DNA of 64,000 nt, taken from the NCBI GenBank assembly GCA_964457585.1, contig CAYWFU010000006.1, positions 8,846 to 72,845 of the forward strand. Reading direction: 5' to 3'. Positions 1-64,000 of the stretch are shown here, one piece after another. A program made the translations under genes and the position numbers. The notes under the pieces were generated by a model. The model made no database searches. It was given only the letters and a program-made list of their open reading frames with translations, and was not told the origin of the DNA. Origin of the DNA: an uncultured bacterium. Lineage in GTDB: Bacteria; JACRDZ01. How positions within the stretch are numbered: position 1 is the stretch's first letter; each line of letters opens with the position of its first letter.

Positions 1-2
1 AT

Positions 3-479
3 TTTGATAAAATTGAAATAATGAGCGATCTATCTTACACTTATCCTGTAAATAATGAAAATCCCTTTGCTTTATGTTCAGCAGGTACAGGTTATAAATT
101 TTCAAATTTATCTAAAATTAATGTAGAATTATATTATAATGGTTACGGAGAAGATGATATTGAAAAATATGGTAAAAAGATAAAAGATGAAAAAATAGTT
201 TCAGGTGAAATCAATAATATTTCTAAATACTATCTGGGAATGAGGTATAAACACGAATTTAATAAACATTGGTATACGGAACTTTCTTTTATCAATAATC
301 TAATTGATAAATCAAATTTATCCGGAATGCAATTAACATATTCAGTATCTAATAATGTTAAATTTATTTCCGGGGCATTAATTGCATCAGGTAAAAAATC
401 TCAAATAAATTTATTACGTTCAGAATTTGGAACATATCCGGATAATTATTATTTGCAGTATGAAATTATTTTCTTTTGA
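3..479 (+). CDS. 5'-partial hypothetical protein, possibly the C-terminus of an outer-membrane beta-barrel
   Basis: Frame is open from base 3, upstream of the ORF-track ATG at 21. Alternating amphipathic segments and a C-terminal Phe (YEIIFF). Confidence 0.45.
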   Translation, partial: FDKIEIMSDLSYTYPVNNENPFALCSAGTGYKFSNLSKINVELYYNGYGEDDIEKYGKKIKDEKIVSGEINNISKYYLGMRYKHEFNKHWYTELSFINNLIDKSNLSGMQLTYSVSNNVKFISGALIASGKKSQINLLRSEFGTYPDNYYLQYEIIFF

Positions 480-561
480 CAACTTATTGAAATTTATGGT
501 ATTAAAGATATATAAAAATAATAACATATAAGGTACTTTTAAAAGAAAGGAGTGATCTACT

Positions 562-1224
562 TTGCAAAAAGGCTTTTTTGTATCATTAGAGGGGACAGAA
601 GGTTCTGGAAAAACTACACAGATTAAATTATTATCAGATTATCTAAATAAGAAGAAGATGAAATTTATCATAACACAGGAGCCGGGAAGCACGAAAATAA
701 GTGATAAAATTAAAGAAATATTGATGGACCCGGAATATAAAAATATGCATTATCTTACTGAATTATTTTTATATATTGCAAGCAGAATACAGCATGTTCA
801 TGAAGTCATAGCTCCTGCACTTTCAAAAGGTAATATTGTAATCTGTGATAGATATCTGGATTCTACAGTTGCATATCAATGTTATGGCAGGGGAGTAAAT
901 AGAAAATTAATTGATAATTTAAATCGTATTGCAACATTCAATTTAAAACCCGACCTGACATTTATTATTGATATTCCTGTTGAGCAAGGACTTGAACGGG
1001 CAAAAAAAATAAAGAAAAAGTTCTCAGAAGGCAATGGGGATAGACTTGAACAAGAAAAAATAGAATTTCATAATCGTGTATGGAAAGGATATAAAAAAAT
1101 TGCAATAAGCAATCCAAAAAGAGTAAGAATTATTGATGGAACAAATAGTAAAGAAGAAGTATTTAAAAATATTAAACACGAATTTGAAAAAAAAATTAAA
1201 GAAATAGATTATGCCACTAAATAA
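562..1224 (+). CDS. tmk: Thymidylate kinase
   Basis: EGTEGSGKTTQ P-loop, ICDRYLDSTVAYQ motif; TTG start after an AAGGAG RBS; lies before holB. Confidence 0.97.
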   Translation: MQKGFFVSLEGTEGSGKTTQIKLLSDYLNKKKMKFIITQEPGSTKISDKIKEILMDPEYKNMHYLTELFLYIASRIQHVHEVIAPALSKGNIVICDRYLDSTVAYQCYGRGVNRKLIDNLNRIATFNLKPDLTFIIDIPVEQGLERAKKIKKKFSEGNGDRLEQEKIEFHNRVWKGYKKIAISNPKRVRIIDGTNSKEEVFKNIKHEFEKKIKEIDYATK

Positions 1225-2194
1225 AATTTTTTTTCATGATAATATAATAAATATATTGCATTCTTCTTTAAAGAATAATACCTTTGCACATGCTTATATT
1301 TTTTCAGGAACAAATGGGATTGGCAAAAAAACATTAGCATTAGAATTTTCAAAAGCGTTTAATTGTTTAAATAAAAATGACGATAACTGCGGTATATGTA
1401 ATTCATGTAAAAAAATTGATGAAAATACACATCCTGATGTTCATTTATTTGAACCAGCTGATGATAATATCCGAATCGAAACAATTCGTGAAATTGAAAA
1501 AGAAGTAGCTTTGAAACCTTTTGAAGGCAGAAAAAAAATATATATAATTGATGATGCGGATAGAATGTTAAGGCAGAGTGCTAATGCTTTCCTGAAAACT
1601 CTGGAAGAACCGCCACCCGATACAATTTTTATACTTATTACATCTAATCTGAAAAAGATATTAGCAACAATAATTTCTCGATGTCAGGTTTTTCGATTCA
1701 ATCATATTAATGAAGAAAATATTCAGAAATATATTAAAGATAAGTTTGGGATTGAATCTGAAAAAGCATTTACACTGGCAAGATTATCAGAAGGAAGAAT
1801 TGGGCGAGCAATTGATTTGCTTGAAGATAAAAAAATTGAAAAATATGAAGAATCGATTAATTTTTTGGAACAAATACCCCAATCTTCTTTATTAAGTATT
1901 TTATCTAAAATAGATATTTTAGATATTGACAGAAATGAATTAGAATACATTCTGGATATATATCTTGTTTGGTTCAGGGATATAATGATCGCAAAAATAG
2001 GGAATCCTAATAATGTAATTAATTATTCCTATAAAAGCGTTTTAGAAAATACAGCGCAATTTTATTCATTGAAAGGTTTATTAAAGATAAATTCAGTTTT
2101 AAAAAAAACACGGCGTTATTTAAAAAGAAATGTTAATTTACGCTTAGCAATGGAAGTTTTACATATGGAAATTAAAGAAAATACTTTAATTTAA
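1211..2194 (+). CDS. holB: DNA polymerase III subunit delta'
   Basis: GTNGIGK, zinc-finger CxxCxxC..HPD, ANAFLKTLEEPP, TIISRCQ motifs. Confidence 0.95.
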   Translation: MPLNKIFFHDNIINILHSSLKNNTFAHAYIFSGTNGIGKKTLALEFSKAFNCLNKNDDNCGICNSCKKIDENTHPDVHLFEPADDNIRIETIREIEKEVALKPFEGRKKIYIIDDADRMLRQSANAFLKTLEEPPPDTIFILITSNLKKILATIISRCQVFRFNHINEENIQKYIKDKFGIESEKAFTLARLSEGRIGRAIDLLEDKKIEKYEESINFLEQIPQSSLLSILSKIDILDIDRNELEYILDIYLVWFRDIMIAKIGNPNNVINYSYKSVLENTAQFYSLKGLLKINSVLKKTRRYLKRNVNLRLAMEVLHMEIKENTLI

Positions 2195-2196
2195 AA

Positions 2197-3042
2197 ATGG
2201 AGTTAATTATGTATGAAGTTGCTGGAATTAGTTTTAAAGAAAAAGGGAAAGTTTATTATTTTAGCTGTGAAGCAATCGATTTACAGCCCGGAGATAAATG
2301 TATTGTAGAAACTGAAGATGGATTAGCTTTTGGAGAAGTAGTTACTGAAATAAAAATGCTTCCCAAAAATCAATTTTCTCAACCTTTACGTAAAGTAGTA
2401 CGCAAAGCTACAAAAGCAGATTTTAATCAATTGGCTAAAAACGAAAAAAAGGTAGTGACAGCTAATAATATTTGTTTGAATAAAATAAAAGATCGTGAAT
2501 TACCTATTAAACTTATTGAAGTGCAATACAGCTTTGATGGGCGGAAAGCAATATTCTATTTTACTGCAGAAGGCAGAATAGATTTTAGAGAATTAGTAAA
2601 GGACCTTGCGCATATTCTTAAAGTCAGAATTGAATTAAGGCAGATAGGTGTAAGAGATGAAGTAAAAATGCGGGGAGCGCTTGGTCCCTGCGGTAGAGAA
2701 GTTTGCTGTTCAACTTTTCTCGGAGATTTTGAACCAGTAACTATAAAAATGGCAAAAGAACAAAATCTCATATTGAATCCTGCGAAAACTTCAGGTGTAT
2801 GCGGTAGATTAATGTGCTGTATAATGTATGAGCATGATTTTTATAGTGAAGCTATGAAAAAATACCCGCGTTTAGGCAGCAAAATAACTACACCATCCGG
2901 AACCGGGAGAGTAATAGATATTAATGTTTTTCTCGAAAAAATTGTTGTTGAGTTTGAAGATAATAAGCGAATAACTTTTGGTATTAATGAGATTAAATCA
3001 CCTACTGTTCAAAAAAATGAAAATGAAACAGATAAGAAATGA
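2197..3042 (+). CDS. ricT: PSP1-domain RicT/YaaT family protein
   Basis: FYFTAEGRIDFRELVKDLA, RIELRQIGVRDE, CGREVCC and CGRLMCC motifs; usual position after holB. Confidence 0.92.
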   Translation: MELIMYEVAGISFKEKGKVYYFSCEAIDLQPGDKCIVETEDGLAFGEVVTEIKMLPKNQFSQPLRKVVRKATKADFNQLAKNEKKVVTANNICLNKIKDRELPIKLIEVQYSFDGRKAIFYFTAEGRIDFRELVKDLAHILKVRIELRQIGVRDEVKMRGALGPCGREVCCSTFLGDFEPVTIKMAKEQNLILNPAKTSGVCGRLMCCIMYEHDFYSEAMKKYPRLGSKITTPSGTGRVIDINVFLEKIVVEFEDNKRITFGINEIKSPTVQKNENETDKK

Positions 3043-3063
3043 AATGAATTAATTGGAGGACTT

Positions 3064-4899
3064 ATGTTTTTTAAACCCAGGTTTTTAATAGTAATTTATA
3101 TGTTGCTATTATGTATTCCATCTCTGGTATTTTCTAACCCGGCATATTTTGCATCAAAAGAAGTAATAAAAAAAATACCTGATAAAGTTAAAGAAGATAT
3201 AGACAATATTTTTAAAAAATATAATTTTAATGCGCAATTTTCTAATTTAGAAAAAAAATCAGCAAAAAATTATCAGTATTCCAATAAAACAAATAAATGC
3301 GCAGCTTTTTTAGTCCGAGAACTGGGTCTTTATATTTACAATCTTGATAATGAAACGACAAAAAAAACTTTAAGACAAATTTTCCCTTTTACACGTCCTA
3401 CAAATAGCGGGGATGAAGATTTTTATGGTAATGGGGTAAATGTTAAGGAATATGCTACACAACATTTTCTCATTCATTATGTAAATACAACTAATAACTT
3501 ACATAGTGTACCTGCAAATGATAGTAATTATAACAAAATACCGGATATAATCGAAAATTATGCAGAAATATTTGAAGAATGCTGGAAGAAAGAAATTGAG
3601 CTTGAATATTCAGAACCAATACTTAATAATGACGGATATTATGATGTATATTTTTTAGATATGCAATCTTTTTTTGGCGATCAAGCACCTTTAGCTTATA
3701 CAGCTACTGATCCATTTTTAAACCATCCAATTCATTCTCCCACATATATAGCATTGGATAATGATTATGCTGATGGTAAGTATGGATATATAACATCTGA
3801 TAATGTGACAGATATAGTAAAAGTTACTTTTGCACATGAATTTTTTCATGCGATTCAACTTTCCTACAATTCCTATATTGATTCATGGTTTGCTGAAGCA
3901 TGCGCTACATGGATGGAAGATGTAATTTATGATGAAGTTAATGATTACTATTACTATTTGCCTGATTTTTATAATAATCCTCAATTTTCTTTAGAACATC
4001 TGGGAGACACTGAATCAGATTTTGTATATGAATATGGTGCATGTGTTTTCCCAAGATATTTATCTATAAAATATGATAAAGATATTATCAGAGAAATATG
4101 GGAATACACATATAATGATACTACTAAAATATATGATAATGGATTAGGAATACTTGGAATTAAAAATGTTCTTGATAAAAGAGGATTGTCTTTCGCATCA
4201 GTATTAGGTGATTTTAGAGTAGCCAGCTATTTTATTGGGGAAAATTATTCTGATAACTATGCTTCTAAATATTATAATGATGATGAAGTAAAAGGTTTTA
4301 ATATAGTACCGAAAATTGCTGACACTATAACTAAAATTGATTTTAAAGAATTTACTTCAGATTCTAAAATTTCTCCGCAGGAATATGGAGTATATTATAT
4401 TGAGTTAAAATCAAATTCCAATAAAAAAGCTGATATTAAAATTAATTTTAACGGTAGTTCAATTGCCAAATGGGCTGGAAAAATAATAAAATTCAAACAG
4501 GATAAGACTATAGAAATAAGTGATTTTGATTTTATTAATGACTATAATGCAAATATTGCAATTCAGGATTTTAATAGTATTTACTATAAAGCAATTTTGG
4601 TTATTTATGTTACTTCAGGGAATTCAAAAAATGAAGCATATGGTTTTTCTTTAACAAATAATACAAATAATATAACTGATACAACTACTACAACTGCTAC
4701 AAATGATACAAATAATAACATTAAATGCTTTATATCGCTTATTAATTCTGAGAATTTTATTCCAAATTCAACCATAACAGGTTTCAGAGATAAATATTTA
4801 ACTTCTAATATAGGTAAATATTTTATAAATTTATACTATAGATACTCTGCTTTTAATGAAAATAGATATATAAACTGTAAAATGGGTACTGTAAAATGA
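3064..4899 (+). CDS. Secreted zincin-like metalloprotease (MXAN_6640-like) with a C-terminal CFI-box-like sorting segment
   Basis: Signal peptide; HEFFHAIQ (HExxH) and WFAEACATWME; Thr/Asn linker, then KCFIS...FRDKYL...YYRYS. Confidence 0.65.
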   Translation: MFFKPRFLIVIYMLLLCIPSLVFSNPAYFASKEVIKKIPDKVKEDIDNIFKKYNFNAQFSNLEKKSAKNYQYSNKTNKCAAFLVRELGLYIYNLDNETTKKTLRQIFPFTRPTNSGDEDFYGNGVNVKEYATQHFLIHYVNTTNNLHSVPANDSNYNKIPDIIENYAEIFEECWKKEIELEYSEPILNNDGYYDVYFLDMQSFFGDQAPLAYTATDPFLNHPIHSPTYIALDNDYADGKYGYITSDNVTDIVKVTFAHEFFHAIQLSYNSYIDSWFAEACATWMEDVIYDEVNDYYYYLPDFYNNPQFSLEHLGDTESDFVYEYGACVFPRYLSIKYDKDIIREIWEYTYNDTTKIYDNGLGILGIKNVLDKRGLSFASVLGDFRVASYFIGENYSDNYASKYYNDDEVKGFNIVPKIADTITKIDFKEFTSDSKISPQEYGVYYIELKSNSNKKADIKINFNGSSIAKWAGKIIKFKQDKTIEISDFDFINDYNANIAIQDFNSIYYKAILVIYVTSGNSKNEAYGFSLTNNTNNITDTTTTTATNDTNNNIKCFISLINSENFIPNSTITGFRDKYLTSNIGKYFINLYYRYSAFNENRYINCKMGTVK

Positions 4900-4986
4900 G
4901 AAATGTAAAATGATTAAAAAATCTGTTCTTACTGCCAAAGTACAGAACTAATTTAAGGTATAAGGAATTTGAAAGTTATATTGTAT

Positions 4987-5117
4987 GGGGCTGTCCAAAA
5001 AGTTACAAAAATTAATTTTTTGTCATTCCCGCGAAAGCGGGAATTCAGTATTTAAGCCGATATTTAAAAGTCTGGATTCCGCACCAAGTGCGGAATGACA
5101 CCTTTTTGGACAGCCCC
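4987..5117. mobile_element. MITE-like element with 16-bp terminal inverted repeats and an internal GTCATTCCCGCGAAAGCGGGAAT palindrome
   Basis: ggggctgtccaaaaag (4987-5002) and ctttttggacagcccc (5102-5117); internal hairpins at ~5022-5048 and ~5071-5099. Confidence 0.7.
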
Positions 5118-5136
5118 AACTACAACATATTGTATT

Positions 5137-5158
5137 GTAGTTGCTCGATTTATCGAGC
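5137..5158 (+). repeat. GTAG-type REP (gtagttgctcgatttatcgagc)
   Basis: Identical copy at 32406-32427. Confidence 0.75.
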
Positions 5159-5272
5159 TTATTTTAAATTTTACATTATTCATTTTACAGTTTACAGTTG
5201 TTTTTTATTGGTTAAATTATACTAATTCATTATTTTTAACTTAACACCTACAGGATTAAGGGAGATTTTCAG

Positions 5273-6808
5273 ATGGGAAAAGTATTTTATATAACTACAC
5301 CTTTATATTATGTGAATGATGAACCTCATGTTGGTCATGCATATACTAATATTATTGCTGATACTCTTGCAAGATACCACCATTTATCAGGGGAAGATGT
5401 TTTTTTACTGACAGGTACTGATGAACACGGGCAGAAAATCGAACGTACTGCAAGTAAACTAAATGAAACTCCTCAGCATCTGGCTGATCGTCTGGTTATT
5501 GTTTTTAAAAAATTATGGGAAAAACTGAATATATCATATCAGGATTTTATCCGTACAACTGAGGGACGGCATGTAATGACTGTTGAAGTTGTTTTTGAAA
5601 AAATTCTTGCCAGCGGTGATATTTATAAAGGGCATTATGAAGGCTGGTACTGCACTCCATGCGAATCATTCTGGACTGAAACACAGCTTATAGAAAACAA
5701 ATGTCCGGATTGTAAAAGAGATGTAGAATTAGTAAAGGAAGAAAGCTATTTTTTTAAAATGTCTAAATATGCTGATTTACTTTTAAAATATATTGATGAG
5801 AATCTATATTTTATTGAACCTTTATCACGCCGTCTGGAAGTAGTTAATTTTATAAAGAGCGGACTTAAAGATTTAAGTATTACAAGGACAAGTTTCAGAT
5901 GGGGAATACCTGTTCCGCAGGATAAAGATCATGTAATATATGTCTGGTTCGATGCTTTATTGAATTATATTTCTGCTCCGGGTTATTTTAAGGATTACGA
6001 AAATTTTGAAAAAATATGGCCATGCGATGTTCATATTATTGGTAAAGATATTTTAAAATTTCATGCTGTTATCTGGCCGACTATTCTTCTTGCACTGGAT
6101 TTGCCTTTACCAAAAAAAATATTCGCGCATGGATGGTGGACAGTTGAAGGCAAAAAAATGTCAAAATCATTGGGTAATGTTGTTAATCCGTTTGAAATGT
6201 CAGATAAATACGGAGCAGATGCTTTTAGATATTTTTTGCTTCGGGAAGTATCCTTAGGTCTGGATGGAAATTTTTCAGAAACAGCTCTTATTCAGCGGTT
6301 CAACAGCGATTTAGCAAATGATTTAGGTAATTTACTGCACCGTACACTAAATATGGTTGAAAAATATTGCGAAGGAAAAGTTCCTGAAAATTTTGCGCAA
6401 AATGAAATAATAGATGAAGAATTGATAGATAAAGCAACCGGCTTATCAAGCGGGATACAAGATTATATATCTCATTTAAATTTCAGCGAACTTTTAGTAA
6501 GAATATGGGAAATTATCAGCAAAGCAAATAAATATATTGAAGTTACTGCTCCATATTCACTTGCTAAAAAGATAGAAAATAAAGAGAGACTTTTTACTAT
6601 TATGTATAATTTACTTGAAACCTTAAGAATAATATCAATTTATATTTATCCTTTTATGCCGCAAGCAGCAGAAAAAATGAAACAGCAGTTAGGAATTGAT
6701 AAAGCTTTTTCAGATATAAATATTAATGACGCTTCAAAATGGGGACTGATGATCTCAGGTAAAAAAATTAATAAAGGTGTCCCGATTTTTCCAAGAATTG
6801 AGGTTTGA
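5273..6808 (+). CDS. metG: Methionine--tRNA ligase (short form)
   Basis: HVGH (HIGH) and KMSKS motifs, CxxC zinc knuckle, YVWFDALLNY. Confidence 0.97.
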   Translation: MGKVFYITTPLYYVNDEPHVGHAYTNIIADTLARYHHLSGEDVFLLTGTDEHGQKIERTASKLNETPQHLADRLVIVFKKLWEKLNISYQDFIRTTEGRHVMTVEVVFEKILASGDIYKGHYEGWYCTPCESFWTETQLIENKCPDCKRDVELVKEESYFFKMSKYADLLLKYIDENLYFIEPLSRRLEVVNFIKSGLKDLSITRTSFRWGIPVPQDKDHVIYVWFDALLNYISAPGYFKDYENFEKIWPCDVHIIGKDILKFHAVIWPTILLALDLPLPKKIFAHGWWTVEGKKMSKSLGNVVNPFEMSDKYGADAFRYFLLREVSLGLDGNFSETALIQRFNSDLANDLGNLLHRTLNMVEKYCEGKVPENFAQNEIIDEELIDKATGLSSGIQDYISHLNFSELLVRIWEIISKANKYIEVTAPYSLAKKIENKERLFTIMYNLLETLRIISIYIYPFMPQAAEKMKQQLGIDKAFSDININDASKWGLMISGKKINKGVPIFPRIEV

Positions 6809-8184
6809 ATATGTTTTTCGATACACATGTTCATCTAGATGATAATAAATATAATAATGATAGAGATAATGTAATAAATAGAGCTTTAAAAGAAGATGTA
6901 AATTTATTTTTAAACGCAGGAATAGATACTAAAAGCAATATTGAATCAATAAAATTAGCTGAAAAATATAGTTTTATATATGCGGCATGCGGATTTCACC
7001 CTCATGATGCTTCAAAATTCACTGAAGAAGATTACGAGATAATAAAAAAATTGATATCAAATGAAAAAGTTATAGGCATAGGTGAAATTGGGCTTGATTA
7101 TTACAGAAATCTTTCTCCGAAAAATATCCAGCAGAATGTTTTTAAAAGATTTATTAATCTGGCTAAAGAATCAAAAAAACCTATAATTCTTCATAGCCGT
7201 GATGCTTTTGATGACACAATCCGGATTTTAGAGGAAACAAATGCAAAAGAAATTGGCGGGATTGCGCATTGTTTTTCAGGAACAATTGATATGGCAAATA
7301 AATTCCTGGATATGAATTTTTATATTTCTTTTGCAGGACAGATAACATTTAAAAATGCCAGGAATATGAAGGAATTAATAGAGCAAATACCAATGGATCG
7401 CATTTTAATCGAAACAGACTGTCCATATATTAGCCCTGAACCACGCAGAGGATCCAGAAATGAACCTTCCTTTGTTAAATATACAGCTCAGAAAATAGCA
7501 GAAATCAAGCTTCTTTCAGCGGAGGATGTAGGGCGTATTACTAGAGTTAATGCAATAAAACTTTTTAATCTTCCTATAAGTTTAAATCCAGCAATAGTAT
7601 ATCCTATAAGGGATTCGATATATCTAAATATTACTAATCGCTGCAGTAATGATTGTTATTTTTGTATACGCACAAAACAGGACTATGTTAAAGGTCATAA
7701 TCTGCGAATAAGCAGTGAGCCAACATCAGCGGAAATTATTAAAAATGTGGAGCCGTTAATTAAAAAATACAGGGAAGTGGTATTCTGCGGTTATGGAGAG
7801 CCGTTATTACGGCTTGATACAGTACTTGAAGTAGCTAATGCATTGAGAGATAAAAGTGTAAAATATATCAGAATAAATACAAACGGACAGGGAAATTTAT
7901 TTTACAATGAGAATATTGTCCCGAAATTTAAAGAAATTATTGATGAAATTTGTATAAGTTTAAATGCTTCTGATAAAGAAGCATATATGAAGATATGTCA
8001 CCCGGAATTCGGTGAAAGAACTTTTGATGAAGTATTAAATTTTATAAAAGAATGCAAAAAGGTTATCCCGAAAGTTGTAATAACGTTTGTGGAATTGCCG
8101 GAAATAAATTTAGATGCTTGCAGAGCTATAGCGCAGAAGCTGGACGTAGCATATAAAATCAGGAAACTGGATGTAGTTGGGTGA
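6805..8184 (+). CDS. TatD-family nuclease fused to a TatD-associated radical SAM domain
   Basis: DTHVH, GEIGLDY and ETDCPY TatD motifs; C-terminal NITNRCSNDCYFC (CxxxCxxC) and VFCGYGEP. Confidence 0.9.
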   Translation: MNMFFDTHVHLDDNKYNNDRDNVINRALKEDVNLFLNAGIDTKSNIESIKLAEKYSFIYAACGFHPHDASKFTEEDYEIIKKLISNEKVIGIGEIGLDYYRNLSPKNIQQNVFKRFINLAKESKKPIILHSRDAFDDTIRILEETNAKEIGGIAHCFSGTIDMANKFLDMNFYISFAGQITFKNARNMKELIEQIPMDRILIETDCPYISPEPRRGSRNEPSFVKYTAQKIAEIKLLSAEDVGRITRVNAIKLFNLPISLNPAIVYPIRDSIYLNITNRCSNDCYFCIRTKQDYVKGHNLRISSEPTSAEIIKNVEPLIKKYREVVFCGYGEPLLRLDTVLEVANALRDKSVKYIRINTNGQGNLFYNENIVPKFKEIIDEICISLNASDKEAYMKICHPEFGERTFDEVLNFIKECKKVIPKVVITFVELPEINLDACRAIAQKLDVAYKIRKLDVVG

Positions 8185-8188
8185 TTGG

Positions 8189-8385
8189 TAAGCTTTCAGC
8201 CATCAGCTATCAGCTGTCAGCATTCAGTAAAAACATAGAAAAAACAAGGCGAAAACAAAACTTTTGATTCGATACATTTTTATTTCTGCATTTCAATATC
8301 TTTAAACTGATAGCTGAAAGCTGATGGCTGAACGCTTACCTTGCTTTTATTCTTTTAAGCTTTATAAACTGATGGCTGAACGCTT
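8189..8385. repeat. Inverted heptamer-repeat element (tcagcta-like / gctgata-like)
   Basis: aagctttcagccatcagctatcagctgtcagc ... ctgatagctgaaagctgatggctgaacgctta, with a second partial right end at ~8366-8385. Confidence 0.7.
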
Positions 8386-8397
8386 ATGGTGGATTGT

Positions 8398-8889
8398 ATG
8401 CAATTTATAATTGATGGATATAATGTTGTGCGAACAGTTAAAAGATATATTCAATCCAGGTTTGCAAAAATAAAAGATGAAAAGCAATTGCTTTTAGAAT
8501 TAATAAAAAAATATCCGTTAATTGCAAGTAAAAAACATGAAACTATAATTGTTTTTGACGGTTATGATGATTCTAAGAATTTGATAAGAGATTTTAAAAT
8601 AAAAGTAATTTTTAGCCAGGATGAAAGCGCTGACGAAGTAATAAAAAATATAATAGAGAATTCTAAAAAACCCGAACAGATTTATATTATTAGTGATGAC
8701 AGAGAAATAAAAGATTTCGCTAAAATAATAGGAGCAAATACTATTAGCGTAAAAGAACTATTAAATTCTATTTATAAATCCGATTTAAATTTTAATTCTT
8801 CACAAAATAATAATAAAGACAATAAAGAAATAAATAGTAAGGATGCAAATAAAATTAATAAAGAACTCTGGGAAATATGGAAAGAATAA
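8398..8889 (+). CDS. YacP-like NYN domain protein
   Basis: IIDGYNV, IVFDG, ESADEVI and SDDREI PIN/NYN motifs; ATG at 8398 preferred over 8386. Confidence 0.85.
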   Translation: MQFIIDGYNVVRTVKRYIQSRFAKIKDEKQLLLELIKKYPLIASKKHETIIVFDGYDDSKNLIRDFKIKVIFSQDESADEVIKNIIENSKKPEQIYIISDDREIKDFAKIIGANTISVKELLNSIYKSDLNFNSSQNNNKDNKEINSKDANKINKELWEIWKE

Positions 8890-8938
8890 TTATTGATATT
8901 TAATCTGGTTTAGTTTAAAATATTTTATGAGGTAATAT

Positions 8939-9094
8939 ATGAAAAAGATACAATTCATTTTTTTATTTATATTATTTTTTTTAAGTTTCAAAAGTATTAT
9001 TTTTGCTGCAAAAGAATTAGAAATAGATATAACCAGAGATAATATCGAAAAAATAAAAATAACATGTCAGGAATGTCATGGAGCAATGAAATGA
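8939..9094 (+). CDS. 51-aa putative exported mono-heme peptide (not in ORF track)
   Basis: GAGGT RBS 5 nt upstream; MKKIQFIFLFILFFLSFKSIIFAAKELEIDITRDNIEKIKITCQECHGAMK; signal peptide plus CxxCH. Confidence 0.6.
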   Translation: MKKIQFIFLFILFFLSFKSIIFAAKELEIDITRDNIEKIKITCQECHGAMK

Positions 9095-9157
9095 TAAAAA
9101 AAAATCTCCAGTTGCAGGTTGCCAGTCACCAGTTAAAACCTTTAATATAGGAGTTTC

Positions 9158-12100
9158 GTGATATCTATGAATAAAAAGTTAGTTATAATTTTACTTTTTA
9201 TTTTAATTATATTTTTATATTCTAAAAATTCTTTTGCAGTTGACATCACAGATGAAGAATGTCTAAGATGTCATATAATGAAAAATCCTCTTTTGCCTTT
9301 TGAGGAAAATAAACTGATTGAATTTAAAGAAGAATATGCAGCAATGGATTTTGGCGTTGCAGATGATATGATGTGTTATAGCTGTCATAATGGCTCTGTT
9401 GACGACCATCGTCATATTACATGGTTTGGACAAAGGCATAAAACTGATTTAAAACCAACACCCGAGATAAAAATCCCTCAAGGATTTCCTCTTAAAGAGG
9501 GGAAAATATATTGCGGCACATGTCATAGTCCGCATACTTTACCAAATAAAACATGGCTTCGAGCCTTAAATATCAATTCTTCTTATTGCAGAGAATGTCA
9601 TAGAACAAAAACAGGTAATACTCCAACAGGTAATCATCCATCGGAAACAGTTACTGAGAAGAAACAAGAAAAGATTATTGATGCAGGCGGTAGATATGGA
9701 GTTAATGAACAGGGAAAAGATATAATTATCTGTCAGACATGTCATGTAATTCATGGTTCACCGCCGGGAGAGAGGCTTTTAGTAGCTAGAAATGAAGGTG
9801 AAGGAATAGGTAATTCAGCTTTATGTGAAATCTGTCATACTAATAATCCAAGTAAACCTGAACGCGGCACTGGGATAGAAACGCATGCTACAAATGTAAG
9901 AGCAAAAAAAGCAATAATACCTCTTATATGGGGTAATGATACACCTGTTGTGGTGAGTTATAATGGAAATATTGTTTGCAGAACCTGTCATCAGCCGCAT
10001 AGGGCAAAAGATCAGCAATATTTACTTGTAGAAAAAAATGAAATAGGGCAGTTTTGTTCAAAGTGTCATCCAAGAGAATTTGGAAGAGGAAAAGGTAAAG
10101 ATAATATAGGAACGCATCCTTTAGGAATAAAACTCTCGCAGGGTATGGAAATTGAACCTCAATCCAGAATTAAACTTTTTGAAGGGACTATAACCTGCAA
10201 TAGCTGTCATACTGCTCATAATGCATTTAATACCGGCTCTGATGAAGGAATAGAAAAGGAAGAAATGCTGGGAATCTCAGAATTAAAAAAATTAGAAGAT
10301 ACAACCCTAATATCAGATACAACAAAAATAAAAAAAAGCGCTTTGTTTGATACAACATTCCAGATGGATACCACTAAATTAGATACAACTCAGGTTAAAC
10401 AGATTAAAAAGAAACAGTCATTATTAGTATATTCTAATAAAAATAATTATATATGTGAAAAGTGCCATACTAATAAAGTCGCACGAACACTTAAAGAAGC
10501 TGAAGCTAAAGGAACTCATCCTGTAAATATAACAAGTTCAAAAGTAACCATTCCTAAAATAATATTAAAAAAAGGCGGCAGGTTTGGAAAAATTAGAAAT
10601 AAACCGGTAATTATTTGTACTACATGTCATAAAGTTCATGGCGGAGAAATTGGAACTCCAAATTTAATTATTACAGACGCAGATGCAAGAATCTGTGGGT
10701 ATTGTCATTCAAATGTTAATGTTGGTTCAATAAGTGAAGCTGCAATTATCAGTACTCATCCGGTAAATATCAAACCAAAGAAACTGGAGATACCTGAAGA
10801 GATTATTAAAGCAGGCGGTAAATTAGGACTTAAAGGTGAGATTATTTGCTACACCTGTCATGGTGTTCATAAATCACGTGAAGCAACCAAAATATTGGTA
10901 ATTTCAAATGTTGAATCAAGTGATATTTGTGTTGTCTGTCATCCAAAGCAAAAAGTAGTTGATAATACTGAGCATAATTTAATCATCATTGCACCAAAAG
11001 AAGAAAATATTAAGGGAGATCGTATAAGAGAAGCAGGAGTTTGCGGCGCATGTCATATTGCTCATGGAGGCAAAGGTGCTAAAGTGTGGGCAAAAAATGT
11101 TCCTCCGATTAAGCCGGGTGAAGACCCTGTAGGAAAATTATGTTTAAGCTGTCATCAAAAAGGTCAGGTAGGAGAAAAAAAATTAGTTGGCGGATTCAGT
11201 CATCCGACTAATTTTGATATTGAGCGAGTGTCAGGAGAAACTGATTTGCCTTTATTTCTTGGAGAAGGCGTAAGAGTATACGATTCATTTATCATGGTAG
11301 ACGGCAAAAAAGTTATTGATAAATCAAAAAGAAAAGGCAAGGTAATGTGCGCTACCTGTCATGATGTGCATCAATGGGACCCGACAGATGAAAAAGCTGG
11401 CAGCAGAGTTGATACTGAAGGAGATGGAAGGAATAGTTTTTTACGGAAGAGAAATATTAAAAATTTTTTATGTATAGAATGTCATAAAGGTGAAACAACA
11501 ATTCTTGATACAGATCATGATCTTAATATTTCCGGCCGCTCGGAAAAAAATGTTCAAGGAAAAACAGTAATTGAAGATGGAGCATGTTCTGCATGTCATC
11601 TTATGCATAATGGTACAGGACCTAAAATCTGGTCGCGTAAAATACCGCCTGAAATTGAAAAAGAAGGTATTATCGCTAAATTATGCAAAACATGTCATAT
11701 TAAAGGGCAGATGGCTGAAAAAAAGGCAATTACAAAATACAGTCATCCAACAGACAGATCTATTAAATTAGTTGATAAAACAACGCGTTATCCGCTTTAT
11801 GATTCTTTTGGACAGAGGTATTTTAATAAACCATTGCTTGAAGCTTTAAAAACAGGTAAAGATATTGAAAAGTATTACAATACATCAGGGCTTGTAACCT
11901 GTGGAACCTGTCATGATGTTCATTTGTGGAACTATAAAAATCCCGATGACAGACCAAAGTCTAATATTGAAGGGACCGGGCTTAACAGTTTCCTGCGCGG
12001 TACAAAGGACAATACTTCAAATTTCTGTAAAGATTGTCATGAAGATAAATTTAAAATTGAAAAAACTGAACATGATATGGCTGTTGTTGAGAAAGATATT

Positions 12101-15100
12101 GTTAAAAAAGATATCGTTAACTCACAGGGGAAAACGATTCGTGATGAGGGGATATGCAGTGCGTGTCATTTAATTCATAATGGTAATGGGTTATATATGT
12201 GGGCAAGAGAAAATATTCCTGATGGGGACAGTGTAATGACACTTATCTGTACCGGCTGTCATAATAGAGGACAGATGGGTGAAAAAAAATCAACCGGGAA
12301 CCATAGTCATCCATGTGATTCACCAATAACAGACTGGAGAGTATCGCCGACATTGCCATTATATATTAGAGGACGAAAAGATCCTGATGGTAATATTGCA
12401 TGTTCCACCTGTCATAATTCACATGTATGGGAACCGATAATACAGGATTACGGGCCTGGTAAAAATACTGATGGTACGGTTTTAAACAGCTTTCTTAGGA
12501 TTCCAAATGATAGGAAATCTGCTTTATGCGGAAATTGTCATTTTGAAAATGTTCTTATTGTGGGGACAAAACATGATTTAAATCTCACTGCGCCAAAAGA
12601 AAAAAATGTAGCAGGGGAAACTGTTGCTGAATCAGGACCATGCGGTTCATGTCATTTAACGCATAATGCTCTGGAAGTTAAGCTCTGGTCCAAAGTCCCG
12701 GGTAAAATCGAAGGTGCAACAGAAGAAAAGGATCTTTTAACTGCTCTATGTAAAAGCTGTCATACAAAAGGAGGCCTTGCTGAAAAGAAGGAGATTATTG
12801 GATATAATCATCCAATAAATATTAAACAGATTGAAGCAGGATTGCCAACCAGCTTGCCTCTTTATGATGAGATGGGGAAGAAAAAATTTGATGGAAAAAT
12901 AACATGCAGTACCTGTCATGATCCTCATCGCTGGACACCCGGAGTAGATAAAGGCGGGCCTGGTAAAAAAACTGAAGGTGATGGACGTGACAGTTTTCTC
13001 AGGCTTGACAACCGTAAAGTTTCAGCTCTTTGCGTGGATTGTCATCAACGAGAAGGGTTGGTAGTCAATACTGATCACGACCTTTCTGTTACTGTTCCTG
13101 ATGAGGAAAATGTTGTTAAAGAAACTGTTGGAGTATCTGGAGCATGTTCTGCATGTCATGTTATGCACAATGGGAATGACATAAGACGATGGGCTAAACC
13201 TCTTGGCCCGGGAGATGATTATATTACCCAGCTATGTCACAGCTGTCATTCCGAAGGTAAATGCGCTGAGTCTAAAATAGGTGTTTATACACATTCCATT
13301 GGAGTTAAAATGCAGAAAGGCAGAACTACAACATTTCCTCTTTATACTAAAGAAGGTAAAAAGCAGAAAGATACTCTTATTACATGTGTAACATGTCATT
13401 ATTCTCATCAATGGAGTCCAACTCAATTTGAAAAAAATGTACTAAGTAAAGGATTATTTAGTTTTGAAAATATAAAAAGTAAAGTAATAGGAAATGTAGG
13501 TTATCCATCGGGTTCTTTTGTATACATAGATACTATTGATTCTTTTAAACCTGAAATTGGACAGCAATACGTAGTTTTTAAGAAAGGGAAAATAATTGCC
13601 CGTTGCATAGTGGATAAAATAAATCCTTTTTCTAAAACTCTAGAAGTGTTTGCCAGGGTAGCAGAATATGACCCAAATGAAAAAATAGAAAAAGGTGATT
13701 ATGTTGTTGAGAAAAAAAAGCTATCCAAAGGACTTGAAGGCAATGGTAGAAATAGTTTCCTGCGTAAACCTAATGATGAATCCACCAGTTTATGTTTTGA
13801 TTGCCATACAGAAAAAGAAACAATTGTAGGAACAGATCATGACTTTCGAGTCACTGCGCCAAAAGAAAGAAATATGATTGGCGAAACTGTATTTGACGGA
13901 GGATTATGTTCAGCATGCCACAGGTCGCATCAGGGAGCGTCAGTTTATATTTCTGCAAAACAGGTTGCTCCTAATCCTAAAGGAATAATTTATTCACCTA
14001 TCTGTTATGGATGTCATTTTCCAGGTGGAGCAGCAGAAAATAAAAGACTTGATGTGCATCATAAAATTATAACTTTCCCAACAGATGAAGAGATTAACGA
14101 ATATATTCAGAAGAATGGAAAAATGAAAGAATCAATGCGATTACAAATTCCTGATAAAAAATATGGGCTTGTTTTATATAATGAAGACGGAGAACTTGAT
14201 CAGGGGGATGCATTTAAAAAGAAAGTTGTTACCTGTTCTACGTGTCACAATGAACATGTCTGGGACCCAAATAATCTAGAAGATAAACATCCATGGGATT
14301 CTGCCACCAATTTTTATGCAAAAGCTGTTGAAGGTACAGATAAAAATAGTTATCTCAGATCACGCAATGATAAATGGCAATTATGCAATATATGTCATTT
14401 AGCAACAGTGCATTTGGAAACAGAAGAAATGATACGGCGTCTTGGACGTGATATTAAGACTATTGATTCTGCCCAGAAAATACTGGAAGAAAAAAAGAAA
14501 AAAGATGCTGAACTGGAAACGAAAAAGAAAGAGAAATTTGAAGAAGAAGAAAAAAAAGAAGAGATGGGAAAAGTTGCAATAATAAAATCCGTTAATAAAG
14601 ATTTAGATAGTCCCGATTATTTTTTAATTATGAAGCTAATTGGAGAAAATGCATTAAATAAAAAATCTCCAGGAAAATTTATTATCGGGATTAAAGAAAA
14701 TTTTGAAGGCAGTCAATGGGAAGAATATCGTAAAGAAGTCCAATATCGTATATCCATGGATACTGTTGCAAAAAATATATATATTAAATTTCAAGACAAA
14801 TTGGGGAATTACTCAGAATTATATTCTTTGGAGTTACCTCCAATTGTAATATCAATAAAACCTGATGAAGAAAAAAGCAAATTACCGAAACTTATACTTG
14901 GATTAAATGTTCGTAATGCAAAATCTATTAAGGTGGGAACAGATAAATATCTTGAAAAAGACAAATGGCTGCCATTTGAATCAACTTATACCTATATTTT
15001 TCCGGATGATAGTGCATTTGATAAAATTTATATTCAATTTAAGGATGATAAAGAAAATAAAACAGAAATAACAGGTATGTATACACCTGAAGATTTAATT

Positions 15101-16912
15101 AAACCTCGAGTTAGAAAATATGTTTATCGTGAACCAATTAAAATCATGGAAAATTTTGTAATTAGTATCGTTTTTAGTGAAACTTTAAATCCCAATATTA
15201 ATCCAAAGATAAAGATAACAAATCTGGATGAGGGTAAATCACCGCAATTACCAGAAGTGGGAACATATATTTCCACCAATGAGGAAAATGATACTTATAT
15301 GCTGGAGGGGATTAAGCTTACAAAGGAAATGGGCGGCAGATGGCTTATTTCTGTTGAAAGCGCTGAAGGTGTTATTAGAAATGTTATGGAACCGGTTGCT
15401 GATAAAATCATATTTTTTGATACAAGAGATAAAACACTTGATTTTTATAATTCAGTAAAATTTAAAATTAAAGAGGGAGAAAAAACACAAAATCCAGATA
15501 TAACTTTGCTTATGGAAGGCAAAGGCGCATATCAAATGATGATAAGCGAAAATGATCCTGCTTTTGAAAATTGTATGTGGGAACCTTTTGTTAGTGAAAA
15601 GAAATTTTTGATTACTCCAATTGTGGGGGAGAAAACTATTTATGTAAAATTCCGTAATGATGAAAAACTTGTTTCAGATGTATTTAATGAATCAATAGCA
15701 TTTATGAAAACTTCAAAAGAGGTTGATGTCTTATCAGGGAGTTTAATAGAAGATAAGACTTTAACTAAAGATGGCAGTCCTTATTATATCGTTGGTACAG
15801 TAAAAGTGGAACGTGGTGTTACGTTAACAATTGAACCGGGCGTTAAGTTATTATTTAGTGACTTTATGCGCGGAGATAAAGTTATTAGTAAAGGGAATCT
15901 GATTATAAGAGGTAATATAATCGCTAAAGGAACTCAAACTGATAATATTTTCTTTACATCTAAAAAAGAAAACCCGGAAATTGGCGATTGGGGAATGATT
16001 AGAATTGATAGAAATGTTACTGACAAGAAAAATGTTTTTGAAAATTGTTATATTACTTATGCAGAATACGGGATATGGGTTGAGACAGATAATCCAATTA
16101 TTACAAATTCAACATTTGAATTAATTAAAAATGATGCAATACATTTTGAAAGAGATTGTCGGGGTCAAATAAATGATAATACTATCAGAAATAATGGCGG
16201 AAGCGGTATTTTTTTAAGAGAAGCTTCTCCTGATATTTATAAAAATTCTATTGAAAATAATAAAGATGGAATAATATGCATTAATTCTGCGCTCCCTAAA
16301 ATAACGGATAATTTTTTAAGCAGTAATAATACCGCTATATCCTGTGAGAATATGGCAGCTCCAAGAATTATTAATGCAGTTGTTGAAAATAACAGAATCG
16401 GGATTAGAATTATGTCTTATTCATTCCCAACAGTTGTTAATTCAAATATCTCAGAAAATAAAGAATTTGGTATTTTTATCAGTGAGTCATGTCCTATGAT
16501 TTATAAAAATATTATACAAAAAAATAAAATTGGAGTATTTGTTGAAAAGGACTATAGAGATTTTAAAATTTCTCTTAACAATATTATGGAAAATACCGAA
16601 TATAATTTAAAAATAACAGACTATTGGCGTGATCTTTATGCTTCTGAAAATTTCTGGGGTTTTCAAGAAAAGAATGAAATAAAGAAAAAAATATATGATA
16701 AGGAAAACTATGAAAAAGAGCCAAAAGAGGGAGAGAAAAAAGAAGATGAAATGCCAATCTTTGATTTCTTATCAACAGAAGATGTTATGGCAGATAAAAT
16801 GAAAGAAGATGCTGGTAAAAGCACACAGCTTGAGTTTATTGAAAAAGTTTTTGGTGTTGTAAGATATTCACCTTTCTCCTTATTTAAGAACAATAATGCC
16901 GGGGTGCAGTAA
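9158..16912 (+). CDS. Giant multiheme c-type cytochrome (38 CxxCH) with C-terminal Ig-like repeats and a right-handed beta-helix
   Basis: Signal peptide; 38 CxxCH by manual count between 9260 and 14398; alternating CxxCHxxH / CxxCH pairs; C-terminal SPYYIVGTVKVERGVTLTIEPGV followed by N/G-rich beta-helix repeats. Confidence 0.92.
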   Translation: MISMNKKLVIILLFILIIFLYSKNSFAVDITDEECLRCHIMKNPLLPFEENKLIEFKEEYAAMDFGVADDMMCYSCHNGSVDDHRHITWFGQRHKTDLKPTPEIKIPQGFPLKEGKIYCGTCHSPHTLPNKTWLRALNINSSYCRECHRTKTGNTPTGNHPSETVTEKKQEKIIDAGGRYGVNEQGKDIIICQTCHVIHGSPPGERLLVARNEGEGIGNSALCEICHTNNPSKPERGTGIETHATNVRAKKAIIPLIWGNDTPVVVSYNGNIVCRTCHQPHRAKDQQYLLVEKNEIGQFCSKCHPREFGRGKGKDNIGTHPLGIKLSQGMEIEPQSRIKLFEGTITCNSCHTAHNAFNTGSDEGIEKEEMLGISELKKLEDTTLISDTTKIKKSALFDTTFQMDTTKLDTTQVKQIKKKQSLLVYSNKNNYICEKCHTNKVARTLKEAEAKGTHPVNITSSKVTIPKIILKKGGRFGKIRNKPVIICTTCHKVHGGEIGTPNLIITDADARICGYCHSNVNVGSISEAAIISTHPVNIKPKKLEIPEEIIKAGGKLGLKGEIICYTCHGVHKSREATKILVISNVESSDICVVCHPKQKVVDNTEHNLIIIAPKEENIKGDRIREAGVCGACHIAHGGKGAKVWAKNVPPIKPGEDPVGKLCLSCHQKGQVGEKKLVGGFSHPTNFDIERVSGETDLPLFLGEGVRVYDSFIMVDGKKVIDKSKRKGKVMCATCHDVHQWDPTDEKAGSRVDTEGDGRNSFLRKRNIKNFLCIECHKGETTILDTDHDLNISGRSEKNVQGKTVIEDGACSACHLMHNGTGPKIWSRKIPPEIEKEGIIAKLCKTCHIKGQMAEKKAITKYSHPTDRSIKLVDKTTRYPLYDSFGQRYFNKPLLEALKTGKDIEKYYNTSGLVTCGTCHDVHLWNYKNPDDRPKSNIEGTGLNSFLRGTKDNTSNFCKDCHEDKFKIEKTEHDMAVVEKDIVKKDIVNSQGKTIRDEGICSACHLIHNGNGLYMWARENIPDGDSVMTLICTGCHNRGQMGEKKSTGNHSHPCDSPITDWRVSPTLPLYIRGRKDPDGNIACSTCHNSHVWEPIIQDYGPGKNTDGTVLNSFLRIPNDRKSALCGNCHFENVLIVGTKHDLNLTAPKEKNVAGETVAESGPCGSCHLTHNALEVKLWSKVPGKIEGATEEKDLLTALCKSCHTKGGLAEKKEIIGYNHPINIKQIEAGLPTSLPLYDEMGKKKFDGKITCSTCHDPHRWTPGVDKGGPGKKTEGDGRDSFLRLDNRKVSALCVDCHQREGLVVNTDHDLSVTVPDEENVVKETVGVSGACSACHVMHNGNDIRRWAKPLGPGDDYITQLCHSCHSEGKCAESKIGVYTHSIGVKMQKGRTTTFPLYTKEGKKQKDTLITCVTCHYSHQWSPTQFEKNVLSKGLFSFENIKSKVIGNVGYPSGSFVYIDTIDSFKPEIGQQYVVFKKGKIIARCIVDKINPFSKTLEVFARVAEYDPNEKIEKGDYVVEKKKLSKGLEGNGRNSFLRKPNDESTSLCFDCHTEKETIVGTDHDFRVTAPKERNMIGETVFDGGLCSACHRSHQGASVYISAKQVAPNPKGIIYSPICYGCHFPGGAAENKRLDVHHKIITFPTDEEINEYIQKNGKMKESMRLQIPDKKYGLVLYNEDGELDQGDAFKKKVVTCSTCHNEHVWDPNNLEDKHPWDSATNFYAKAVEGTDKNSYLRSRNDKWQLCNICHLATVHLETEEMIRRLGRDIKTIDSAQKILEEKKKKDAELETKKKEKFEEEEKKEEMGKVAIIKSVNKDLDSPDYFLIMKLIGENALNKKSPGKFIIGIKENFEGSQWEEYRKEVQYRISMDTVAKNIYIKFQDKLGNYSELYSLELPPIVISIKPDEEKSKLPKLILGLNVRNAKSIKVGTDKYLEKDKWLPFESTYTYIFPDDSAFDKIYIQFKDDKENKTEITGMYTPEDLIKPRVRKYVYREPIKIMENFVISIVFSETLNPNINPKIKITNLDEGKSPQLPEVGTYISTNEENDTYMLEGIKLTKEMGGRWLISVESAEGVIRNVMEPVADKIIFFDTRDKTLDFYNSVKFKIKEGEKTQNPDITLLMEGKGAYQMMISENDPAFENCMWEPFVSEKKFLITPIVGEKTIYVKFRNDEKLVSDVFNESIAFMKTSKEVDVLSGSLIEDKTLTKDGSPYYIVGTVKVERGVTLTIEPGVKLLFSDFMRGDKVISKGNLIIRGNIIAKGTQTDNIFFTSKKENPEIGDWGMIRIDRNVTDKKNVFENCYITYAEYGIWVETDNPIITNSTFELIKNDAIHFERDCRGQINDNTIRNNGGSGIFLREASPDIYKNSIENNKDGIICINSALPKITDNFLSSNNTAISCENMAAPRIINAVVENNRIGIRIMSYSFPTVVNSNISENKEFGIFISESCPMIYKNIIQKNKIGVFVEKDYRDFKISLNNIMENTEYNLKITDYWRDLYASENFWGFQEKNEIKKKIYDKENYEKEPKEGEKKEDEMPIFDFLSTEDVMADKMKEDAGKSTQLEFIEKVFGVVRYSPFSLFKNNNAGVQ

Positions 16913-16927
16913 TTACAGCAATAGACT

Positions 16928-17440
16928 ATGATAAAAAATAAAAAAAAATTTAGTCCAAAAAATAAAATTTATTCTCTTCTTAAATTAAAAAAGATAATAG
17001 ATAAACATAAAAAAGCCGGAGAGAAAATTGTATTTACAAATGGATGTTTTGATATTCTGCATATCGGGCATTTAGCTTATCTTGAAAAAGCATCCAGGCA
17101 TGGCGATATTTTGATTATTGGTTTAAATAGTGATAATTCTGTGCGTAAAATAAAAGGGGAGAATAGACCCCTTGTTCCCCAAAATGAACGTGCTTTTGCT
17201 CTGGCATGCTTATCATTTGTTGATTATATTGTTTTATTTGATGAAGAAAATCCAATAAAAGTTATTTCAACCGTCATCCCCGATATTTTAGTTAAAGGCG
17301 CTGATTATAAAAAAAAGGATATTTTAGGCGCTGATATAGTTATGCAGCATAGAGGCAAAGTGATTACAATACCGCTTGTGCAAAATAGGTCAACTACAAA
17401 TTTAATTGAAATTATTTTAGAACGCTATGGACAAAAATAA
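16928..17440 (+). CDS. rfaE2: D-glycero-beta-D-manno-heptose 1-phosphate adenylyltransferase
   Basis: FTNGCFDILHIGH, GLNSDNSVRKIKG.RP, LVKGADY. Confidence 0.93.
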   Translation: MIKNKKKFSPKNKIYSLLKLKKIIDKHKKAGEKIVFTNGCFDILHIGHLAYLEKASRHGDILIIGLNSDNSVRKIKGENRPLVPQNERAFALACLSFVDYIVLFDEENPIKVISTVIPDILVKGADYKKKDILGADIVMQHRGKVITIPLVQNRSTTNLIEIILERYGQK

Positions 17441-18044
17441 ATTTCCAACCTGGGAATTAGAAATAAAATATCAAAATGAAGGTTACAAAAATATAGCAGG
17501 TATCGATGAAGCGGGACGCGGTCCGCTTGCGGGACCTGTTGTAGCTGCCTGTGTTATATTACCTGTTGGTATTGAAATAAAAGGGATTAATGATTCAAAA
17601 AAACTTTCATCTAAAAAACGGAATGAATTTTTTGATATTATTCATTCAAATGCTATTGATATTGGAGTAGGAATCATATCTGAAAAAATAATAGATGATA
17701 TAAATATTTATCAGGCTACTATTTTGGCGATGAAAAAAGCCATATCTGAATTGAAACAGCAATCGCCCGATTTTTTGTTAATTGATGGATTATGTTTGAA
17801 AAATTTTCATATTCCAAATGATAAAATTATTAGAGGTGACAGCTTGAGTATTTCCATTGCTGCAGCATCCATTATTGCAAAAGTAACACGAGATAGAATT
17901 ATGGAAGAATTTGATAAAATTTATCCTCTATATAATTTTGCAAAACATAAAGGATATGGAACGAAATGCCATTTAGAGTCAATTATAAAATATGGAGCAA
18001 CAAATATACATCGTAAAACTTTTAGAGGAGTTAAGAAGCAATAA
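17427..18044 (+). CDS. rnhB: Ribonuclease HII
   Basis: GIDEAGRGPLAGPVVAA, DSKKL, IAAASIIAKVTRD, HKGYGT. Confidence 0.97.
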   Translation: MDKNKFPTWELEIKYQNEGYKNIAGIDEAGRGPLAGPVVAACVILPVGIEIKGINDSKKLSSKKRNEFFDIIHSNAIDIGVGIISEKIIDDINIYQATILAMKKAISELKQQSPDFLLIDGLCLKNFHIPNDKIIRGDSLSISIAAASIIAKVTRDRIMEEFDKIYPLYNFAKHKGYGTKCHLESIIKYGATNIHRKTFRGVKKQ

Positions 18045-18054
18045 AATAGAAAAC

Positions 18055-18083
18055 TTGACAATTTTTTATATCCCATCTATTAT
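18055..18083 (+). promoter_or_regulatory. Sigma70-type promoter of the DEAD-box helicase gene
   Basis: TTGACA-17 nt-TATTAT. Confidence 0.75.
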
Positions 18084-18123
18084 GGAATAGCAATGCATTT
18101 TCGGGAAAGTTAAAAGGTGAAAA

Positions 18124-19736
<1,613 letters not shown>

Positions 19737-19740
<4 letters not shown>

Positions 19741-20408
19741 TTCTTTTTAAATATAAAATTTTTACCCGTCATTTTAGAAATTTTTCTTAAATCAATTTTT
19801 TCCTGAGTTTTTATATTTAATTCTGGATAAAAAACCGTAAGATTATATATTTCTGGTTTAAGATTTATTTCATAAAATCCATCAACCTGCGACAATATTT
19901 CCTTTTTTTCTTGTTCATTCTCAAAACTGATTACAGCTTTTGCCAGAGGTCTGATTGTTGAATCATCATTTTTCAGCGAAATTCTGCCTGAAAAATAAAT
20001 GTAACCCATATGTTCCATTTCATCACCTAATGGTGCGATTATAATATTTGAGTAATCTTTTTCTAAAATATTTCTAAAAAGAAGATACTTTCTTCGCCAA
20101 TTTATATAAAGCCAGAATGATATAATTAAAATAAAAGAAATTAATAAATTTATACCAAATTTGATTTTATTTTTATTTTTTTTATCTGGAAGTGCCAATT
20201 CATCCCTGCATTTTAATGCAGGGATGAATTGGCACAAATTAAATAATAATCTTCCTATCAGAGAAGATACCCTGCGGTCTCTGCCGCAGGGTTCTTCATT
20301 AGCAGATTTTTCGATTAAATCCGGTGAATATTTACTGAAAATTAATTTACAATTTTCACATTGAATTTGTTTGTCATCTTGAATATGGCCACATGCCGGA
20401 CATTGCAT
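19737..20408 (-). CDS. Hypothetical membrane protein: N-terminal zinc ribbon, one TM helix, C-terminal beta-sandwich
   Basis: CPACG...CENC; hydrophobic LLISFILIISFWLYI; contains an in-frame palindromic insertion. Confidence 0.6.
20181..20300. mobile_element. Two-hairpin IS200/IS605-like non-autonomous element, copy A (in frame inside a CDS)
   Basis: Homologous in inverted orientation to 23630-23752; hairpins gccaattcatccctgc..gcagggatgaattggc and gataccctg..cagggttcttc. Confidence 0.7.
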
Positions 20409-20428
20409 AAATTACCTCTTTCAATTTT

Positions 20429-21424
20429 TTAAAGACTTCTCAAATACCTTGCGCTATCTTCAGGAGATGTGGGATTAATGTAAAAACCAGTACCCCATTC
20501 AAATCCTGCTACTTTTGTTACGGTAGGGATAATCTCAATATGCCAGTGATAACTTTCCCGATGATCTTCCTGAATAGGAGCAGTATGGAGGATATAATTA
20601 TAAGCTGGTTTATTTAATGCAATTGAAATTTTTCGTAATGTTTCTTTAAGAATTTTTGCTAATTCTGCGACATCCCCTGCTGTTATTTCTTCAAAATTTG
20701 AGGAATGTTTACGTGGAATAATCCAGCTTTCAAACGGAGATGTTGAAGCAAAAGGTGTAAAGCTGATAAAAGATGGATGTTCAATAATTAACCGCTCTCT
20801 AGATGATAATTCCTGTTGAACGATATCACAAAAAATACATCTTTCCTTATATTTATAATAGCGTGTTGCACTTGTTATTTCCTCTGTAACTCGTATTGGA
20901 ATTATAGGAGTGGCAATAAGATTAGAATGCGGATGATCAAGTGTTGCTCCTGCTGCCCAGCCGCGATTTTTAAAAATAAGAACATATTTTAACCGCTGAT
21001 CTTTTTTTAAATCCGTTATTCTATCCCTATATGCCCAGATAGTATTTTCAATTGTTTTTAGCTCCTGTGCATATGTATCAATATTATGATTTGTACTTTC
21101 AATAATAATTTCATGCGCTCCGATACCGCTCATTTTGTCATATATTCCAATTCCAGTTCTATTTATTACGCCTTCAACATGTAAAGCATGAAATTTATTT
21201 GATATTACCCGTGTTATCCAACCCGTTGTATTAGGAAGACTGTTATCTGGCCGATAAGCTAAAATTTCAGGAGGAGTGAGATTTTCTTTCCCCGGGCAGA
21301 AAGGGCATTCCTTTTCCTCAACAGGATTTATTATAGATTCTCCGAAAATTACAGGCCGTCTGCTGTTTTCAGTCGCTATTATCACCCAGCGATCTAAAAT
21401 CATGTCCTTTCTTAATTCTGAAAT
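20429..21424 (-). CDS. galT: Galactose-1-phosphate uridylyltransferase (GalT/HIT superfamily)
   Basis: CPFCPG.E..TPPE, FKNRG..AGA...HPH, CIFCD, HWHIEI; the homologous N-terminus ISELRKD extends to an ATT at 21424. Confidence 0.88.
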   Translation of the reverse strand: MSELRKDMILDRWVIIATENSRRPVIFGESIINPVEEKECPFCPGKENLTPPEILAYRPDNSLPNTTGWITRVISNKFHALHVEGVINRTGIGIYDKMSGIGAHEIIIESTNHNIDTYAQELKTIENTIWAYRDRITDLKKDQRLKYVLIFKNRGWAAGATLDHPHSNLIATPIIPIRVTEEITSATRYYKYKERCIFCDIVQQELSSRERLIIEHPSFISFTPFASTSPFESWIIPRKHSSNFEEITAGDVAELAKILKETLRKISIALNKPAYNYILHTAPIQEDHRESYHWHIEIIPTVTKVAGFEWGTGFYINPTSPEDSARYLRSL

Positions 21425-21447
21425 ATTAATCCACTCCTTTCAAATCA

Positions 21448-22227
21448 CTATAAGTTAAATCTTTCATTAGACATATCAAAATTTTGGACTTCGATTTTAA
21501 ATATTTTAGGCATTTTTCTTTTATGTAAAGTTTTTCTGTTTTTTTCACGGATAATTTTGACCAAGCGTGGATCAGATTGGCTTGCTTCTTTCTGTTCCAG
21601 ACATTGAATGATATTATCCATATCATTTAATGTAAGCCCAAATTCCGCATCCTTTGTCTGCGCAGCCATAATTTTACCTGCTGAAGCAAGTTCTATAATA
21701 TCATCAGGAATATCTAAATCAATAGCGGTTGATTTAACTTGATGATAATACATATCTCCTAGCGGAAAAATGTCGCCTGCGTTATCTCCATATTTAGTAA
21801 AATTTCCCATTAAAATATTTATTTTGCATAATGTCCCTGCAACAAGATAATTAAATTTTTTTGCAAAATAATAACATGATATCATACGTAATCTGGAATA
21901 AATTGATTTTAAAAACAATGAAGATGAATTGCTAAATTTATTCCCTTCAAATTGAAGTAATAAATCGCTTATAACCGGATCCAAATCGATTTTTTTATAA
22001 GGTATTTTTAATTGCTCTGCAATTTTTAATGCTATTTTTTCCTGCTCTATTTCTTCAGGATTACTAAATATTAATCCATAACATGATTTTTGAAAAGCTT
22101 CTTTCGCTAAATAAGCTGTAACTAATGACTCTAAATCACATTTTAAATTTACTATTAATCCATTAGCACCTGTTTTTATTGTTTCATTTTTCAGCCATAA
22201 AATAAGTAATTTAGTAATTTCCTGCAT
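21448..22227 (-). CDS. NadE (NAD synthetase)-like protein with a degenerate active site
   Basis: SRLRM, GNFTKYGD, PLGD and AQT motifs recognisable, but the SGGxDS PP-loop reads KCDLES. Confidence 0.75.
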   Translation of the reverse strand: MQEITKLLILWLKNETIKTGANGLIVNLKCDLESLVTAYLAKEAFQKSCYGLIFSNPEEIEQEKIALKIAEQLKIPYKKIDLDPVISDLLLQFEGNKFSNSSSLFLKSIYSRLRMISCYYFAKKFNYLVAGTLCKINILMGNFTKYGDNAGDIFPLGDMYYHQVKSTAIDLDIPDDIIELASAGKIMAAQTKDAEFGLTLNDMDNIIQCLEQKEASQSDPRLVKIIREKNRKTLHKRKMPKIFKIEVQNFDMSNERFNL

Positions 22228-22237
22228 AAATATAAAA

Positions 22238-23619
<1,382 letters not shown>

Positions 23620-23629
23620 TTAATAATTC

Positions 23630-23752
23630 AATGAAGAACCCTGTGGCAGACAGGGTATCTTCTGTCTCTGATAGGAATTATTTATTATTTATTTTAGTGC
23701 CAATTCATCCCTGCCTTAAAAAGGCAGGGTATTAATGGCACTTCCAGATAAA
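23630..23752. mobile_element. Two-hairpin IS200/IS605-like non-autonomous element, copy B (intergenic)
   Basis: Reverse complement aligns with 20181-20300. Confidence 0.7.
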
Positions 23753-23860
23753 CATTTATCTTATAATAGCTAATATAGTTTTATTAGTCAATATAGTTTT
23801 TTATGTTATTTAAAACTTTATAACTTGATTTTTCTGCTAAAATAGCCGAAAATATACTTA

Positions 23861-23906
23861 ATACTTGGAGGGGTCATAAATTCTGATTTATGACCCCTCC
23901 AAGTAT
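23861..23906. repeat. Perfect 21-bp-stem inverted repeat
   Basis: atacttggaggggtcataaat-tctg-atttatgacccctccaagtat. Confidence 0.85.
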
Positions 23907-23929
23907 AATAAAATTTTTTCAGGACAAAT

Positions 23930-24628
23930 ATGCCCAAAAAAAATGGATCGAACAAAATATATTTTTTATTTTTATTAATTCTTATCATTTGGTTGCCGGG
24001 AGTTTTTAAATTATCAAATATTAAACAAATATATTTAATTTATTTATTCAAAACAATTAATTCAATAGCTATAATCTGGCTTATTCAAAAAATAATTAAT
24101 CTTAATAAAAAAATAACTGAAAAAAATGAGGAAATTGAAAAGCTAAATTTAATTGACCATGCTACAGGTTTTTATAATTTATCATATTTTTATGAGTCTC
24201 TTGAAAGAGAGATGCTTCGTTCAGAACGACAGCAATATACATTTTTTGTTGGCATAATAGAATTAGATCAAAATAAAGAAATTACCAAATATTTAGGTGA
24301 AATAGTTGAACCTTCCGTTTTAAAGGATGTTGTTGAAATTATAGAAAATAATATTAGAAAAGGAGTGGATACAGCTTTCCGTTATAATGAAAATATGTTT
24401 GCTTTAATTCTTGATGATATATCTAATTCTGGTGTAAAATCTGTTACAGAACGCGTTTTGCAGGATTTTGTAAAATTGAAAAAAAAATCAGAATTTACCA
24501 AAACAAATTTATATATGGGATTTATGCAGTATCATTCAGAATGGGATATTAAAATTTATATTCAGAAAGTGTATCTGGCTTTATTGGAAGCTAAAAAAAG
24601 CGGGAATAGCAATGTGGTAATATTTTAG
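23930..24628 (+). CDS. Membrane-anchored degenerate GGDEF-domain protein
   Basis: Two TM helices; DHATGFYN..YF (DxLTGLxNRR-like); the GGDEF position reads RYNENMF. Confidence 0.75.
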   Translation: MPKKNGSNKIYFLFLLILIIWLPGVFKLSNIKQIYLIYLFKTINSIAIIWLIQKIINLNKKITEKNEEIEKLNLIDHATGFYNLSYFYESLEREMLRSERQQYTFFVGIIELDQNKEITKYLGEIVEPSVLKDVVEIIENNIRKGVDTAFRYNENMFALILDDISNSGVKSVTERVLQDFVKLKKKSEFTKTNLYMGFMQYHSEWDIKIYIQKVYLALLEAKKSGNSNVVIF

Positions 24629-24635
24629 TGCCCCT

Positions 24636-24685
24636 GTAGCCTCAGGCTTTAGCCTGAGCAATCGCAAGCTAAAGCTTGCAGCTAC
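24636..24685. repeat. GTAG REP doublet
   Basis: gtagcctcaggctttagcctgag followed by inverted gcaagctaaagcttgcagctac. Confidence 0.7.
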
Positions 24686-24704
24686 CACTAAATAAAGGAC
24701 AAAA

Positions 24705-25307
24705 ATGAAAAAATTATCAAATACAAAAAGCAATATTGATTTAAATGCAGAAAATAATTTTGCAAATTTATCTGCAATAAAAATTTTAGTAACTGGTGCA
24801 TTTAACAGCGGTAAAACACATTTTATTAAAACGATTAGCAATAATTTTATGCTTAACACAGAAAAAAATGTTTCAGATCCCCATATAAAGTCGAAAAAGC
24901 TTACTACTGTGGCAATGGATTTTGCAAAAACAAAATTGGAAAATACCCCTGACCTTTTTTTCTTTGGGACACCAGGACAGAAGCGTTTCGATTTCATGTG
25001 GGAAATTCTGTCTTTTAAGATGCTGGGTTGTATTATTATGGTTGACAGTTATCAGTTCCATGAATCAAAGGAAGAAACACAGGAAATTCTTAATTATTTT
25101 TTAAATTTGCCTTATAGCGTACCATTAATAATTGCAGCAAATAAACAGGATTTACCTCAAGCACTAACACCCGATGAAATACGACAGGAATTATCTCTCT
25201 CGAAAAAAATTTCTATTTTACCGTGTATTGCTACACAAAAAGAAAAAGTTAAAGAAATTTCCATGTATCTTATAAATAATATTTTAGGGCAAAGGAAAAA
25301 TAATTAA
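24705..25307 (+). CDS. Small Ras-like GTPase (conservon CvnD / MglA-like group)
   Basis: G1 GAFNSGKT, TTVAMDF, G3 GTPGQKRFDFMW, G4 NKQD. Confidence 0.85.
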   Translation: MKKLSNTKSNIDLNAENNFANLSAIKILVTGAFNSGKTHFIKTISNNFMLNTEKNVSDPHIKSKKLTTVAMDFAKTKLENTPDLFFFGTPGQKRFDFMWEILSFKMLGCIIMVDSYQFHESKEETQEILNYFLNLPYSVPLIIAANKQDLPQALTPDEIRQELSLSKKISILPCIATQKEKVKEISMYLINNILGQRKNN

Positions 25308-26752
25308 TGGCATATGATAGCCTAAAAGATTTTATTGAAAAATTGGAAGAGAAAAAGCAATTAAAAAGAATTTCAGTTGAAGTTGATCCAATATTAGAAA
25401 TAAGTGAAATAACAAGCCGTGTAAATGAAAAATTCGGTCCGGCATTATTATTTGAAAAAGTTAAGGGATATAATACACCTGTTCTTATCAATGCTTTTGG
25501 TTCAGATTATCGTATGGCATTGGCAATGGATGAAAATTCAATTTCTGATGTTGCATCTAGAATTGAAAAACTGCTTAAATCAGAAATGCCGATTACATTA
25601 TGGGATAAATTGCGTTCTGTTTTGAAGCTTAAGGAATTTGCGCATTTAATTCCAAAAGTTGTTGATACAGGGCCATGTAAGGAAGTGATAATAAAGAATA
25701 ATCCATCATTGGATATTTTTCCCATAATAAAATGCTGGCCGCATGATGGAGGTAAATTCATTACTTTACCAATGGTTCATACGAAAGATCCTGATTCTGG
25801 AATACGGAATCACGGCATGTATCGTTTACAGGTATTTGATAATCAAACAATTGGTATGCACTGGCATCTGCATAAACACGGCGCAAAGCATTATCGCCGC
25901 TCTTGCGAACTTGGGAAAAAATTAGAAGTGGCAATTTCACTTGGAGGAGATCCAGCCATTACTTATGCCGCAAGCGCGCCGCTACCAGAGAATATTGATG
26001 AAATGATTTTAGCCGGTTTTTTGCGTCGTAAATCAGTTGAATTAGTTAAATGTGAAACCGTCAACTTAGAAGTCCCTGCATGCGCTGAAATTGTGCTTGA
26101 AGGTTATGTTAATCCTGGCGAGACGCGGCTTGAAGGTCCTTTCGGAGATCATACAGGATATTACTCTTTGCCGGATCAATATCCGGTATTTCATCTTACC
26201 TGTATCACTCATAGAAAAAATCCTATATATCCAACCACTGTAACAGGCAAGCCACCGCGTGAAGACTGTTACATGGGACGTGCAAGTCAAAAAATATTTT
26301 TCCCGTTGCTTAAAATGACTTTACCTGAACTTGTGGATATGGAATTACCTCTGGAAGGAGTATTTCATAATTTAGCTGTTGTATCAATTGACAAGCAATA
26401 TCCCACACATGCTAAAAAAACCATGCATGCACTTTGGGGTTTAGGACAGATGATGTTTACCAAAATAATTATTGTTGTTGATAAAGACACTGATGTGCAT
26501 AATTTATCTGAAGTCATCTGGAAAGTGGGAAATAATATTGACCCAAAATATGATATTGTTTTTACTGAAGGTCCAATAGATGCTTTAGATCATGCTTCAC
26601 GCACGCGTTATATTTCTACTAAAATGGGGATTGATGCCACACGTAAATGGAAGGAAGAAGGTTTCGACCGTGAATGGCCTGAGATAATTAAAATGAGTCC
26701 GGAAATTAAATCTCTGGTTGATGAAAAATGGAAGGATTATGGAATAGAATAG
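25307..26752 (+). CDS. UbiD-family decarboxylase (menaquinone-biosynthesis type)
   Basis: EGPFGDHTGYY, NHGMYRLQV, KMGIDAT. Confidence 0.9.
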   Translation: MAYDSLKDFIEKLEEKKQLKRISVEVDPILEISEITSRVNEKFGPALLFEKVKGYNTPVLINAFGSDYRMALAMDENSISDVASRIEKLLKSEMPITLWDKLRSVLKLKEFAHLIPKVVDTGPCKEVIIKNNPSLDIFPIIKCWPHDGGKFITLPMVHTKDPDSGIRNHGMYRLQVFDNQTIGMHWHLHKHGAKHYRRSCELGKKLEVAISLGGDPAITYAASAPLPENIDEMILAGFLRRKSVELVKCETVNLEVPACAEIVLEGYVNPGETRLEGPFGDHTGYYSLPDQYPVFHLTCITHRKNPIYPTTVTGKPPREDCYMGRASQKIFFPLLKMTLPELVDMELPLEGVFHNLAVVSIDKQYPTHAKKTMHALWGLGQMMFTKIIIVVDKDTDVHNLSEVIWKVGNNIDPKYDIVFTEGPIDALDHASRTRYISTKMGIDATRKWKEEGFDREWPEIIKMSPEIKSLVDEKWKDYGIE

Positions 26753-26777
26753 AAAAAAAACAAGGGGGAAAAATTCA

Positions 26778-28088
26778 ATGAAAAATTTTTTTTTAATGCT
26801 TATTATTTTGTCCAGTATGATTTTTATATGTGGAAATATCCCGATACTTGCTGAAGAAGAGGAATCAAATCTAATTATTTCTGTTTATAAAAATTTTGCT
26901 CTGGTTATGGAAAAAAGGGAATTTGAATTAAAAAAAGGGAAGAATGAATTACAGATTGAAAACATTCCAGTTAAGATTGACCCAAATTCAATTTTTTTAG
27001 ATATTATTAAAACAGATAAGAATAAGGATAAAAAAGATTTATCCTGTCAAATTCTTGAGCAAAATTTTGAATACGATTTTAGCAATATCGATAAATTAAT
27101 TTCAAAATATCTTAACCTTGGCAAAAAATTGAAAATTACATTACAGGATGGAAAATTACTAGAAGGAAAGCCTGTTCATCTTGATGAGGGATATCTAATA
27201 CTGGGAGAACTTGAAGAAGATTCAGAGCCAATAGTTATTAATAGAAATTTTATTAACAGTATTGAATTTCCTGAACATCCTGATAGTTTAGTTGTAAAAC
27301 CAACCCTTTCATTAAAATTAAAAGTATCTAATAAAGATGATTATAAAATTGCTCTTAATTATAAAGTAAATGATATTAAATGGAAAGCTAATTATATTGG
27401 AATAATAAATTTAAAAGATCTGGAAATGAACCTTTATGGATATGTATCAATAACCAATAATTCCGGTTATGCTTATAACAACGCAAAAATAAAATTATTT
27501 TCAAACAATGAATCAGACTCTATTTCATATTTATTAGAACGTAAAGTAGCATTGAAAAATGAGGAAAACGGATTTTCTCTTTTTGACAATAAAGTGCTTA
27601 AAATTAGTAAAGTATTTTGTTATAATAGTAAAATTGATAAAAATAAAGTTAAAGTTGCTATAAGTATACAGAATGATGAACAAAATGGATTAGGATTTTT
27701 TCTTTTAAATGGTAAAATAGATTTATATAAAAAAGATATAGCTGATTCTCATTTATGGATTAAAGAAGATAATATGTCGGATGTAACAATAGGTAAAAAT
27801 GTAAGATTTTTAATTGAGGATGCAGAAGATATAACTGCAGAACGCCGAGAATTAGAAGTTAAAAATATCAGTCCTGATGTAAATGAAAAAACATTTGAAA
27901 TTGAATTGAAAAGCAATCAGAAGGAACAGATAAATATAGCTGTTATTGAAAATATTGATGGCGAGTGGGAAGTAATAGAAAAAACAGATCCTTATAGTAA
28001 AAAAGATTTATATACCATTGAGTTTGCAGCATTAGTTCCGCCACAGGAGAAAAAAGTAATTAAATATAAGGTGCGGATTAAGAAATAA
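26778..28088 (+). CDS. DUF4139-like exported protein
   Basis: Signal peptide; ISVYKNFALVMEKR, WKANY, ITNNSG..Y.NA pattern. Confidence 0.65.
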   Translation: MKNFFLMLIILSSMIFICGNIPILAEEEESNLIISVYKNFALVMEKREFELKKGKNELQIENIPVKIDPNSIFLDIIKTDKNKDKKDLSCQILEQNFEYDFSNIDKLISKYLNLGKKLKITLQDGKLLEGKPVHLDEGYLILGELEEDSEPIVINRNFINSIEFPEHPDSLVVKPTLSLKLKVSNKDDYKIALNYKVNDIKWKANYIGIINLKDLEMNLYGYVSITNNSGYAYNNAKIKLFSNNESDSISYLLERKVALKNEENGFSLFDNKVLKISKVFCYNSKIDKNKVKVAISIQNDEQNGLGFFLLNGKIDLYKKDIADSHLWIKEDNMSDVTIGKNVRFLIEDAEDITAERRELEVKNISPDVNEKTFEIELKSNQKEQINIAVIENIDGEWEVIEKTDPYSKKDLYTIEFAALVPPQEKKVIKYKVRIKK

Positions 28089-28103
28089 AAAAGGAGATAT
28101 ACC

Positions 28104-28697
28104 ATGAAATCGAATTTGATTAAAATTTTTTGTTTTTTGTATTTTTTATTTTCTTTTCTTATTATCTTTGGCGAGGAAGATAATCCTGATAAAAAATTAT
28201 TTGAACAGAAATGCAGTTTATGCCATACAATTGAAAGGCCTTTATCAAAGAAAAAAACTTCAGAGGATTGGAGAACTACTGTAGAAACAATGCGTAAAAA
28301 AAATACAAAACATATTAATGAAGATGAAGCAATAATAATTGCAAATTATCTTATCTCTACCCGCGGTCAGCCGGAAATTAATAAAGTTAAGGATCCTAAT
28401 AATTTAACAGAACTGGAAATGAAACATGCGCCAGTAGTCACAATTACCTGGGATAATCCTGAAAAAGGTGAAGTAACAATATCAGTAGAAGTGGGAAAGA
28501 CACATCACCCAATGGGAAAAGATCATTATATTAAATTTATTGAAATTTTTATTGATCATAATTCTATTATTAAAAAAATTCTTACACCTGAAGATAAACC
28601 AGTTATGGAATTTAAAACGAAAATTGCAGAAGGAGCAAGTATTACTGCGCTTATAGAATGCAACAAGCATGGTTTATGGGAAGGTGGAATCAGATAA
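28104..28697 (+). CDS. Exported mono-heme cytochrome c fused to a superoxide reductase (desulfoferrodoxin/neelaredoxin-like) domain
   Basis: Signal peptide; KCSLCH...W..TVETM; then KHAP, HPM, HYI and CNKHGLW, giving all 4 His + Cys SOR iron ligands. Confidence 0.85.
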   Translation: MKSNLIKIFCFLYFLFSFLIIFGEEDNPDKKLFEQKCSLCHTIERPLSKKKTSEDWRTTVETMRKKNTKHINEDEAIIIANYLISTRGQPEINKVKDPNNLTELEMKHAPVVTITWDNPEKGEVTISVEVGKTHHPMGKDHYIKFIEIFIDHNSIIKKILTPEDKPVMEFKTKIAEGASITALIECNKHGLWEGGIR

Positions 28698-30021
28698 AAA
28701 TCTGCAATCTATTAATCACCAATCCGGATAATAACTTGGGATAAAAATAAGTGGATTTCTGCGGCATTAGTTCTCCGTGTCCGGAGATTTCCATAACCTG
28801 ATTACTGCGGGTAGGATTCAAAAAAAGAACTAATTGGAATTCTTTGTTTTTTATTTTTTCAACACATTCATTAAAATTATGATTATAAACAATGTGTTTG
28901 CCATCTTTTAAATGATGATGATTTATATCAAGGAACTGCTCTATAATTAAATTATGCAGAATTGCAACATCAAGTTCTTTCCATGCTTTAGATTTGCTAT
29001 GGTCAGAATACCTTTCAAGTGCTTTATCATCTTTTAGAACCAAAAGATAATATTCATTTTTTTCAGTATAAAGACCAAATACATGCTTATTTTTTCCTAT
29101 TTCTTCCATTCTATTTATAATTGTAGATTCAGGATTATCTTCTGTTTTTAGTCTGGTTACAATAAAAAACTCCGATAATTTTTCTAAAAACATAGCGATA
29201 TTTATTTCTGGCAGATTATGAATTAATCTGTGTGTTGGTAAAATAATCAATCCAGGGTCATCTATATTGACCAGCATAAACATAACATAATTATAAGGTT
29301 CATTTCCTGTATGGTTTGGATTATTTTCTTTTCTTTCATTGCGATAATTTAAAGCTGTTTCATACCGGTGATGCCCATCAGCAATAACAATAGTTTTTTT
29401 GCTCATTAAAATTGTTATTTTATTTATTGTTTCAGTATCTGATATTTTCCATAGTTTATTTACTGTTCCTTCATGATCGACAATATTTATTGTTGGTTCA
29501 TTTTTATAAATATGAGAAAGTTCATTTTCCATGATAAAACTTTTATCTTCATATAGACCAAAAATCTGGCTGAAATTTGCTTCGCAATTACGCATAAGTT
29601 CTAATCGGTCTTTTTTTGGTGCAGATAGAGTTTGTTCATGGGGACATATTATTCCTTGTGAGAAATCTTCTAATTTAACCAATGAAATAAAACCATGACG
29701 AACTTTAACTGAAGAATTGTCCTTTAATTTATATTCCTGTGTATAAAAATATATTGATGGTTGATCTTCATAAACAAGAATATTATTTTTAAGCCATGAA
29801 TAAAAAAAGTTTTTAGCGCGAGTATATTTATTTTCTGCTGTTGAATCTTCAGGATATTCCATCCCTAAAATGAGGCGGATAATATTATCAGGATGCTTAT
29901 CATAATACAGCTTTTGCCCTTGCGGTGAAATTACATCGTATGGGGGAGCTGTAACTTGCGAAAGATCCGAAAATATTTTTTGATTATATCTTATTCCCTT
30001 GAAAGGAAGTACTTTGGCCAT
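28690..30021 (-). CDS. DUF1015 family protein
   Basis: APPYDVIS, PHEQT, IADGHHRYETA, MPQKSTYFYPKLLSGL. Confidence 0.88.
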   Translation of the reverse strand: MAKVLPFKGIRYNQKIFSDLSQVTAPPYDVISPQGQKLYYDKHPDNIIRLILGMEYPEDSTAENKYTRAKNFFYSWLKNNILVYEDQPSIYFYTQEYKLKDNSSVKVRHGFISLVKLEDFSQGIICPHEQTLSAPKKDRLELMRNCEANFSQIFGLYEDKSFIMENELSHIYKNEPTINIVDHEGTVNKLWKISDTETINKITILMSKKTIVIADGHHRYETALNYRNERKENNPNHTGNEPYNYVMFMLVNIDDPGLIILPTHRLIHNLPEINIAMFLEKLSEFFIVTRLKTEDNPESTIINRMEEIGKNKHVFGLYTEKNEYYLLVLKDDKALERYSDHSKSKAWKELDVAILHNLIIEQFLDINHHHLKDGKHIVYNHNFNECVEKIKNKEFQLVLFLNPTRSNQVMEISGHGELMPQKSTYFYPKLLSGLVINRLQIFI

Positions 30022-30035
30022 TTTAATTTTCTGTT

Positions 30036-30950
30036 TTACTTTTTACCTGCTAAATTTTCATATTCTATCAATATTGGGGAAGCTATATATATTGAAGAAT
30101 ATGTTCCAGTTATAATTCCTATAAATAGCGCAAGAGAAAAATCTCTTAAAACTTCACCGCCAAAAATAAAAATTGCCACTACTGATAAGAGGGTAGTTAA
30201 AGAAGTATTAACTGTTCGACCTAAAGTACTGTTTATTGCTGTATTAATTACACTGGGAAAAGGTACATTTTTTTTCTTTAAAAGAGGGATTGTCTCTCTT
30301 ATACGATCAAATATAACAATTGTATCATTAATAGAATATCCAACTAAAGTCAGAATAGCAGCTACAACCTGAATACTTATTTCCCGATTTAACAGAGAGA
30401 AAAAACCTAATGTTATTAAAACATCATGAATAAGCGCAACTACACCACCCAAAGAATATTTAAATTCAAACCGCCATGAAACATAGATTAATATGCCCAA
30501 TATTGAAAATATTACAGCCATAACAGTGTTACTGATTAGTTTTCTGCCTGCAACCGGACCAACAAATTCTGCCCGCTGGATTTGGAACGGATTAACTTTA
30601 TCATAATTTTCTTTCAGAGCTAATTCAATGGTTTTATTTATTTGAGAAGCGTCTTTTTCAGAAACTTTAGTATTACGAGCTCGAATAAGAATTTCATTTT
30701 CTGCACCATATTGTTGAATAACACTATCACCCATGTTTATTTTTGAAAGCACCTGCCTGATTTCATCTGTTTTTACATTCTTAGAAAATTTAACTTCTAT
30801 TAATGTCCCTCCTTCAAAATCAACCCCATATTTTAATCCACCTTTAATAATCATTGAAATTAATCCAGCAATAATCAAAATACCAGAAAATAAATAAGCC
30901 TTATATCTGAATTTCATAAAATCAACATTAATACTATGAAAAAATTCCAT
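30036..30950 (-). CDS. secF: Protein translocase subunit SecF
   Basis: GVDFEGG, GYSINDTIVIFDRIRE, GTYSSIYIA. Confidence 0.96.
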   Translation of the reverse strand: MEFFHSINVDFMKFRYKAYLFSGILIIAGLISMIIKGGLKYGVDFEGGTLIEVKFSKNVKTDEIRQVLSKINMGDSVIQQYGAENEILIRARNTKVSEKDASQINKTIELALKENYDKVNPFQIQRAEFVGPVAGRKLISNTVMAVIFSILGILIYVSWRFEFKYSLGGVVALIHDVLITLGFFSLLNREISIQVVAAILTLVGYSINDTIVIFDRIRETIPLLKKKNVPFPSVINTAINSTLGRTVNTSLTTLLSVVAIFIFGGEVLRDFSLALFIGIITGTYSSIYIASPILIEYENLAGKK

Positions 30951-30969
30951 TTTTTTCCCTTTCTGAAAA

Positions 30970-32337
30970 TTATATACTTACTTTTTTCATTCCACTATCA
31001 AGTGAAGTATCATATATTTCACGTGTAACAACTATTGCGGTGAACATACTGATTATTATACCAAACGATAATGTAACAGCAAATCCTTTTACAGGACCTG
31101 TTCCAAATATATATAGAGCAACAGCAGTAATTAAGGTAGTCAGATTTGAATCAAAAATACTTGAAAATGCTCTATCATAACCATTATCAATTGCAGTATG
31201 TATGGTTTTCCCTGTGCGTATTTCTTCTCTGATGCGTTCAAAAATAAGTATATTTGCATCAACAGACATACCTATGGTAAGTATTATTCCAGCAATACCA
31301 GGCAAGGTTAAAGTAGCTTTAAATATTGCCATTGCTGATAAAAGAAAAACAATGTTTAATATAAGCGCTACAATGCTTATTAATCCTGACAAATTATAAT
31401 ATATAACCATAAAAAGTATAACACATGCAAGTCCTATTAAACATGCGATAATTCCATTTTTTATTGAATCTTTTCCAAGTGAAGGACCAACGATTCGGGT
31501 TTCAGATATTGTAACTGGCGCTGGTAAAGCGCCTGCTCTGAGTACTATAGCCAGGTCTTTTGCTTCATCCATGCTAAATGAACCGGAAATTTGCGCTTTC
31601 CCATTTGGGATACGATCTCGAATAACAGGCGCTGAATGAATATTTCCATCTAAAACTATTGCAAGTTTTTTTCCAATATTATCCCCTGTTACTTCTGCAA
31701 ATTTTTTTGCTCCTTCTTCATTAAATTCCAATTCAACAAAAGGCTCATTCCATTGTCCGCCAATTTGAACATTAGCATTTACAAGATCCGCTCCTGTTAC
31801 TTTTGCTTCTTTTTTTAATAAAAATGACTGGGTTGAAATTTTGCCTGTTTCAGTCTTCGTTTTCATTGTTACTATTTCCTCGCCATCAGGAATATTCCCT
31901 TTTTTAGCTTCTTCTATATTCCCTGCTTCATCAACAAGTCTGAATTCAAGATGCGCTGTTCTTCCAATAAGAGATAATGCTCTGTCTGTATCTTTAATAC
32001 CGGGTAATTGAATTATGATTCTGTCCAGACCTTCACGTTGAATTATTGGTTCTGCAACTCCAAATTCATCCACACGATTTCGAAGAATTTCCTGTACAAC
32101 ATTAACTGCTTCGTCCTTATTTGCACCTTGAGGCAATTTACTTGTTTCTACCTGTAAAGCAACATGCATCCCGCCCTGTAAATCCAATCCTAAAGAAATT
32201 TTATTTTCTGGAAATACTTTTTTCCACCAATTAGGATATACAAATCCGAATGTTGGAAGAAGAGATAAAAAAGTAAAAATAATTAATCCGAAGATAGTAA
32301 TTCTTATCCATTTTCTTTTTGCTTTGCTATAAGCCAT
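30970..32337 (-). CDS. secD: Protein translocase subunit SecD
   Basis: LGLDLQGG, LRAGALPAP, GMSVDANILIFERIREE. Confidence 0.96.
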   Translation of the reverse strand: MAYSKAKRKWIRITIFGLIIFTFLSLLPTFGFVYPNWWKKVFPENKISLGLDLQGGMHVALQVETSKLPQGANKDEAVNVVQEILRNRVDEFGVAEPIIQREGLDRIIIQLPGIKDTDRALSLIGRTAHLEFRLVDEAGNIEEAKKGNIPDGEEIVTMKTKTETGKISTQSFLLKKEAKVTGADLVNANVQIGGQWNEPFVELEFNEEGAKKFAEVTGDNIGKKLAIVLDGNIHSAPVIRDRIPNGKAQISGSFSMDEAKDLAIVLRAGALPAPVTISETRIVGPSLGKDSIKNGIIACLIGLACVILFMVIYYNLSGLISIVALILNIVFLLSAMAIFKATLTLPGIAGIILTIGMSVDANILIFERIREEIRTGKTIHTAIDNGYDRAFSSIFDSNLTTLITAVALYIFGTGPVKGFAVTLSFGIIISMFTAIVVTREIYDTSLDSGMKKVSI

Positions 32338-32371
32338 ATTATACCTTTCTTTATCTTTAATATTAAATTAA

Positions 32372-32427
32372 GCCTGATAAATCAGGCAACTACAAAAATT
32401 TAAATGTAGTTGCTCGATTTATCGAGC
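32372..32427. repeat. Inverted GTAG REP pair
   Basis: gcctgataaatcaggcaactac (32372-32393) and gtagttgctcgatttatcgagc (32406-32427). Confidence 0.75.
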
Positions 32428-32522
32428 GTTTCAAATTCCTGCACTTTAAAAATAACAATAACTGTTTAGTATACTTATTTAATTTTTGTTGTCAAATATT
32501 TTTTTTAGTTCTGAAAACAATG

Positions 32523-32550
32523 TTGACAAGAAATTTATATTTGATAGAAT
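32523..32550 (+). promoter_or_regulatory. Sigma70-type promoter upstream of the aminotransferase
   Basis: TTGACA-16 nt-TAGAAT. Confidence 0.6.
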
Positions 32551-32582
32551 CAGTATAAGAACTTATTAAGGAGACCTCAAAA

Positions 32583-33782
32583 ATGAGTATAGCAATATCA
32601 GATAGAGTGAAAATTCTTAGTCCATCACCAACTTTAGCTATTGATGCTAAAGCAAAAAAAATGAAGCAGGAAGGATTAGATATCATAAGTTTTGGCGCTG
32701 GGGAACCCGATTTTGATACTCCTCTAAATATTAAAAATGCCGGTATTAATGCTATAAAAAAAGGAGAAACAAAATATACGCCTGTAAGCGGTACACAAAA
32801 ACTAAGAGAAGTTATATGCGGTAAACTTTTAAATGATAATAATCTTAAATATTCACCAAATAATATTGTGGTTTCATGCGGAGCAAAACATTCTCTTTAT
32901 AATGTTTTTCAATGCATACTTAATCCCGGAGACGAAGTTATTATCCCGGTTCCATACTGGGTAAGTTATCCTGAAATGATAAAAACATCCGGCGGTAAAC
33001 CAGTGTACGTTAATACTAAAGAAGAAAAAAATTTTACTTTATCACCAGATGAATTAATCGCACATATTACTCCACGCACTAAAGCAATTATAATAAACAG
33101 CCCGAGCAATCCTTCAGGAATGATTTATGATAAAAATCAGCTTCAATCAATAGCAGATATAGCAATCAAAAACAATATTCTAATTATTTCTGATGAAATT
33201 TATGAAAAATTGATTTATGATGGATTATCGCATTTGAGTATTGCAAGTCTTAATGAAGCAATAAAAAAACTTACTGTTGTCGTTAATGGTGTTTCTAAAG
33301 CTTATTCCATGACTGGCTGGCGTATTGGATATATTGCCTGTGAAGCAGAACTAGCTCGCGCAGTTGAAAATCTTCAAAGTCATAGTACTTCTAATCCGTG
33401 TTCTATTTCTCAATCTGCAAGCATTGAAGCTTTAGAGGGACCGCAGGAAAAAGTTAGCGAGATGTTATTGCAATTTGATAAAAGAAGAAAATTAATGGTA
33501 GAAGGGCTTAATAAATTAAAAGGAGTAAAATGCAAAGCACCTCAAGGTGCATTTTATGCTTTCCCTGATATTTCCAGTTTAATTGGCAAAAGCTTTAATT
33601 CAAAAAAACTCGCATCATCCGAAGCAATTGCTGAATTTTTTCTTGAAGAAGCTAAAGTGGCTCTGGTACAGGGCTCTGCTTTTGGCATGGACAATTATTT
33701 AAGACTCTCATATGCTGCATCAGAAGAAAATATTGAAAAAGGATTAGCAAGGATGAGCGAAGCATTAAAAAAATTAATCTAA
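32583..33782 (+). CDS. Class I/II PLP-dependent (aspartate) aminotransferase
   Basis: GEPDF, NSPSNPSG, SDEIY, SKAYSMTGWRIG. Confidence 0.93.
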   Translation: MSIAISDRVKILSPSPTLAIDAKAKKMKQEGLDIISFGAGEPDFDTPLNIKNAGINAIKKGETKYTPVSGTQKLREVICGKLLNDNNLKYSPNNIVVSCGAKHSLYNVFQCILNPGDEVIIPVPYWVSYPEMIKTSGGKPVYVNTKEEKNFTLSPDELIAHITPRTKAIIINSPSNPSGMIYDKNQLQSIADIAIKNNILIISDEIYEKLIYDGLSHLSIASLNEAIKKLTVVVNGVSKAYSMTGWRIGYIACEAELARAVENLQSHSTSNPCSISQSASIEALEGPQEKVSEMLLQFDKRRKLMVEGLNKLKGVKCKAPQGAFYAFPDISSLIGKSFNSKKLASSEAIAEFFLEEAKVALVQGSAFGMDNYLRLSYAASEENIEKGLARMSEALKKLI

Positions 33783-33795
33783 AAAAGGAAATCAA

Positions 33796-34701
33796 ATGAA
33801 TTTTAAAGACTGGTTTTTAGAAACAAGGCCTCAATTTCTTATTCTTTCTGTAATTTTAATTTTACTTGGTACCTCAGTAGCATTTTATAATAATACCTTT
33901 AATCTAATAATATTTATTTTAACAATGATCGGTCTTGTCAATATGCATATCAGCTGCAATGTGCTTAATGATTATTACGATTATAAAAGCGGAATTGATC
34001 TTCATACTGCACCAACTCCATTTTCCGGCGGAAGCGGTTTTTTGCCATCAGGAAAATTAAATCCGCAGGGTGTTTTTAAGTTAGGAATGATAACCGCAGG
34101 TATAGGAATTTTAATAGGTATTTATTTCTGCTTAACTGTTGGATGGAAATTACTGCCTATTGTGATTGTTGGAGCAATCGCTACTTTTTTTTATAATACA
34201 TTTTTTTCAAAAATAATGGCTGGAGAAATTTCTGCCGGACTGGGATTAGGCTTGCTTCCAATAATTGGAACTTATTTTGTATATACAGGTGAGTATAATA
34301 CGCAATCATTTTTTGCAGGAATACCGCCGTTCCTTCTTGTATTTAATCTTCTGCTTTTAAACGAATTCCCTGATACTGAAGCAGATAAAAAAGGCGGCAG
34401 AAAACATATTGTAATTGTATTGGGACAAAAAACCGCAGCATGGATATATACAGCTTTTGCTATTTCCGTATATATCTGGATTGTTTTTGGGATTGCATCA
34501 GGAGTGATGCCTGTCTGGACAGTTCTGGGATTGCTTACACTCCCTCTTGCATTTAAAGCTATTCAGGGAGCTTTGAAATTCAGAGACATCCGTGAAAAAT
34601 TTATACCTGCGCAGGGCGCAAATGTTGGTATGGTTCTAATTACTCAAATATTATTAGCTTTAGGTTATTTTATCTCTCATTGGAGCAATATTAAAATTTA
34701 A
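33796..34701 (+). CDS. UbiA/MenA-like prenyltransferase
   Basis: NVLNDYYDYKSGID and NEFPDTEAD Asp-rich motifs; multiple TM helices. Confidence 0.85.
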   Translation: MNFKDWFLETRPQFLILSVILILLGTSVAFYNNTFNLIIFILTMIGLVNMHISCNVLNDYYDYKSGIDLHTAPTPFSGGSGFLPSGKLNPQGVFKLGMITAGIGILIGIYFCLTVGWKLLPIVIVGAIATFFYNTFFSKIMAGEISAGLGLGLLPIIGTYFVYTGEYNTQSFFAGIPPFLLVFNLLLLNEFPDTEADKKGGRKHIVIVLGQKTAAWIYTAFAISVYIWIVFGIASGVMPVWTVLGLLTLPLAFKAIQGALKFRDIREKFIPAQGANVGMVLITQILLALGYFISHWSNIKI

Positions 34702-34724
34702 GGGCTTGCCCAAAGGAAATATCT

Positions 34725-36611
34725 GTGACTAAACTACTTGATTTAATAAATAAACCCGATGATCTTAAAAAAATTCCACAAACGCAATTATCTGACTTAG
34801 CTCAAGAAATAAGAGAGACAATAATTAATACTGTTTCACAGACAGGCGGACATCTGGCATCCAGTCTGGGTGTTGTTGAGTTAACAATAGCTCTGCATTA
34901 TATATTAAATTGCCCGTCTGATAAAATTATATGGGATGTAGGACATCAATGTTATGCTCATAAACTACTTACCGGTAGAAAAAATAAATTCATGACTCTG
35001 AGGCAATTTGAAGGTATCAGCGGATTTCCGTGTAAAAGTGAAAGTGAATGCGATCCTTTTGGAACGGGACACAGCGGAACTTCTATTTCGGTAGCGCTTG
35101 GAATGGCAATAGCGCGCGATTTAAATCATCGTAACAATAAAATTGTCGCTGTTATTGGTGATGGCTCAATGACTTCAGGCATGGCTTTTGAAGCATTAAA
35201 CCATGCCGGGCATTTAAAAAAAGATTTAATTGTTATTTTAAATGATAATGAGATGTTTATCTCTCCCAAAGTTGGAGCGCTGGCTTCTTATCTTACACGT
35301 ATATTTTCAAGCCCGACATATACTCGCTTCAGAGAAGAATTCGATAATTTTCTGGAATCAATACCAAAAGTCGGTACTAAAGTTCACAATATAGCAAAAC
35401 GTTTTGATGAAAATATGCGTTCCTTATTTGCTCCTGGCATGATTTTTGAGGAAATGGGATTCGATTACGTAGGCCCTACTAATGGACATAATTTTAATGA
35501 TTTAATTAAGACAATTCAGAATATAGCTTTAATGAAGGGACCTGTTCTCCTGCATGTTATAACAAAAAAAGGTAAAGGATACGAACCAGCTGAAAAGTTT
35601 CCGGTTGCATTTCATGGAGTTGATAAATTTGAGATTTTAACAGGCAAAGCATTAAAAATAACTTCCGACCGTCCTTCATATACTAAAATTTTTGGTGATA
35701 CTATGATTGAGCTGGGGAAAGAATATAAAAATTTAGTAACGATTACCGCTGCAATGCCTGATGGTACCGGGCTAGCGAATTTTTCAGAGGTTTTTCCCGA
35801 TAGATTTTTTGATGTTGGAATCGCTGAACAGCATGCCGTAACTTTAGCCGCTGGCATGTGCAATGACGGTCTAAAACCTGTTGTCGCAATTTATTCAACA
35901 TTTTTGCAGAGAGCGTTTGACCAGATTATACATGATACCTGTATTCAAAATCTACCTGTTGTTTTTGCAATTGATAGAAGCGGGATTGTCGGGCAGGATG
36001 GAAAAACTCATCAGGGGATTTTTGACATATCTTATCTGCGTCTTATTCCAAATATTATTATAATGTCCCCACGCGATGAAAATGAACTCCGTCATATGCT
36101 GAAAACAGCAATAGAATATCGAGAACATCCTATAGCTATTCGTTATCCCCGTGCTGAAGGATTGGGGATTGAACTGGATAAAGAATTGAAAATTTTACCA
36201 ATCGGGAAAAGTGAAATTTTGGTTGAAGGTAAAGATATAGTAATTTTTGGTTTTGGATTTACAGTTCATTTAGCTCTTATAGCTGCCGGGATATTGAAAG
36301 AAAAGCACAATATTTGCGCAACTGTTGTTAACTCGAGATTTGCTAAACCACTTGATAGTGATTTAATAAAAAAATTTGCTCAAGAAATACCGCGTTTTGT
36401 AACTGTTGAGGAAAATACATTAATCGGTGGTTTTGGCAGTGCAATTCTGGAATTTCTTGAACAGGAGAACTTATTATCTAAAGTTAAAGTATCCAGAATA
36501 GGATTGCCTGATAAATTCATTGAACATGGACATCCGAAAATTTTACGGGATAAATATAATATTAAAAGTGATGCTATTGTATCAAAAGTGCTTGAGGTGA
36601 TGAATAATTAA
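34725..36611 (+). CDS. dxs: 1-deoxy-D-xylulose-5-phosphate synthase
   Basis: GGHLASSLG, WDVGHQ, GDGSMTSG..FEALN, GIAEQHA. Confidence 0.97.
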   Translation: MTKLLDLINKPDDLKKIPQTQLSDLAQEIRETIINTVSQTGGHLASSLGVVELTIALHYILNCPSDKIIWDVGHQCYAHKLLTGRKNKFMTLRQFEGISGFPCKSESECDPFGTGHSGTSISVALGMAIARDLNHRNNKIVAVIGDGSMTSGMAFEALNHAGHLKKDLIVILNDNEMFISPKVGALASYLTRIFSSPTYTRFREEFDNFLESIPKVGTKVHNIAKRFDENMRSLFAPGMIFEEMGFDYVGPTNGHNFNDLIKTIQNIALMKGPVLLHVITKKGKGYEPAEKFPVAFHGVDKFEILTGKALKITSDRPSYTKIFGDTMIELGKEYKNLVTITAAMPDGTGLANFSEVFPDRFFDVGIAEQHAVTLAAGMCNDGLKPVVAIYSTFLQRAFDQIIHDTCIQNLPVVFAIDRSGIVGQDGKTHQGIFDISYLRLIPNIIIMSPRDENELRHMLKTAIEYREHPIAIRYPRAEGLGIELDKELKILPIGKSEILVEGKDIVIFGFGFTVHLALIAAGILKEKHNICATVVNSRFAKPLDSDLIKKFAQEIPRFVTVEENTLIGGFGSAILEFLEQENLLSKVKVSRIGLPDKFIEHGHPKILRDKYNIKSDAIVSKVLEVMNN

Positions 36612-36620
36612 GGGATATTC

Positions 36621-37715
36621 ATGTATATAAAAAAAATTTTTATTATTTTTATTTTTTCTATTTTTATTGGATGTTCGCAATCATTGGTTAAAAAAGATAA
36701 CTCATCTGGTATTCGCGGTACAATAATTTATAATCAAAAACCTCAGAATAATATTTCAGTATTTGCATATAAAGATTTTTCTTCAAATTTAAAAGGAAAT
36801 GACTATATCGCTTATTTTGATTCAACTGGAAATGATGGTGGTTTTTCTATCAAACTCCCTCAAGGTAATTATATTATTGTTGCTAGAAGTAAGGATTTAG
36901 ATGATGATTTTTTTGGTTATTATGGGGGCAACCCTGTAACTGTCATAAATAATACTTATACAGCATTACGACTCGGTATTATTAAAAAACCTTCATGGAT
37001 GATTATTTCTTCTAATGAGGATACTACTTTAACAGGAATATATGGTATGGTACTGCATAATAATTCACCCCTGGCTGAAGCTAAAATAACAGCATATTTA
37101 AATTCTGATACTTTTTTTCGCGGTCTGGGCTTTGCTGAAACATTTACTGATTCTACTGGTAATTATAATTTATCTTTACCAATTGGCACATATTTTATTG
37201 TTGCGCATAAAAGAAATTCACCTGATGAAATAGGACCGCTTAACCCAGGTGATTATTTTGGTTATTATATAAATAACCCATTGGAATTGAAAAAAGGATT
37301 TATACCTGCTTTTATTGAGACAGTAATTAAGGGAAAAGGAAATCCTTCTGAATCAGTAATTACTGCATCCGGGACATTTGCAAAAAAAGAAAATTATATA
37401 AAAGGTAAAATAATAGATATAAATGGTAACCCAATCAGTAATGTATTTGCAGGATTATATTCCGATTCAAATATGATTGAAAAACCAATCTTTATGTCAG
37501 ATAAAACTGATAATACAGGTGAATTTAAAATATTCGTCAGTACTCCTGGAATTTATTTTCTTGGTGCAAGAGATAAATTTGGCGCACCGCCTAAAGAAGG
37601 TGAATACATGGGATGGTATGTTAGCACTCCTGACCATTCAATAAATATTTCATCTGATGAAAAAATTGAAAATATAAAAATAATTGTTGACCTTGTGCCG
37701 GCAAGCGGGGAATGA
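36621..37715 (+). CDS. Lipoprotein with three tandem beta-sandwich (carboxypeptidase-regulatory-like) repeats
   Basis: Lipobox FIGC; repeated G.F/Y...LP.G.Y.I.A...G.Y..NP units. Confidence 0.65.
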   Translation: MYIKKIFIIFIFSIFIGCSQSLVKKDNSSGIRGTIIYNQKPQNNISVFAYKDFSSNLKGNDYIAYFDSTGNDGGFSIKLPQGNYIIVARSKDLDDDFFGYYGGNPVTVINNTYTALRLGIIKKPSWMIISSNEDTTLTGIYGMVLHNNSPLAEAKITAYLNSDTFFRGLGFAETFTDSTGNYNLSLPIGTYFIVAHKRNSPDEIGPLNPGDYFGYYINNPLELKKGFIPAFIETVIKGKGNPSESVITASGTFAKKENYIKGKIIDINGNPISNVFAGLYSDSNMIEKPIFMSDKTDNTGEFKIFVSTPGIYFLGARDKFGAPPKEGEYMGWYVSTPDHSINISSDEKIENIKIIVDLVPASGE

Positions 37716-37721
37716 GGATAG

Positions 37722-38873
37722 ATGCAGAATATATATAAAAAAATACTTTTATTACAGTTTATATTTTTAGTTTGTATTTTATCTCGCGCTAGTTTTGCAT
37801 GGGAGTTATCTTCGGGGAAAACAATGCAGGAGATTTCAAATAAACTCGATGAAATTCCATATAAATCCAAAGCCTCCTCAGGTTCATTATTAACAATATT
37901 TAAGGGATTAAATGAATATAAACAAAAAATCGCTGATCATAATAAAAATAAAGCCGGTATCCCCTATGATAATCAAACAATATATTTACCGGAGTTTAAA
38001 AAAATTTTATTTCCTTTAAAATCAGGAATAACAATTGTCGGCAATTTAGCTGTTATACCATTTAAAAAAGCTCCTGTTATAATTATTATTCATGGAATGC
38101 TTGATAGTAAAGCGCAGAAATATGTATATGAAGTGGCAAATACAGCTCTGTCTGAATGGGGTTTTCATGTATTAACATTAGATTTAAGAGAACATGGTGA
38201 AACATGGGGTAAAAATAATATTTATTCAACTTGTGGATGGAAAGAAAGTGAGGATGTAATTGAAATTGCAAATTTTTTACATACATTACCTGAAATCACA
38301 AAAGTTTGTTTGCTAGGATTTAGCCTGGGCGCAAATGCGGCGATTATTGCTGCCGGTAAGGAGAACAGGGATTTATGTTTTGATGGCGGTGTTATAGCTA
38401 TTTGTCCTCCGGCAGATTTAAAAGAAACTATTGATAATCTTGACAAAAATGTTTTTATTTTTACATTATTTCGATATATTCTTATTAAATCAATTAGAGG
38501 AAAATTAAAAAAACGGATAAAAAATCAGCCGGAAATATCATCGCAAATCAATGATTATAGTTTTAAAATATACTTTGAAAAATTAATATATCCTGCTTAT
38601 CAAAAAGAACTTAAAAATATAGATGAACTTTATTATAGAAGCAGTTCGATAAATTTTATTGAAAGAGTAAAACTTCCTTTACTTATTATGTATGCTGCAG
38701 ATGATCCAATTGTAAGCAGTGAGCAATCTGAAAAATTAAAAAATAAATCTCTTAATAATTCATGGGTAAATATAAAAATATTTGAAGATGGCGGACATAT
38801 TGCTTTTATGTATTATGATCGTAAATGGTTTTTTGAGTATTTAAAGACTTTTTTCCAGTATTGGGCAGTATAA
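37722..38873 (+). CDS. Exported alpha/beta hydrolase (YheT-like)
   Basis: IIHG, DLREHG, GFSLG nucleophile elbow, AADDP, GGHIAF. Confidence 0.8.
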   Translation: MQNIYKKILLLQFIFLVCILSRASFAWELSSGKTMQEISNKLDEIPYKSKASSGSLLTIFKGLNEYKQKIADHNKNKAGIPYDNQTIYLPEFKKILFPLKSGITIVGNLAVIPFKKAPVIIIIHGMLDSKAQKYVYEVANTALSEWGFHVLTLDLREHGETWGKNNIYSTCGWKESEDVIEIANFLHTLPEITKVCLLGFSLGANAAIIAAGKENRDLCFDGGVIAICPPADLKETIDNLDKNVFIFTLFRYILIKSIRGKLKKRIKNQPEISSQINDYSFKIYFEKLIYPAYQKELKNIDELYYRSSSINFIERVKLPLLIMYAADDPIVSSEQSEKLKNKSLNNSWVNIKIFEDGGHIAFMYYDRKWFFEYLKTFFQYWAV

Positions 38874-38892
38874 CATTTTTGAAAAGGTTATC

Positions 38893-41361
38893 ATGAAAAA
38901 TTGGTTAAATAGAATTAGTTCAGGATTTTTTTTTATCTCTCTCACAACTTTAATTTATGAAATTCTTTTAATAAGGATTCTTTCTGTTTTAATGTTTTAT
39001 AGTATTGTTTCGCTTACTGTTTCCTTATCGCTTTTTGGAATAGGGCTGGGGGCGCTGTTTGTCTATCTTTTTCCGGATAAATTTCAAAAACAAAATATTC
39101 CAAAATTTGCCGGAATTTATGCATGTACAATAATTATCCCGAATCTTTTATTTATAATTATAGATTTATATCCAATGTATTTTTCTAACATAATAAACAT
39201 TTTCCACCCACCATTATATCAACCTTTTAAAACAACTTTTTATACATCAGGATTATCAGCTCAAACTTATCTTTATTTAGCAATTTTCTTTTTGTTAATT
39301 ACTATTCCATTTTTTTTTAGCGGAATAACAACAAGTCTTCTGATTTCATCCTATAATCAGGATATCAGTAATCTTTATTTTTTTGATTTAATTGGAGCAA
39401 GCTGCGGGAGTTTTTTAGTTATACCTTTGCTAAATTATTTTGGACCTTTACCATCTATTTATATAAATTCAGGATTAGCATTCACAGGTGTGTTTTTGCT
39501 TTTAAACAAATCATCTGCAAAAACAACTATAGCTTTATTCAGTATAATCGTATGTTTAATGTTTATATCATGGAGCTCTTTTTATTATCAAGTACCTGAA
39601 ATCAAATTTGTAAGAGGGCAATATGAACCAAATATACTTTATTCAAAATGGAATGCAATGTCCAGAGTTGTTGTGTATTCAGGTAAAATACAAATGTTTC
39701 CGGATAGAATAGGCAATACTCATGGCTATATAAGCAAAACATATGATGGTAATTTACCAGATCAAAAAGGTATGGTTATAAATGATACAGGATATACGCT
39801 CCTGATTAATTTTAATAATGATTTAAAAAAAGTTGAATTTGTTAAATATCTTATTAATTCTTTTGTATACCATCTGGATGAAAATAGCAAAAAAAATGTA
39901 TTAATCATTGGACCTGGAGGCGGAGAAGATATATTAGGAGCATATTCTTTTAATCCTGCTTCTATTACAGCAGTAGAACTTAATCCAACTGTAGTTGAAA
40001 TTGTTAATGACCGTTTTCGTGATTTTACCGGAGCTCCATATCGTCTTCCGCGAGTAACAACAGTAATTGAAAATGCCCGCAGTTTTATAAAATATTCTCC
40101 CAACAAATATGATATTATTTTTGGTTCATTGGTATTTGAATGGTTTGAACCAGTAGCAGGAGCATTTACATTAAGTCAAAGTAATTTATATACATTTGAA
40201 GGATTTTCAGATTATTTTAATCATCTTACTCCTGACGGAATTTTTAATATCTGCCGTGTTAGCGATAGGCGCTCTCTGCGTTTTACAGCAATGGCAATAG
40301 AATCTCTGAAAAAGATTGGCAAAAAAAATCCCGCACAGCATATATTTATTGCAACCAGCGGAAGACGCGGAGGAGGATTTGGGAGTTTCATTTTTAAGAA
40401 AAGCCCATTAACTGTTAAAGAACTCGAAGTATTAAAAAATACTGCGAATAAAATGAATTTTAAAATATTGTATTCACCCGATTTAAAAATTAAGAATAAA
40501 TTTTATGATCTAATAAAAACACAAAATCTCAATGATTATTATCAAAAGAATGAGTATAATTTTAGACTTGCAACAGATGATAAACCATTTTTTGATTTTT
40601 TAATTAAACCATCAGTATTTTTTTCAACAAATTTCTGGCTTGAATCTTCCAATTTTGAGGATCAATCAATATATATATTAAAAATCTTTTTTATTTTTGC
40701 CGTTATTATGGTGGGAATTTTATTTGCTATTCCTTTTATATTTTCAGCAAAAACAATTAGCAATAATAATTTCAATACTTCACTTATACTTATTTATTTT
40801 GGTTGTCTTGGATTTGGTTATATGCTGATTGAAATAGCCTTAATGAATAAATTCAATGTACTGATTTCACATCCAACTCTTTCTATCTCAATCATACTAT
40901 TTTCAATGTTATCAGCAGGCGGATTTGGAAGTTTAGCAACAAATAAAATTAAAAGTGATTTGAAAAATCTTATTATAATACTTCTAATTTTAAATATTAT
41001 AATTTTTGTTTATATTATATTTGTAAATACATGGCTAAAAAGCATTGATGACAGTAGATTTTTATATCGGACAATAAAAAGCATACTAACTCTTTTACCA
41101 TTGAGTTTTTTTATGGGAATGCCATTCCCGTTAGGATTAAAAGTACTTAAAAATGAAAATTCTATAATTCCCTGGATATGGAGTATTAACTCAGGAATGG
41201 GAGTATTAGGCGCAATGTTCGCTTTCATATTTGCGCTCAATTTTGGTTTTACTTATACACTTTATATTGCTTTTGGAATATATTTATTAGCAATAATGAT
41301 TTGTATATTGATGGCTATTAAGTCTTCACAACTTAAGTTCAAAATAGTATTTAATTTTTAA
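38893..41361 (+). CDS. Polytopic membrane protein with a central spermidine-synthase-like SAM-binding domain
   Basis: TM clusters either side of VLIIGPGGGED, AVELNP and ENAR.FI. Confidence 0.8.
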   Translation: MKNWLNRISSGFFFISLTTLIYEILLIRILSVLMFYSIVSLTVSLSLFGIGLGALFVYLFPDKFQKQNIPKFAGIYACTIIIPNLLFIIIDLYPMYFSNIINIFHPPLYQPFKTTFYTSGLSAQTYLYLAIFFLLITIPFFFSGITTSLLISSYNQDISNLYFFDLIGASCGSFLVIPLLNYFGPLPSIYINSGLAFTGVFLLLNKSSAKTTIALFSIIVCLMFISWSSFYYQVPEIKFVRGQYEPNILYSKWNAMSRVVVYSGKIQMFPDRIGNTHGYISKTYDGNLPDQKGMVINDTGYTLLINFNNDLKKVEFVKYLINSFVYHLDENSKKNVLIIGPGGGEDILGAYSFNPASITAVELNPTVVEIVNDRFRDFTGAPYRLPRVTTVIENARSFIKYSPNKYDIIFGSLVFEWFEPVAGAFTLSQSNLYTFEGFSDYFNHLTPDGIFNICRVSDRRSLRFTAMAIESLKKIGKKNPAQHIFIATSGRRGGGFGSFIFKKSPLTVKELEVLKNTANKMNFKILYSPDLKIKNKFYDLIKTQNLNDYYQKNEYNFRLATDDKPFFDFLIKPSVFFSTNFWLESSNFEDQSIYILKIFFIFAVIMVGILFAIPFIFSAKTISNNNFNTSLILIYFGCLGFGYMLIEIALMNKFNVLISHPTLSISIILFSMLSAGGFGSLATNKIKSDLKNLIIILLILNIIIFVYIIFVNTWLKSIDDSRFLYRTIKSILTLLPLSFFMGMPFPLGLKVLKNENSIIPWIWSINSGMGVLGAMFAFIFALNFGFTYTLYIAFGIYLLAIMICILMAIKSSQLKFKIVFNF

Positions 41362-41465
41362 ATTTATTTATATCCGCTAAAGGATTACAATAAATTACAA
41401 AAGCAAATTATTCCTTAGTGCCTTTGTAACTATCTTATATTTTATGTTTAACTAATACTTCATAA

Positions 41466-42530
41466 CTATTCTACTGCAAATTTTGCCACCATATCTCCTA
41501 CATCACTTGTGCTGTAACCCATTTTGCCGGCAGACAGGCTTTTTAATTTTTCTTTAACTACTTTTATAATTGCTTTTTCAATTCTATTCGCTGCATTTGG
41601 AAAACCTAAATAATCAAGCATCATCTGCCCTGCTCCTATTGCAGCAAGCGGATTTATTATATTCTGCCCGGTATATTTAGGAGCTGAACCGCCAATAGGT
41701 TCAAACATTGAAACTCCCTGAGGATTAATATTTCCACCAGCGGCAATTCCCATTCCACCCTGAATCATTGCGCCTAAATCAGTAATAATATCTCCAAACA
41801 TATTATCAGTCACGATAACATCAAACCATTCTGGATTTTTTACCATCCACATACAGGTTGCGTCAACATGAGCATAATCAGTTTTTATATCTGTATATTC
41901 TTTTGCAATCTCTTCAAATGCCCGCATCCATAAATCAAAAGCAAAAGTTAATACATTGGTTTTGCCGCAAAGAGTTAATTTATTGTTTTTCTTTCTTTTT
42001 CTTGTAAGATCAAAAGCAAATCTAAGACAGCGTTCAACACCGCGCCGTGTATTAATTGATTCCTGTATTGCAACTTCGTCCTGAGTCCCTTTTTTCAAAA
42101 ATCCGCCTGCTCCGGTGTAAAGCCCTTCAGTATTTTCACGAACAACAATAAAATCAATATCATCCGGAGTTTTATCTTTAAGAGGAGTATCAACTCCAGG
42201 ATAAAGTTTTACCGGACGCAGATTTATATATTGATCTAATTCAAATCGCAATCTTAACAAAATACCTTTTTCCAGTATCCCGGGTTTAACATCAGGATGA
42301 CCTATAGCTCCAAGATAAATTGCATCAAATTTTTTTAGTTCCTGAACTACACTATCTGGAAGAACTTCACCTGTTTTCAAAAATCTAGCACCGCCTAAAT
42401 CATAATGCACTGTTTCATAATTAAAATTTTCTATTTTAGATACTGCTTTTATTACTTTCAACCCTTCATTAATAACCTCTGATCCTGTGCCATCGCCAGG
42501 AATTGCTGCAATTTTAAAACTTTTTCCCAT
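41466..42530 (-). CDS. leuB: 3-isopropylmalate dehydrogenase
   Basis: [36 protein letters not shown]. Confidence 0.9.
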
Positions 42531-42563
42531 AAAATTTAAATCTCCTTTCTTATTTATTAAATC

Positions 42564-44363
42564 CTATTTATTAACTTTTAAAATAGCCATAAAAGCTTCC
42601 TGTGGAATATTTACCACTCCAACTTGTTTCATTCGCTTTTTACCTTCTTTTTGTTTTTCAAGAAGCTTTCGTTTTCGTGTAATATCACCGCCATAACATT
42701 TTGCAAGAACATTTTTTCGTAAAGCTTTTATTGTTTCTCTGGCTATTACTCTTGAACCAATAGCCGCCTGCAATGCCACATCATACATCTGGCGCGGAAT
42801 AATTTCTGTTAATTTTGAAACGAGTTCTCTGGAATAAGTGTATGCTTTATCACGATGAATTATAAAAGAAAGAGCATCTACCTTATCTCCATTTATCAAT
42901 ATGTTAACTTTTACCATATGTGCAGGTTTATATCCGATTAATTCATAGTCAAGGGAAGCATAGCCCTGACTGAATGATTTTAATTTATCATAGAAATCAA
43001 GAACTATTTCTGATAAAGGCAATTCATAAGTAAGCATTGCATGCGCTTCATCTAAATATTCTATCCCTTTATATACTCCTCTGCGGTCCTGCGCTAACTG
43101 CATTATTGCCCCAATGTATTTACTCGGCAGCATAATAGTAGCTTTAATATAAGGCTCCTCAATTCGTTCAATACTGCCTTTTTCAGGAAATTTCACCGGA
43201 TTTTCAATTACTATTTTTTCTCCACCCTCCATATATATACAATAAATAACATTAGGTGCAGTAGTTAACAGGCTGAGATTGAATTCCCTTTCCAACCGTT
43301 CCTGAATAATTTCCATATGCAATAATCCTAGAAACCCACAGCGAAAGCCAAAACCCAGTGCTTCAGATGTTTCCGGTTCAAAAGAAAACGAAGCATCATT
43401 CAATTTAAGCTTTTCCAGCGCTTCCTTAAGAAGAGGATAATCTCCACTGTTAGTTGGATATAACCCTGCAAATACCATAGGAGTAATTTTTTTAAATCCC
43501 GGGAACTGTTCATGTGTGGGATTATTCGCTTCAGTTATAGTATCTCCCATTGATATCATATTAATATTTTTAATACCGGCAATTATATATCCTACTTCAC
43601 CAACCGAAAGTTTATCTATTGGTCTTCTTTCTAAAGTAAGAGTTCCTACTTCATCAATAACATTGATTTCTCCATTGGACATGAATTTTATATTCATTCC
43701 ATGTGTGATGCTTCCATCAATAATACGAACATATATAATTACACCGCGATATATATCGTATAGGGAATCAAATATAATTGCTTTAAGCGGTTTATTTAAA
43801 CTGCCTTCTGGTGAAGGAATTCTATTCACTATTGCTTCAAGAATGTCCTCTGTTCCTATCCCTTGTTTAGCACTGGTTAAAATTATATCTTCTTTTTCCA
43901 ATCCCAGAACTGAAATAATTTGATTTGTTGTTCCCTCCACATCAGCATTGGGCAAGTCAATTTTATTTATTACCGGAATAATTTTTAAATCCTGTTCAAA
44001 CGCTAAAAATGCATTTGCAAGTGTCTGCGCTTCTATTCCCTGAGAAGCGTCCACAACAAGTATTGCTCCTTCACATGCTGCAATACTGCGCGATACTTCA
44101 TAACTGAAATCCACATGACCAGGTGTATCTATTAGATTAATAATATAACTATTTCCATTCTTAGCTTCATAATTCATACGCACTGCCTGTGCTTTGATGG
44201 TAATACCGCGTTCACGTTCTAAATCCATACTGTCAAGTACCTGATCACGCATTTTACGTTCTGATATTGTATTAGTAAACTGTAATAATCTGTCAGCTAA
44301 TGTAGATTTGCCGTGATCAATATGTGCAATAATACAAAAATTGCGAATATTTTTATGATTCAT
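42564..44363 (-). CDS. lepA: Translation elongation factor 4
   Basis: [39 protein letters not shown]. Confidence 0.98.
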
Positions 44364-44388
44364 TTTTTATTCTTTCTGAATTAGGGGG

Positions 44389-45564
44389 TTAGATGTATCT
44401 AATATTTTTTATTTTTCCTTCATGTATATAAACTCGAGGAATGCGCGGTCCAATTTTACTTACTATTTCATAATTTATTGTTCCTATTTTTTCTGCTAAT
44501 TCATCAGCACTTATTTTTTCTTTCCCATCCTGTCCAATCAAAGTAACTATTTCTCCATTTTTAACTTGAGGGAAATCCGTAATATCTATCATAATACTGT
44601 CCATACATACAGTACCTGCAACCTTTACTCTTTTTCCATGCAGCAAAACTTCAGCCCTATTGGATAATAATCTGGAATATCCATCTGCATAACCAATTGG
44701 AACAGTTGCAATTATACTCGGACGATTAGTAATGAAAGTACGTCCATAACTTATTGAAGTCCCTTCTGGAACGTGTTTTATAAAAGCGATTTTTGCTTTA
44801 AGCTGCATTGCTGGCTCTAATTCAATAACATCTTTCGATTCACTATCCGGATATAGACCATAAATAGATAATCCTGGACGAACCAGATTAAAATGCGTAA
44901 AAGGATATTTTATCAAAGCAGCGCTGTTGGCTGCATGTATAAAGTTGAAGATTATACCTTTTTCTTTTGCTTTTTGCAAAACATTATTGAAAATATTAAA
45001 TTGTTTACGCGTAAAATTTTCAGATTGATCTGCTATAGCAAAATGCGTTAATATCCCTTCCGGGTTTAAATTTTTATAATTTTCGAATTCATTAAAAAAA
45101 TCTGAAAATTTTTCCGGGTCAAGTCCTACTCGTCCCATACCGGTATCAATCTTAATATGAACCGGTAAAATTTTTTTCTGTTTTATACTTTCTTTATTTA
45201 GATATTGTGCTAATTCTTTTGTATAAACAAATGGGGTAAGATCATTTTTTACAATTTCTTTTACATCATCAGATAAAACTGCATTTGTAATAAAAATTCT
45301 GCTTTTTATTCCTGTTTTACGCAATACTATTGCTTCATAACATGATGCTGTTCCTAAAAAATCTGCTCCGTTCTTTAAAACAATATCTGCTATTTCTTGT
45401 GCTCCATGTCCATAAGCGTTGGCTTTTACAACAGCCATAATTTTTACATTATCACCGGTTATTTCTTTAAGCTTTTTTATATTATGTGATACATTATCAA
45501 GATTTATTTCTACCCATGTATTATAATTATTCATTATCATTTTATCCATTTTATACAAAATCAT
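44389..45564 (-). CDS. alr: Alanine racemase
   Basis: AVVKANAYGHG, KIDTGMGR, IGYADG, TINYEI. Confidence 0.97.
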   Translation of the reverse strand: MILYKMDKMIMNNYNTWVEINLDNVSHNIKKLKEITGDNVKIMAVVKANAYGHGAQEIADIVLKNGADFLGTASCYEAIVLRKTGIKSRIFITNAVLSDDVKEIVKNDLTPFVYTKELAQYLNKESIKQKKILPVHIKIDTGMGRVGLDPEKFSDFFNEFENYKNLNPEGILTHFAIADQSENFTRKQFNIFNNVLQKAKEKGIIFNFIHAANSAALIKYPFTHFNLVRPGLSIYGLYPDSESKDVIELEPAMQLKAKIAFIKHVPEGTSISYGRTFITNRPSIIATVPIGYADGYSRLLSNRAEVLLHGKRVKVAGTVCMDSIMIDITDFPQVKNGEIVTLIGQDGKEKISADELAEKIGTINYEIVSKIGPRIPRVYIHEGKIKNIRYI

Positions 45565-45599
45565 ATGCTAAAAAACACAAGGATTAAGATTCCAATTGT

Positions 45600-45995
45600 T
45601 TAAGGATTATTTCTTTTAACAATATATTTAACATTTTTTAGATTTTTAAAATGTTCGTCCTGCGTCCATAAAGTCGCATTATATTTTAAAGTAATTGCAT
45701 AAATTATACTATCTGCCATAGGAATTTTATAATTATAACTTATTTTTGCGGCTTGTAAAGAAATAGAATCGTCAATATTTTCTATTTGATATTTTCGTAA
45801 TTGAGCTATTGTTTGAATTGCAGTATCTTCGTTTACTTCTATAAGGATTTTTTTAAACATTTCATAAATAATAATAACAGGAACTATTATTTCCCATTTC
45901 TTATCATATATAATTTTCGCAAAAATATCTGCATTTGGACCATCAGCAAAATATTCCAACCAGCAGTTTGTATCAATAATTATAATATTATTCAT
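45600..45995 (-). CDS. VapC PIN-domain toxin
   Basis: IDTNCWLEYF, E..K, ADSIIYA, TQDEHF. Confidence 0.88.
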   Translation of the reverse strand: MNNIIIIDTNCWLEYFADGPNADIFAKIIYDKKWEIIVPVIIIYEMFKKILIEVNEDTAIQTIAQLRKYQIENIDDSISLQAAKISYNYKIPMADSIIYAITLKYNATLWTQDEHFKNLKNVKYIVKRNNP

Positions 45996-46198
45996 AATCT
46001 GTCATCTTCCCTTATAATTTTAGTATCCATCCCTTTTAAAAATCCACGCATTGATTTTATATCTTTCTCTTTAACTATTTCAATTCTTCCTTCATAAGGT
46101 AAAACAACAACTTCTTCCCCTGATTTAAAATTATATTTTTTGCGTATTTCTTTAGGAATTACTATCTGATATTTTGGTGATATTTTTGTAGTTGTCAT
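45992..46198 (-). CDS. AbrB/MazE-fold antitoxin
   Basis: KISPKYQIVIPKEIR; 4-nt overlap with vapC. Confidence 0.88.
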   Translation of the reverse strand: MTTTKISPKYQIVIPKEIRKKYNFKSGEEVVVLPYEGRIEIVKEKDIKSMRGFLKGMDTKIIREDDRL

Positions 46199-46233
46199 CT
46201 CTCTTCTCCTTTCGATAATATAATTGTACTACA

Positions 46234-46262
46234 AATGTATCATCGATACAAATATTTGTCAA
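46234..46262 (-). promoter_or_regulatory. Promoter of the abrB-vapC operon with an overlapping palindromic operator
   Basis: Minus strand TTGACA-17 nt-TACATT; overlapping imperfect palindrome tgtatcgatgataca. Confidence 0.65.
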
Positions 46263-46312
46263 TTTTCAAGAAATATGCTCGGTAACGCCTCAGTTATTGG
46301 TGGCACACGTAA

Positions 46313-46381
46313 AAGTCACCAGTCACCAGTAAAAAGATTTCAGCACCTTTAACTAGTGACTGGTGACCTGAAAACTGGTGA
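46313..46381. repeat. Inverted heptamer repeat (caccagt / actggtg)
   Basis: gtcaccagtcaccagt ... actagtgactggtgacctgaaaactggtga; a related run lies at 9108-9134. Confidence 0.6.
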
Positions 46382-46407
46382 TATAAATGTATAAATCAAT
46401 CAACAAA

Positions 46408-46971
46408 TCATTTAAAAATTCCTCTCATAACTGAGGGATTACTATGCTCACTCACCCAGTTTTTAACTTCCTGAAATCTATAATTTTCAAAAATTCCAAA
46501 TTTATCATTTTTTGTCAGCCGGTTTTTTGTGAATATAGGGGAATTTATTCCGCATAAATATTTTGTTATTGCCACATCTGACATTTTTTTCCTTTCAACT
46601 GAAATCATTAATATTTTTAATTTTCCGGATTTTGCTTCTAATAATACTTTATTATACTCTTCTCTATTAAGCGTGGAATCAAGTCTGGCACTGGATATGT
46701 TTCTGCTTCTAAGATAATCAAGCTGGTCTTTCATTAAAGAAAGTAGCGGTGAGATTACTAAAGTTATTCCAGGTAAAAGTAATGCTGGTAATTGGTAACA
46801 CAAGGATTTTCCACCACCAGTAATAAATATCGCTGCTGTTGACTCGCCCTGTAATAATCGCTCAATGACATCTTTTTGTCCTTGAATAAATTTAGTATAA
46901 CCAAAATATGTGGATAAATATTTTTCGAGGTTGATATTTGATAAAATCATTTCAATATTTTTCCATCCCAC
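46408..46971 (-). pseudogene. recQ: RecQ-family helicase with a large internal in-frame deletion
   Basis: N-terminal TGGGKSLCYQLPA...SPLLSLMKDQ joined after ISVER directly to the extreme C-terminal YLCGI.SP..TK..FG motif; DExH and later motifs are missing. Confidence 0.8.
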
Positions 46972-48106
46972 AGATCAAAAAGAAATTTGCGCCATGGTAT
47001 TATTTCAATCTTTCCATGTATTCTTTTTTCTTTCTCATTGCAAACAACAATGCTTCTTTTTGGAGAAGCATCCTCCATAAAAGCCCACAAACCATTTAAA
47101 TCCCTTGAGTCAATATGATTTGCGCTTTTTACTTCTATAGCTAATTCTCCATCGCCGATAATGTAATCTACTTCAAGTCCTGATTTTGTTCTCCAAAAAT
47201 TTATTCGGAAATCATTGCCGGTATAAGATCTATATGCTACAAACTCCATTAATATAAAATGCTCAAATGCTTTTCCAAACTCTGCGCCCTTTTCTTCTAT
47301 TAGATATCTTTTAGTTATATATCCTGCAACACCTACATCAAAAAGGTAATATTTTGCAGCTTTTGTTATAACCTGCCGTGATTGTCTTTTTTTGAAAGGT
47401 TCTATTCTTATTGCTAGAAGGGTATCTACTAAGATTTGATAATATTCTTTAACTGTTTTTGAATCCACTCCACAGTCACGGGCGATATCAGCATAATTAG
47501 TAAGTTCACCATGCGAATAACCGAATGCATCAAAAAACCTTGAAAAAGCAGGAATATTGCGTGTCAGCCCTTCAGCAAAAACCTCTTCTTTTAAATAATC
47601 CTGTACATAAGATGCTAAAGATTTCTTTACATTTTCGCTGCTTTGCAAATAATGCAAAGGTATTAAGCCATGGTTCAATGCGCGAAGCAGGTTAAAATCT
47701 TGGATTTCTGCTGTAACAAGCGGAAACATTTCATAACGCCAGGCTCTCCCGCCTAAAAGATTAGCATGTCCTCGTTTTAATTTTCTTACGCTTGATCCGC
47801 AAAGAATAAACTTTAATCCTTTATTTTCTATTAACCAATGTACTTCATCAAGCACCTGATGAACTTTCTGAACTTCGTCAAGTATTATTGGAGCTTTGAG
47901 TTCAGTTTTATCTTTTGCCAGAAGCATTTCTCGCAAATAAGCAGGATTTTTCGAAACTTCAATAAACAAATCGGTTTTAAGAAAATCAAATACAATGCTG
48001 TCAGGAAAATGGTTTTTTAAATAAGTGGTCTTGCCTGTCTTCCTTGCGCCCCAGAGGAATGCAGATTGTTTAGCAGGTAATTCAATATTCGTTTTATATT
48101 ATCCAT
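46947..48106 (-). pseudogene. AAA+ ATPase (AAA_14/DUF4143-type) with a frameshift near the 5' end
   Basis: Walker A GARKTGKT lies upstream of the ORF-track start in the same frame, which is closed by TAA; the ATG at 48106 is in another frame; DEVQK and WRTKSGLEVD motifs. Confidence 0.7.
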
Positions 48107-48386
48107 ATGGAATGTCCTACATTTTAGTACGACTAAAATGGAATATAATCCATTTTGTTATAAATGTCAATAAAATTCATTTACAGATTTCACTTCTTAC
48201 TTCATATTTAACAGCCATTTTCTAAACTTCTTGATTTTATTTATATTAACAATACTTTTTCTTTATGTCAATGTTACTGATGAGAATATTTAGTGTGAAA
48301 AACATAAATAAATTTCACCCATAGTAATTATACTATAATAATTAGTTCTATTATAAATTTTATCAATACAATACTGACAAAATCAC

Positions 48387-48427
48387 TTGACATGATAATG
48401 TGACTATGGTATTATAACTATAGTCAT
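48387..48427 (+). promoter_or_regulatory. Promoter and operator of the phd-vapC operon
   Basis: TTGACA-17 nt-TATTAT; inverted repeat tgactat...atagtca spanning the -10. Confidence 0.7.
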
Positions 48428-48447
48428 AAATAAAAGGAAACATAAAA

Positions 48448-48675
48448 ATGAAAATTGCAGCAGGAGAATTTAAAACAAAATGTCTTAAATTAATGGATCA
48501 TGTCCAAAAATATCATGAAGAGATTGTCATTACAAAATTTGGGAAATCTGTTGCAAAATTAAGCCCCATTGCAGAGGAGACACCAAAATCTTTATTTGGT
48601 TTTATGAAAGATTCTCTTGTTATAAAAGAAGATATCGTAAAATCAATTGGTGAGAAATGGAATGCCGATGAATGA
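48448..48675 (+). CDS. Phd/YefM-family antitoxin
   Basis: IAAGEFKTKCLKLMD.V....EEIVITKFGKSVAKL. Confidence 0.9.
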   Translation: MKIAAGEFKTKCLKLMDHVQKYHEEIVITKFGKSVAKLSPIAEETPKSLFGFMKDSLVIKEDIVKSIGEKWNADE

Positions 48676-49096
48676 CTTCAAAGAACCAATAGTTTTAGAT
48701 ACACATGTTTGGATATGGTTATTGACAGGTGATAAACAAATAGAAAATTCTAAATGTTTGTCTTATATTGAAAATGCGGTTAAATACTCAAATATTAAAA
48801 TATCAGCTATTTCAGTTTGGGAAATAGGTATGCTTGAAACTAAAGGAAGAATTAAATTCCCAGTTGATTGTTTAGATTGGGTCAATAAAGCGTTAAATGC
48901 ACCGGGCATATCTTTAGAACCGCTTACCCCGGAAATTGCCATTGAAAGCAGCCGTTTGCCTGGAAAATTCCATGGCGATCCGGCGGACAGAATAATTGCC
49001 GCCACTACCAGAAAATTAGGAGCAGTCTTAATAACCCGCGATAAAAATATCATTTCTTATGGAAAACAAAATCTTTTGAAAGTGATACCTGCTTAG
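48659..49096 (+). CDS. VapC PIN-domain toxin
   Basis: LDTHVWIW, SAISVWEIGML, HGDPADRIIAAT, LITRD. Exact start is uncertain (ORF track gives 48647). Confidence 0.85.
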   Translation, partial: GMPMNDFKEPIVLDTHVWIWLLTGDKQIENSKCLSYIENAVKYSNIKISAISVWEIGMLETKGRIKFPVDCLDWVNKALNAPGISLEPLTPEIAIESSRLPGKFHGDPADRIIAATTRKLGAVLITRDKNIISYGKQNLLKVIPA

Positions 49097-49144
49097 AGGC
49101 TGTTAAATAACGAGGTAACCTCAAACGGAACCGAAAGGGAAATA

Positions 49145-50776
49145 ATGCGAATCAGTTCAAAAATACCATTTTTTTTACCGCTGACATTGTTTTTTCTAAG
49201 CGGAATAGTGGGCGTCTGGTCTTCTTACAGCCCGGGAAATAGCCTGGTTAAATTTCTGCTCATTACTTCCGGTATACTTTTGTATGCTGCTACCGTCGTG
49301 TTGCGTGGCGAAAACCATTTACTTACCATGTTGACCTGGATATTTTTGACTGCCTCTGCTTTGCTTGCTCTCTATTTTACTACACAGTATAATTTTCCAA
49401 TTCACCCGTCCAAGTTTAATGTACTCAATCAGTTTGGTGTCCAGCTCCGCAGACTATTACCGCAGTTGCAATTGTTCAATCTCGAACGCGATGTTGTTGT
49501 TGGCATACTGGAAATAGCTTTACCTCTCAACATTGCAGCAATTATTGATGTTTGGACTCACAAGCACCGTATTTCTATTTCATTAACGATTACTTTGTTA
49601 ATTATATTGTTTGGCTTGTTAATGACCAGTTCGATGCGTTCTTTAATTGCCTTAGTCACAGTTGCCTCAATTGCTTTAGCAGCATATTTAGTGATAAAAT
49701 TTCGTGAACGCATAGCGATTTGGGTTTTAGTTGCTGTTATTCTGGCAGCTGGTATTCTTGTATTTATCTTATTGAACTTCAGTAATTTAAGCTCTGCGCA
49801 GATCAGCGGGCGCATTGATTCGCAGATAGATCTGAATCTGCGTACGTGGCAATTGATACAATCATACTTTTTTACCGGCAGCGGTCTTGACGTTTTTTCA
49901 ATGGTTTTATCCTCATACAATCTTTTGATCCATGTACCATTTGCCGCTCACGCGGAAAACACTTTTTTGCAGATTTGGATCGAGCAGGGACTGTTGGGAT
50001 TTATTGCCTTTATTTGGTTCGTTTGCGCATTCTATGTTTGGGTATGGAATCACCGTAATCACTTGAATGAATTGGCAATCGGCGCTTTAGCGGCGACTAC
50101 AACAATGCTTTTTCATGACATGATTGATGTCCGCTTGTATTCGACAATTGCTTTACCGTTGATGTTTTTACCAATTGGATTAACTGTGGCATCGACCGAA
50201 AATTTGCCGGTACAGACATTATCTAAAATCTGGAACCGGCAGCGTATAATCGGAGCGTTTATAATTATCTTATCAGGCTTGGTATTAGGATGGAATCTGA
50301 TTATATCAGCATGGTATACGAATCTTGGCAGTGTTTCTCAAACACGCCTAGAACTTTCACAATACAAATTCCCGTATCAATTAGCCGAATATACCAGGCG
50401 CGAGGCGGATTACTCTAAGATCGAATTATATTTCCGTCAGGCATTAGCTGTGGATCCTTGTAATATTCCTGCTAATCAGCGACTGGCAATGCTTGCGCTG
50501 GAGCGTGAAGAGTACGTAAGCGCCATCAAATTACTGAAAAAGGCTTACGCACGTAATTCATCAGATCCTGTAACACTGCAATTGCTTGGGGCAACATACC
50601 TTGGCAGAGGATGTTTTGATGAAGCTTACACATTTTGGTCCCGCCTGCCTGATGCACCTAAAAAGCTGGAATTGGAAGCGTGGATAAGATACGGAACACG
50701 CGGTGATAATGAGCGTGCATATCAAGCTCGAAAATTGGCAATAAAAATTATGGGTGAACGAAGATTAAATAAATAA
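49145..50776 (+). CDS. O-antigen ligase (Wzy_C)-like membrane protein with C-terminal TPR-like repeats
   Basis: Many TM helices; FTGSGLDVF..., HAENTFLQIWIEQGLLG; helical C-terminus; visibly higher GC than its flanks. Confidence 0.75.
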   Translation: MRISSKIPFFLPLTLFFLSGIVGVWSSYSPGNSLVKFLLITSGILLYAATVVLRGENHLLTMLTWIFLTASALLALYFTTQYNFPIHPSKFNVLNQFGVQLRRLLPQLQLFNLERDVVVGILEIALPLNIAAIIDVWTHKHRISISLTITLLIILFGLLMTSSMRSLIALVTVASIALAAYLVIKFRERIAIWVLVAVILAAGILVFILLNFSNLSSAQISGRIDSQIDLNLRTWQLIQSYFFTGSGLDVFSMVLSSYNLLIHVPFAAHAENTFLQIWIEQGLLGFIAFIWFVCAFYVWVWNHRNHLNELAIGALAATTTMLFHDMIDVRLYSTIALPLMFLPIGLTVASTENLPVQTLSKIWNRQRIIGAFIIILSGLVLGWNLIISAWYTNLGSVSQTRLELSQYKFPYQLAEYTRREADYSKIELYFRQALAVDPCNIPANQRLAMLALEREEYVSAIKLLKKAYARNSSDPVTLQLLGATYLGRGCFDEAYTFWSRLPDAPKKLELEAWIRYGTRGDNERAYQARKLAIKIMGERRLNK

Positions 50777-50801
50777 GGTCTGACATAAATGCCAGACCTT
50801 A

Positions 50802-50958
50802 GGCAGTGAGCAAAAATAACTTCCACATCTTGCTTGTCTTTTGCTCCGTCTTCTACGTTGTGCTAAAGGTTACATAGCGTTGCTATGCGCCCTTTAGCAC
50901 GCCTTGAAGACGAAACAAAATCCTGCGCAATATGTAAAAGTTATTTTTGCTCACTGCC
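50802..50958. mobile_element. 157-bp MITE-like palindromic element with a TTA target duplication
   Basis: TIR ggcagtgagcaaaaataactt / aagttatttttgctcactgcc, flanked by tta on both sides. Confidence 0.75.
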
Positions 50959-50975
50959 TTAATATTTGTTTTTGA

Positions 50976-51176
50976 TTATTGCTTTACTACGTTTGTAGCC
51001 TGTTTGCCTTTTTGTCCTTGTGTTACATCAAATGTAACAGTTTGACCTTCAGCTAAAGTCTTAAAGCCTTCTCCTTGAATCGAGCTATGATGTACGAATA
51101 CATCTTCTCCAGATTCACAAGAAATAAATCCAAAACCTTTTGAGTCATTAAACCATTTTACTTTTCCAGTTTCCAT
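50976..51176 (-). CDS. Cold-shock protein (CspA family)
   Basis: [22 protein letters not shown]. Confidence 0.97.
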
Positions 51177-51223
51177 TATAAATTACCTCCTTTTTTCAAA
51201 ACGGTAGTAAATATTTCAAATAT

Positions 51224-51265
51224 AAAAAAAAATCCGTAAGGCAAATTTGATTTTACCTTACGGAT
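51224..51265 (-). terminator. Terminator-like hairpin in the csp 5' leader
   Basis: Minus strand atccgtaagg...ccttacggat followed by a T-run, ~45 nt before the start codon. Confidence 0.5.
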
Positions 51266-51389
51266 AAAGTCTAAAATTTACTGTTTTACAGCTCTTATAC
51301 TATATTACTTACTACTTTTATAATTTAATAATTATACACTACTATTTTAGTTTGTCAAGATAAAAATGTATTTTACCATAAATATATTC

Positions 51390-51417
51390 TTGACATGTAG
51401 CCCATATGTGCTATATT
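51390..51417 (+). promoter_or_regulatory. Promoter of the relB/dinJ-type operon
   Basis: TTGACA-16 nt-TATATT with an extended TG. Confidence 0.55.
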
Positions 51418-51450
51418 ATTTATTGGATATATTTTTTGGGAGATATAATT

Positions 51451-51663
51451 ATGATTAAAACTGCAACTGTAAGAGCAAGAATAGAACCGAATTTAAAAAG
51501 TGAAGTTGAAAAATTATTTGATAAGTTAGGAATATCAACAACTGAAGCTATTAACATTTTTTATCGTCAAGTAAAAATCAGAAACGGATTACCATTTCCA
51601 GTAGTTATCCCAAATAAAACCACTAAAAAAGTTCTTGAAGAGACTGATAAGGAATCTAATTAA
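51451..51663 (+). CDS. RelB/DinJ-family antitoxin (C-terminally shortened)
   Basis: KTATVRARIEP.LK..V..LF..LG.STTEAINIFY; GGAG RBS before the ATG at 51451. Confidence 0.85.
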   Translation: MIKTATVRARIEPNLKSEVEKLFDKLGISTTEAINIFYRQVKIRNGLPFPVVIPNKTTKKVLEETDKESN

Positions 51664-51826
51664 TGAAATTCCTCTTAAAGAATTACATCACGACCATAAA
51701 CTCATTGGTAATTTCAAAGGGCGTCGCTAATGCCATATTGAACCGAATTGGTTATTAATATATAAACTCATAAATGATGAAATTATTTTTGAAAGAACAG
51801 GATATCATTCAGAATTGTCATTGTAA
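51662..51826 (+). pseudogene. yafQ: YafQ-family toxin remnant
   Basis: Translates ...DHKLIGNFKGRR*CHIEPNWLLIYK...FERTGYHSEL; in-frame TAA at 51728-51730; N-terminus missing. Confidence 0.85.
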
Positions 51827-51847
51827 TTAAAAGAGGAAAGAAAAGAT

Positions 51848-52372
51848 ATGTTAAAAAATGATATCGATAAAGAGGTAGAAGTCCGGACAGGAATAAATGT
51901 CTTCACCTGTTATCAATGCGGGAAGTGTTCTGCAGGATGTGTTTTTGCTCAATTTATGGATGCTCCTCCTCATTTACTCATGCGTTATTTGCAATTGAAT
52001 CTAAAAGAAAAAATTTTTTCATCCAATACTGTCTGGAGATGCGGAGCATGTATTACCTGTTCAGTAAGATGTCCTCGAAAAATAGATGTTCTTGCAGTTA
52101 TAAATACTGTAAGAACATTGATCACAGAGGAAAAAATATTTCCTCATGAAGAGGATGTGCATTTATTTGATGAAATTTTTTTAGATAATATTGCTAAAAA
52201 TGACAGACTCCATGAATTTGGGGCTGTATTTGATTTTAATCTTAAAAGCGGAAAATATTTTAAAGATATATCTCTTTTCCCAATTTTAATTGAAAAAGGA
52301 AAATTATCTTCTAAAAGTGAAAAAGGGCGTACTCAGAAAATTGCAGATGTAATAAATAAAATTAGGGATTAG
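51848..52372 (+). CDS. hdrC: Heterodisulfide reductase subunit C-like
   Basis: CYQCGKCSAGC and CGACITCSVRCP 4Fe-4S motifs. Confidence 0.88.
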   Translation: MLKNDIDKEVEVRTGINVFTCYQCGKCSAGCVFAQFMDAPPHLLMRYLQLNLKEKIFSSNTVWRCGACITCSVRCPRKIDVLAVINTVRTLITEEKIFPHEEDVHLFDEIFLDNIAKNDRLHEFGAVFDFNLKSGKYFKDISLFPILIEKGKLSSKSEKGRTQKIADVINKIRD

Positions 52373-52445
52373 GAAGTATAATGCAGTAAGTTAGTATTCT
52401 TATAAACTCTGACTCTTTGACTCGATTTTTTATAAAGGATTAATT

Positions 52446-53315
52446 ATGGAATATTCTTATTATCCAGGTTGTTCTCTTAAAGGTACAGCGCAAGATTATG
52501 AAGTATCAATTCAAAGAGTAGCTCTTAAGCTTAATATTAATCTTATCGAATTGCCTGATTGGGTATGCTGCGGCGCAAGCCCGACACATATTGCTAATGA
52601 GAAGTTAAATCTGGCAATTCCTGCCATTGATATTAAAGAAGCTTGCAAATATGAAAAAGATTTAGTAACTGTATGCACTGCCTGTTTTAATCGTCTAAAA
52701 ACTGCACATTATATTTTATTAAATAATCAAGTAAAGAAAAAAGAAATTGAATCTTTAATTGAAGGAAATATTTCTGACAAAATAAAAATTCGTCATTTTA
52801 TTCAAGTTTTAATGGAAGATATTAAACTTGAGCAATGGCAAACTTATATAAAAAAGTCATTAAGCGGATTGAAAGTTGCATGCTATTACGGATGTTTGCT
52901 TACAAGACCTGAATATATGATGGAAAATGAAAAAAGTGAAAATCCTGAAATAATGGATAATTTAATGAAAATTTTGGGTGCGGAACCAATTTCCTGGTAT
53001 TACAAAACAGAATGCTGCGGAACAAGCTTTGCGATATCTAAAACTGAAGTTGTTGTAAATCTATCTAATAGAATACTTGATGCAGCAAGTAATCATAAAG
53101 CAGATTGTATAGTTGTTGCATGTCCTTTATGTCATGCTAATCTTGATTTGCGTCAGATAGAAATAGATAAACATTATAATAAAAAGTATAACCTGCCTAT
53201 TTTTTATTTTTCAGAATTAGTTGCACTTGCGCTGGGGGAAGATTATAAAAATTTGGCTCTTGATAAACACATAATTGACCCCTTTTCGCTGCTGGAATCT
53301 AAAAAAATAATTTAA
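52446..53315 (+). CDS. hdrB: Heterodisulfide reductase subunit B
   Basis: YYPGC, CCGA, YYGCLL, CCG, CPLCHANLD (two CCG domains). Confidence 0.92.
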   Translation: MEYSYYPGCSLKGTAQDYEVSIQRVALKLNINLIELPDWVCCGASPTHIANEKLNLAIPAIDIKEACKYEKDLVTVCTACFNRLKTAHYILLNNQVKKKEIESLIEGNISDKIKIRHFIQVLMEDIKLEQWQTYIKKSLSGLKVACYYGCLLTRPEYMMENEKSENPEIMDNLMKILGAEPISWYYKTECCGTSFAISKTEVVVNLSNRILDAASNHKADCIVVACPLCHANLDLRQIEIDKHYNKKYNLPIFYFSELVALALGEDYKNLALDKHIIDPFSLLESKKII

Positions 53316-53333
53316 CTTGACATAGGAGTAAGC

Positions 53334-55298
53334 ATGAGAATTGGTGTATTTGTATGTCATTGTGGAACAAATATCTCAAAAGTAGTAAATATAAAAGAAG
53401 TAGTGGAAAATATGTCTACTTATCCTGGTATAGTTATTGCCAGTGATTTTAAGTATATGTGCTCAGAAGCAGGGCAAAAGCTTATTAAGGAAATGATTAA
53501 AAAATACAATTTGACCCGAATTGTTGTTGCTTCATGCACACCTAAACTGCATGAAATTACATTTAGACGCTGTTTGGATGAAGCTGGATTGAATCCCTTT
53601 ATGCTTGAAATAGCAAATATACGAGAGCAATGTTCATGGGTACATGCGGATAATCCTGTATTAGCCACACAAAAAGCAATAGATATTATAAGGATAGCTG
53701 TAGCTAAAATCCGTTTTGCCCAGCCCCTTACATCATCTAAAGTTACTATAGAACGAAAAGCACTGGTAGTCGGAGGCGGAATAGCAGGGATACAATCTGC
53801 AATAGATATAGCTCAAGCAGGTTATCCTGTGGTATTGGTAGAACAAAGTCCGTCTATAGGCGGTAGAATGGCGCAATTGGATAAAACTTTTCCAACTCTG
53901 GACTGCTCTGCGTGTATTCTTACTCCAAAAATGGTAGAAGTTAGCCGTCATCCATCCATTAGAATTTTAACATATGCTAAAGTTGAGGAAGTAAAAGGGT
54001 ATGTTGGTAATTTTGAGGTTACTATCCGAATAAAAGCGCGTTCAGTTGATATGAAAAAATGTACAGGATGCGGTATATGTCAGACTAAATGTCCGGTTAA
54101 GGTAACAAGTGAATTTAATGAAGGCATATCCAAAAGAGCAGCAATATATGTCCCTTTCCCTCAAGCTTCGCCAAATGTCCCTGTGATTGATAGAGAAAAA
54201 TGCAAGTTTTTTTTGGATGGTAAATGCGGTTTATGTAAAAAAATATGTCCTTCAGAAGCAGTTAATTATGAAGAGCAGGATACAATTATTAAAGAAAAAT
54301 TTGGAAGTATTATTATGGCTACAGGATTTGATTTATTTGATCACAGCGTTTATGGAGAATATGGTTATGGAAAAATAAAAAACGTAATTAACTCTATTCA
54401 ATTTGAAAGAATGGTAAATTCATCCGGTCCAACAGATGGACTAATAGTTAAACCTTCGGATGGCAAAGAAGTAAGGAAAGTTGTATTTATTCAATGTGTA
54501 GGCTCACGTGATGACAAAGTCGGAAAGCCGTATTGCTCAAAGATTTGCTGTATGTATACAGCAAAACAGGCGTTACTTTTAAAAGAACATATTCCACAGG
54601 CTGAAGCATATGTATTTTATATTGATATAAGAGCTGGCGGAAAAAATTATGAAGAATTTATCAAGCGGGTACAGGAAAATTATAGAGTAAAGTATATACG
54701 CGGAAGAGTATCAAAAGTTTTGGAAAATAATGATAAATTAATAGTTAGGGGATTTGACACTCTCTCCGGTATTTCAATGGAAGTTGAGGCTGATTTAGTG
54801 GTTTTAGCTGTTGGAGTTGTCCCGCGCAAGGATTCAGACGAAGTTGCTCGTATTTTTAATGTTTCCCGTGATTCCAATAAATTCTTGGCAGAACTGCATC
54901 CAAAGCTGGCTCCAGTTGAAAAGAATACAACAGGGATATTTTTAAGCGGCAGTTGTCAGTTCCCCCGCGATATACCTGATTCTGTTGCAATGGCTGGAAG
55001 TGCGGCAGTGAAATCCTTGTCAATTTTTGCTAAAGAATTTTTGACATCAGACCCGATGATAGCTCTTGTTAATCCATCAATATGCACAGGCTGCATGAAC
55101 TGCAAAACTATATGTCCATATAAAGCTATTCTGGTTGATGAAATTAAAGACCTGGATGGGAAAATAAGAAAAATAGCAAAAGTAAACGAAACAGTCTGCA
55201 GAGGCTGCGGTACCTGCGCTGCAACATGTCCTTCTCAATGTATTAATCTCAGGGGATTCACCAATGAACAGATTTTCGCATCAATAGAAGCGTTGTAA
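53334..55298 (+). CDS. hdrA: Heterodisulfide reductase subunit A
   Basis: RIGVFVCHCG, NIREQCSWVH, GGGIAG, LDKTFPTLDCSAC, CCMY, ferredoxin motifs. Confidence 0.95.
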   Translation: MRIGVFVCHCGTNISKVVNIKEVVENMSTYPGIVIASDFKYMCSEAGQKLIKEMIKKYNLTRIVVASCTPKLHEITFRRCLDEAGLNPFMLEIANIREQCSWVHADNPVLATQKAIDIIRIAVAKIRFAQPLTSSKVTIERKALVVGGGIAGIQSAIDIAQAGYPVVLVEQSPSIGGRMAQLDKTFPTLDCSACILTPKMVEVSRHPSIRILTYAKVEEVKGYVGNFEVTIRIKARSVDMKKCTGCGICQTKCPVKVTSEFNEGISKRAAIYVPFPQASPNVPVIDREKCKFFLDGKCGLCKKICPSEAVNYEEQDTIIKEKFGSIIMATGFDLFDHSVYGEYGYGKIKNVINSIQFERMVNSSGPTDGLIVKPSDGKEVRKVVFIQCVGSRDDKVGKPYCSKICCMYTAKQALLLKEHIPQAEAYVFYIDIRAGGKNYEEFIKRVQENYRVKYIRGRVSKVLENNDKLIVRGFDTLSGISMEVEADLVVLAVGVVPRKDSDEVARIFNVSRDSNKFLAELHPKLAPVEKNTTGIFLSGSCQFPRDIPDSVAMAGSAAVKSLSIFAKEFLTSDPMIALVNPSICTGCMNCKTICPYKAILVDEIKDLDGKIRKIAKVNETVCRGCGTCAATCPSQCINLRGFTNEQIFASIEAL

Positions 55299-55324
55299 TA
55301 ATTCATTTTAAAACACATATAATT

Positions 55325-55612
55325 TTGAAAGCGGTTCTCGATGATAAAATTATCGGGACTGTGCGTGCTTATGAAAAAAATGGTGTATGTCATATTGGGA
55401 GACTGGCTGTACATCCAGATTTTCAAAATCAGGGGATAGGGGTTACACTTATGAAAGAAATTGAGAAATATTTTAGGCCAAAAAATTTTGAACTTTTTGC
55501 TGGAACGAAAAGCAGGAAAAATATCTATTTATATCAAAAACTTGGATATAAGATATGCGAAACCTGCAAATATGAATGCGGAGATATTGAAATTTTTTAT
55601 ATGAGAAAATAG
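55325..55612 (+). pseudogene. 5'-truncated GNAT acetyltransferase
   Basis: IGRLAVHPDFQNQGIG acetyl-CoA motif; only ~95 aa, no clear RBS or ATG, N-terminal strands appear absent. Confidence 0.6.
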
Positions 55613-55650
55613 AAATATTTATAAAAAAAAAATTTGTTATAATTAGCGAA

Positions 55651-55752
55651 GTTTTATAGCCAGAATTTACAACACCTACTTTATATAAATATATATTGCA
55701 CTATTTCAATAGATGGTTTCAATCCTTGTTTTAATGGATTTTACAAACCTAC
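55651..55752 (-). CRISPR. Minimal CRISPR array: one intact 37-bp repeat, one 36-bp spacer, one degenerate repeat
   Basis: gtttcaatccttgttttaatggattttacaaacctac (55716-55752; ends ATTGAAAC on the minus strand); the preceding degenerate unit ends ...tttacaacacctac at 55679. Confidence 0.7.
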
Positions 55753-55960
55753 TGCAAATTGTTGTTTTCTCCTTATTTTTCTAGTAAATAAACTAATTTT
55801 AGTAATACTAATTTTATTGATTTTCATATGTTTTTGGTCATTATTTTAATGGCTTTTAAATTAACTTTACATCCTAAAACAACTAAAAAATCTTTATTTA
55901 TTAATAAGTTACAGCGATAGAGTTTTTTTAAGCAAATATTTTTTCCAGATTAGTCTCTTT
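55753..55960 (-). promoter_or_regulatory. Putative CRISPR leader
   Basis: AT-rich non-coding tract between cas4 and the intact repeat. Confidence 0.5.
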
Positions 55961-55962
55961 AA

Positions 55963-56146
55963 TATACTCAAACTAATCAGGTTTGCGAATTTAGAATGCT
56001 CATATGTGCTTCAGATTGGAACGATCTGATTGAGCAAAACCGCAGGCGTAGTTTTAACTACGTTGAGGATTTTGCGAATGAAAATCGTTTCAAGATGGAG
56101 TACAGAGGGGCGTTATAAATTCGCAAACCTGATTAGTTTGAGTATA
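55963..56146. mobile_element. Palindromic MITE-like element, 31-bp IR including TA flanks
   Basis: tatactcaaactaatcaggtttgcgaattta / taaattcgcaaacctgattagtttgagtata; internal cgtagttttaactacg hairpin. Confidence 0.8.
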
Positions 56147-56149
56147 CAT

Positions 56150-56722
56150 TCACACGCAAATGTTTCTATAGCAACAATCAATACATTTATTTTGATATTT
56201 TGTTTTTTTAGGATAGAAACCCTTAAGTATCACATCAAAAATTTCTTTTACTATATCTTTAGTATAACAAAAATCCTCATCATTGTATATAATTTCTTTT
56301 AATTTATTGCCGGTTTTAGTATAACATATAAAACCTTTTTTTACAGGTTTATTATAATTTTCTTCAATTAATAATGCATATAATACAGACTGAATTTTGT
56401 ATGTTTCATAAGTGAATTCATTATATTCAGTATATTTATAATCCAGAGGTGCAAGTGTTCCGTCATCTAAATACAAAACTTCATCAATTACTCCTCTTAC
56501 ACCTAATTTTTTAGATGCAATATAAACGGAAATTTCCTTATTAACACATCCTATTTTTTTTCGTAAATAGTCTTGATTTTCGGTTTCTCGTCTTTCATGC
56601 AAAGACCTGCCTTTTAAAACTTTGTATCTTAATTCCTCATGTTGCGGGATATTCAAGCAATTCATAAAGTATGTAAAACGCGGACAGAAAAGATGCTCAA
56701 TAACTTCTGATGGTGTTATCAT
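56150..56722 (-). CDS. cas4: CRISPR-associated exonuclease Cas4
   Basis: MITPSEVIEHLFCPRF, GVIDEV, PLDYK, Q...YALL, CIDCCY..IC; ATG at 56722 preferred. Confidence 0.92.
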   Translation of the reverse strand: MITPSEVIEHLFCPRFTYFMNCLNIPQHEELRYKVLKGRSLHERRETENQDYLRKKIGCVNKEISVYIASKKLGVRGVIDEVLYLDDGTLAPLDYKYTEYNEFTYETYKIQSVLYALLIEENYNKPVKKGFICYTKTGNKLKEIIYNDEDFCYTKDIVKEIFDVILKGFYPKKTKYQNKCIDCCYRNICV

Positions 56723-56799
56723 TGGAGTTGATTCAGTGTCAAATTTAGTGTAAGTGTAAGTGCAGGTGGAAGTATTGATTGAACTATTATTAATTTTGT

Positions 56800-56967
56800 T
56801 CACCTCTTTCTATCTAAAGAATTAGCTAATCCCATTAGCATACGGCTAATTTCTAAAATTTCCTTTTCAATTTCTTCATATATTTCAGATGAAATATATT
56901 TCAAATCTTTGGATAACATAAGCTGATATTTAAGCTCTGAAATGGAACCTCTTGCTATCCCCAACAA
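56800..56967 (-). pseudogene. C-terminal half of a four-helix-bundle (23S rRNA IVS / TIGR02436-like) protein
   Basis: LLGIARGSISELKYQLMLSKDLKYISSEIYEEIEKEILEISRMLMGLANSLDRKR*; flanked by inverted hexamer runs at 56747-56774 and 56968-56999. Confidence 0.75.
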
Positions 56968-57974
56968 ACTACACTTTCACTAACACTTTCACTTACACTG
57001 CTTTTAATCATCTCATTCGCAATTCTATGACAATCAAATTGAATAATATTATCGCGTTTGATATTCCTGCCATTATATCTAATAGACTCATCCATAAAAG
57101 CTGTAAATTCAGTTATTAACCCTGCTTTGCCATTTTTATTTAAAGTCAGTCCATTTGGTATGTTATCGAAATATTCAACCTTAACTTTTCTTCCGGCAAA
57201 CATATTTACTACAATTTCATCTGCCCAGATACGATAATTTTCAATTAAGTCGAATACTAATGATTTTTTGTTATAATGGTCAGTATGAATAAAACCGACA
57301 TAAGGATCAAGACCGGCTATAATACATCCCTTTTCAACTTTTGAATAAAGTATTCCATAAGCATAATTTAATAAACAGTTGAATTCATCCTTTGCTGGAT
57401 TTCTGCTTCTACCATTAAATTTAAATCTATCCGGCATAAGAAAACTCAGTGCATCAAAATAAATTCTACCGCAGCTACCTTCTATTCCCATAATAGATGC
57501 TCTATTTTCTTCAAGTGTGCCGGACAAAGACTGAAGTCCGAGAGCAGCATTTTCTAATTTATTAATATATTCAGTAATTTCCGCAGATTTTTGAGGACGT
57601 GTTTCTCTTAAGCGTTTTATTAAATCAATTTGATTGTTGAGTTTAGTTTTTATCCATTCCAGCGCAAGCTTAAATCCTTCTTCTATTTCACCTATTTCTA
57701 ATTGTTTACGACGTATAGCTGTTGTGCTGCCAAGCTTTGGATGCCAGACTCTGCCATAAGGATCGCCAAATTCATCAATGAACACAATGTCAATATTATT
57801 TTCCATTGCCATTTTAATTGCATCTGTGGTGATGTATGCGGCAGTTGATATGAGGATTGATGATATTTTTTTGCAGGAGATTTCAGAAATTTTATCATCT
57901 ACTTTTATTTTAAAACAATCGCCGTTTTTCTGTAAATATGAGCCATAAGAATTAATTACGAGTTGCATGGTCAA
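56955..57974 (-). CDS. cas1: CRISPR-associated endonuclease Cas1
   Basis: GIEG..GRIYF, R.R.PAKDEFN.LLNYAYGILY, GLDPYVGFIH, SLVFDLIE.YR. Confidence 0.95.
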   Translation of the reverse strand: MTMQLVINSYGSYLQKNGDCFKIKVDDKISEISCKKISSILISTAAYITTDAIKMAMENNIDIVFIDEFGDPYGRVWHPKLGSTTAIRRKQLEIGEIEEGFKLALEWIKTKLNNQIDLIKRLRETRPQKSAEITEYINKLENAALGLQSLSGTLEENRASIMGIEGSCGRIYFDALSFLMPDRFKFNGRSRNPAKDEFNCLLNYAYGILYSKVEKGCIIAGLDPYVGFIHTDHYNKKSLVFDLIENYRIWADEIVVNMFAGRKVKVEYFDNIPNGLTLNKNGKAGLITEFTAFMDESIRYNGRNIKRDNIIQFDCHRIANEMIKSSVSESVSESVVCWG

Positions 57975-58007
57975 TCCTTATTAAAGATTTTGGAGTTCCA
58001 ATGCTTT

Positions 58008-59291
58008 TTATAAATTCAACAACCATTTCCACAGCGGGATAAATTCTATACTGAATTCTTTTTTCTCTGTGTCTTTTGTTATCAAAATCAACCTTTTTGC
58101 CTGAGGAAAATGTTGTTGGAATTCCAGAAGAGACTTAATCTCCCTATCATCAATATCGTTTGTAAAAGATACATTTATTGCCCACAAACCATCATTGTCT
58201 CTTATCACAAAATCAACTTCTCCTTTGTTTTTCCAATAATAAATTTCATTACACTGTTTTATCAATGTATTTCCTACCAAATTTTCGGTTAATTTTCCCC
58301 TGTCTTCCGAGAATTTGAAAGCTACAGCGTTTCTTAAGCCATTATCAATACAAATAATTTTTCGTGGATTAACTGTCTGGGTTTTTAATGAATAAGAAAA
58401 TTGCGGATTGAAATTTATATATTCCGTTTCCTGAATAAAAGAAAGATACTCTCCAATTGTATCCCTTGAAACCGGAAAATTTTGTTTTACAATATTATAA
58501 TAAGAGTTAACCGAGAATAAAGAAGTTACATTTGTTAAAATATATTTTAGAAGGCTAAACAAAACTTCTGTATTCCTCAAAGAAAATCTATCACTCAAAT
58601 CTCGATATACAAGAGAATCAAAATATTCACTCAATATTTTTTTCTTTAAAACATCATTTTTTTCTAAAATAACTTCAGGAAATCCCCCAAATTGAATATA
58701 TTCATCCAACATTTTTTTGATTTTAAATCTTTCAGGAGAATATTCAATATTTTTCACCAGAGCAATCCCATTAAATTTTAAAAATTCTCCGAAATTTAAA
58801 GGATATATCCCAAAACTTAAAGTTCTGCCCCGTAAGGAAGTGGCAATTTCCTTGCTTAAAAGCTTTGAAGAAGAACCTGTAATAAATATTTTTATTTTTT
58901 CTTTATCATATATTCTTCTTATAAATATTTCCCAATCTTTGATGTTTTGTATTTCATCAAAAAAAACAAATATTTCTTTACTTTTATTTTCCGGATAAAG
59001 CTCAAAATAAGCGTCCCGTATTAATCCCAATTCTTTAAAATTAATAGGAAGGATTCTATCATCTTCGAAATTCAGGTATAAAATTCTATTTTTTGAAACA
59101 CCTTTATTTATTAAATCATTTATTAAATCATAAAAATAAAATGTTTTCCCGCTTCTGCGCGGGCCATAGATAGTAATAATTTTATTTGTGGATAAAGGAA
59201 TTTTCATATCTCTCTTGAATGTCTCAGGAAAGACGGATGTATGAAATTCATTTATCAAATATTTAAAATCTTCCTTTTTACTCAAAATCAA
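58008..59291 (-). CDS. AAA+ ATPase (AAA_14/DUF4143-type)
   Basis: GPRRSGKT, FFDEIQN, ITGSSS, GGFPEV, EVDF. Confidence 0.88.
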   Translation of the reverse strand: MILSKKEDFKYLINEFHTSVFPETFKRDMKIPLSTNKIITIYGPRRSGKTFYFYDLINDLINKGVSKNRILYLNFEDDRILPINFKELGLIRDAYFELYPENKSKEIFVFFDEIQNIKDWEIFIRRIYDKEKIKIFITGSSSKLLSKEIATSLRGRTLSFGIYPLNFGEFLKFNGIALVKNIEYSPERFKIKKMLDEYIQFGGFPEVILEKNDVLKKKILSEYFDSLVYRDLSDRFSLRNTEVLFSLLKYILTNVTSLFSVNSYYNIVKQNFPVSRDTIGEYLSFIQETEYINFNPQFSYSLKTQTVNPRKIICIDNGLRNAVAFKFSEDRGKLTENLVGNTLIKQCNEIYYWKNKGEVDFVIRDNDGLWAINVSFTNDIDDREIKSLLEFQQHFPQAKRLILITKDTEKKEFSIEFIPLWKWLLNL

Positions 59292-59446
59292 TCTCCTTTA
59301 TTGCCCTTTATGTATTTTATATATGTCTTATATATAAGTCAACTATTATTTAATAATTGTATTATATATAAGGCAATAATTTATTACATTTTTTCGAATA
59401 GAACTACACTCTGTTTTTAACGGGAACACGGATCACGTTTTCTTAA

Positions 59447-59848
59447 TTATATCCATTCTATCTCAATTAAATTTTTAACTAATTTAAATTCAGGATCACC
59501 TGTAATAACTATAGCATTTTCACGAATAGCTGTAGCAACAGCAAAACAATCAGCATAAGAAATAGGATGATTTGCTTTAATCCTGGAAGCATCTATAATT
59601 TGGTTAAATGAATTAGATATAATTTCTATAGGAAGATTGGGAAGAATCGTTTCAATAAAATATTCAGCCTGCCCAATTCCTCTTTCTCTAGCAATAATAT
59701 AATAAATTTCCCCTACATTAATTTCGTTAATTATAATAGAACAATCTACAGGTGCTGAAGCTAAAATTTCCATTACCTTTTGATAATTATCTTCTTTTTT
59801 TAGATACGTTAGAAGTGCAAATGAGTCGAGTAATATTTTTCTCTTCAA
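59447..59848 (-). CDS. VapC PIN-domain toxin
   Basis: LDSFALL, INVGEIYY, SYADCFA, TGDPEF. Confidence 0.88.
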   Translation of the reverse strand: MKRKILLDSFALLTYLKKEDNYQKVMEILASAPVDCSIIINEINVGEIYYIIARERGIGQAEYFIETILPNLPIEIISNSFNQIIDASRIKANHPISYADCFAVATAIRENAIVITGDPEFKLVKNLIEIEWI

Positions 59849-60074
59849 GCTCTGTTTCCTCCTTTCGTTCTTTCAGAAGTGCTTTTGTAAGAGACGAACC
59901 ATTTTTAAAAATACCACAAAATGATTCAACAGGGTTTTGAGGTAACGGAATAATTTCTGCATGATCTTTAACAACCTTCAAAAATACTTTATGTTTTGGC
60001 TTTATACCAAGGGCATCACGTATCTTTTTAGGCATAACAATTTGTCCTTTAGATGACACAGTTACCGTAGACAT
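59787..60074 (-). CDS. AbrB/MazE-fold antitoxin
   Basis: VTVSSKGQIVMPKKIRDALG. Confidence 0.88.
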   Translation of the reverse strand: MSTVTVSSKGQIVMPKKIRDALGIKPKHKVFLKVVKDHAEIIPLPQNPVESFCGIFKNGSSLTKALLKERKEETELEEKNITRLICTSNVSKKRR

Positions 60075-60221
60075 AGTTTTACCTCCATAAAATGGTTTTA
60101 CTTTTATTATTAAGTATAACGTATTTAGTATGGCTTGGCAACATAATTATAAATATACGAATTACCAAACAAGTTGTAACTAATAGTAGCTTTGTTAAGT
60201 AACATCAAAAATTAAATATTT

Positions 60222-60890
60222 TTAAAGACACCTATCAAACTTTATCGTTCCAAACCCACGCGATACTGATTTGCCAATGCCCCAATAATCCGGGATTTCG
60301 AAGTTAACGGAGAATGTGCCGAGAAAGCCGAGCATGGGTGTGCCTTTTAAATACACTTGTATTTCTTCTAAAGCTAACGAGTTTATGATTATTTCCTTTT
60401 CTACGATATATCCTAAACTTTTTGAAATACTTAATAAATTACCCACCAAGATATTTGCTAAAAATATATCTTTATTATTTCTATTTTTAATTTTATTATA
60501 TTCACTATAATTTTTTTCATTAAGTGCAAGCCATGGTTTTTCAAAATGATATTTAATGATACAATCTGCAATTCCAAAATTTACTTCTTCACTTATTAAT
60601 TGCTTTTGAATAATATTATATTTTTTTTCTTTTATTTCAAAAATCTTAAGAACAGGTTCAATTGTACGAATTATAGAAGTTCCTTCTTCTATACCTATAA
60701 TTAATCCTTCTCCTTTTATAGTCCTATATTGAATTCTTGGATAAAGGTATAAAAGATTCCCATCTTTTTTGTGGTTATGAAGTATATCATATTGAGGAAA
60801 TTGGCTGGCAATATTTCCTCTAAGCGTATTTCCATGACAGGATAATGTCGGATCTGTTTTTGTTTTTAAAATTGTTTGCTGGATGATCAT
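60222..60890 (-). CDS. cas6: CRISPR-associated endoribonuclease Cas6
   Basis: LHNH...LYLYPRIQY, PWLALN..NY, ILVGNLLS, C-terminal GIGKSVSRGFG loop. Confidence 0.9.
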   Translation of the reverse strand: MIIQQTILKTKTDPTLSCHGNTLRGNIASQFPQYDILHNHKKDGNLLYLYPRIQYRTIKGEGLIIGIEEGTSIIRTIEPVLKIFEIKEKKYNIIQKQLISEEVNFGIADCIIKYHFEKPWLALNEKNYSEYNKIKNRNNKDIFLANILVGNLLSISKSLGYIVEKEIIINSLALEEIQVYLKGTPMLGFLGTFSVNFEIPDYWGIGKSVSRGFGTIKFDRCL

Positions 60891-61456
60891 TGAATTATCA
60901 CCTTAAGAATTTCTTCCCCTTTTAAGACTTGTGCTTTCGCAATATTATTTACAAAATCAGGATATGTTTTTATAAATTGTAAAAAACCTGTTTTTGAATA
61001 TACGCTTAAATCTAATTTTTTCATTGAGTATTTAGTTAATATTTCTCCCCTGCTTATTTTATCTCGTGTTACTGCTAATAAATCAACATCACTTAATTTA
61101 TCATTTGTCCCTTTTGCTGAAGAACCATAGTAAATCAGGATTAAAACAGAATTGTCATTCTTTAAATTAGTTATGATTTCTTGAATTGATAATATATTTT
61201 CTTTTTTATTTTCAGCAAAAAGATTTTCAATATCGCTACATGTTTTGAAAAATAATTCTGATAACATTGTTTGTTGAATATAGTAAAAATTAGGTTTACC
61301 TGTTTTTTTTCGTAACAAATTAACAGAAATTAATTTACCTAAAATTTTTATTACAGTCTTTTTAGAAATTTCGGTAGAATCAATGAGATTTTTAATCGTT
61401 ACTTCTTTACTTTTTTTAAAAAAGTTACTTCCAATTTTGATGATAGATGATTGCAA
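60887..61456 (-). CDS. wHTH plus minimal nucleotidyltransferase (MNT) domain protein
   Basis: N-terminal HTH-like segment; YGSSAKG....SDVDLL Pol-beta motif. Confidence 0.8.
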   Translation of the reverse strand: MQSSIIKIGSNFFKKSKEVTIKNLIDSTEISKKTVIKILGKLISVNLLRKKTGKPNFYYIQQTMLSELFFKTCSDIENLFAENKKENILSIQEIITNLKNDNSVLILIYYGSSAKGTNDKLSDVDLLAVTRDKISRGEILTKYSMKKLDLSVYSKTGFLQFIKTYPDFVNNIAKAQVLKGEEILKVIIQ

Positions 61457-61505
61457 TAAAAGATTTTTAATTTCTGTATTATTTTTTGATATAAAAAGTA
61501 ATTTT

Positions 61506-61961
61506 TCATTGGTTAGAAAGCTTATATTCTTCGCTATTTTTTTCTATAAAACAACTTTTTTCAAGATATAATAAGTTAAGATTAATGCAATCTTTGGAAT
61601 AATTTTCCAGTTCCATTACGATTTTTTCTTTACACATTGGTTGATTATAAAGAATATTTAAAATTTGGAAAAAAACTAAAGTTTTGTCCAGAGGTTCTTC
61701 TCCCTTCAATTTTTTCCCAATACATTTTTTAAATTCATCAACTATTTCATTGTTAACATTTATTTGTGATTCATTTAATTCAGATCTTTCAATTATCTTT
61801 TGAAATCTATGACCATAAATTTCATGCTCATCTGAATCAGTATCACAATATAATATTTGATGAACTTTTTCTTGTATTCTCTGACTCTCTGCTTTTGGGA
61901 TCTCTTTTGATCTTTTCCTCACAAGTCTCAATAGCCCTTTCAATTTTTTCAATAAATCCAA
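61506..61961 (-). CDS. Hypothetical protein with a C-terminal winged-helix-like segment
   Basis: ILNILYNQPMCKEKIVMEL....LLYLEKSCFIE; start uncertain, overlaps the upstream ORF. Confidence 0.5.
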   Translation of the reverse strand: MDLLKKLKGLLRLVRKRSKEIPKAESQRIQEKVHQILYCDTDSDEHEIYGHRFQKIIERSELNESQINVNNEIVDEFKKCIGKKLKGEEPLDKTLVFFQILNILYNQPMCKEKIVMELENYSKDCINLNLLYLEKSCFIEKNSEEYKLSNQ

Positions 61962-62922
61962 GAATTTCAGTTTGGTCTATATGAATATTTTCACCTTTTG
62001 AAGCTAAGCGAATATTTTCAAATCCTTCTATTTCTCTTAATGCAGAGTTTAATCGTTCTTCACCTGAAATCCCAATTAAAAAAAATTTAATAGAATAAAC
62101 TACCCTTAACATATGTAAAATTAAATATGCTCTATCTTTTAATGTTAAAGAAACATCTTTAGCTTTCTGTAATCCCGGTTTTAAATCATTAAGTCTGTTA
62201 AGTAATTCATCCGCATCATAATTAATATAACGAGAAGGTACTGCAATAAATTCCACATGGTTACTTTCCCTTATTTCATAAGTATCTTCTACAAAAGCAT
62301 TATCAACTATTGGATATGGGAACATTCCGATCATCACTCCACGTTTAACTTTTGAAACTAAAGGGTCTACCGGATGGTTAACATATTGATTTGGAACTAT
62401 TCCGTGTATATATTTTTCCTTCCCAATTAAAAGTTCTGCTTTACCTCTGAAACTGCCAAGTCTTATGTAATTTGGAAATTTTTCGAGAATATCATTATTT
62501 AAATGTAGATAACCGTTAAATATTGTTTCAGGCAGCAATGAAAATATTCTATATGCTTTTAAGACTTCGTTTCTGCCAATGCTTTTCCCTAATATTTTAG
62601 CAATTCCAAATCCCGGTTGAATGAAATAATCCATATCCCCTTTAATTGTTTCAACTATATATTCAATTTTTCCTTCAATAGAAGCTGGAGTAAAATAAAA
62701 ATCAGGTTCAATCCATGAATGCTCATATCTAGGGATATTTCGGCCTCCGCCTTCATCACTAATAACATATGATTGATCATCCCTTACTCTTCCCATGCAC
62801 CAAGATACTGCATGGTTAATAGCAGTTGCATGCAGATATATTTGTGTATATGCGCCCGAAAGAGCTTCTTGTGAATAAAAAAGCGGGTCAATGAGTTTTA
62901 TTATATAAGGATAAACTCGCAT
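61843..62922 (-). CDS. csc1: Type I-D Cas5d/Csc1 with a ~128-aa C-terminal extension
   Basis: PLFYSQE...YLHATAINHA, IRLGSFRGKA, HPVDPL; directly downstream of csc2. Confidence 0.75.
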   Translation of the reverse strand: MRVYPYIIKLIDPLFYSQEALSGAYTQIYLHATAINHAVSWCMGRVRDDQSYVISDEGGGRNIPRYEHSWIEPDFYFTPASIEGKIEYIVETIKGDMDYFIQPGFGIAKILGKSIGRNEVLKAYRIFSLLPETIFNGYLHLNNDILEKFPNYIRLGSFRGKAELLIGKEKYIHGIVPNQYVNHPVDPLVSKVKRGVMIGMFPYPIVDNAFVEDTYEIRESNHVEFIAVPSRYINYDADELLNRLNDLKPGLQKAKDVSLTLKDRAYLILHMLRVVYSIKFFLIGISGEERLNSALREIEGFENIRLASKGENIHIDQTEILGFIEKIERAIETCEEKIKRDPKSRESENTRKSSSNIIL

Positions 62923-63768
62923 TTACTCTTCTCCTTCTTGTCCTTCTTCTTTATTTTCCTGTGTTTTTTCTTTAGGTTTTTTATCTTTTTTGGGAGCACG
63001 CTTATCAATTAATTCTTTGAAAATAGCTGGAATTTGGGTATTCAATGTAGTATATGATGTTTCAACTGCCGGCAGCCCTGACAGTATAGTAATATCGTTT
63101 GAGATTGATGAAGTTTGTAATAAATTATAAATGCTCAAATTTTCTCTATCCGATAATTCAGCATGTAAAATATTTGTTTCAACGCGTCCCCATTCCACGC
63201 TTCTAGCGCCGATTCTTGTTAATCTTTTTAGGTTATCAACTATAATTGATGCCATTTCTTTTGTTGGATCTTTTATTGTTACAACACCTCTGAAAACTGT
63301 TTCTTTTGGAACGGTAAGGATTGTCATTAAAGCTTGTCCCGTCATTAAATCTTTTTCACCAACAGCATTCTGAGTATAATTTTCTACTCCTTTAACTTCT
63401 TCGGTTGATATAAAAGTTTCACCAAGAACACGGGATAAAATATTATATGAAACTTTGCTTGAACTGGTTTCGCCTGTGCCTCCAAAGAGTAAACAAGAAG
63501 GGCAATTAAGACATAAGTCATCTTTAAGCGCACAATTAGATTGAATGTTTAATTGCCTCTGTTTTTCCAGAACTAATCTCCTTAATTTCCCTTTTACTTT
63601 TCGCCATGGAATTATGAATCTGTTTTCAATAGATTTGTAATGATGAGTTAAAACTTCTTCAGCTTCATTACTGCGAATAATCGCATCATCCAATAATTTA
63701 ATCTCAATAAGCAATTGCAGATATATACCTTTACTTAATAATGATGGTGTTTCAAGAAAATTAACCAT
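62923..63768 (-). CDS. csc2: Type I-D Cas7d/Csc2
   Basis: RK.KGK.RR, C..C..CP.C.LFG, SRV..E.FIS, RIGARS...G; AAGGAGG RBS before the ATG at 63768. Confidence 0.8.
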   Translation of the reverse strand: MVNFLETPSLLSKGIYLQLLIEIKLLDDAIIRSNEAEEVLTHHYKSIENRFIIPWRKVKGKLRRLVLEKQRQLNIQSNCALKDDLCLNCPSCLLFGGTGETSSSKVSYNILSRVLGETFISTEEVKGVENYTQNAVGEKDLMTGQALMTILTVPKETVFRGVVTIKDPTKEMASIIVDNLKRLTRIGARSVEWGRVETNILHAELSDRENLSIYNLLQTSSISNDITILSGLPAVETSYTTLNTQIPAIFKELIDKRAPKKDKKPKEKTQENKEEGQEGEE

Positions 63769-64000
63769 TGACAACCTCCTTTATGTTTGGATAACGTTTT
63801 AATAAATATATTGATGACAGAAGCGCATTCTTGGTTTGAATGAAAGCTGAAATGTCATTCTGTCTGAGATCAAAATATCTCTTTAATATTTCTTTGGTTT
63901 TTTCAACAAAAGGTTTTAGATCTGAAACATCAACTTTTGCTATTGAATCCTCTTTTGTTTTATCTCCTGAAATATTTTCCTTAATTAAAGATAAAAATTT
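63761..64000 (-). CDS. 3' end of the gene upstream of csc2, probably Cas10d/Csc3 (partial)
   Basis: 80 open codons ending ...KEVVNG* and overlapping the csc2 start; helical composition; position expected for cas10d. Confidence 0.55.
   Translation of the reverse strand, partial: KFLSLIKENISGDKTKEDSIAKVDVSDLKPFVEKTKEILKRYFDLRQNDISAFIQTKNALLSSIYLLKRYPNIKEVVNG

What the first reader, a model, noticed from the sequence alone, without database searches (positions are those of the whole stretch)
9158..14398. 38-heme cytochrome built from seven diheme units plus six tandem tetraheme modules
Seen: 38 CxxCH (manual count). Hemes 1-14 form CxxCH / CxxCHxxH pairs. Hemes 15-38 are six copies of a module HD(L)...CxACHxxH...W...CxxCH..G....K....HP...LPLY...CxTCHxxHxW...EG.G.NSFLR...CxxCH. 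Sec signal peptide, no lipobox, and no porin or quinol-oxidase gene adjacent. Known: very large multiheme cytochromes act in extracellular electron transfer in metal reducers and ANME archaea. Inference: a single-chain modular heme wire in an otherwise housekeeping neighbourhood.
Basis: partly seen in the sequence, partly recalled or inferred. Interest (0 to 1): 0.8.

Follow-up and report, generated by a model that had tools for sequence, protein, structure and literature searches.

The report
Single-chain OmcE-like 38-heme wire protein

Summary
ORF 9158-16912 (+) has exactly 38 CxxCH motifs, a Sec-type signal peptide without a lipobox, and six tandem tetraheme modules that are 34-48% identical to each other.

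The gene does not end at 14398. It runs to 16912 (2584 aa). The missed 837 aa hold a Lys/Glu-rich spacer, four beta-sandwich domains and a right-handed beta-helix.

The tetraheme module is homologous to OmcE, the Geobacter/Desulfuromonas nanowire subunit. These are the best PDB hits (7TFS E=3e-9, 9YUQ E=4e-8). The match is collinear over all four CxxCH motifs, all four distal histidines and the HDL/LW/LPL(F/Y)/FLR motifs.

In 448 of 461 module junctions across the family, 10 or 11 residues separate one module's last heme motif from the next module's first histidine. That argues for a rigid continuous wire rather than beads on a string.

Orthologs with the same architecture exist: 73-75% identity in Candidatus Desantisbacteria MAGs, and 39% in another MAG with 37 hemes. 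Relatives carry up to 9 modules (48 hemes). Flanking genes are housekeeping and are not conserved between relatives.

Best reading: a secreted, pre-assembled heme wire of about 30 nm, tethered by a glycan-binding tail. Function and location are inferred. I rate it a new variant of a known kind.

The parts
9158..16912 (+). Whole ORF, 2584 aa from the GTG start. An alternative ATG start lies at 9167 (2581 aa, the database version P0001). The protein mass is about 290 kDa before hemes.
9158..9238 (+). Sec-type signal peptide (aa 1-27, likely cleavage after SFA). It contains no Cys and no lipobox.
   Evidence: sequence reading
9239..10942 (+). N-terminal 14-heme segment (aa 28-595). It is built from doubled-CXXCH diheme units of the form CxxCHxxH ... 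(F/L)L(R/V) ... CxxCH ... (T/N)HP. These units match the heme 2 to heme 3 half of the module profile.
   Evidence: weak PDB hit to a GSU1996 fragment, 3ouq, E=9e-4
10220..10441 (+). Low-complexity insertion rich in 'DTT' (about 75 aa), lying between heme 9 and the LLV...CxxCH half of its diheme unit. I read it as a loop, not necessarily a break in the heme chain.
   Evidence: inference
10943..11485 (+). OmcE-like tetraheme module 1 (aa 596-776, hemes 15-18).
11486..12040 (+). OmcE-like tetraheme module 2 (aa 777-961, hemes 19-22).
12041..12541 (+). OmcE-like tetraheme module 3 (aa 962-1128, hemes 23-26).
12542..13045 (+). OmcE-like tetraheme module 4 (aa 1129-1296, hemes 27-30).
13046..13807 (+). 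OmcE-like tetraheme module 5 (aa 1297-1550, hemes 31-34). It carries a non-heme insert of about 95 aa (nt 13421-13717) between heme 3 and the FLR motif. The ortholog P0005 has an equally long module 5.
   Evidence: the insert has no Pfam hit
13808..14398 (+). OmcE-like tetraheme module 6 (aa 1551-1747, hemes 35-38). This terminal module has HH in place of the SHP motif, plus extra His at aa 1711 and 1752.
14399..14575 (+). Lys/Glu-rich spacer (17 K/R and 17 D/E in 63 aa). It may be a single alpha-helix or a coiled coil.
   Evidence: the structural reading is inference
14576..15706 (+). Four beta-sandwich (FN3/Ig-like) domains. Three belong to one repeat type that ends in IY(I/V)(K/Q)F.
   Evidence: Only the last two domains were modelled. 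The IYxKF-type motif also occurs in large heme-free proteins of other bacteria.
15728..16636 (+). Right-handed parallel beta-helix (aa 2191-2493).
   Evidence: Pfam Beta_helix and NosD hits. The AlphaFold2 model has pLDDT above 90 here. Foldseek finds polysaccharide-active beta-helices: 2uve, AlgG 4nk8, AlgE 2pyh, NosD 7o0y.
16637..16909 (+). C-terminal tail (aa 2494-2584), acidic and modelled with low confidence. I recognised no sorting signal.
8939..9094 (+). Small upstream ORF of 51 aa with a signal-peptide-like N-terminus and one CxxCH (CQECH). It resembles the 5' end of the large gene. I did not find it upstream of the relatives.

Best explanation
The gene encodes a secreted, all-bis-His multiheme cytochrome that works as a pre-assembled electron wire in a single polypeptide.

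**How it is built.** After Sec export and heme attachment, a 14-heme lead-in made of diheme units continues into six covalently joined copies of an OmcE-type tetraheme unit. OmcE is the unit that Geobacter and Desulfuromonas polymerise non-covalently into nanowires.

**Why the chain should be continuous.** Each module supplies four CxxCH motifs and four distal His. The first His of each module sits a fixed 10 residues after the previous module's last heme motif. I infer that this His plays the role of the histidine that, in OmcE filaments, is donated across the subunit interface. The 38 hemes would then form one chain.

**Length.** At the OmcE rise of 34 A per four hemes, the six modules span about 20 nm. 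The full chain would be about 30 nm if the lead-in is equally extended.

**The tail.** A charged spacer, four beta-sandwich domains and a polysaccharide-enzyme-like beta-helix would tether one end to a glycan. That glycan could be the cell's own envelope or matrix, or a partner or substrate surface.

**Function.** The wire would carry respiratory electrons between the cytoplasmic-membrane side and an extracellular acceptor or donor.

**Shown versus inferred.** Shown: motif content, module homology to OmcE, junction invariance, tail fold class, orthologs, and lack of conserved partner genes. Inferred: heme packing, the role of the junction His, cellular location, direction of electron flow, and the ligand of the tail.
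For: - There are 38 CxxCH motifs and 42 other His in the heme region.
- The six modules are 34-48% identical with invariant ligand residues.
- A profile of module pairs finds the OmcE filament subunits as the two best PDB matches: 7tfs_A E=3.2e-9 and 9yuq_N E=3.9e-8. The match is collinear over hemes 1-4 and the KHDL, LW, LPLF and FLR motifs. The 'DHP' of 9yuq aligns with the module's 'SHP'.
- A single family fragment, used alone as query, also hits 7tfs best (E=4.4e-4).
- OmcE and OmcS filaments use a His from the adjacent subunit to ligate an interfacial heme (PMC9473688, PMC12954529, PMC12203936). The OmcE rise is 34 A (PMC12954529).
- Junction length: 409 of 461 junctions in the family have exactly 10 residues and 39 have 11. 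All five junctions between modules in the window protein, and the one from heme 14 into module 1, have 10.
- Architecture recurs: P0005 has 37 hemes, six modules including a long module 5, and the same tail. P0003 and L003 are 73-75% identical. P0039, P0055, P0084 and the L004 protein also combine hemes with the beta-helix.
- Tail model and fold matches. The tail type also occurs in giant heme-free proteins, which fits a surface or adhesion module.
Against: - No structure supports the packing. The AlphaFold2 model of two modules (built without hemes) had pLDDT 60.8 and gave no Foldseek match.
- The window holds no porin, outer-membrane secretion component, quinol dehydrogenase or cytochrome maturation gene, and relatives have no conserved neighbours. 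The electron input and the export route are therefore unknown.
- The envelope type of the organism (a Desantisbacteria-like lineage) is not known.
- I could not confirm which OmcE histidine is donated across the interface, because the OmcE structure paper is not held.
- The closest species representative carries a broken copy, with a frameshift and deletion in module 4. This could be an assembly error or a sign that the gene is dispensable.
Confidence: 0.55

Rival explanations
1. It is a periplasmic electron reservoir or conduit (a 'capacitor'), like the Geobacter poly-c7 cytochromes of the GSU1996 type. The protein would stay between the membranes, store tens of electrons and bridge inner-membrane and outer-membrane redox partners. 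The beta-helix would act in the periplasm, as NosD does.
For: - The protein has only a Sec signal. I see no lipobox and no recognisable outer-membrane sorting signal.
- Pfam Cytochrome_C7 and Cytochrom_c3_2 match, and the N-terminal part hits a GSU1996 fragment weakly.
- Pfam NosD matches the tail, and NosD itself is periplasmic.
- No porin gene is nearby.
Against: - The module's closest solved relatives are extracellular filament subunits, not periplasmic c7 proteins.
- The NosD equivalog model scores 27 bits against a cutoff of 300, and there are no nosZFY neighbours.
- A rigid chain of about 30 nm plus a tail of about 90 kDa is as long as or longer than a typical periplasm (inference).
- FN3 plus beta-helix tails are typical of surface or secreted glycan-binding proteins, and they occur here in giant heme-free proteins.
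Confidence: 0.2
2. It is a subunit that polymerises further. The end modules would keep an unsatisfied heme and a spare histidine, as OmcE monomers do, so that whole 38-heme proteins stack head-to-tail into micrometre-long filaments decorated with beta-helix side arms.
For: - The modules are homologous to polymerising OmcE.
- OmcE interfaces depend on a donated His (PMC9473688).
- The junction His pattern is kept at the first module, where TEHNL follows heme 14 after 10 residues.
Against: - The two ends are not complementary OmcE-like faces. The N-terminus is a different 14-heme diheme segment, and the C-terminal module continues directly into a non-heme region of about 840 aa.
- Module 6 carries extra His (HH at 1634-1635, H1711, H1752). 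These could cap the last heme internally, like the 'stopper' idea in bioRxiv 10.1101/2025.10.22.684050.
Confidence: 0.1
3. It is a redox-linked polysaccharide-active enzyme. The beta-helix would be a catalytic lyase, epimerase or hydrolase, and the heme chain would feed or remove electrons for an oxidative reaction on a glycan or on organic matter.
For: The best fold matches of the tail are enzymes: GH28 exopolygalacturonase, and the alginate epimerases AlgG and AlgE.
Against: - Sequence identity to those enzymes is only 9-15%, and no family-specific Pfam or NCBIfam model passes its cutoff beyond the generic Beta_helix and NosD models.
- Those enzymes do not use redox chemistry.
- The His count fits bis-His coordination of every heme, which leaves no obvious open catalytic site.
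Confidence: 0.05
4. It is an artefact: an assembly chimera of repeated cytochrome genes, or a decaying pseudogene.
For: - Tandem repeats are prone to misassembly.
- The ortholog in the Desantisbacteria representative genome (L003) is split by a frameshift and lacks about 62 aa in module 4.
Against: - The window ORF is uninterrupted over 7.75 kb.
- The modules are only 34-48% identical as protein, and the DNA shares only short 60-75% repeats.
- An independent ortholog at 39% identity has the same six modules, the same long module 5 and the same tail.
Confidence: 0.03

Closest known systems
OmcE tetraheme nanowire subunit (Geobacter sulfurreducens, PDB 7TFS; Desulfuromonas soudanensis, PDB 9YUQ)
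   Same: - Four CxxCH motifs and four distal His in the same order.
- Shared non-ligand motifs: (T/K)HDL, LW, LPL(F/Y) and FLR.
- Similar unit size: about 168-aa modules against a 232-aa deposited chain.
- These are the best PDB hits of the module profile (E=3e-9 and 4e-8).
- The concept is the same: a linear, insulated heme chain.
   Different: - OmcE is a free subunit that polymerises non-covalently through a donated His. Here six units are fused in one chain with a fixed 10-residue junction.
- They are preceded by 14 other hemes and followed by a non-heme tail.
- The OmcE gene cluster (two multiheme cytochromes, two beta-propeller lipoproteins, a large beta-barrel; bioRxiv 10.1101/2025.10.22.684050) is absent here.
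- The host is a Desantisbacteria-like lineage. Desantisbacteria is not among the five phyla for which that preprint reports OmcE homologs (Thermodesulfobacteriota, Pseudomonadota, Aquificota, Campylobacterota, Nitrospirota).
Uncharacterised 'cytochrome c3 family / predicted CXXCH cytochrome' proteins with tandem copies of the same module (e.g. P0002, 48 hemes, hydrothermal-vent Deltaproteobacteria MAG)
   Same: - The same tetraheme module and the same N-terminal 8-heme lead-in.
- The same junction length.
- A stand-alone gene among housekeeping genes.
   Different: - Most members have no C-terminal non-heme tail.
- Module number varies: 9 by motif count in P0002 against 6 here, and 1 to 6 complete profile matches in other members.
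- None of these proteins is characterised or named.
MtrC/OmcA/MtrF outer-membrane decaheme cytochromes (Shewanella)
   Same: Pfam Mtrc-MtrF_II-IV_dom matches the modules above its cutoff (107 bits, 7 stretches). The presumed role, electron transfer at or beyond the cell surface, is also shared.
   Different: There is no lipobox, no beta-barrel domains I/III and no adjacent MtrAB-type porin-cytochrome genes. The units here are tetraheme, not pentaheme. PDB sequence hits to OmcA/MtrC are only marginal (E about 0.1).
Large multiheme cytochromes fused to cell-surface domains: ANME archaeal cytochromes with S-layer domains (PMC9012536) and cell-surface cytochromes of a Gram-positive thermophile (PMC7829351). 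Both papers surfaced in one search but were not read; the comparison rests on my own knowledge.
   Same: The design principle is shared: a long heme chain and a non-heme surface or anchoring domain in one polypeptide, in organisms without a Geobacter-type nanowire cluster.
   Different: The anchoring domain here is FN3-like domains plus a polysaccharide-enzyme-like beta-helix, not an S-layer or SLH domain. The heme modules are OmcE-like. The lineage is bacterial and uncultured.
GSU1996-type poly-c7 periplasmic cytochromes (Geobacter)
   Same: Both are single-chain concatenations of small multiheme domains, and GSU1996 has been proposed as a natural 'nanowire' or electron store. There is a weak hit of the N-terminal segment to 3ouq (E=9e-4).
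   Different: The repeat unit there is a triheme c7-type domain in a periplasmic protein of 12-27 hemes. Here the units are diheme and OmcE-like tetraheme, and the protein carries a large non-heme tail.

Membership tests
OmcE-type tetraheme nanowire cytochrome | Four CxxCH motifs plus four conserved distal histidines in a fixed order | tested here: met
   All six modules keep H(D), CxxCHxxH, CxxCH, (S)HP (a His-His pair in module 6), CxxCHxxH and CxxCH. The same residues align with 7tfs_A and 9yuq_N.
OmcE-type tetraheme nanowire cytochrome | Significant sequence similarity to solved OmcE subunits | tested here: met
   The module-pair profile scores 7tfs_A at E=3.2e-9 and 9yuq_N at E=3.9e-8. 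The next hits (NrfA) are at 2e-4. A single-sequence query gives E=4.4e-4.
OmcE-type tetraheme nanowire cytochrome | Free-standing subunit of roughly 220-230 aa as deposited, which polymerises non-covalently | tested here: not met
   The modules are internal parts of one 2584-aa chain.
OmcE-type tetraheme nanowire cytochrome | Gene cluster with two multiheme cytochromes, two beta-propeller lipoproteins and a large beta-barrel (bioRxiv 10.1101/2025.10.22.684050) | tested here: not met
   Pfam scans of the window ORFs found none of these. Relatives also have unrelated flanks.
OmcE-type tetraheme nanowire cytochrome | Alternating parallel and T-shaped heme packing in a linear chain | tested here: inconclusive
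   The AlphaFold2 model without hemes had pLDDT 60.8 and gave no Foldseek match. This needs heme-aware prediction or an experiment.
MtrC/OmcA/MtrF decaheme outer-membrane cytochromes | Pfam PF22113 (domains II/IV) match | tested here: met
   107 bits against a cutoff of 30, in 7 stretches.
MtrC/OmcA/MtrF decaheme outer-membrane cytochromes | Lipoprotein signal (lipobox Cys) | tested here: not met
   There is no Cys in the first 34 residues.
MtrC/OmcA/MtrF decaheme outer-membrane cytochromes | Adjacent MtrA/MtrB-type periplasmic decaheme and porin genes | tested here: not met
   The neighbours are housekeeping genes.
NosD (nitrous oxide reductase maturation beta-helix protein) | Passes the NosD_copper_fam model (TIGR04247) and has nosZ/nosFY context | tested here: not met
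   27 bits against a cutoff of 300, and no nos genes in the window. Only the generic Pfam NosD and Beta_helix repeats match.
DmsE/MtrA-type periplasmic decaheme cytochromes | Passes TIGR03508 (decahem_SO) | tested here: not met
   87 bits against a cutoff of 192, covering aa 31-228 only.
Poly-c7 (GSU1996-type) cytochromes | Repeats of a triheme c7-type domain | tested here: inconclusive
   Pfam Cytochrome_C7 matches and 3ouq hits weakly. However, the repeat units here hold two or four hemes.

The most novel reading that the evidence does not exclude
This is a natural single-polypeptide cytochrome nanowire. OmcE-type subunits, which elsewhere must polymerise outside the cell through a donated histidine, are here genetically concatenated with a fixed 10-residue junction. 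They form a wire of defined length (about 30 nm) carrying its own glycan-binding anchor. The protein belongs to a candidate phylum (Desantisbacteria-like) for which my literature search found no report of multiheme cytochromes. If true, it would link polymerising nanowire subunits and giant multiheme cytochromes as two outcomes of one module. It would also show that long-range electron transfer can work without a porin-cytochrome or nanowire-secretion gene cluster next to the gene.
Probability: 0.4. Interest if true: 0.75.

Novelty: new variant of a known kind. Interest (0 to 1): 0.62.

Why it matters
Cytochrome nanowires (OmcS, OmcE, OmcZ) are the current model for micrometre-scale microbial electron transport. 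How they evolved, how their length is set and how they are exported are open questions.

- **Evolution.** A family in which the OmcE unit is fused head-to-tail with an invariant junction gives a direct evolutionary and structural comparison. The covalent junction should mimic the filament interface.
- **Engineering.** The family offers a genetically encoded wire of defined length for protein-electronics work, which is now attempted with engineered fusions.
- **Ecology.** Uncultured groundwater lineages without recognisable EET gene clusters may still exchange electrons with their surroundings.
- **Annotation.** The module is currently annotated only as 'cytochrome c3 family protein'. Recognising it as OmcE-like would re-label several hundred proteins: 812 clusters at 50% identity match the module at E<=1e-3.

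Tried and rejected
- **AlphaFold2 of modules 3-4.** With a 26-row alignment the mean pLDDT was 60.8 and Foldseek against the PDB found nothing, so the model says nothing about the fold.
- **Source contig.** Looking up the window's own protein to recover its contig failed: it is not on record. The window genome is also not among the GTDB representatives. I therefore could not search the rest of the genome for ccm/ccs, porins or secretion systems.
- **First homolog search.** A k-mer-based search with the whole protein gave only itself and one relative. The exhaustive profile search was needed to see the family.
- **Synteny.** None of 11 window neighbours is found next to the relatives in L001-L008.
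- **Pfam, permissive thresholds.** Scans of the module-5 insert, the first part of the tail and the 611-aa neighbour found nothing.
- **OmcE structure paper.** It is not held, so the identity of the donated His in OmcE comes only from secondary sources (heme 2, adjacent subunit).
- **Readings considered and rejected.** MtrC membership (no lipobox, no partner genes), true NosD (score far below cutoff), and assembly chimera (diverged repeats, and an independent ortholog with the same layout).
- **Other scans.** Rfam and tRNA scans gave no taxonomic marker.
- **Literature.** A search for Desantisbacteria together with multiheme cytochromes found no paper.

Full report
**1. The observation**

The ORF that starts at 9158 (GTG; a database version starts at the ATG at 9167) does not stop at 14398. 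It runs to 16912 and encodes 2584 aa. A regex count gives exactly 38 CxxCH motifs, all within aa 35-1747, and no variant heme motifs.

Cutting the sequence after each fourth motif from heme 14 onward gives six modules: aa 596-776, 777-961, 962-1128, 1129-1296, 1297-1550 and 1551-1747. They align with 34-48% pairwise identity and 30 invariant columns. The DNA shows the same period, with spacings of 480-552 nt and one of 849 nt at the module that carries an insert. The DNA repeats are only short 60-75% matches, so an assembly collapse or chimera is unlikely.

In hemes 1-14, CxxCHxxH alternates with plain CxxCH from heme 3 to heme 14, which gives six clean diheme units. Hemes 1 and 2 form an atypical pair. 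The N-terminus is a Sec-type signal peptide with no Cys and so no lipobox.

The heme region holds 42 histidines besides the 38 in the motifs. That is just enough for bis-His ligation of every heme, and the tail adds only 2 more His.

**2.

The last 837 aa carry no heme motif. They contain:
- a Lys/Glu-rich spacer (17 basic and 17 acidic residues in 63 aa);
- four beta-sandwich domains, three of them one repeat type that ends in IY(I/V)(K/Q)F;
- a right-handed beta-helix (Pfam Beta_helix 88.6 bits and NosD 56.5 bits in the scan of the tail alone).

An AlphaFold2 model of aa 1964-2540 has a mean pLDDT of 79 and above 90 in the helix. Its PDB fold matches are polysaccharide-active beta-helices, some with an FN3 domain in front: GH28 exopolygalacturonase 2uve, the alginate epimerases AlgG and AlgE, and NosD. 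Sequence identity is 9-15%. The NosD equivalog model fails by a wide margin (27 bits against a cutoff of 300).

The same kind of tail occurs in giant proteins with no heme motif in the parts available (L006, L008). That fits a general surface or adhesion module.

**3. What the module is**

Pfam calls the modules Paired_CXXCH_1, Cytochrome_C7, Cytochrom_c3_2 and Mtrc-MtrF_II-IV_dom. All of these are generic multiheme labels.

A profile of the six modules, searched against 1.84 billion representative proteins, finds 812 clusters at E<=1e-3 and 210 at E<=1e-30, with 2 to 14 matched stretches per protein among the 150 listed. Where these proteins have names, they are only 'cytochrome c3 family protein', 'predicted CXXCH cytochrome family protein' or 'hypothetical'. 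They come from Thermodesulfobacteriota, Gammaproteobacteria, Nitrospirota, Methyloprofundus, Firestonebacteria and unnamed MAGs.

A 26-row alignment of consecutive module pairs, searched against all PDB sequences, gives two top hits:
- 7tfs_A, the Geobacter sulfurreducens OmcE filament subunit (E=3.2e-9);
- 9yuq_N (E=3.9e-8). I assign this chain to the Desulfuromonas soudanensis OmcE bundle (bioRxiv 10.1101/2025.10.22.684050). That assignment is my inference from the molecule name, the 16 chains and the OmcE-like sequence.

The next hits (NrfA) are five orders of magnitude weaker.

The alignment is collinear over the whole unit:
- OmcE 'KHDL...CVFCHTPHN...LW...CMSCH' aligns with the module's 'T.HDL...C.ACH..HN...W...C.SCH'.
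- 'LPLF...CGSCHKVH' aligns with 'LPLY...C.TCH..H'.
- 'FLR...LCLGCH' aligns with 'SFLR...LC.DCH'.
- In 9yuq, 'DHP' aligns with the module's 'SHP'.

Significance rose with profile depth: E=0.07 for 7tfs with six sequences against 3e-9 with 26 rows. One family fragment on its own already hits 7tfs best (E=4.4e-4). I take this as homology, not motif coincidence.

**4. The junction**

In OmcE and OmcS filaments, one heme at the subunit interface is ligated by a histidine from the neighbouring subunit (PMC9473688, PMC12954529). For OmcE this is heme 2 (PMC12203936).

In the window protein, the first histidine of every module (T.HD) lies exactly 10 residues after the last CxxCH of the preceding module. 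The same spacing separates heme 14 from module 1. Across 461 junctions in the family, 409 have 10 residues and 39 have 11.

The deposited OmcE chain ends one residue after the aligned 'CLGCHK' (aligned to 231 of 232 residues), and its KHDL histidine is residue 31 of that chain. Where its signal peptide is cleaved is not known to me. Joining OmcE subunits end to start could therefore give a spacing similar to the 10 residues seen here, but I could not compute it.

I infer that the covalent junction reproduces the filament interface and that the junction histidine corresponds to the donated one. This was not tested. I could not read the OmcE structure paper and had no coordinates.

The terminal module 6 differs from the others. 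It has His-His where the others have SHP, and extra His at 1711 and 1752. That would suit a capped end and recalls the 'stopper' idea discussed for OmcE.

The two large insertions sit in equivalent loops between a CxxCHxxH and the following (F/L)L(R/V)...CxxCH. These are about 75 aa between hemes 9 and 10 and about 95 aa in module 5. They need not break the heme chain.

**5. Size**

OmcE rises 34 A per tetraheme subunit (PMC12954529). Six modules would span about 20 nm. All 38 hemes at the same pitch would span about 32 nm. This is an estimate by analogy, not a measurement.

**6. Relatives and context**

- **P0003**: 73% identity, N-terminally truncated, from an NCBI MAG labelled Poribacteria.
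- **L003**: from the Candidatus Desantisbacteria representative genome, 75% and 67% identity in two pieces. These are orthologs with the same tail. The L003 copy is interrupted by a frameshift and lacks about 62 aa in module 4.
- **P0005**: 2427 aa, 37 hemes, 39% identity. It has the same six modules, the same long module 5 and the same beta-helix tail. The layout is therefore conserved and is not an assembly accident.
- **P0039, P0055, P0084 and the L004 protein**: these combine 9-22 of the same hemes (P0055 not counted) with more beta-sandwich repeats and the beta-helix.
- **P0002**: 48 hemes, 9 modules by motif count, no tail.

The window's LepA is 84% and 81% identical to LepA of the same two MAG groups and at most 66% identical to anything else. 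The organism is therefore an uncultured Desantisbacteria-like bacterium with about 31% G+C.

The flanks in the window are housekeeping genes:
- upstream: thymidylate kinase, DNA polymerase III delta', PSP1, MetRS, a TatD-radical SAM fusion, a YacP-like protein;
- downstream: cytidylyltransferase, RNase HII, DeaD, NadE, PurA.

The relatives sit among different housekeeping genes, and none of the window's neighbours recurs there. No porin, quinol dehydrogenase or heme-lyase gene occurs among the scanned ORFs of the 64 kb.

**7. Mechanism and rivals**

The best-supported reading is a secreted, pre-assembled OmcE-like wire tethered by a glycan-binding tail, serving electron exchange beyond the cytoplasmic membrane (confidence 0.55). 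The rivals are:
- a periplasmic store or conduit (0.2);
- a subunit that polymerises further (0.1);
- a redox-linked polysaccharide enzyme (0.05);
- an artefact (0.03).

The weak points are the missing structure, the unknown envelope type, and the unknown electron input and export route.

**8. Novelty**

The following are all known: giant multiheme cytochromes, OmcE nanowires, OmcE-like proteins with extra hemes (bioRxiv 10.1101/2025.10.22.684050; 8-13-heme 'OmcE-like' proteins in peat MAGs, bioRxiv 10.64898/2026.05.27.727921), and cytochromes fused to surface domains.

My literature searches found no description of three things: tandem OmcE-type modules with a fixed junction, their fusion to an FN3 plus beta-helix tail, or their presence in Desantisbacteria. 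I rate the finding a new variant of a known kind, with interest 0.62.

Noticed in passing
window 8939-9094 (+): A 51-aa ORF lies just upstream of the large gene: MKKIQFIFLFILFFLSFKSIIFAAKELEIDITRDNIEKIKITCQECHGAMK. It has a signal-peptide-like N-terminus and one CxxCH at the C-terminal end. It resembles the start of the large protein (…AVDITDEECLRCH). It could be a tiny monoheme peptide or a remnant of a 5' duplication. I did not find it upstream of the relatives in L001-L004.
   Followed up: partly
window 28104-28697 (+): A 197-aa protein has a CxxCH (CSLCH) region with weak cytochrome c-like hits, followed by a desulfoferrodoxin (superoxide reductase) domain. This looks like an unusual heme c plus SOR fusion. 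It is also a second candidate c-type cytochrome in the window, which would imply that heme attachment machinery exists in the genome.
   Followed up: partly
window 6805-8184 (+): One ORF fuses a complete TatD-type nuclease/hydrolase domain (aa 5-255) to a radical SAM domain (aa 274-444).
   Followed up: no
window 51848-55298 (+): Three adjacent genes resemble heterodisulfide reductase subunits: a 4Fe-4S dicluster protein, a CCG-domain protein and an HdrA-like flavoprotein with ferredoxin domains. Together with the SOR domain, this points to an anaerobe.
   Followed up: no
window 55713-55858 and 56150-63774 (-): A cas gene block (Cas4, Cas1, Cas6b, Csc2-like) is interrupted by AAA_14/DUF4143 ATPase and PIN-domain genes. 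Next to it, only one Rfam-level CRISPR repeat (CRISPR-DR7, 55716-55748) and one degenerate copy were found, so there is no real array within the window.
   Followed up: partly
window 3064-4899 (+): A 611-aa secreted protein has an HEFFH (HExxH) zinc-protease-like motif, a Thr/Asn-rich stretch near the C-terminus, and no Pfam match even at permissive thresholds.
   Followed up: partly
L003 4248-11866 (Candidatus Desantisbacteria JACQWU010000236.1): The closest ortholog in a representative genome is split into two ORFs of 1195 and 1340 aa. A frameshift and a deletion of about 62 aa fall inside module 4. This is either a repeat-induced assembly error or a decaying copy.
   Followed up: partly
L006 2-5170 and L008 2-8323 (MAG 'bacterium isolate Dive96_bin2.216'): Very large ORFs (over 1700 and over 2700 aa, cut by contig ends) share the beta-sandwich and beta-helix tail but have no CxxCH in the parts available. 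The tail is therefore a mobile module used with and without hemes.
   Followed up: partly
window 45600-45995 (-), 48647-49096 (+), 59447-59848 (-): Three PIN-domain (VapC-like toxin) genes are scattered through the second half of the window. I did not look for their antitoxin partners.
   Followed up: no

What the first reader, a model, noticed from the sequence alone, without database searches (positions are those of the whole stretch)
28104..28697. Exported cytochrome c-superoxide reductase fusion
Seen: signal peptide, mono-heme domain (CSLCH, distal Met in TVETM), short linker, then a SOR domain with all Fe ligands (KHAP, HPM, HYI, CNKH); the usual EKH Glu is displaced (EMKH). Known: characterised SORs are mostly cytoplasmic and are reduced by rubredoxin. 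Inference: a periplasmic SOR carrying its own heme electron donor, possibly fed by the menaquinone/multiheme network, i.e. extracytoplasmic superoxide defence. I know of no characterised example.
Basis: partly seen in the sequence, partly recalled or inferred. Interest (0 to 1): 0.72.

Follow-up and report, generated by a model that had tools for sequence, protein, structure and literature searches.

The report
Exported cytochrome c–superoxide reductase fusion
An uncultured groundwater bacterium encodes a small secreted protein that joins a heme-carrying cytochrome c module directly to a complete superoxide reductase domain; this rare, uncharacterised design probably detoxifies superoxide outside the cytoplasm with electrons from the cell's cytochrome network.

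Summary
ORF 28104-28697 (+), 197 aa, encodes three parts:
- a Sec-type signal peptide;
- a monoheme cytochrome c module (C37-x-x-C40-H41, invariant M63), homologous to the SorB and QHNDH-alpha heme domains;
- after a 2-3 residue joint, a superoxide reductase (SOR) domain (Pfam PF01880, 71 bits) with all five iron ligands (H108, H135, H141, C186, H189) and the catalytic Lys (K107).

An AlphaFold2 model (pLDDT 95) matches only SOR crystal structures. The fusion is not an assembly artefact: independent assemblies agree, and about nine diverged homologues share the layout, all with Sec signals. It is very rare. Each homologue is a singleton or doubleton among ~15 billion proteins, and none turned up in the 185,579 species-representative genomes scanned. 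One homologue is in GenBank under the generic name "desulfoferrodoxin family protein". No paper found describes the architecture.

Exported SORs already exist as the Tat-SOR class. The "displaced Glu" (E-x-K-H) is normal for this SOR clade (26 of 52 relatives; none has E-K-H).

Best reading: a periplasmic SOR whose heme takes the place of the desulforedoxin centre of 2Fe-SORs. Activity, metallation and heme-to-iron transfer are untested. This is a new variant of a known kind.

The parts
28093..28096 (+). Shine-Dalgarno GGAG, 7 nt before the ATG. The gene starts 15 nt after the stop of the DUF4140 gene (26778-28088), so it is probably co-transcribed with it and with UbiD (25307-26752).
   Evidence: Read directly from the sequence; ORF spacing. 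Promoter/terminator scans were uninformative.
28104..28697 (+). Complete ORF, 197 aa plus stop: the cytochrome c-SOR fusion protein.
   Evidence: Identical in an independent assembly.
28104..28172 (+). Sec-type signal peptide, residues 1-23 (MKSNLIK + hydrophobic core IFCFLYFLFSFLIIF + G), with predicted cleavage at IFG|EED. It could alternatively be an uncleaved signal anchor.
   Evidence: Heuristic scan: 2 basic residues in the n-region, 12-residue hydrophobicity 2.7, no RR motif, no lipobox, and a single -3/-1 compatible site. Modelled as a helix at residues 2-21. SignalP was not available.
28173..28373 (+). Monoheme class-I-like cytochrome c module (residues 24-90), a member of the SorB / QHNDH-alpha heme-domain family.
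   Evidence: Pfam PF09098 24.5 bits (cut-off 25.2) and NCBIfam SorB 27 bits. Profile versus PDB: 1JJU 3e-12, 1JMX 2e-11, 2BLF_B 1.4e-8. Forty to fifty percent identical to stand-alone ~90-aa exported cytochromes. Four helices in the AF2 model.
28212..28226 (+). Heme c attachment motif C37-S-L-C40-H41 (two thioether Cys plus the proximal His).
   Evidence: Invariant in 7/7 fusions and 14/14 heme modules.
28290..28292 (+). M63, the probable distal axial heme ligand (TVETM).
   Evidence: Invariant in 14/14 heme modules. Aligns with the Met of TVTRMM in 1JJU. Present in 6/7 fusions; P0065 has Cys there.
28374..28694 (+). Superoxide reductase (centre II / neelaredoxin-type) domain, residues 91-197.
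   Evidence: PF01880 71.3 bits. PDB sequence hits to D. baarsii and D. desulfuricans Dfx. AF2 pLDDT 96-98 over the domain. The top 25 Foldseek hits are all SORs, TM 0.55-0.78 on the target.
28416..28427 (+). Active-site loop E105-M106-K107-H108: first His ligand, catalytic Lys at -1, Glu at -3 instead of -2.
   Evidence: alignment: M106 aligns with E47, K107 with K48 and H108 with H49 of D. baarsii. E105 and H108 are invariant in the fusions. E-x-K-H occurs in 26/52 relatives and E-K-H in 0/52.
28506..28526 (+). H135-P-M-G-K-D-H141: second and third His ligands (H-x5-H).
   Evidence: Invariant in 7/7 fusions. Aligned to H69 and H75 of D. baarsii SOR.
28659..28670 (+). C186-N-K-H189: axial Cys ligand and fourth His ligand.
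   Evidence: C186 is invariant. H189 is kept in clades A and B but replaced by N or D in clade C. Aligned to C116 and H119 of D. baarsii SOR.

Best explanation
The gene encodes a Sec-exported, two-centre superoxide reductase.

Proposed mechanism:
1. The unfolded precursor crosses the cytoplasmic membrane.
2. The cell's cytochrome c maturation system attaches heme covalently to C37/C40, with H41 and M63 as axial ligands.
3. The C-terminal beta-sandwich folds and binds one iron through H108, H135, H141, H189 and C186, outside the cytoplasm.
4. Fe(II) reduces O2.- to H2O2. K107 attracts and protonates the substrate, and E105 possibly caps the ferric state.
5. The His/Met heme is joined only ~17 residues upstream of the active-site loop. 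It re-reduces Fe(III), within one subunit or between subunits, and is itself recharged by periplasmic c-type cytochromes.

The heme module therefore occupies the position, and probably plays the role, of the N-terminal desulforedoxin FeCys4 centre of 2Fe-SORs. It replaces the cytoplasmic rubredoxin donor.

Shown here: domain identities, ligand conservation, fold, a Sec-like signal, and recurrence of the architecture.
Inferred: export and cleavage, heme and iron loading, SOR activity, the direction and route of electron transfer, and the physiological donor.
For: - SOR domain: PF01880 71.3 bits. All five ligands plus Lys align to D. baarsii SOR. H108/H135/H141/C186 are invariant across the fusions.
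- Fold: AF2 pLDDT 95.2; the best 25 PDB structural matches are all SORs.
- Heme module: CxxCH and Met invariant; profile homology to the heme domains of QHNDH and SorB, both electron-transfer hemes of periplasmic enzymes.
- Export: all nine fusions have Sec-type signals and none has an RR motif. Exported stand-alone relatives use Tat in 15 cases and Sec in 2. This is the pattern expected if covalent heme attachment dictates Sec export.
- Not an artefact: independent assemblies agree, and homologues come from eight other samples.
- The host makes exported c-type cytochromes: a 38-CxxCH MtrC/MtrF-like protein lies 11 kb upstream.
- Oxidative-stress neighbours occur in some homologues: MsrA/B near P0151; OsmC and desulforedoxin flanking P0152.
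- Topological parallel with Dfx: query residue 97/98 aligns with Dfx residue 38/39, just after the Dx domain.
- Rubredoxin is the usual SOR donor (PMC7280497), and the Sor system is normally regarded as cytoplasmic (PMC545781).
Against: - There is no experimental evidence and no RNA evidence.
- NCBIfam's SOR domain model TIGR00332 scores 53.2, below its 61.9 cut-off. The Pfam heme model is 0.7 bits under its cut-off.
- Glu is not at the canonical -2 position.
- Sec export requires the His4Cys iron site to be loaded in the periplasm. I know of no precedent among SORs, and most exported relatives use Tat, which carries folded, metallated proteins.
- The family is extremely rare, with no conserved gene neighbourhood.
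- Clade C members have lost the fourth His, so the family may not be functionally uniform.
pTM is only 0.70.
Confidence: 0.62

Rival explanations
1. The architecture and location are the same, but the enzyme is not primarily a superoxide reductase. The His4Cys iron site, fed by the heme, would act on another small oxidant in the periplasm (O2, H2O2, NO, Fe(III) chelates), or the protein would simply be a two-centre electron carrier in the extracellular electron-transfer chain.
For: The family tolerates loss of the fourth His ligand in clade C. SOR-like beta-sandwich repeats occur in giant non-SOR proteins and share the SoxY/SoxZ fold. The score is below NCBIfam's SOR cut-offs. P0021 sits beside a multiheme cytochrome and an Rrf2 regulator. 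The window contig carries a 38-heme protein.
Against: The window protein keeps every SOR ligand plus the catalytic Lys and a nearby Glu. Its closest relatives are ordinary 1Fe-type SORs at 40-47% identity over the domain. All of the best structural matches are SORs. As far as I know, no other chemistry has been established for this site.
Confidence: 0.2
2. The N-terminal hydrophobic segment is not cleaved. It acts as a signal anchor, so the enzyme is tethered to the outer face of the cytoplasmic membrane, close to quinol-linked cytochromes, instead of being soluble in the periplasm. The catalytic function is as in the main explanation.
For: The h-region is long (about 15-16 residues, mean hydropathy 2.7). 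The only candidate cleavage site (IFG|EED) is non-canonical, with no AxA, and is followed by acidic residues. AF2 models residues 2-21 as one continuous helix.
Against: Homologues have ordinary SPase I sites: IFA|ESD in P0151, TLA|QMP in P0003, LFA|ESK in P0015. Stand-alone cytochromes of the family are typical cleaved periplasmic proteins. No dedicated predictor was available.
Confidence: 0.25
3. The fusion is an artefact, produced by a chimeric assembly or a frameshift joining two adjacent genes, or it is a decaying pseudogene.
For: The family is very rare and the window comes from a metagenome.
Against: An independent assembly of the same population is identical over 27600-29129, and a contig from another run spans the junction. 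Eight further homologues from different samples, at 28-47% identity, have the same order of modules and an intact reading frame. The joint falls exactly at the natural ends of both stand-alone domain families. All functional residues are conserved.
Confidence: 0.02

Closest known systems
2Fe-SOR / desulfoferrodoxin (Desulfoarculus baarsii 2JI1/1VZG, Desulfovibrio desulfuricans 1DFX)
   Same: The C-terminal catalytic domain has the Fe[His4Cys] ligand set H..H-x5-H..C-x2-H and a Lys before the first His. An N-terminal accessory redox domain joins a few residues before the active-site loop. These are the best PDB sequence hits and they share the fold.
   Different: The accessory centre is a covalently bound c-type heme (CxxCH plus Met) instead of a desulforedoxin FeCys4 centre; there is no CxxC...CC. 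The protein carries a Sec signal, whereas Dfx is cytoplasmic. The motif is E-x-K-H instead of E-K-H.
TAT-SOR class of SORGOdb (e.g. Geobacter metallireducens Gmet_2613, as named in PMC3116461)
   Same: A single SOR domain is predicted to work outside the cytoplasm. Many of the window protein's SOR relatives are of this type.
   Different: Those proteins use a twin-arginine signal, so they are exported folded and metallated, and they have no heme module. The window protein has no RR motif, has a Sec-type signal, and carries a heme domain.
1Fe-SOR / neelaredoxin (Pyrococcus furiosus 1DO6, Archaeoglobus fulgidus 4BFF, Ignicoccus hospitalis 4BK8, Nanoarchaeum equitans 6GQ8, Giardia 4D7P)
   Same: Same fold and ligand set. 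In the domain tree, the nearest neighbours of clade A are short SORs without N-terminal extensions. Natural variation of the Glu/Lys loop has precedent: the PDB holds I. hospitalis E23A and T24K entries.
   Different: Those enzymes are cytoplasmic, single-domain and reduced by rubredoxin.
Methanoferrodoxin (SORGOdb class IV: SOR plus an iron-sulfur domain)
   Same: It sets a precedent for a SOR domain fused to a different second redox centre.
   Different: Its second centre is an Fe-S cluster and the protein is cytoplasmic. Here the second centre is heme c and the protein is exported.
SorB cytochrome subunit of sulfite dehydrogenase (2BLF_B) and heme domain 1 of quinohemoprotein amine dehydrogenase alpha (1JJU, 1JMX); Pfam PF09098
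   Same: The N-terminal module belongs to this small helical monoheme family, which relays electrons between a periplasmic catalytic centre and external cytochromes.
   Different: In those enzymes the heme accepts electrons from a molybdenum or quinone cofactor. Here it is fused to a SOR domain and would donate electrons.
Periplasmic Cu,Zn superoxide dismutase (SodC)
   Same: This is the functional analogue: removal of superoxide in the periplasm. E. coli CuZnSOD is periplasmic according to PMC3116461.
   Different: It is an unrelated protein that works by dismutation, produces O2 and needs no reductant. A SOR makes only H2O2 and needs an electron supply.

Membership tests
Superoxide reductase domain (Pfam PF01880, Desulfoferrodoxin centre II / neelaredoxin) | Significant match to the family model above its curated cut-off | tested here: met
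   71.3 bits against a cut-off of 22.2, E=1e-19, residues 102-194 covering 3-97 of the 98-position model.
Superoxide reductase domain (Pfam PF01880, Desulfoferrodoxin centre II / neelaredoxin) | Four His plus one Cys iron ligands in the pattern H ... H-x5-H ... C-x2-H | tested here: met
   H108, H135, H141, C186 and H189 align with H49, H69, H75, C116 and H119 of D. baarsii SOR. Four of the five are invariant in the fusion family.
Superoxide reductase domain (Pfam PF01880, Desulfoferrodoxin centre II / neelaredoxin) | Seven-stranded immunoglobulin-like beta-sandwich SOR fold | tested here: met
   The AF2 model has pLDDT 96-98 over residues 100-197. Foldseek ranks 1-25 are all SORs, E about 5e-8, TM 0.55-0.78 on the target.
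Superoxide reductase domain (Pfam PF01880, Desulfoferrodoxin centre II / neelaredoxin) | Catalytic Lys immediately before the first His ligand (K48 in D. baarsii) | tested here: met
   K107-H108. The Lys is kept in clade A (3/3) but not in clades B and C, which have K/R at -2.
Superoxide reductase domain (Pfam PF01880, Desulfoferrodoxin centre II / neelaredoxin) | Glu two residues before the first His (E-K-H), the sixth ligand of the ferric state | tested here: not met
   M106 occupies that position and Glu is at -3 (E105). This is clade-typical: E-x-K-H in 26/52 relatives, E-K-H in 0/52. From my own knowledge, the Glu is not essential for catalysis. Natural SORs with altered loops are in the PDB.
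Superoxide reductase domain (Pfam PF01880, Desulfoferrodoxin centre II / neelaredoxin) | NCBIfam TIGR00332 (desulfoferrodoxin ferrous iron-binding domain) above its cut-off | tested here: not met
   53.2 bits against a cut-off of 61.9; TIGR00320 scores 50.6 against 146.9. The protein is a divergent member, not an equivalog.
Superoxide reductase domain (Pfam PF01880, Desulfoferrodoxin centre II / neelaredoxin) | Binds one non-heme iron and reduces O2.- to H2O2 | not testable with these tools
   Requires the purified protein.
Monoheme c-type cytochrome of the SorB / QHNDH-alpha heme-domain family (PF09098, NF052246) | CxxCH heme attachment motif | tested here: met
   C37-S-L-C40-H41, invariant.
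Monoheme c-type cytochrome of the SorB / QHNDH-alpha heme-domain family (PF09098, NF052246) | Match to the family model above its curated cut-off | tested here: inconclusive
   As a single sequence: PF09098 24.5 bits against 25.2, SorB 27.1 against 93. A profile of the module hits 1JJU at 3e-12, 1JMX at 2e-11 and 2BLF_B at 1.4e-8. Homology is secure; equivalog status is not.
Monoheme c-type cytochrome of the SorB / QHNDH-alpha heme-domain family (PF09098, NF052246) | Conserved distal Met ligand | tested here: met
   M63 is invariant in 14/14 modules and aligns with the Met of TVTRMM in 1JJU. This is sequence-level evidence only.
Monoheme c-type cytochrome of the SorB / QHNDH-alpha heme-domain family (PF09098, NF052246) | Sec export signal, needed for covalent heme attachment outside the cytoplasm | tested here: met
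   Heuristic n/h/c analysis of all nine fusions; none has an RR motif. No SignalP run was possible.
Monoheme c-type cytochrome of the SorB / QHNDH-alpha heme-domain family (PF09098, NF052246) | Covalently bound heme in the mature protein | not testable with these tools
   Needs heme staining, mass spectrometry or a pyridine hemochrome assay.
TAT-SOR (SORGOdb class) | Twin-arginine signal peptide before the SOR domain | tested here: not met
   There is no RR motif in residues 1-35, and the n-region is MKSNLIK. By contrast, 15 stand-alone relatives have RRxFLK-type signals.
2Fe-SOR / Dx-SOR (SORGOdb class) | N-terminal desulforedoxin domain with CxxC...CC FeCys4 ligands | tested here: not met
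   The only Cys residues before the SOR domain are C10 (signal peptide), C37 and C40 (heme motif). There is no PF06397 hit.

The most novel reading that the evidence does not exclude
This is the founding example of a new SOR class, 'cytochrome c-SOR'. A c-type heme replaces desulforedoxin or rubredoxin as the electron-entry centre. The protein is exported unfolded through Sec, and its His4Cys iron site is loaded in the periplasm. The enzyme is wired directly to the periplasmic or extracellular multiheme cytochrome network, so a metal-respiring anaerobe could protect its exposed electron-transfer chain from superoxide during oxygen intrusions without releasing O2.
Probability: 0.5. Interest if true: 0.72.

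Novelty: new variant of a known kind. Interest (0 to 1): 0.6.

Why it matters
SORs are textbook cytoplasmic enzymes of anaerobes and depend on rubredoxin. A SOR with a built-in c-type heme and a Sec signal would matter in four ways:
1. It would show that reductive superoxide removal has been moved outside the cytoplasm and coupled to the cytochrome c pool.
2. It would be a natural heme-to-Fe[His4Cys] electron-transfer pair in one 20-kDa polypeptide, attractive for bioinorganic and electrochemical study.
3. It raises the question of how a non-heme iron site of this type is loaded in the periplasm.
4. It suggests how organisms with large exposed multiheme systems, such as the 38-heme protein on this contig, cope with oxygen intrusions in groundwater.

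The family's extreme rarity limits its ecological weight. Its interest is mainly mechanistic and evolutionary: domain shuffling of SOR with alternative redox partners.

Tried and rejected
- The word-indexed homology search with the single protein found only the protein itself.
- The 7-sequence alignment was too diverse for pattern-based locus search.
- The scan of 185,579 species-representative genomes with clade A patterns returned only SOR-only loci. No extra fusions were gained. The window's own genome is apparently not among the representatives.
- Single-sequence AF2 was useless (pLDDT 53). It was replaced by the 53-sequence alignment model.
- Model coordinates are not exposed, so no heme-Fe distance or domain interface could be measured.
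- The promoter/terminator scan was no better than shuffled sequence in this AT-rich DNA.
- No RNA-seq run holds the gene.
- The Rosetta-stone test, looking for separate SOR and cytochrome genes side by side, covered 135 fetched loci. It gave only L104, where the SOR is a canonical cytoplasmic Dfx, so the two cannot be direct partners.
- An NJ tree of SOR domains did not unite the three fusion clades, but ~100 residues are too few to decide between one and several fusion events.
- Gene neighbourhoods of eight homologues share nothing consistent.
- Assembly chimera and frameshift were considered and rejected (plus the homologues).
- Lipoprotein and Tat targeting were rejected.
- Five literature searches found no description of a heme-linked SOR. 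Subscription-only reviews, such as the 2019 SOR/FDP review, could not be searched.
Full report
1. WHAT IS THERE

The ORF at 28104..28697 on the + strand is real. It is 197 aa and starts with ATG. GGAG lies 7 nt upstream, and the ORF begins 15 nt after the stop of the preceding gene.
- C37-S-L-C40-H41;
- M63 in TVETM;
- E105-M106-K107-H108-A-P;
- H135-P-M;
- H141-Y-I;
- C186-N-K-H189.

An independent assembly of the same population covers 27600-29129 with no differences. A contig from a second run spans the domain junction. The reading frame is therefore not an assembly artefact.

2. THE C-TERMINAL HALF IS A SUPEROXIDE REDUCTASE DOMAIN

Pfam PF01880 (Desulfoferrodoxin) matches residues 102-194 over essentially the whole model, at 71.3 bits against a cut-off of 22.2. 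The best solved relatives by sequence are the centre II domains of Desulfoarculus baarsii and Desulfovibrio desulfuricans desulfoferrodoxin. In those alignments H108, H135, H141, C186 and H189 fall on the five iron ligands, and K107 falls on the catalytic Lys.

An AlphaFold2 model built on a 53-sequence alignment is confident: mean pLDDT 95.2, and 96-98 over the SOR domain. Its 25 best structural matches in the PDB are all SORs, with TM-scores of 0.55-0.78 on the target length. SoxY/SoxZ, which share the fold, come next.

The NCBIfam SOR models score below their strict cut-offs (53.2 against 61.9). This is a divergent member and not an equivalog.

3. THE 'DISPLACED GLU'

M106 does occupy the position of the canonical Glu (E47 of D. 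baarsii), and Glu sits one residue earlier. This is not special to this protein. Among the 52 closest SOR-domain relatives, 26 have E-x-K-H, 21 have E-x-x-H and none has E-K-H. E105 is invariant in the fusion family. Natural SORs with altered Glu/Lys loops have been crystallised: the Ignicoccus hospitalis E23A and T24K entries and the Nanoarchaeum equitans enzyme.

4. THE N-TERMINAL HALF IS A GENUINE MONOHEME CYTOCHROME C MODULE

As a single sequence it falls just under the Pfam cut-off (PF09098, 24.5 against 25.2), and it hits NCBIfam SorB weakly. The exhaustive HMMER search of 1.84 billion representatives gave 1,317 hits at E<=1e-3. Of the best 150, 96 are proteins made of 1-8 copies of this module, each copy with its own CxxCH. 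Twelve of those are ~90-aa stand-alone exported monoheme cytochromes, 40-50% identical to residues 24-90.

A profile of the module matches heme domain 1 of quinohemoprotein amine dehydrogenase (1JJU at 3e-12, 1JMX at 2e-11) and the SorB cytochrome of sulfite dehydrogenase (2BLF_B at 1.4e-8). C, C, H and M63 are invariant in 14 of 14 modules. The AF2 model shows four helices between residues 28 and 87.

5. EXPORT

Residues 1-23 have a basic n-region (K2, K7), a 15-residue hydrophobic core and one SPase-I-compatible site, IFG|EED. There is no RR motif and no lipobox. All nine fusion proteins have Sec-type signals.

Of the 42 stand-alone SOR relatives, 19 have no N-terminal extension, 15 have Tat signals (4 of them with a lipobox), 2 are Sec-like, 2 have an N-terminal Cys4 motif, and 4 fit none of these. 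The contrast is what one expects if covalent heme attachment forces Sec export, because heme is attached to the unfolded apoprotein outside the cytoplasm (established knowledge). The consequence is that the iron site must be loaded after export. This is inference.

I could not run SignalP, and an uncleaved signal anchor remains possible.

6. THE JOINT

Stand-alone cytochromes end at ...YLxxxRG, which corresponds to G88. Stand-alone SORs begin at the equivalent of E91-INKVKDPNNLT. The two modules are therefore joined head to tail with only 2-3 residues between them, and the active-site loop (E105-H108) follows 17 residues later.

In the alignment to desulfoferrodoxin, query residues 97/98 correspond to Dfx residues 38/39, just after the desulforedoxin domain. 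The heme module thus occupies the topological position of the FeCys4 centre of 2Fe-SORs.

7. RECURRENCE AND RARITY

Both modules in this order occur in P0003, P0011, P0015, P0017, P0021 and P0065, and in P0151 and P0152. P0277 is a cluster mate of P0017. The proteins fall into three groups:
- Clade A (window, P0003, P0151): 42-48% identity to the window protein, short joint.
- Clade B (P0011, P0017, P0065): a 25-30 residue linker.
- Clade C (P0015, P0021, P0152): the fourth His is replaced by Asn or Asp.

Every cluster holds one or two sequences among ~15 billion proteins. P0151 is GenBank MEW6087099.1, 'MAG: desulfoferrodoxin family protein [bacterium]'.

A scan of 185,579 species-representative genomes with patterns that would match the window gene found only SOR-only loci.

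A neighbour-joining tree of the SOR domains does not unite the three clades. With ~100 residues it cannot decide between one and several fusion events.

8. CONTEXT

The window is from a groundwater metagenome and has ~31% GC. Its LepA is 82-84% identical to proteins labelled Candidatus Desantisbacteria and Candidatus Poribacteria, and at most 66% identical to all other hits. The host is therefore an uncultured candidate-phylum bacterium.

The gene is last in a tight + strand run: GGDEF protein, small GTPase, UbiD, a secreted DUF4140 protein, then cyt c-SOR. It converges on a DUF1015 gene whose 3' end overlaps it by 8 nt. SecF and SecD follow. A UbiA prenyltransferase and DXS lie 5 kb downstream.

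Eleven kilobases upstream is a 2,584-aa protein with 38 CxxCH motifs, MtrC/MtrF-like domains and a C-terminal beta-helix. The organism therefore matures and exports c-type cytochromes on a large scale, and it has the kind of exposed electron-transfer apparatus that makes superoxide when oxygen intrudes. The second point is inference.

Neighbourhoods of the homologues are not conserved. They do include MsrA/B near P0151, an Rrf2 regulator and a multiheme cytochrome before P0021, and OsmC plus a 40-aa desulforedoxin flanking P0152. No RNA data are available.

9. MECHANISM PROPOSED

After Sec export and heme attachment, the Fe(II)[His4Cys] site reduces O2.- to H2O2. K107 guides and protonates the substrate. 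The His/Met heme re-reduces Fe(III) and is recharged by periplasmic cytochromes.

From my own knowledge, SOR centre II potentials (roughly +200 to +350 mV) are high enough to accept electrons from typical His/Met c-type hemes. This was not tested here. The rest of the chain, including the physiological donor, the oligomeric state and the fate of H2O2, is unknown.

Rivals:
- The same architecture with a different substrate, or a pure electron-carrier role (0.2).
- A membrane-anchored form instead of a soluble one (0.25; compatible with the main function).
- An artefact (0.02).

10. COMPARISON WITH WHAT IS KNOWN

The standard view places the Sor/rubrerythrin system in the cytoplasm (PMC545781) with rubredoxin as the proximal donor (PMC7280497). 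SORGOdb (PMC3116461) recognises these classes: Dx-SOR, SOR (including class III, the class IV methanoferrodoxin and TAT-SOR), HTH-Dx-SOR and ten 'atypical' fusions. The word 'cytochrome' does not occur in that paper.

Five full-text searches found no paper describing a heme-linked SOR. Subscription-only reviews could not be searched.

The protein passes the membership tests for the SOR domain, except for the Glu position and the strict NCBIfam cut-offs. It passes those for the SorB/QHNDH-type heme module at profile level. It fails the defining features of TAT-SOR (no RR motif) and of 2Fe-SOR (no desulforedoxin domain).

11. VERDICT

The protein is best described as a new variant of a known kind. 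It is a rare, uncharacterised SOR class with a c-type heme as second centre and Sec-dependent export. It is already present in databases under a generic name, and it has not been tested biochemically.

Scores: interest 0.6; confidence in the functional model 0.62; confidence in the architecture itself above 0.9.

Noticed in passing
window 9158-16912 (+): A giant 2,584-aa secreted protein with 38 CxxCH motifs. Pfam finds Paired_CXXCH_1, cytochrome c7/c3 and MtrC/MtrF domain II/IV matches, plus a C-terminal right-handed beta-helix/NosD-like region. It is a candidate extracellular electron-transfer or surface redox protein.
   Followed up: partly
P0015, P0021, P0152 (loci L002 8001-8594, L131 2794-3387): A sub-clade of 197-aa cyt c-SOR fusions keeps the heme motif, three His and the Cys but replaces the fourth His ligand with Asn or Asp (CSLNG, CNVDG). 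They also lack the Lys at -1. This may be a different iron coordination or a different chemistry.
   Followed up: partly
L131 2332-3524: P0152 is flanked by an OsmC-family peroxiredoxin gene upstream and a 40-aa stand-alone desulforedoxin (CxxC...CC, no signal peptide) 15 nt downstream. An apparently cytoplasmic Dx next to an exported SOR-like protein is unexplained.
   Followed up: partly
L104 4318-8279: An oxidative-stress cluster: rubrerythrin, thiol peroxidase, a ferritin-like protein, a canonical cytoplasmic 2Fe-SOR (EKHVP) and a flavin reductase. An exported monoheme cytochrome of the same family as the window's heme module lies 1.5 kb downstream on the same strand.
   Followed up: partly
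window 28690-28697: The convergent DUF1015 gene (28690-30021, - strand) overlaps the 3' end of the cyt c-SOR gene by 8 nt, and no terminator-like structure lies between them.
   Followed up: no
window 55713-55858 and 56150-63774 (-): A single Rfam CRISPR-DR7 repeat (55716-55748) with only one degenerate second copy 115 nt away. It sits next to Cas4, Cas1, Cas6b and Csc2 genes and a DUF4143 AAA ATPase. This looks like a cas locus with a minimal or decayed array.
   Followed up: partly
window 51848-55298 (+): A heterodisulfide-reductase-like trio: a 4Fe-4S dicluster protein, a CCG-domain protein and a 654-aa FAD/FeS HdrA-like protein.
   Followed up: no
window 25307-26752, 33796-34701, 34725-36611: UbiD-family decarboxylase, UbiA prenyltransferase and DXP synthase genes lie around the fusion gene. 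They are consistent with quinone/isoprenoid biosynthesis, but no functional link to the SOR was shown.
   Followed up: no
P0027 (2,343 aa), P0084, P0102, P0105, P0141 (2,989 aa): Large proteins that contain 2-5 tandem SOR-like beta-sandwich repeats matching only part of the domain. The SOR fold seems to be reused as a repeat unit in giant, probably extracytoplasmic proteins.
   Followed up: no

Follow-up and report, generated by a model that had tools for sequence, protein, structure and literature searches.

A candidate type I-D CRISPR-Cas sub-variant with a winged-helix nucleotidyltransferase cassette split between Cas5d and a neighboring gene

Comparative analysis of a type I-D locus from an uncultured bacterium points to a conserved sub-variant that captured a nucleotidyltransferase (NTase) cassette in split form, in which the winged-helix (wHTH) NTase probably docks on Cas5d as a control device tethered to Cascade; we give this reading a probability of about 60%. 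The locus lies in a stretch of 64,000 nucleotides, referred to here as the window. At the level of sequence comparison, homology of all three parts of the cassette, an exact split point, strict co-occurrence with a long form of Cas5d, and purifying selection were shown. The original prediction had offered two explanations for the long Cas5d, namely a new I-D variant that physically couples Cascade to an MNT/HEPN-like module, or an accidental in-frame fusion. The first is supported, as the Cas5d extension and the NTase are homologous to the two halves of stand-alone proteins, with the domain split suggesting the physical coupling.

The effector operon and the long form of Cas5d

All genes of the I-D effector operon are encoded on the minus strand. 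The 3' end of cas10d (63767..64000), the last 78 codons of a gene that exceeds the window, was recognized by tblastn with Kuenenia Cas10d (aa 782–859, 85% identity, E 4e-33). It is followed by cas7d (Csc2, 283 aa, 62923..63774; PF18320 E 6.5e-24 and TIGR03157 E 2.1e-24, both above the cut-off), the long form of cas5d (Csc1, 359 aa, 61843..62922), a gene for a small protein S (61506..61922), a truncated wHTH-NTase gene termed ORF189 (189 aa from a TTG codon, 60887..61456), and cas6 of the Cas6b type (222 aa, 60222..60890; PF17955 E 1.4e-23, PF17262 E 6.1e-39). The gene cas3' lies outside the window and was found in the loci of relatives. As predicted, ORF189 overlaps cas6 by 4 nt on the minus strand. 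Two inserted genes on the same strand had also been expected and are present; the anticipated overlap between them is replaced by a gap of 49 nt between S and ORF189.

The Cas5d core comprises aa 1–230 (62233..62922, minus strand) and is common to the short Cas5d proteins of 240–250 aa (alignment A1), the alignment of which is confined to the first 63–65% of the window's Cas5d, with a core identity of 45–55%. TIGR03159 (Csc1) matches aa 9–219 only (E 1.4e-9, 37.7 bits against a cut-off of 41.4), the Cas5d models of PADLOC extend over the same residues (E 3.6e-10), and the solved Cas5d structure 7SBA_H is matched by the family profile (E 2.6e-5). Homologues are labelled Cas5/Csc1 by NCBI and JGI. 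The end of the Csc1-like part near residue 231 and the helical stretch behind it had thus been placed correctly. The protein closes with the tail SSSNIIL (61846..61866, minus strand), which aligns with the ends of short Cas5d proteins (GSSLII or alike; alignment A1), and no tail of this type was found at the C-termini of the stand-alone NTase proteins described below. In these alignments the helical module behaves as an insertion ahead of a conserved C-terminal tail, and not as a plain C-terminal extension. The canonical I-D Cas5d (Synechocystis, 7SBA chain H, 254 aa) shares the core of aa 1–230, the position between cas7d and cas6, and the hydrophobic tail. In contrast, the long form adds a helical domain of approximately 110 aa ahead of this tail, and S and an NTase with two winged helices are always encoded between the long-form cas5d and cas6.

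The module spans aa 232–345 (61888..62229, minus strand). An AF2 model of the ~130 aa past the core was predicted to contain six helices (pLDDT 81.5). Neither Pfam, PDB (searched with profiles A2 and A8), and PADLOC nor the PDC-M05B and HEPN models gave a significant sequence match to it. Foldseek searches with the insert alone returned 2hsb (TM 0.51–0.53, probability 0.72) and, in the top list, the HEPN entries 8yuf, 8xdj, 8xeh, and 7ae6, along with HEPN-MNT complexes; every E-value was above 0.3. Of the suggestion that the extension is HEPN-like, the helical nature was borne out by the AF2 model, while a HEPN fold is weakly supported, by Foldseek matches with E >0.3 and a TM of about 0.5. 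The canonical RNase motif Rx4-6H, reported as missing from the extension at the outset, was found in none of more than 50 Cas5d inserts and in none of the stand-alone domains. Only two residues, R273 (codon 62104..62106) and R305 (codon 62008..62010, in the motif IRLASKG; both minus strand), are invariant across the inserts and the stand-alone helical domains (alignments A2 and A8). No insert or stand-alone domain carries a histidine at positions +5 to +7 from R305.

Relationship to a stand-alone archaeal cassette

In an exhaustive HMMER profile search of 1.84e9 proteins, the module was restricted to Cas5d and to proteins of the P0134 type, with P0134 itself being matched at aa 275–365 (E 3.6e-5 in 1.84e9 proteins). 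These archaeal proteins (P0134, P0137–P0152) are found in Thermoplasmata and Altiarchaeota, do not adjoin cas genes, and belong to a cassette of two genes. The first gene encodes a protein of 370 aa with two winged helices, a Pol-beta NTase domain, and, at the C-terminus, a helical domain. The second is S, which overlaps the end of the first gene in the +1 frame. Direct comparison of the Cas5d insert with the stand-alone C-terminal domain by hhalign gave a probability of 98.2% (E 5e-14). These profile comparisons identify the Cas5d extension as a homologue of the helical domain that closes the single-chain wHTH-NTase proteins.

The remaining part of the single-chain protein has its counterpart in the gene downstream of cas5d. 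The Kuenenia NTase orthologue and the stand-alone protein P0143 were aligned by BLASTP with an E-value of 9e-22, and on sequence grounds the NTase encoded downstream corresponds to the N-terminal part of the stand-alone wHTH-NTase proteins. The CRISPR-linked NTase proteins stop 5–8 aa past the motif KILKGxDhL, and in the stand-alone proteins the helical domain starts exactly there. As the NTase ends where the stand-alone helical domain starts, and the helical half resides in Cas5d, the I-D loci hold the cassette in a split and permuted form. All three parts are homologous, and the +1 overlap of S is common to both contexts. The two versions differ in that the archaeal protein is a single chain encoded away from cas genes, whereas in the CRISPR version the helical domain lies inside Cas5d.

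ORF189 matched PF18765 with 30.0 bits (cut-off 26.9) and PF01909 with 28.0 bits (cut-off 21). Together with these profile matches, it carries the motif hG[GS]-x9-13-Dh[DE]h of Pol-beta/minimal NTases, here as GSS-x9-D-V-D at aa 111–125 (61082..61126, minus strand). The motif is kept in all CRISPR-linked and stand-alone homologues, and GS and DxD are invariant in every homologue aligned. A third acidic residue is usual in NTases. At this position D, H, Q, or E occurs among the homologues, so catalysis is not certain. The NTase also matched the PADLOC defence candidate PDC-M05A (E 6.8e-9 for ORF189; range 5e-10 to 7e-9), and the MntA model gave an E-value of 1.2e-4, below the cut-off.

For S, the open reading frame extends from 61506 to 61961. 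The GTG codon at 61922 is the likely start by comparison with homologues, which begin with M-x-ARKRS, and gives a protein of 138 aa. The gene is read in the +1 frame and overlaps the 3' end of cas5d by 80 nt. The C-terminal part of S is wHTH-like, and apart from this faint resemblance no match was found in Pfam, PADLOC, or PDB. A profile HMM built from S proteins of CRISPR loci only matched the small ORFs of the stand-alone cassettes with 51–56 bits.

The stand-alone proteins seem to be like the two-domain enzymes of the KNTase/LinB type, although this fold match is weak. In Foldseek searches, the model of a stand-alone protein (pLDDT 73.8) aligned with 1KNY, 6P01, 6NMK, and 3JYY over 233–256 columns of targets of 252–266 aa with probabilities of 0.99–1.0, at E-values from 8e-3 to 2e-2 (all >1e-3) and weak TM scores of 0.23–0.33 (0.26–0.33 for KNTase). 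In ANT(4') (1KNY, 6P01) and LinB (3JYY), too, a Pol-beta NTase at the N-terminus is joined to a helical domain at the C-terminus, and the Foldseek alignments cover both domains of the stand-alone protein. The helical domain of KNTase was among the founding members of the HEPN family. Unlike the proteins studied here, these enzymes are devoid of winged helices; the I-D loci, in turn, show no resistance context and distribute the two domains over two proteins.

Distribution, exchange, and decay of the cassette

The search for further Csc1 proteins with the same extension and the same downstream genes was successful. The long form is present in 57 of the 120 top-ranking clusters of homologues (38–75% identity), and S and the NTase, or remnants of them, accompany it in all 17 long-form loci examined and in none of 19 short-form loci. 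The 17 loci span at least eight bacterial and archaeal lineages, with representatives from Nitrospirota, Thermodesulfovibrionia, Kuenenia/Jettenia, Desantisbacteria, Thermodesulfobacteriota, Riflebacteria, Wallbacteria, and Aenigmatarchaeota. The gene order cas3'-cas10d-cas7d-cas5d(long)-S-2xwHTH-NTase-cas6 is found in the Logan, Kuenenia, and Aenigmatarchaeota loci. Intact loci include Ca. Kuenenia SOET01000016 (L002) and Aenigmatarchaeota JAGLVB010000012 (L003). Between bacteria and archaea the cassette is conserved at 40% identity, and the dN/dS values of insert, S, and NTase range from 0.11 to 0.36; by this measure the module is under purifying selection. Judging from their arrays of 29–35 repeats, the relatives look active. 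One of two signs named beforehand for an accident, a match between the extension and the end of an MNT-type gene that stands alone, was indeed found; the other, the lack of any second genome with the fusion, did not apply. Since the fusion is common to many genomes, the match to the stand-alone tail reflects evolutionary origin and not an accident.

In a rough neighbor-joining tree of the Cas5d core, long forms were interleaved with short forms. The loci L042 and L044 show a mosaic of synonymous divergence, with a dS of 0.53 for the core and 0.009 for the NTase, and this mosaic shows that the module has recently been exchanged among loci. A single acquisition followed by vertical descent is not supported by the interleaved tree and the dS mosaic. 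Deletions or frameshifts in the module were found in 3 of 17 loci, the window included, so the module is dispensable in at least some hosts. One locus (L012) has lost the NTase and kept the long Cas5d.

The window's own copy is one of the damaged ones. Alignment of the DNA with two intact relatives (L001 and L002) revealed a deletion of ~279 nt with its junction at 61518..61519, which shortened both the S and the NTase genes. Lost are the final part of S, the spacer between the two genes, which holds the NTase start codon, and ~65 codons of the NTase gene, which encode wHTH1. Consequently, S is devoid of its last ~12 codons, and ORF189 keeps the second winged helix and the NTase domain of proteins that have two winged helices and 269–290 aa in intact relatives. 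Contigs from two groundwater-metagenome runs (X1 and X2) span both the core/insert and the deletion junctions without differences. In place of a CRISPR array, for which no tandem repeat copies were found within the window, there is a single orphan repeat, GTAGGTTTGTAAAATCCATTAAAACAAGGATTGAAAC (55716..55752, minus strand), which shares an identical 18-mer with the Kuenenia repeat. A cas2 gene was sought in the window and none was found. The module is eroded here, and the locus as a whole seems to be in decay.

Neither a 2023 review of I-D biology nor the 2025 CRISPR-Cas classification describes this variant, and it is likewise absent from the main text of a 2023 survey of rare variants. A supplementary entry of that survey, UAS-163 (nucleotidyltransferase and HTH), might be an earlier sighting; its IMG contig was not among the matches of the metagenome scan.

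Possible roles of the split cassette

Upon capture, the helical domain would have been placed in Cas5d just ahead of the C-terminal tail, S would have retained its overlap with the end of the helical domain, and the NTase with two winged helices would have become a protein of its own, ending precisely at the former domain boundary. By Rosetta-stone logic, the wHTH-NTase may dock on the helical domain of Cas5d via the ancestral intramolecular interface. Cas5d is located at the base of the I-D Cascade, adjoining Cas10d (PMC9123187). The docked NTase would accordingly sit at the Cascade foot, next to the 5' handle of the crRNA, Cas10d, and the PAM-proximal DNA, where GS and DxD of the NTase together with R273 and R305 of Cas5d could rebuild a composite active site. 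The most likely role would be a nucleotidyl-transfer activity that depends on Cascade, with the Csa3/CasR-like winged helices coupling DNA binding or cas expression to Cascade's state; a role of the module as RNase toxin is less likely.

Pure transcriptional feedback, in which the wHTH-NTase and S regulate the cas operon without catalysis and are titrated by the helical domain of Cas5d, deserves consideration as an unlikely alternative. A free regulator would then report the amount or state of Cascade. Such a role would be in line with the resemblance of wHTH1 to the winged helix of Csa3/CasR (PADLOC E 7e-9 to 3e-8), the variable third acidic residue of the NTase, and the frequent presence of a regulator in type I-D loci (PMC10212523). 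A precedent is Csa3b, a CRISPR-associated winged-helix regulator that works with Cascade in type I-A (PMC5389559), but in that system no domain is fused to Cas5, and Csa3b has a CARF sensor instead of an NTase. Against catalytic inactivity stands the strict conservation of GS and DxD in every homologue and of the two arginines of the helical domain, which argues for a retained active site.

We consider it improbable that the cassette is a passenger with no CRISPR role which spreads among I-D loci by recombination and subsequently decays. The lesions, the dS mosaic of L042 and L044, and the lack of monophyly of the long forms are what such a passenger would leave behind. Yet its position in the effector operon is constant and one half is part of an essential Cascade subunit, and neither the purifying selection nor the conservation between bacteria and archaea fits this explanation.

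In MntA/HepT (type VII toxin-antitoxin systems), an NTase antitoxin AMPylates a HEPN RNase toxin. By analogy, the HEPN-like domain of Cas5d could be a toxin or abortive-infection effector restrained by AMPylation by the NTase. The pairing of NTase and HEPN is typical of MntA/HepT and of PDC-M05, described as an NTase and HEPN pair (PMC12988326), both of which encode a (w)HTH-NTase beside a HEPN-fold partner, and HEPN-MNT structures are among the weak Foldseek matches. In the I-D loci, however, this partner lacks the Rx4-6H motif and forms part of a Cascade subunit, and sequence similarity is limited to the NTase half (PDC-M05A at E 7e-9, and MntA below the cut-off). Moreover, the stand-alone ancestors hold both domains in one chain, as do KNTase-type enzymes, and the long Cas5d of L012 persists after loss of the NTase, which is unexpected for a toxic protein. 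A toxin-antitoxin function is thus quite doubtful.

Very little speaks for the helical module being a relocated Cas11-like small subunit, beyond its size of ~110 aa and its all-helical nature. Cas11d is normally produced from within cas10d, and the length of Cas10d is alike in loci with short (852–856 aa) and long Cas5d (860–881 aa). This equal length and the lack of any Cas11 structure among the Foldseek matches speak against this origin, and the module's homologues are all linked to an NTase. That the in-frame fusion arose by accident or is an artefact of assembly, a reading for which the nearby deletion in the window might be invoked, is refuted by the 57 homologue clusters of the same architecture, the long form and downstream genes shared by 17 loci in at least eight lineages at dN/dS values of 0.1–0.36, and the agreement of independent contigs, and has practically no probability left.

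The captured, Cascade-docked cassette remains our preferred reading. A more specific and speculative version of it, which we regard as improbable in its full detail, is that the split NTase is complete only on Cas5d, and that target binding activates it at the PAM-proximal foot, where it would nucleotidylate either a protein or the end of a nucleic acid, or produce a nucleotide signal. In the usual view, type I effector complexes are DNA-binding platforms that merely recruit Cas3, and enzymatic signalling is a feature of type III Cas10. If true, this version would provide a type I counterpart of the latter, derived from an archaeal NTase/HEPN-like cassette.

Cascade subunits with inserted domains are known from Cas5-HNH in I-E2 and Cas8-HNH in I-F4 (PMC10910872, PMC12669027), where a foreign domain within a Cascade backbone subunit similarly marks a rare sub-variant. 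The I-D insert differs in being the non-nuclease half of an enzyme, the other half of which is a separate protein, and in the retention of Cas3' and Cas10d. Those enzyme-grafted Cascades turned out to be mechanistically new and useful as tools. With one half of an NTase in Cas5d and the catalytic half encoded beside it, the I-D loci lead to the testable prediction of a Cascade-tethered enzyme or regulator. They also represent a clean natural Rosetta-stone case, in which an NTase/HEPN-like cassette, widespread in archaea and related to the defence candidate PDC-M05, is tied to CRISPR immunity.

Organization of the I-D operon and its long Cas5d

The window ends in the 3' part of a type I-D effector operon on the minus strand. 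It holds the last 78 codons of cas10d (63767–64000, 85% identity to the Kuenenia protein), cas7d/Csc2 (62923–63774, above cut-offs in Pfam and NCBIfam), cas5d (61843–62922, 359 aa), a small ORF termed S that overlaps the cas5d 3' end (61506–61961), a 189-aa nucleotidyltransferase (NTase) ORF (60887–61456), and cas6b (60222–60890, profile match), all on the minus strand. TIGR03159, the Csc1 model, and PADLOC's Cas5d models recognized Cas5d over aa 9–219 only; the Cas5d family profile also matched the solved Synechocystis Cas5d (7SBA_H). The original prediction, that the Csc1 region stops well before the ORF does and that an HTH-nucleotidyltransferase gene overlapping cas6 lies within the operon, was thereby borne out: the 189-aa ORF encodes a winged helix (wHTH) and a Pol-beta/NTP_transf_2 domain above cut-off, carries a GSS-x9-DVD motif, and shares 4 nt with cas6.

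A protein search returned 238 Cas5d homologues. Among the 120 best clusters, 57 represent a long form (310–382 aa) aligned over its full length at 38–75% identity, and 63 a short form (235–288 aa) with the alignment confined to the first ~64%. The terminal SSSNIIL of the long forms aligns with short-form tails (GSSLII, SPSIIV, and similar), and on the basis of this short motif the additional ~110 aa would be a module inserted ahead of a Cas5d-specific tail. Six helices were predicted for it (AF2, pLDDT 81.5), and in the module alignment R273 is invariant and R305 near-invariant (Cas5d numbering). The canonical Rx4-6H motif, already missed in the single sequence, was absent from the alignment of Cas5d inserts, which excludes a catalytic HEPN RNase. 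Contigs from two groundwater-metagenome runs covered the junction of core and insert without differences.

Two further elements are inserted between cas6 and cas1, a PIN (VapC-like)/MazE-AbrB-like toxin-antitoxin pair (59447–60074, minus strand) and an AAA_14 + DUF4143 ATPase (58008–59291, minus strand). DUF4143 ATPases also occur within the Aenigmatarchaeota I-D locus, which hints at a recurrent association. The heterodisulfide-reductase-like genes at 51848–55298 (plus strand), Fe-S/CCG-domain proteins and a 654-aa HdrA-like flavoprotein as judged by eye from the translations, are ordinary metabolic neighbors of the CRISPR locus. Elsewhere, at 22238–22265 and 22303–22330, two copies of a perfect 28-nt palindrome, GTAGAGACGCAAAATTTTGCGTCTCTAC, lie 65 nt from each other.

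A cassette shared with stand-alone archaeal genes

A Logan contig, Ca. Kuenenia, and an Aenigmatarchaeota MAG all show the order cas3'-cas10d-cas7d-cas5d(long)-small ORF-2xwHTH-NTase-cas6. For a census, species-representative genomes and JGI metagenomes were scanned and the loci classified by HMMs. In 17/17 long-form loci (Nitrospirota, Thermodesulfovibrionia, Kuenenia, Desantisbacteria, Thermodesulfobacteriota, Riflebacteria, Wallbacteria, Aenigmatarchaeota, and unclassified organisms), S overlaps the 3' end of cas5d and the NTase gene comes immediately downstream, or remnants of these genes are present. Neither gene was detected by the HMMs in any of 19 short-form loci, where cas6 directly follows cas5d. 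The size of Cas10d is alike in the two kinds of locus (852–856 vs. 860–881 aa), which speaks against reading the module as a relocated Cas11. Given arrays of 29–35 repeats in the relatives, the variant looks like an active adaptive system there.

No match to the helical module was found in Pfam, PADLOC, or PDB sequence searches. When 1.84 billion representative proteins were searched exhaustively (HMMER) with a profile of the insert, only 15 matched: long Cas5d proteins or pieces of them, two repetitive proteins, and P0134, a stand-alone archaeal protein, with its fragments. P0134 (370 aa) has a pair of winged helices followed by an NTase domain and, at the C terminus, a helical domain matching the Cas5d insert (E 3.6e-5, whole library). 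Profile-profile comparison of the insert with this type of C-terminal domain gave 98.2% probability (E 5e-14, 91 columns); R273 and R305 were the only residues invariant across Cas5d inserts and stand-alone helical domains. The family comprises ~370-aa proteins from Thermoplasmata, Altiarchaeota, and other archaea.

In three long contigs, no cas genes adjoin the stand-alone genes, and the NTase gene is followed in the +1 frame, with a 32-nt overlap, by a gene for 90–133 aa. These small genes scored 51–56 bits with an S HMM built from CRISPR loci alone and are evidently homologous to S. Their frame relation to the upstream gene is identical in both contexts: the start of S invariably lies within the 3' end of the helical-domain gene, in the three stand-alone cassettes as in all long-form loci, where the overlap is 23–89 nt. 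For the CRISPR-linked NTase, homology covers the first 260 aa of the stand-alone proteins (BLASTP 9e-22), and the protein ends 5–8 residues past KILKGxDhL, the exact start of the helical domain in the single-chain proteins. By these homologies, the whole cassette is present in the I-D variant as helical domain, S, and 2xwHTH-NTase, an order that is a circular permutation of the stand-alone one. It may have arisen when a tandem duplicate lost its ends and became fused to cas5d.

Decay, selection, and exchange

Compared to two relatives (L001 and the Kuenenia locus L002), ~279 nt are missing in the window, with the junction at ~61518/61519 (within 61457–61523) covered by contigs of two metagenome runs. 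The deletion removes ~12 codons from the end of S, the intergenic region, and the NTase start with ~65 codons (first winged helix), leaving TTG at 61456 as the only start of the remaining frame. No cas2 was found anywhere in the 64-kb window. Its place in the relatives is taken, between cas1 (56955–57974) and cas4 (56150–56803), by a 55-aa C-terminal fragment of a 23S-rRNA-IVP/four-helix-bundle gene (56800–56967, minus strand); in Kuenenia, two full copies of genes of this kind surround cas1. Downstream of cas4, a single orphan 37-nt repeat without spacers (55716–55752, minus strand) lies where the relatives have 29–35, so the array has collapsed. Independent lesions were found in two other loci: in L012, a ~1.1-kb deletion (8078–8190) took out most of S and the NTase gene and spared the long Cas5d, and L015 (6986–9051) has a shortened insert (Cas5d of 314 aa) and an NTase gene split by a frameshift. 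Judging from these three loci, the module appears dispensable in some hosts, and the damaged copy in the window would be the wrong choice for experiments.

For pairs with unsaturated dS, dN/dS was 0.11–0.15 in the Cas5d core, 0.25–0.36 in the insert, 0.24–0.33 in S, and about 0.25 in the NTase. Purifying selection thus acts on insert, S, and NTase, somewhat less strongly than on the core. Between loci L042 and L044, dS fell from 0.53 (core) to 0.20 (insert), 0.07 (S), and 0.009 (NTase), a pattern that points to recent exchange of the module by recombination, the breakpoint lying within cas5d. Furthermore, a rough NJ tree of the Cas5d core split the long forms among at least five clusters, with short forms interleaved, and a ~25-aa core insertion is common to one long-form cluster and short forms. 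From the dS mosaic and the interleaved tree, the module seems to move among I-D loci through recombination; the alternative is its repeated loss.

Fold and possible function

The AF2 model of P0134 (pLDDT 73.8) gave two groups of Foldseek matches: tandem winged-helix proteins (ScpB, RPC62), and ANT(4')/kanamycin nucleotidyltransferase (1KNY, 6P01, 6NMK, 6UN8) with LinB (3JYY). The latter spanned both domains (233–256 columns of 252–266-residue targets; probability 0.99–1.0, E ~1e-2, low TM). The insert alone gave weak matches (all E>0.3), with HEPN prominent (2hsb, TM 0.51–0.53) and HepT toxins and a HEPN-MNT complex included. The wHTH-NTase matches the PADLOC candidate PDC-M05A (E 5e-10 to 7e-9); PDC-M05, an NTase with a HEPN-domain protein, is an untested, archaea-enriched candidate (PMC12988326). 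Taken together, the original description of the module as NTase-associated and HEPN-like seems reasonable.

The active site of KNTase-type enzymes is formed in part by their helical domain. This domain was lost from the CRISPR-linked NTase and gained by Cas5d, and conservation is strict for both the catalytic GS/DxD and the two arginines, which suggests that the NTase protein docks on Cas5d; the enzyme would then be complete solely on Cascade. We consider docking with a composite enzyme or regulator the likeliest explanation (probability roughly 0.6), the remainder being shared by a pure titration of the regulator, a toxin-antitoxin-like module, and a passenger cassette.

Neither the Cas5d-helical fusion nor an NTase within I-D operons is described in the I-D review (PMC10212523), the I-D Cascade structure paper (PMC9123187), the 2025 classification with rare variants (PMC12669027), or the main text of the FLSHclust survey (PMC10910872). 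The supplement of that survey lists "UAS-163 (nucleotidyltransferase + HTH)", 4 clusters, among toxin-antitoxin-like CRISPR-linked genes, which might be an earlier sighting of the module.

The first winged helix of the wHTH-NTase resembles that of Csa3/CasR (PADLOC). Together with the small wHTH protein S, this likeness suggests a device that would couple Cascade to DNA binding or cas regulation, as a winged-helix regulator tied to Cascade, Csa3b, does for I-A (PMC5389559).
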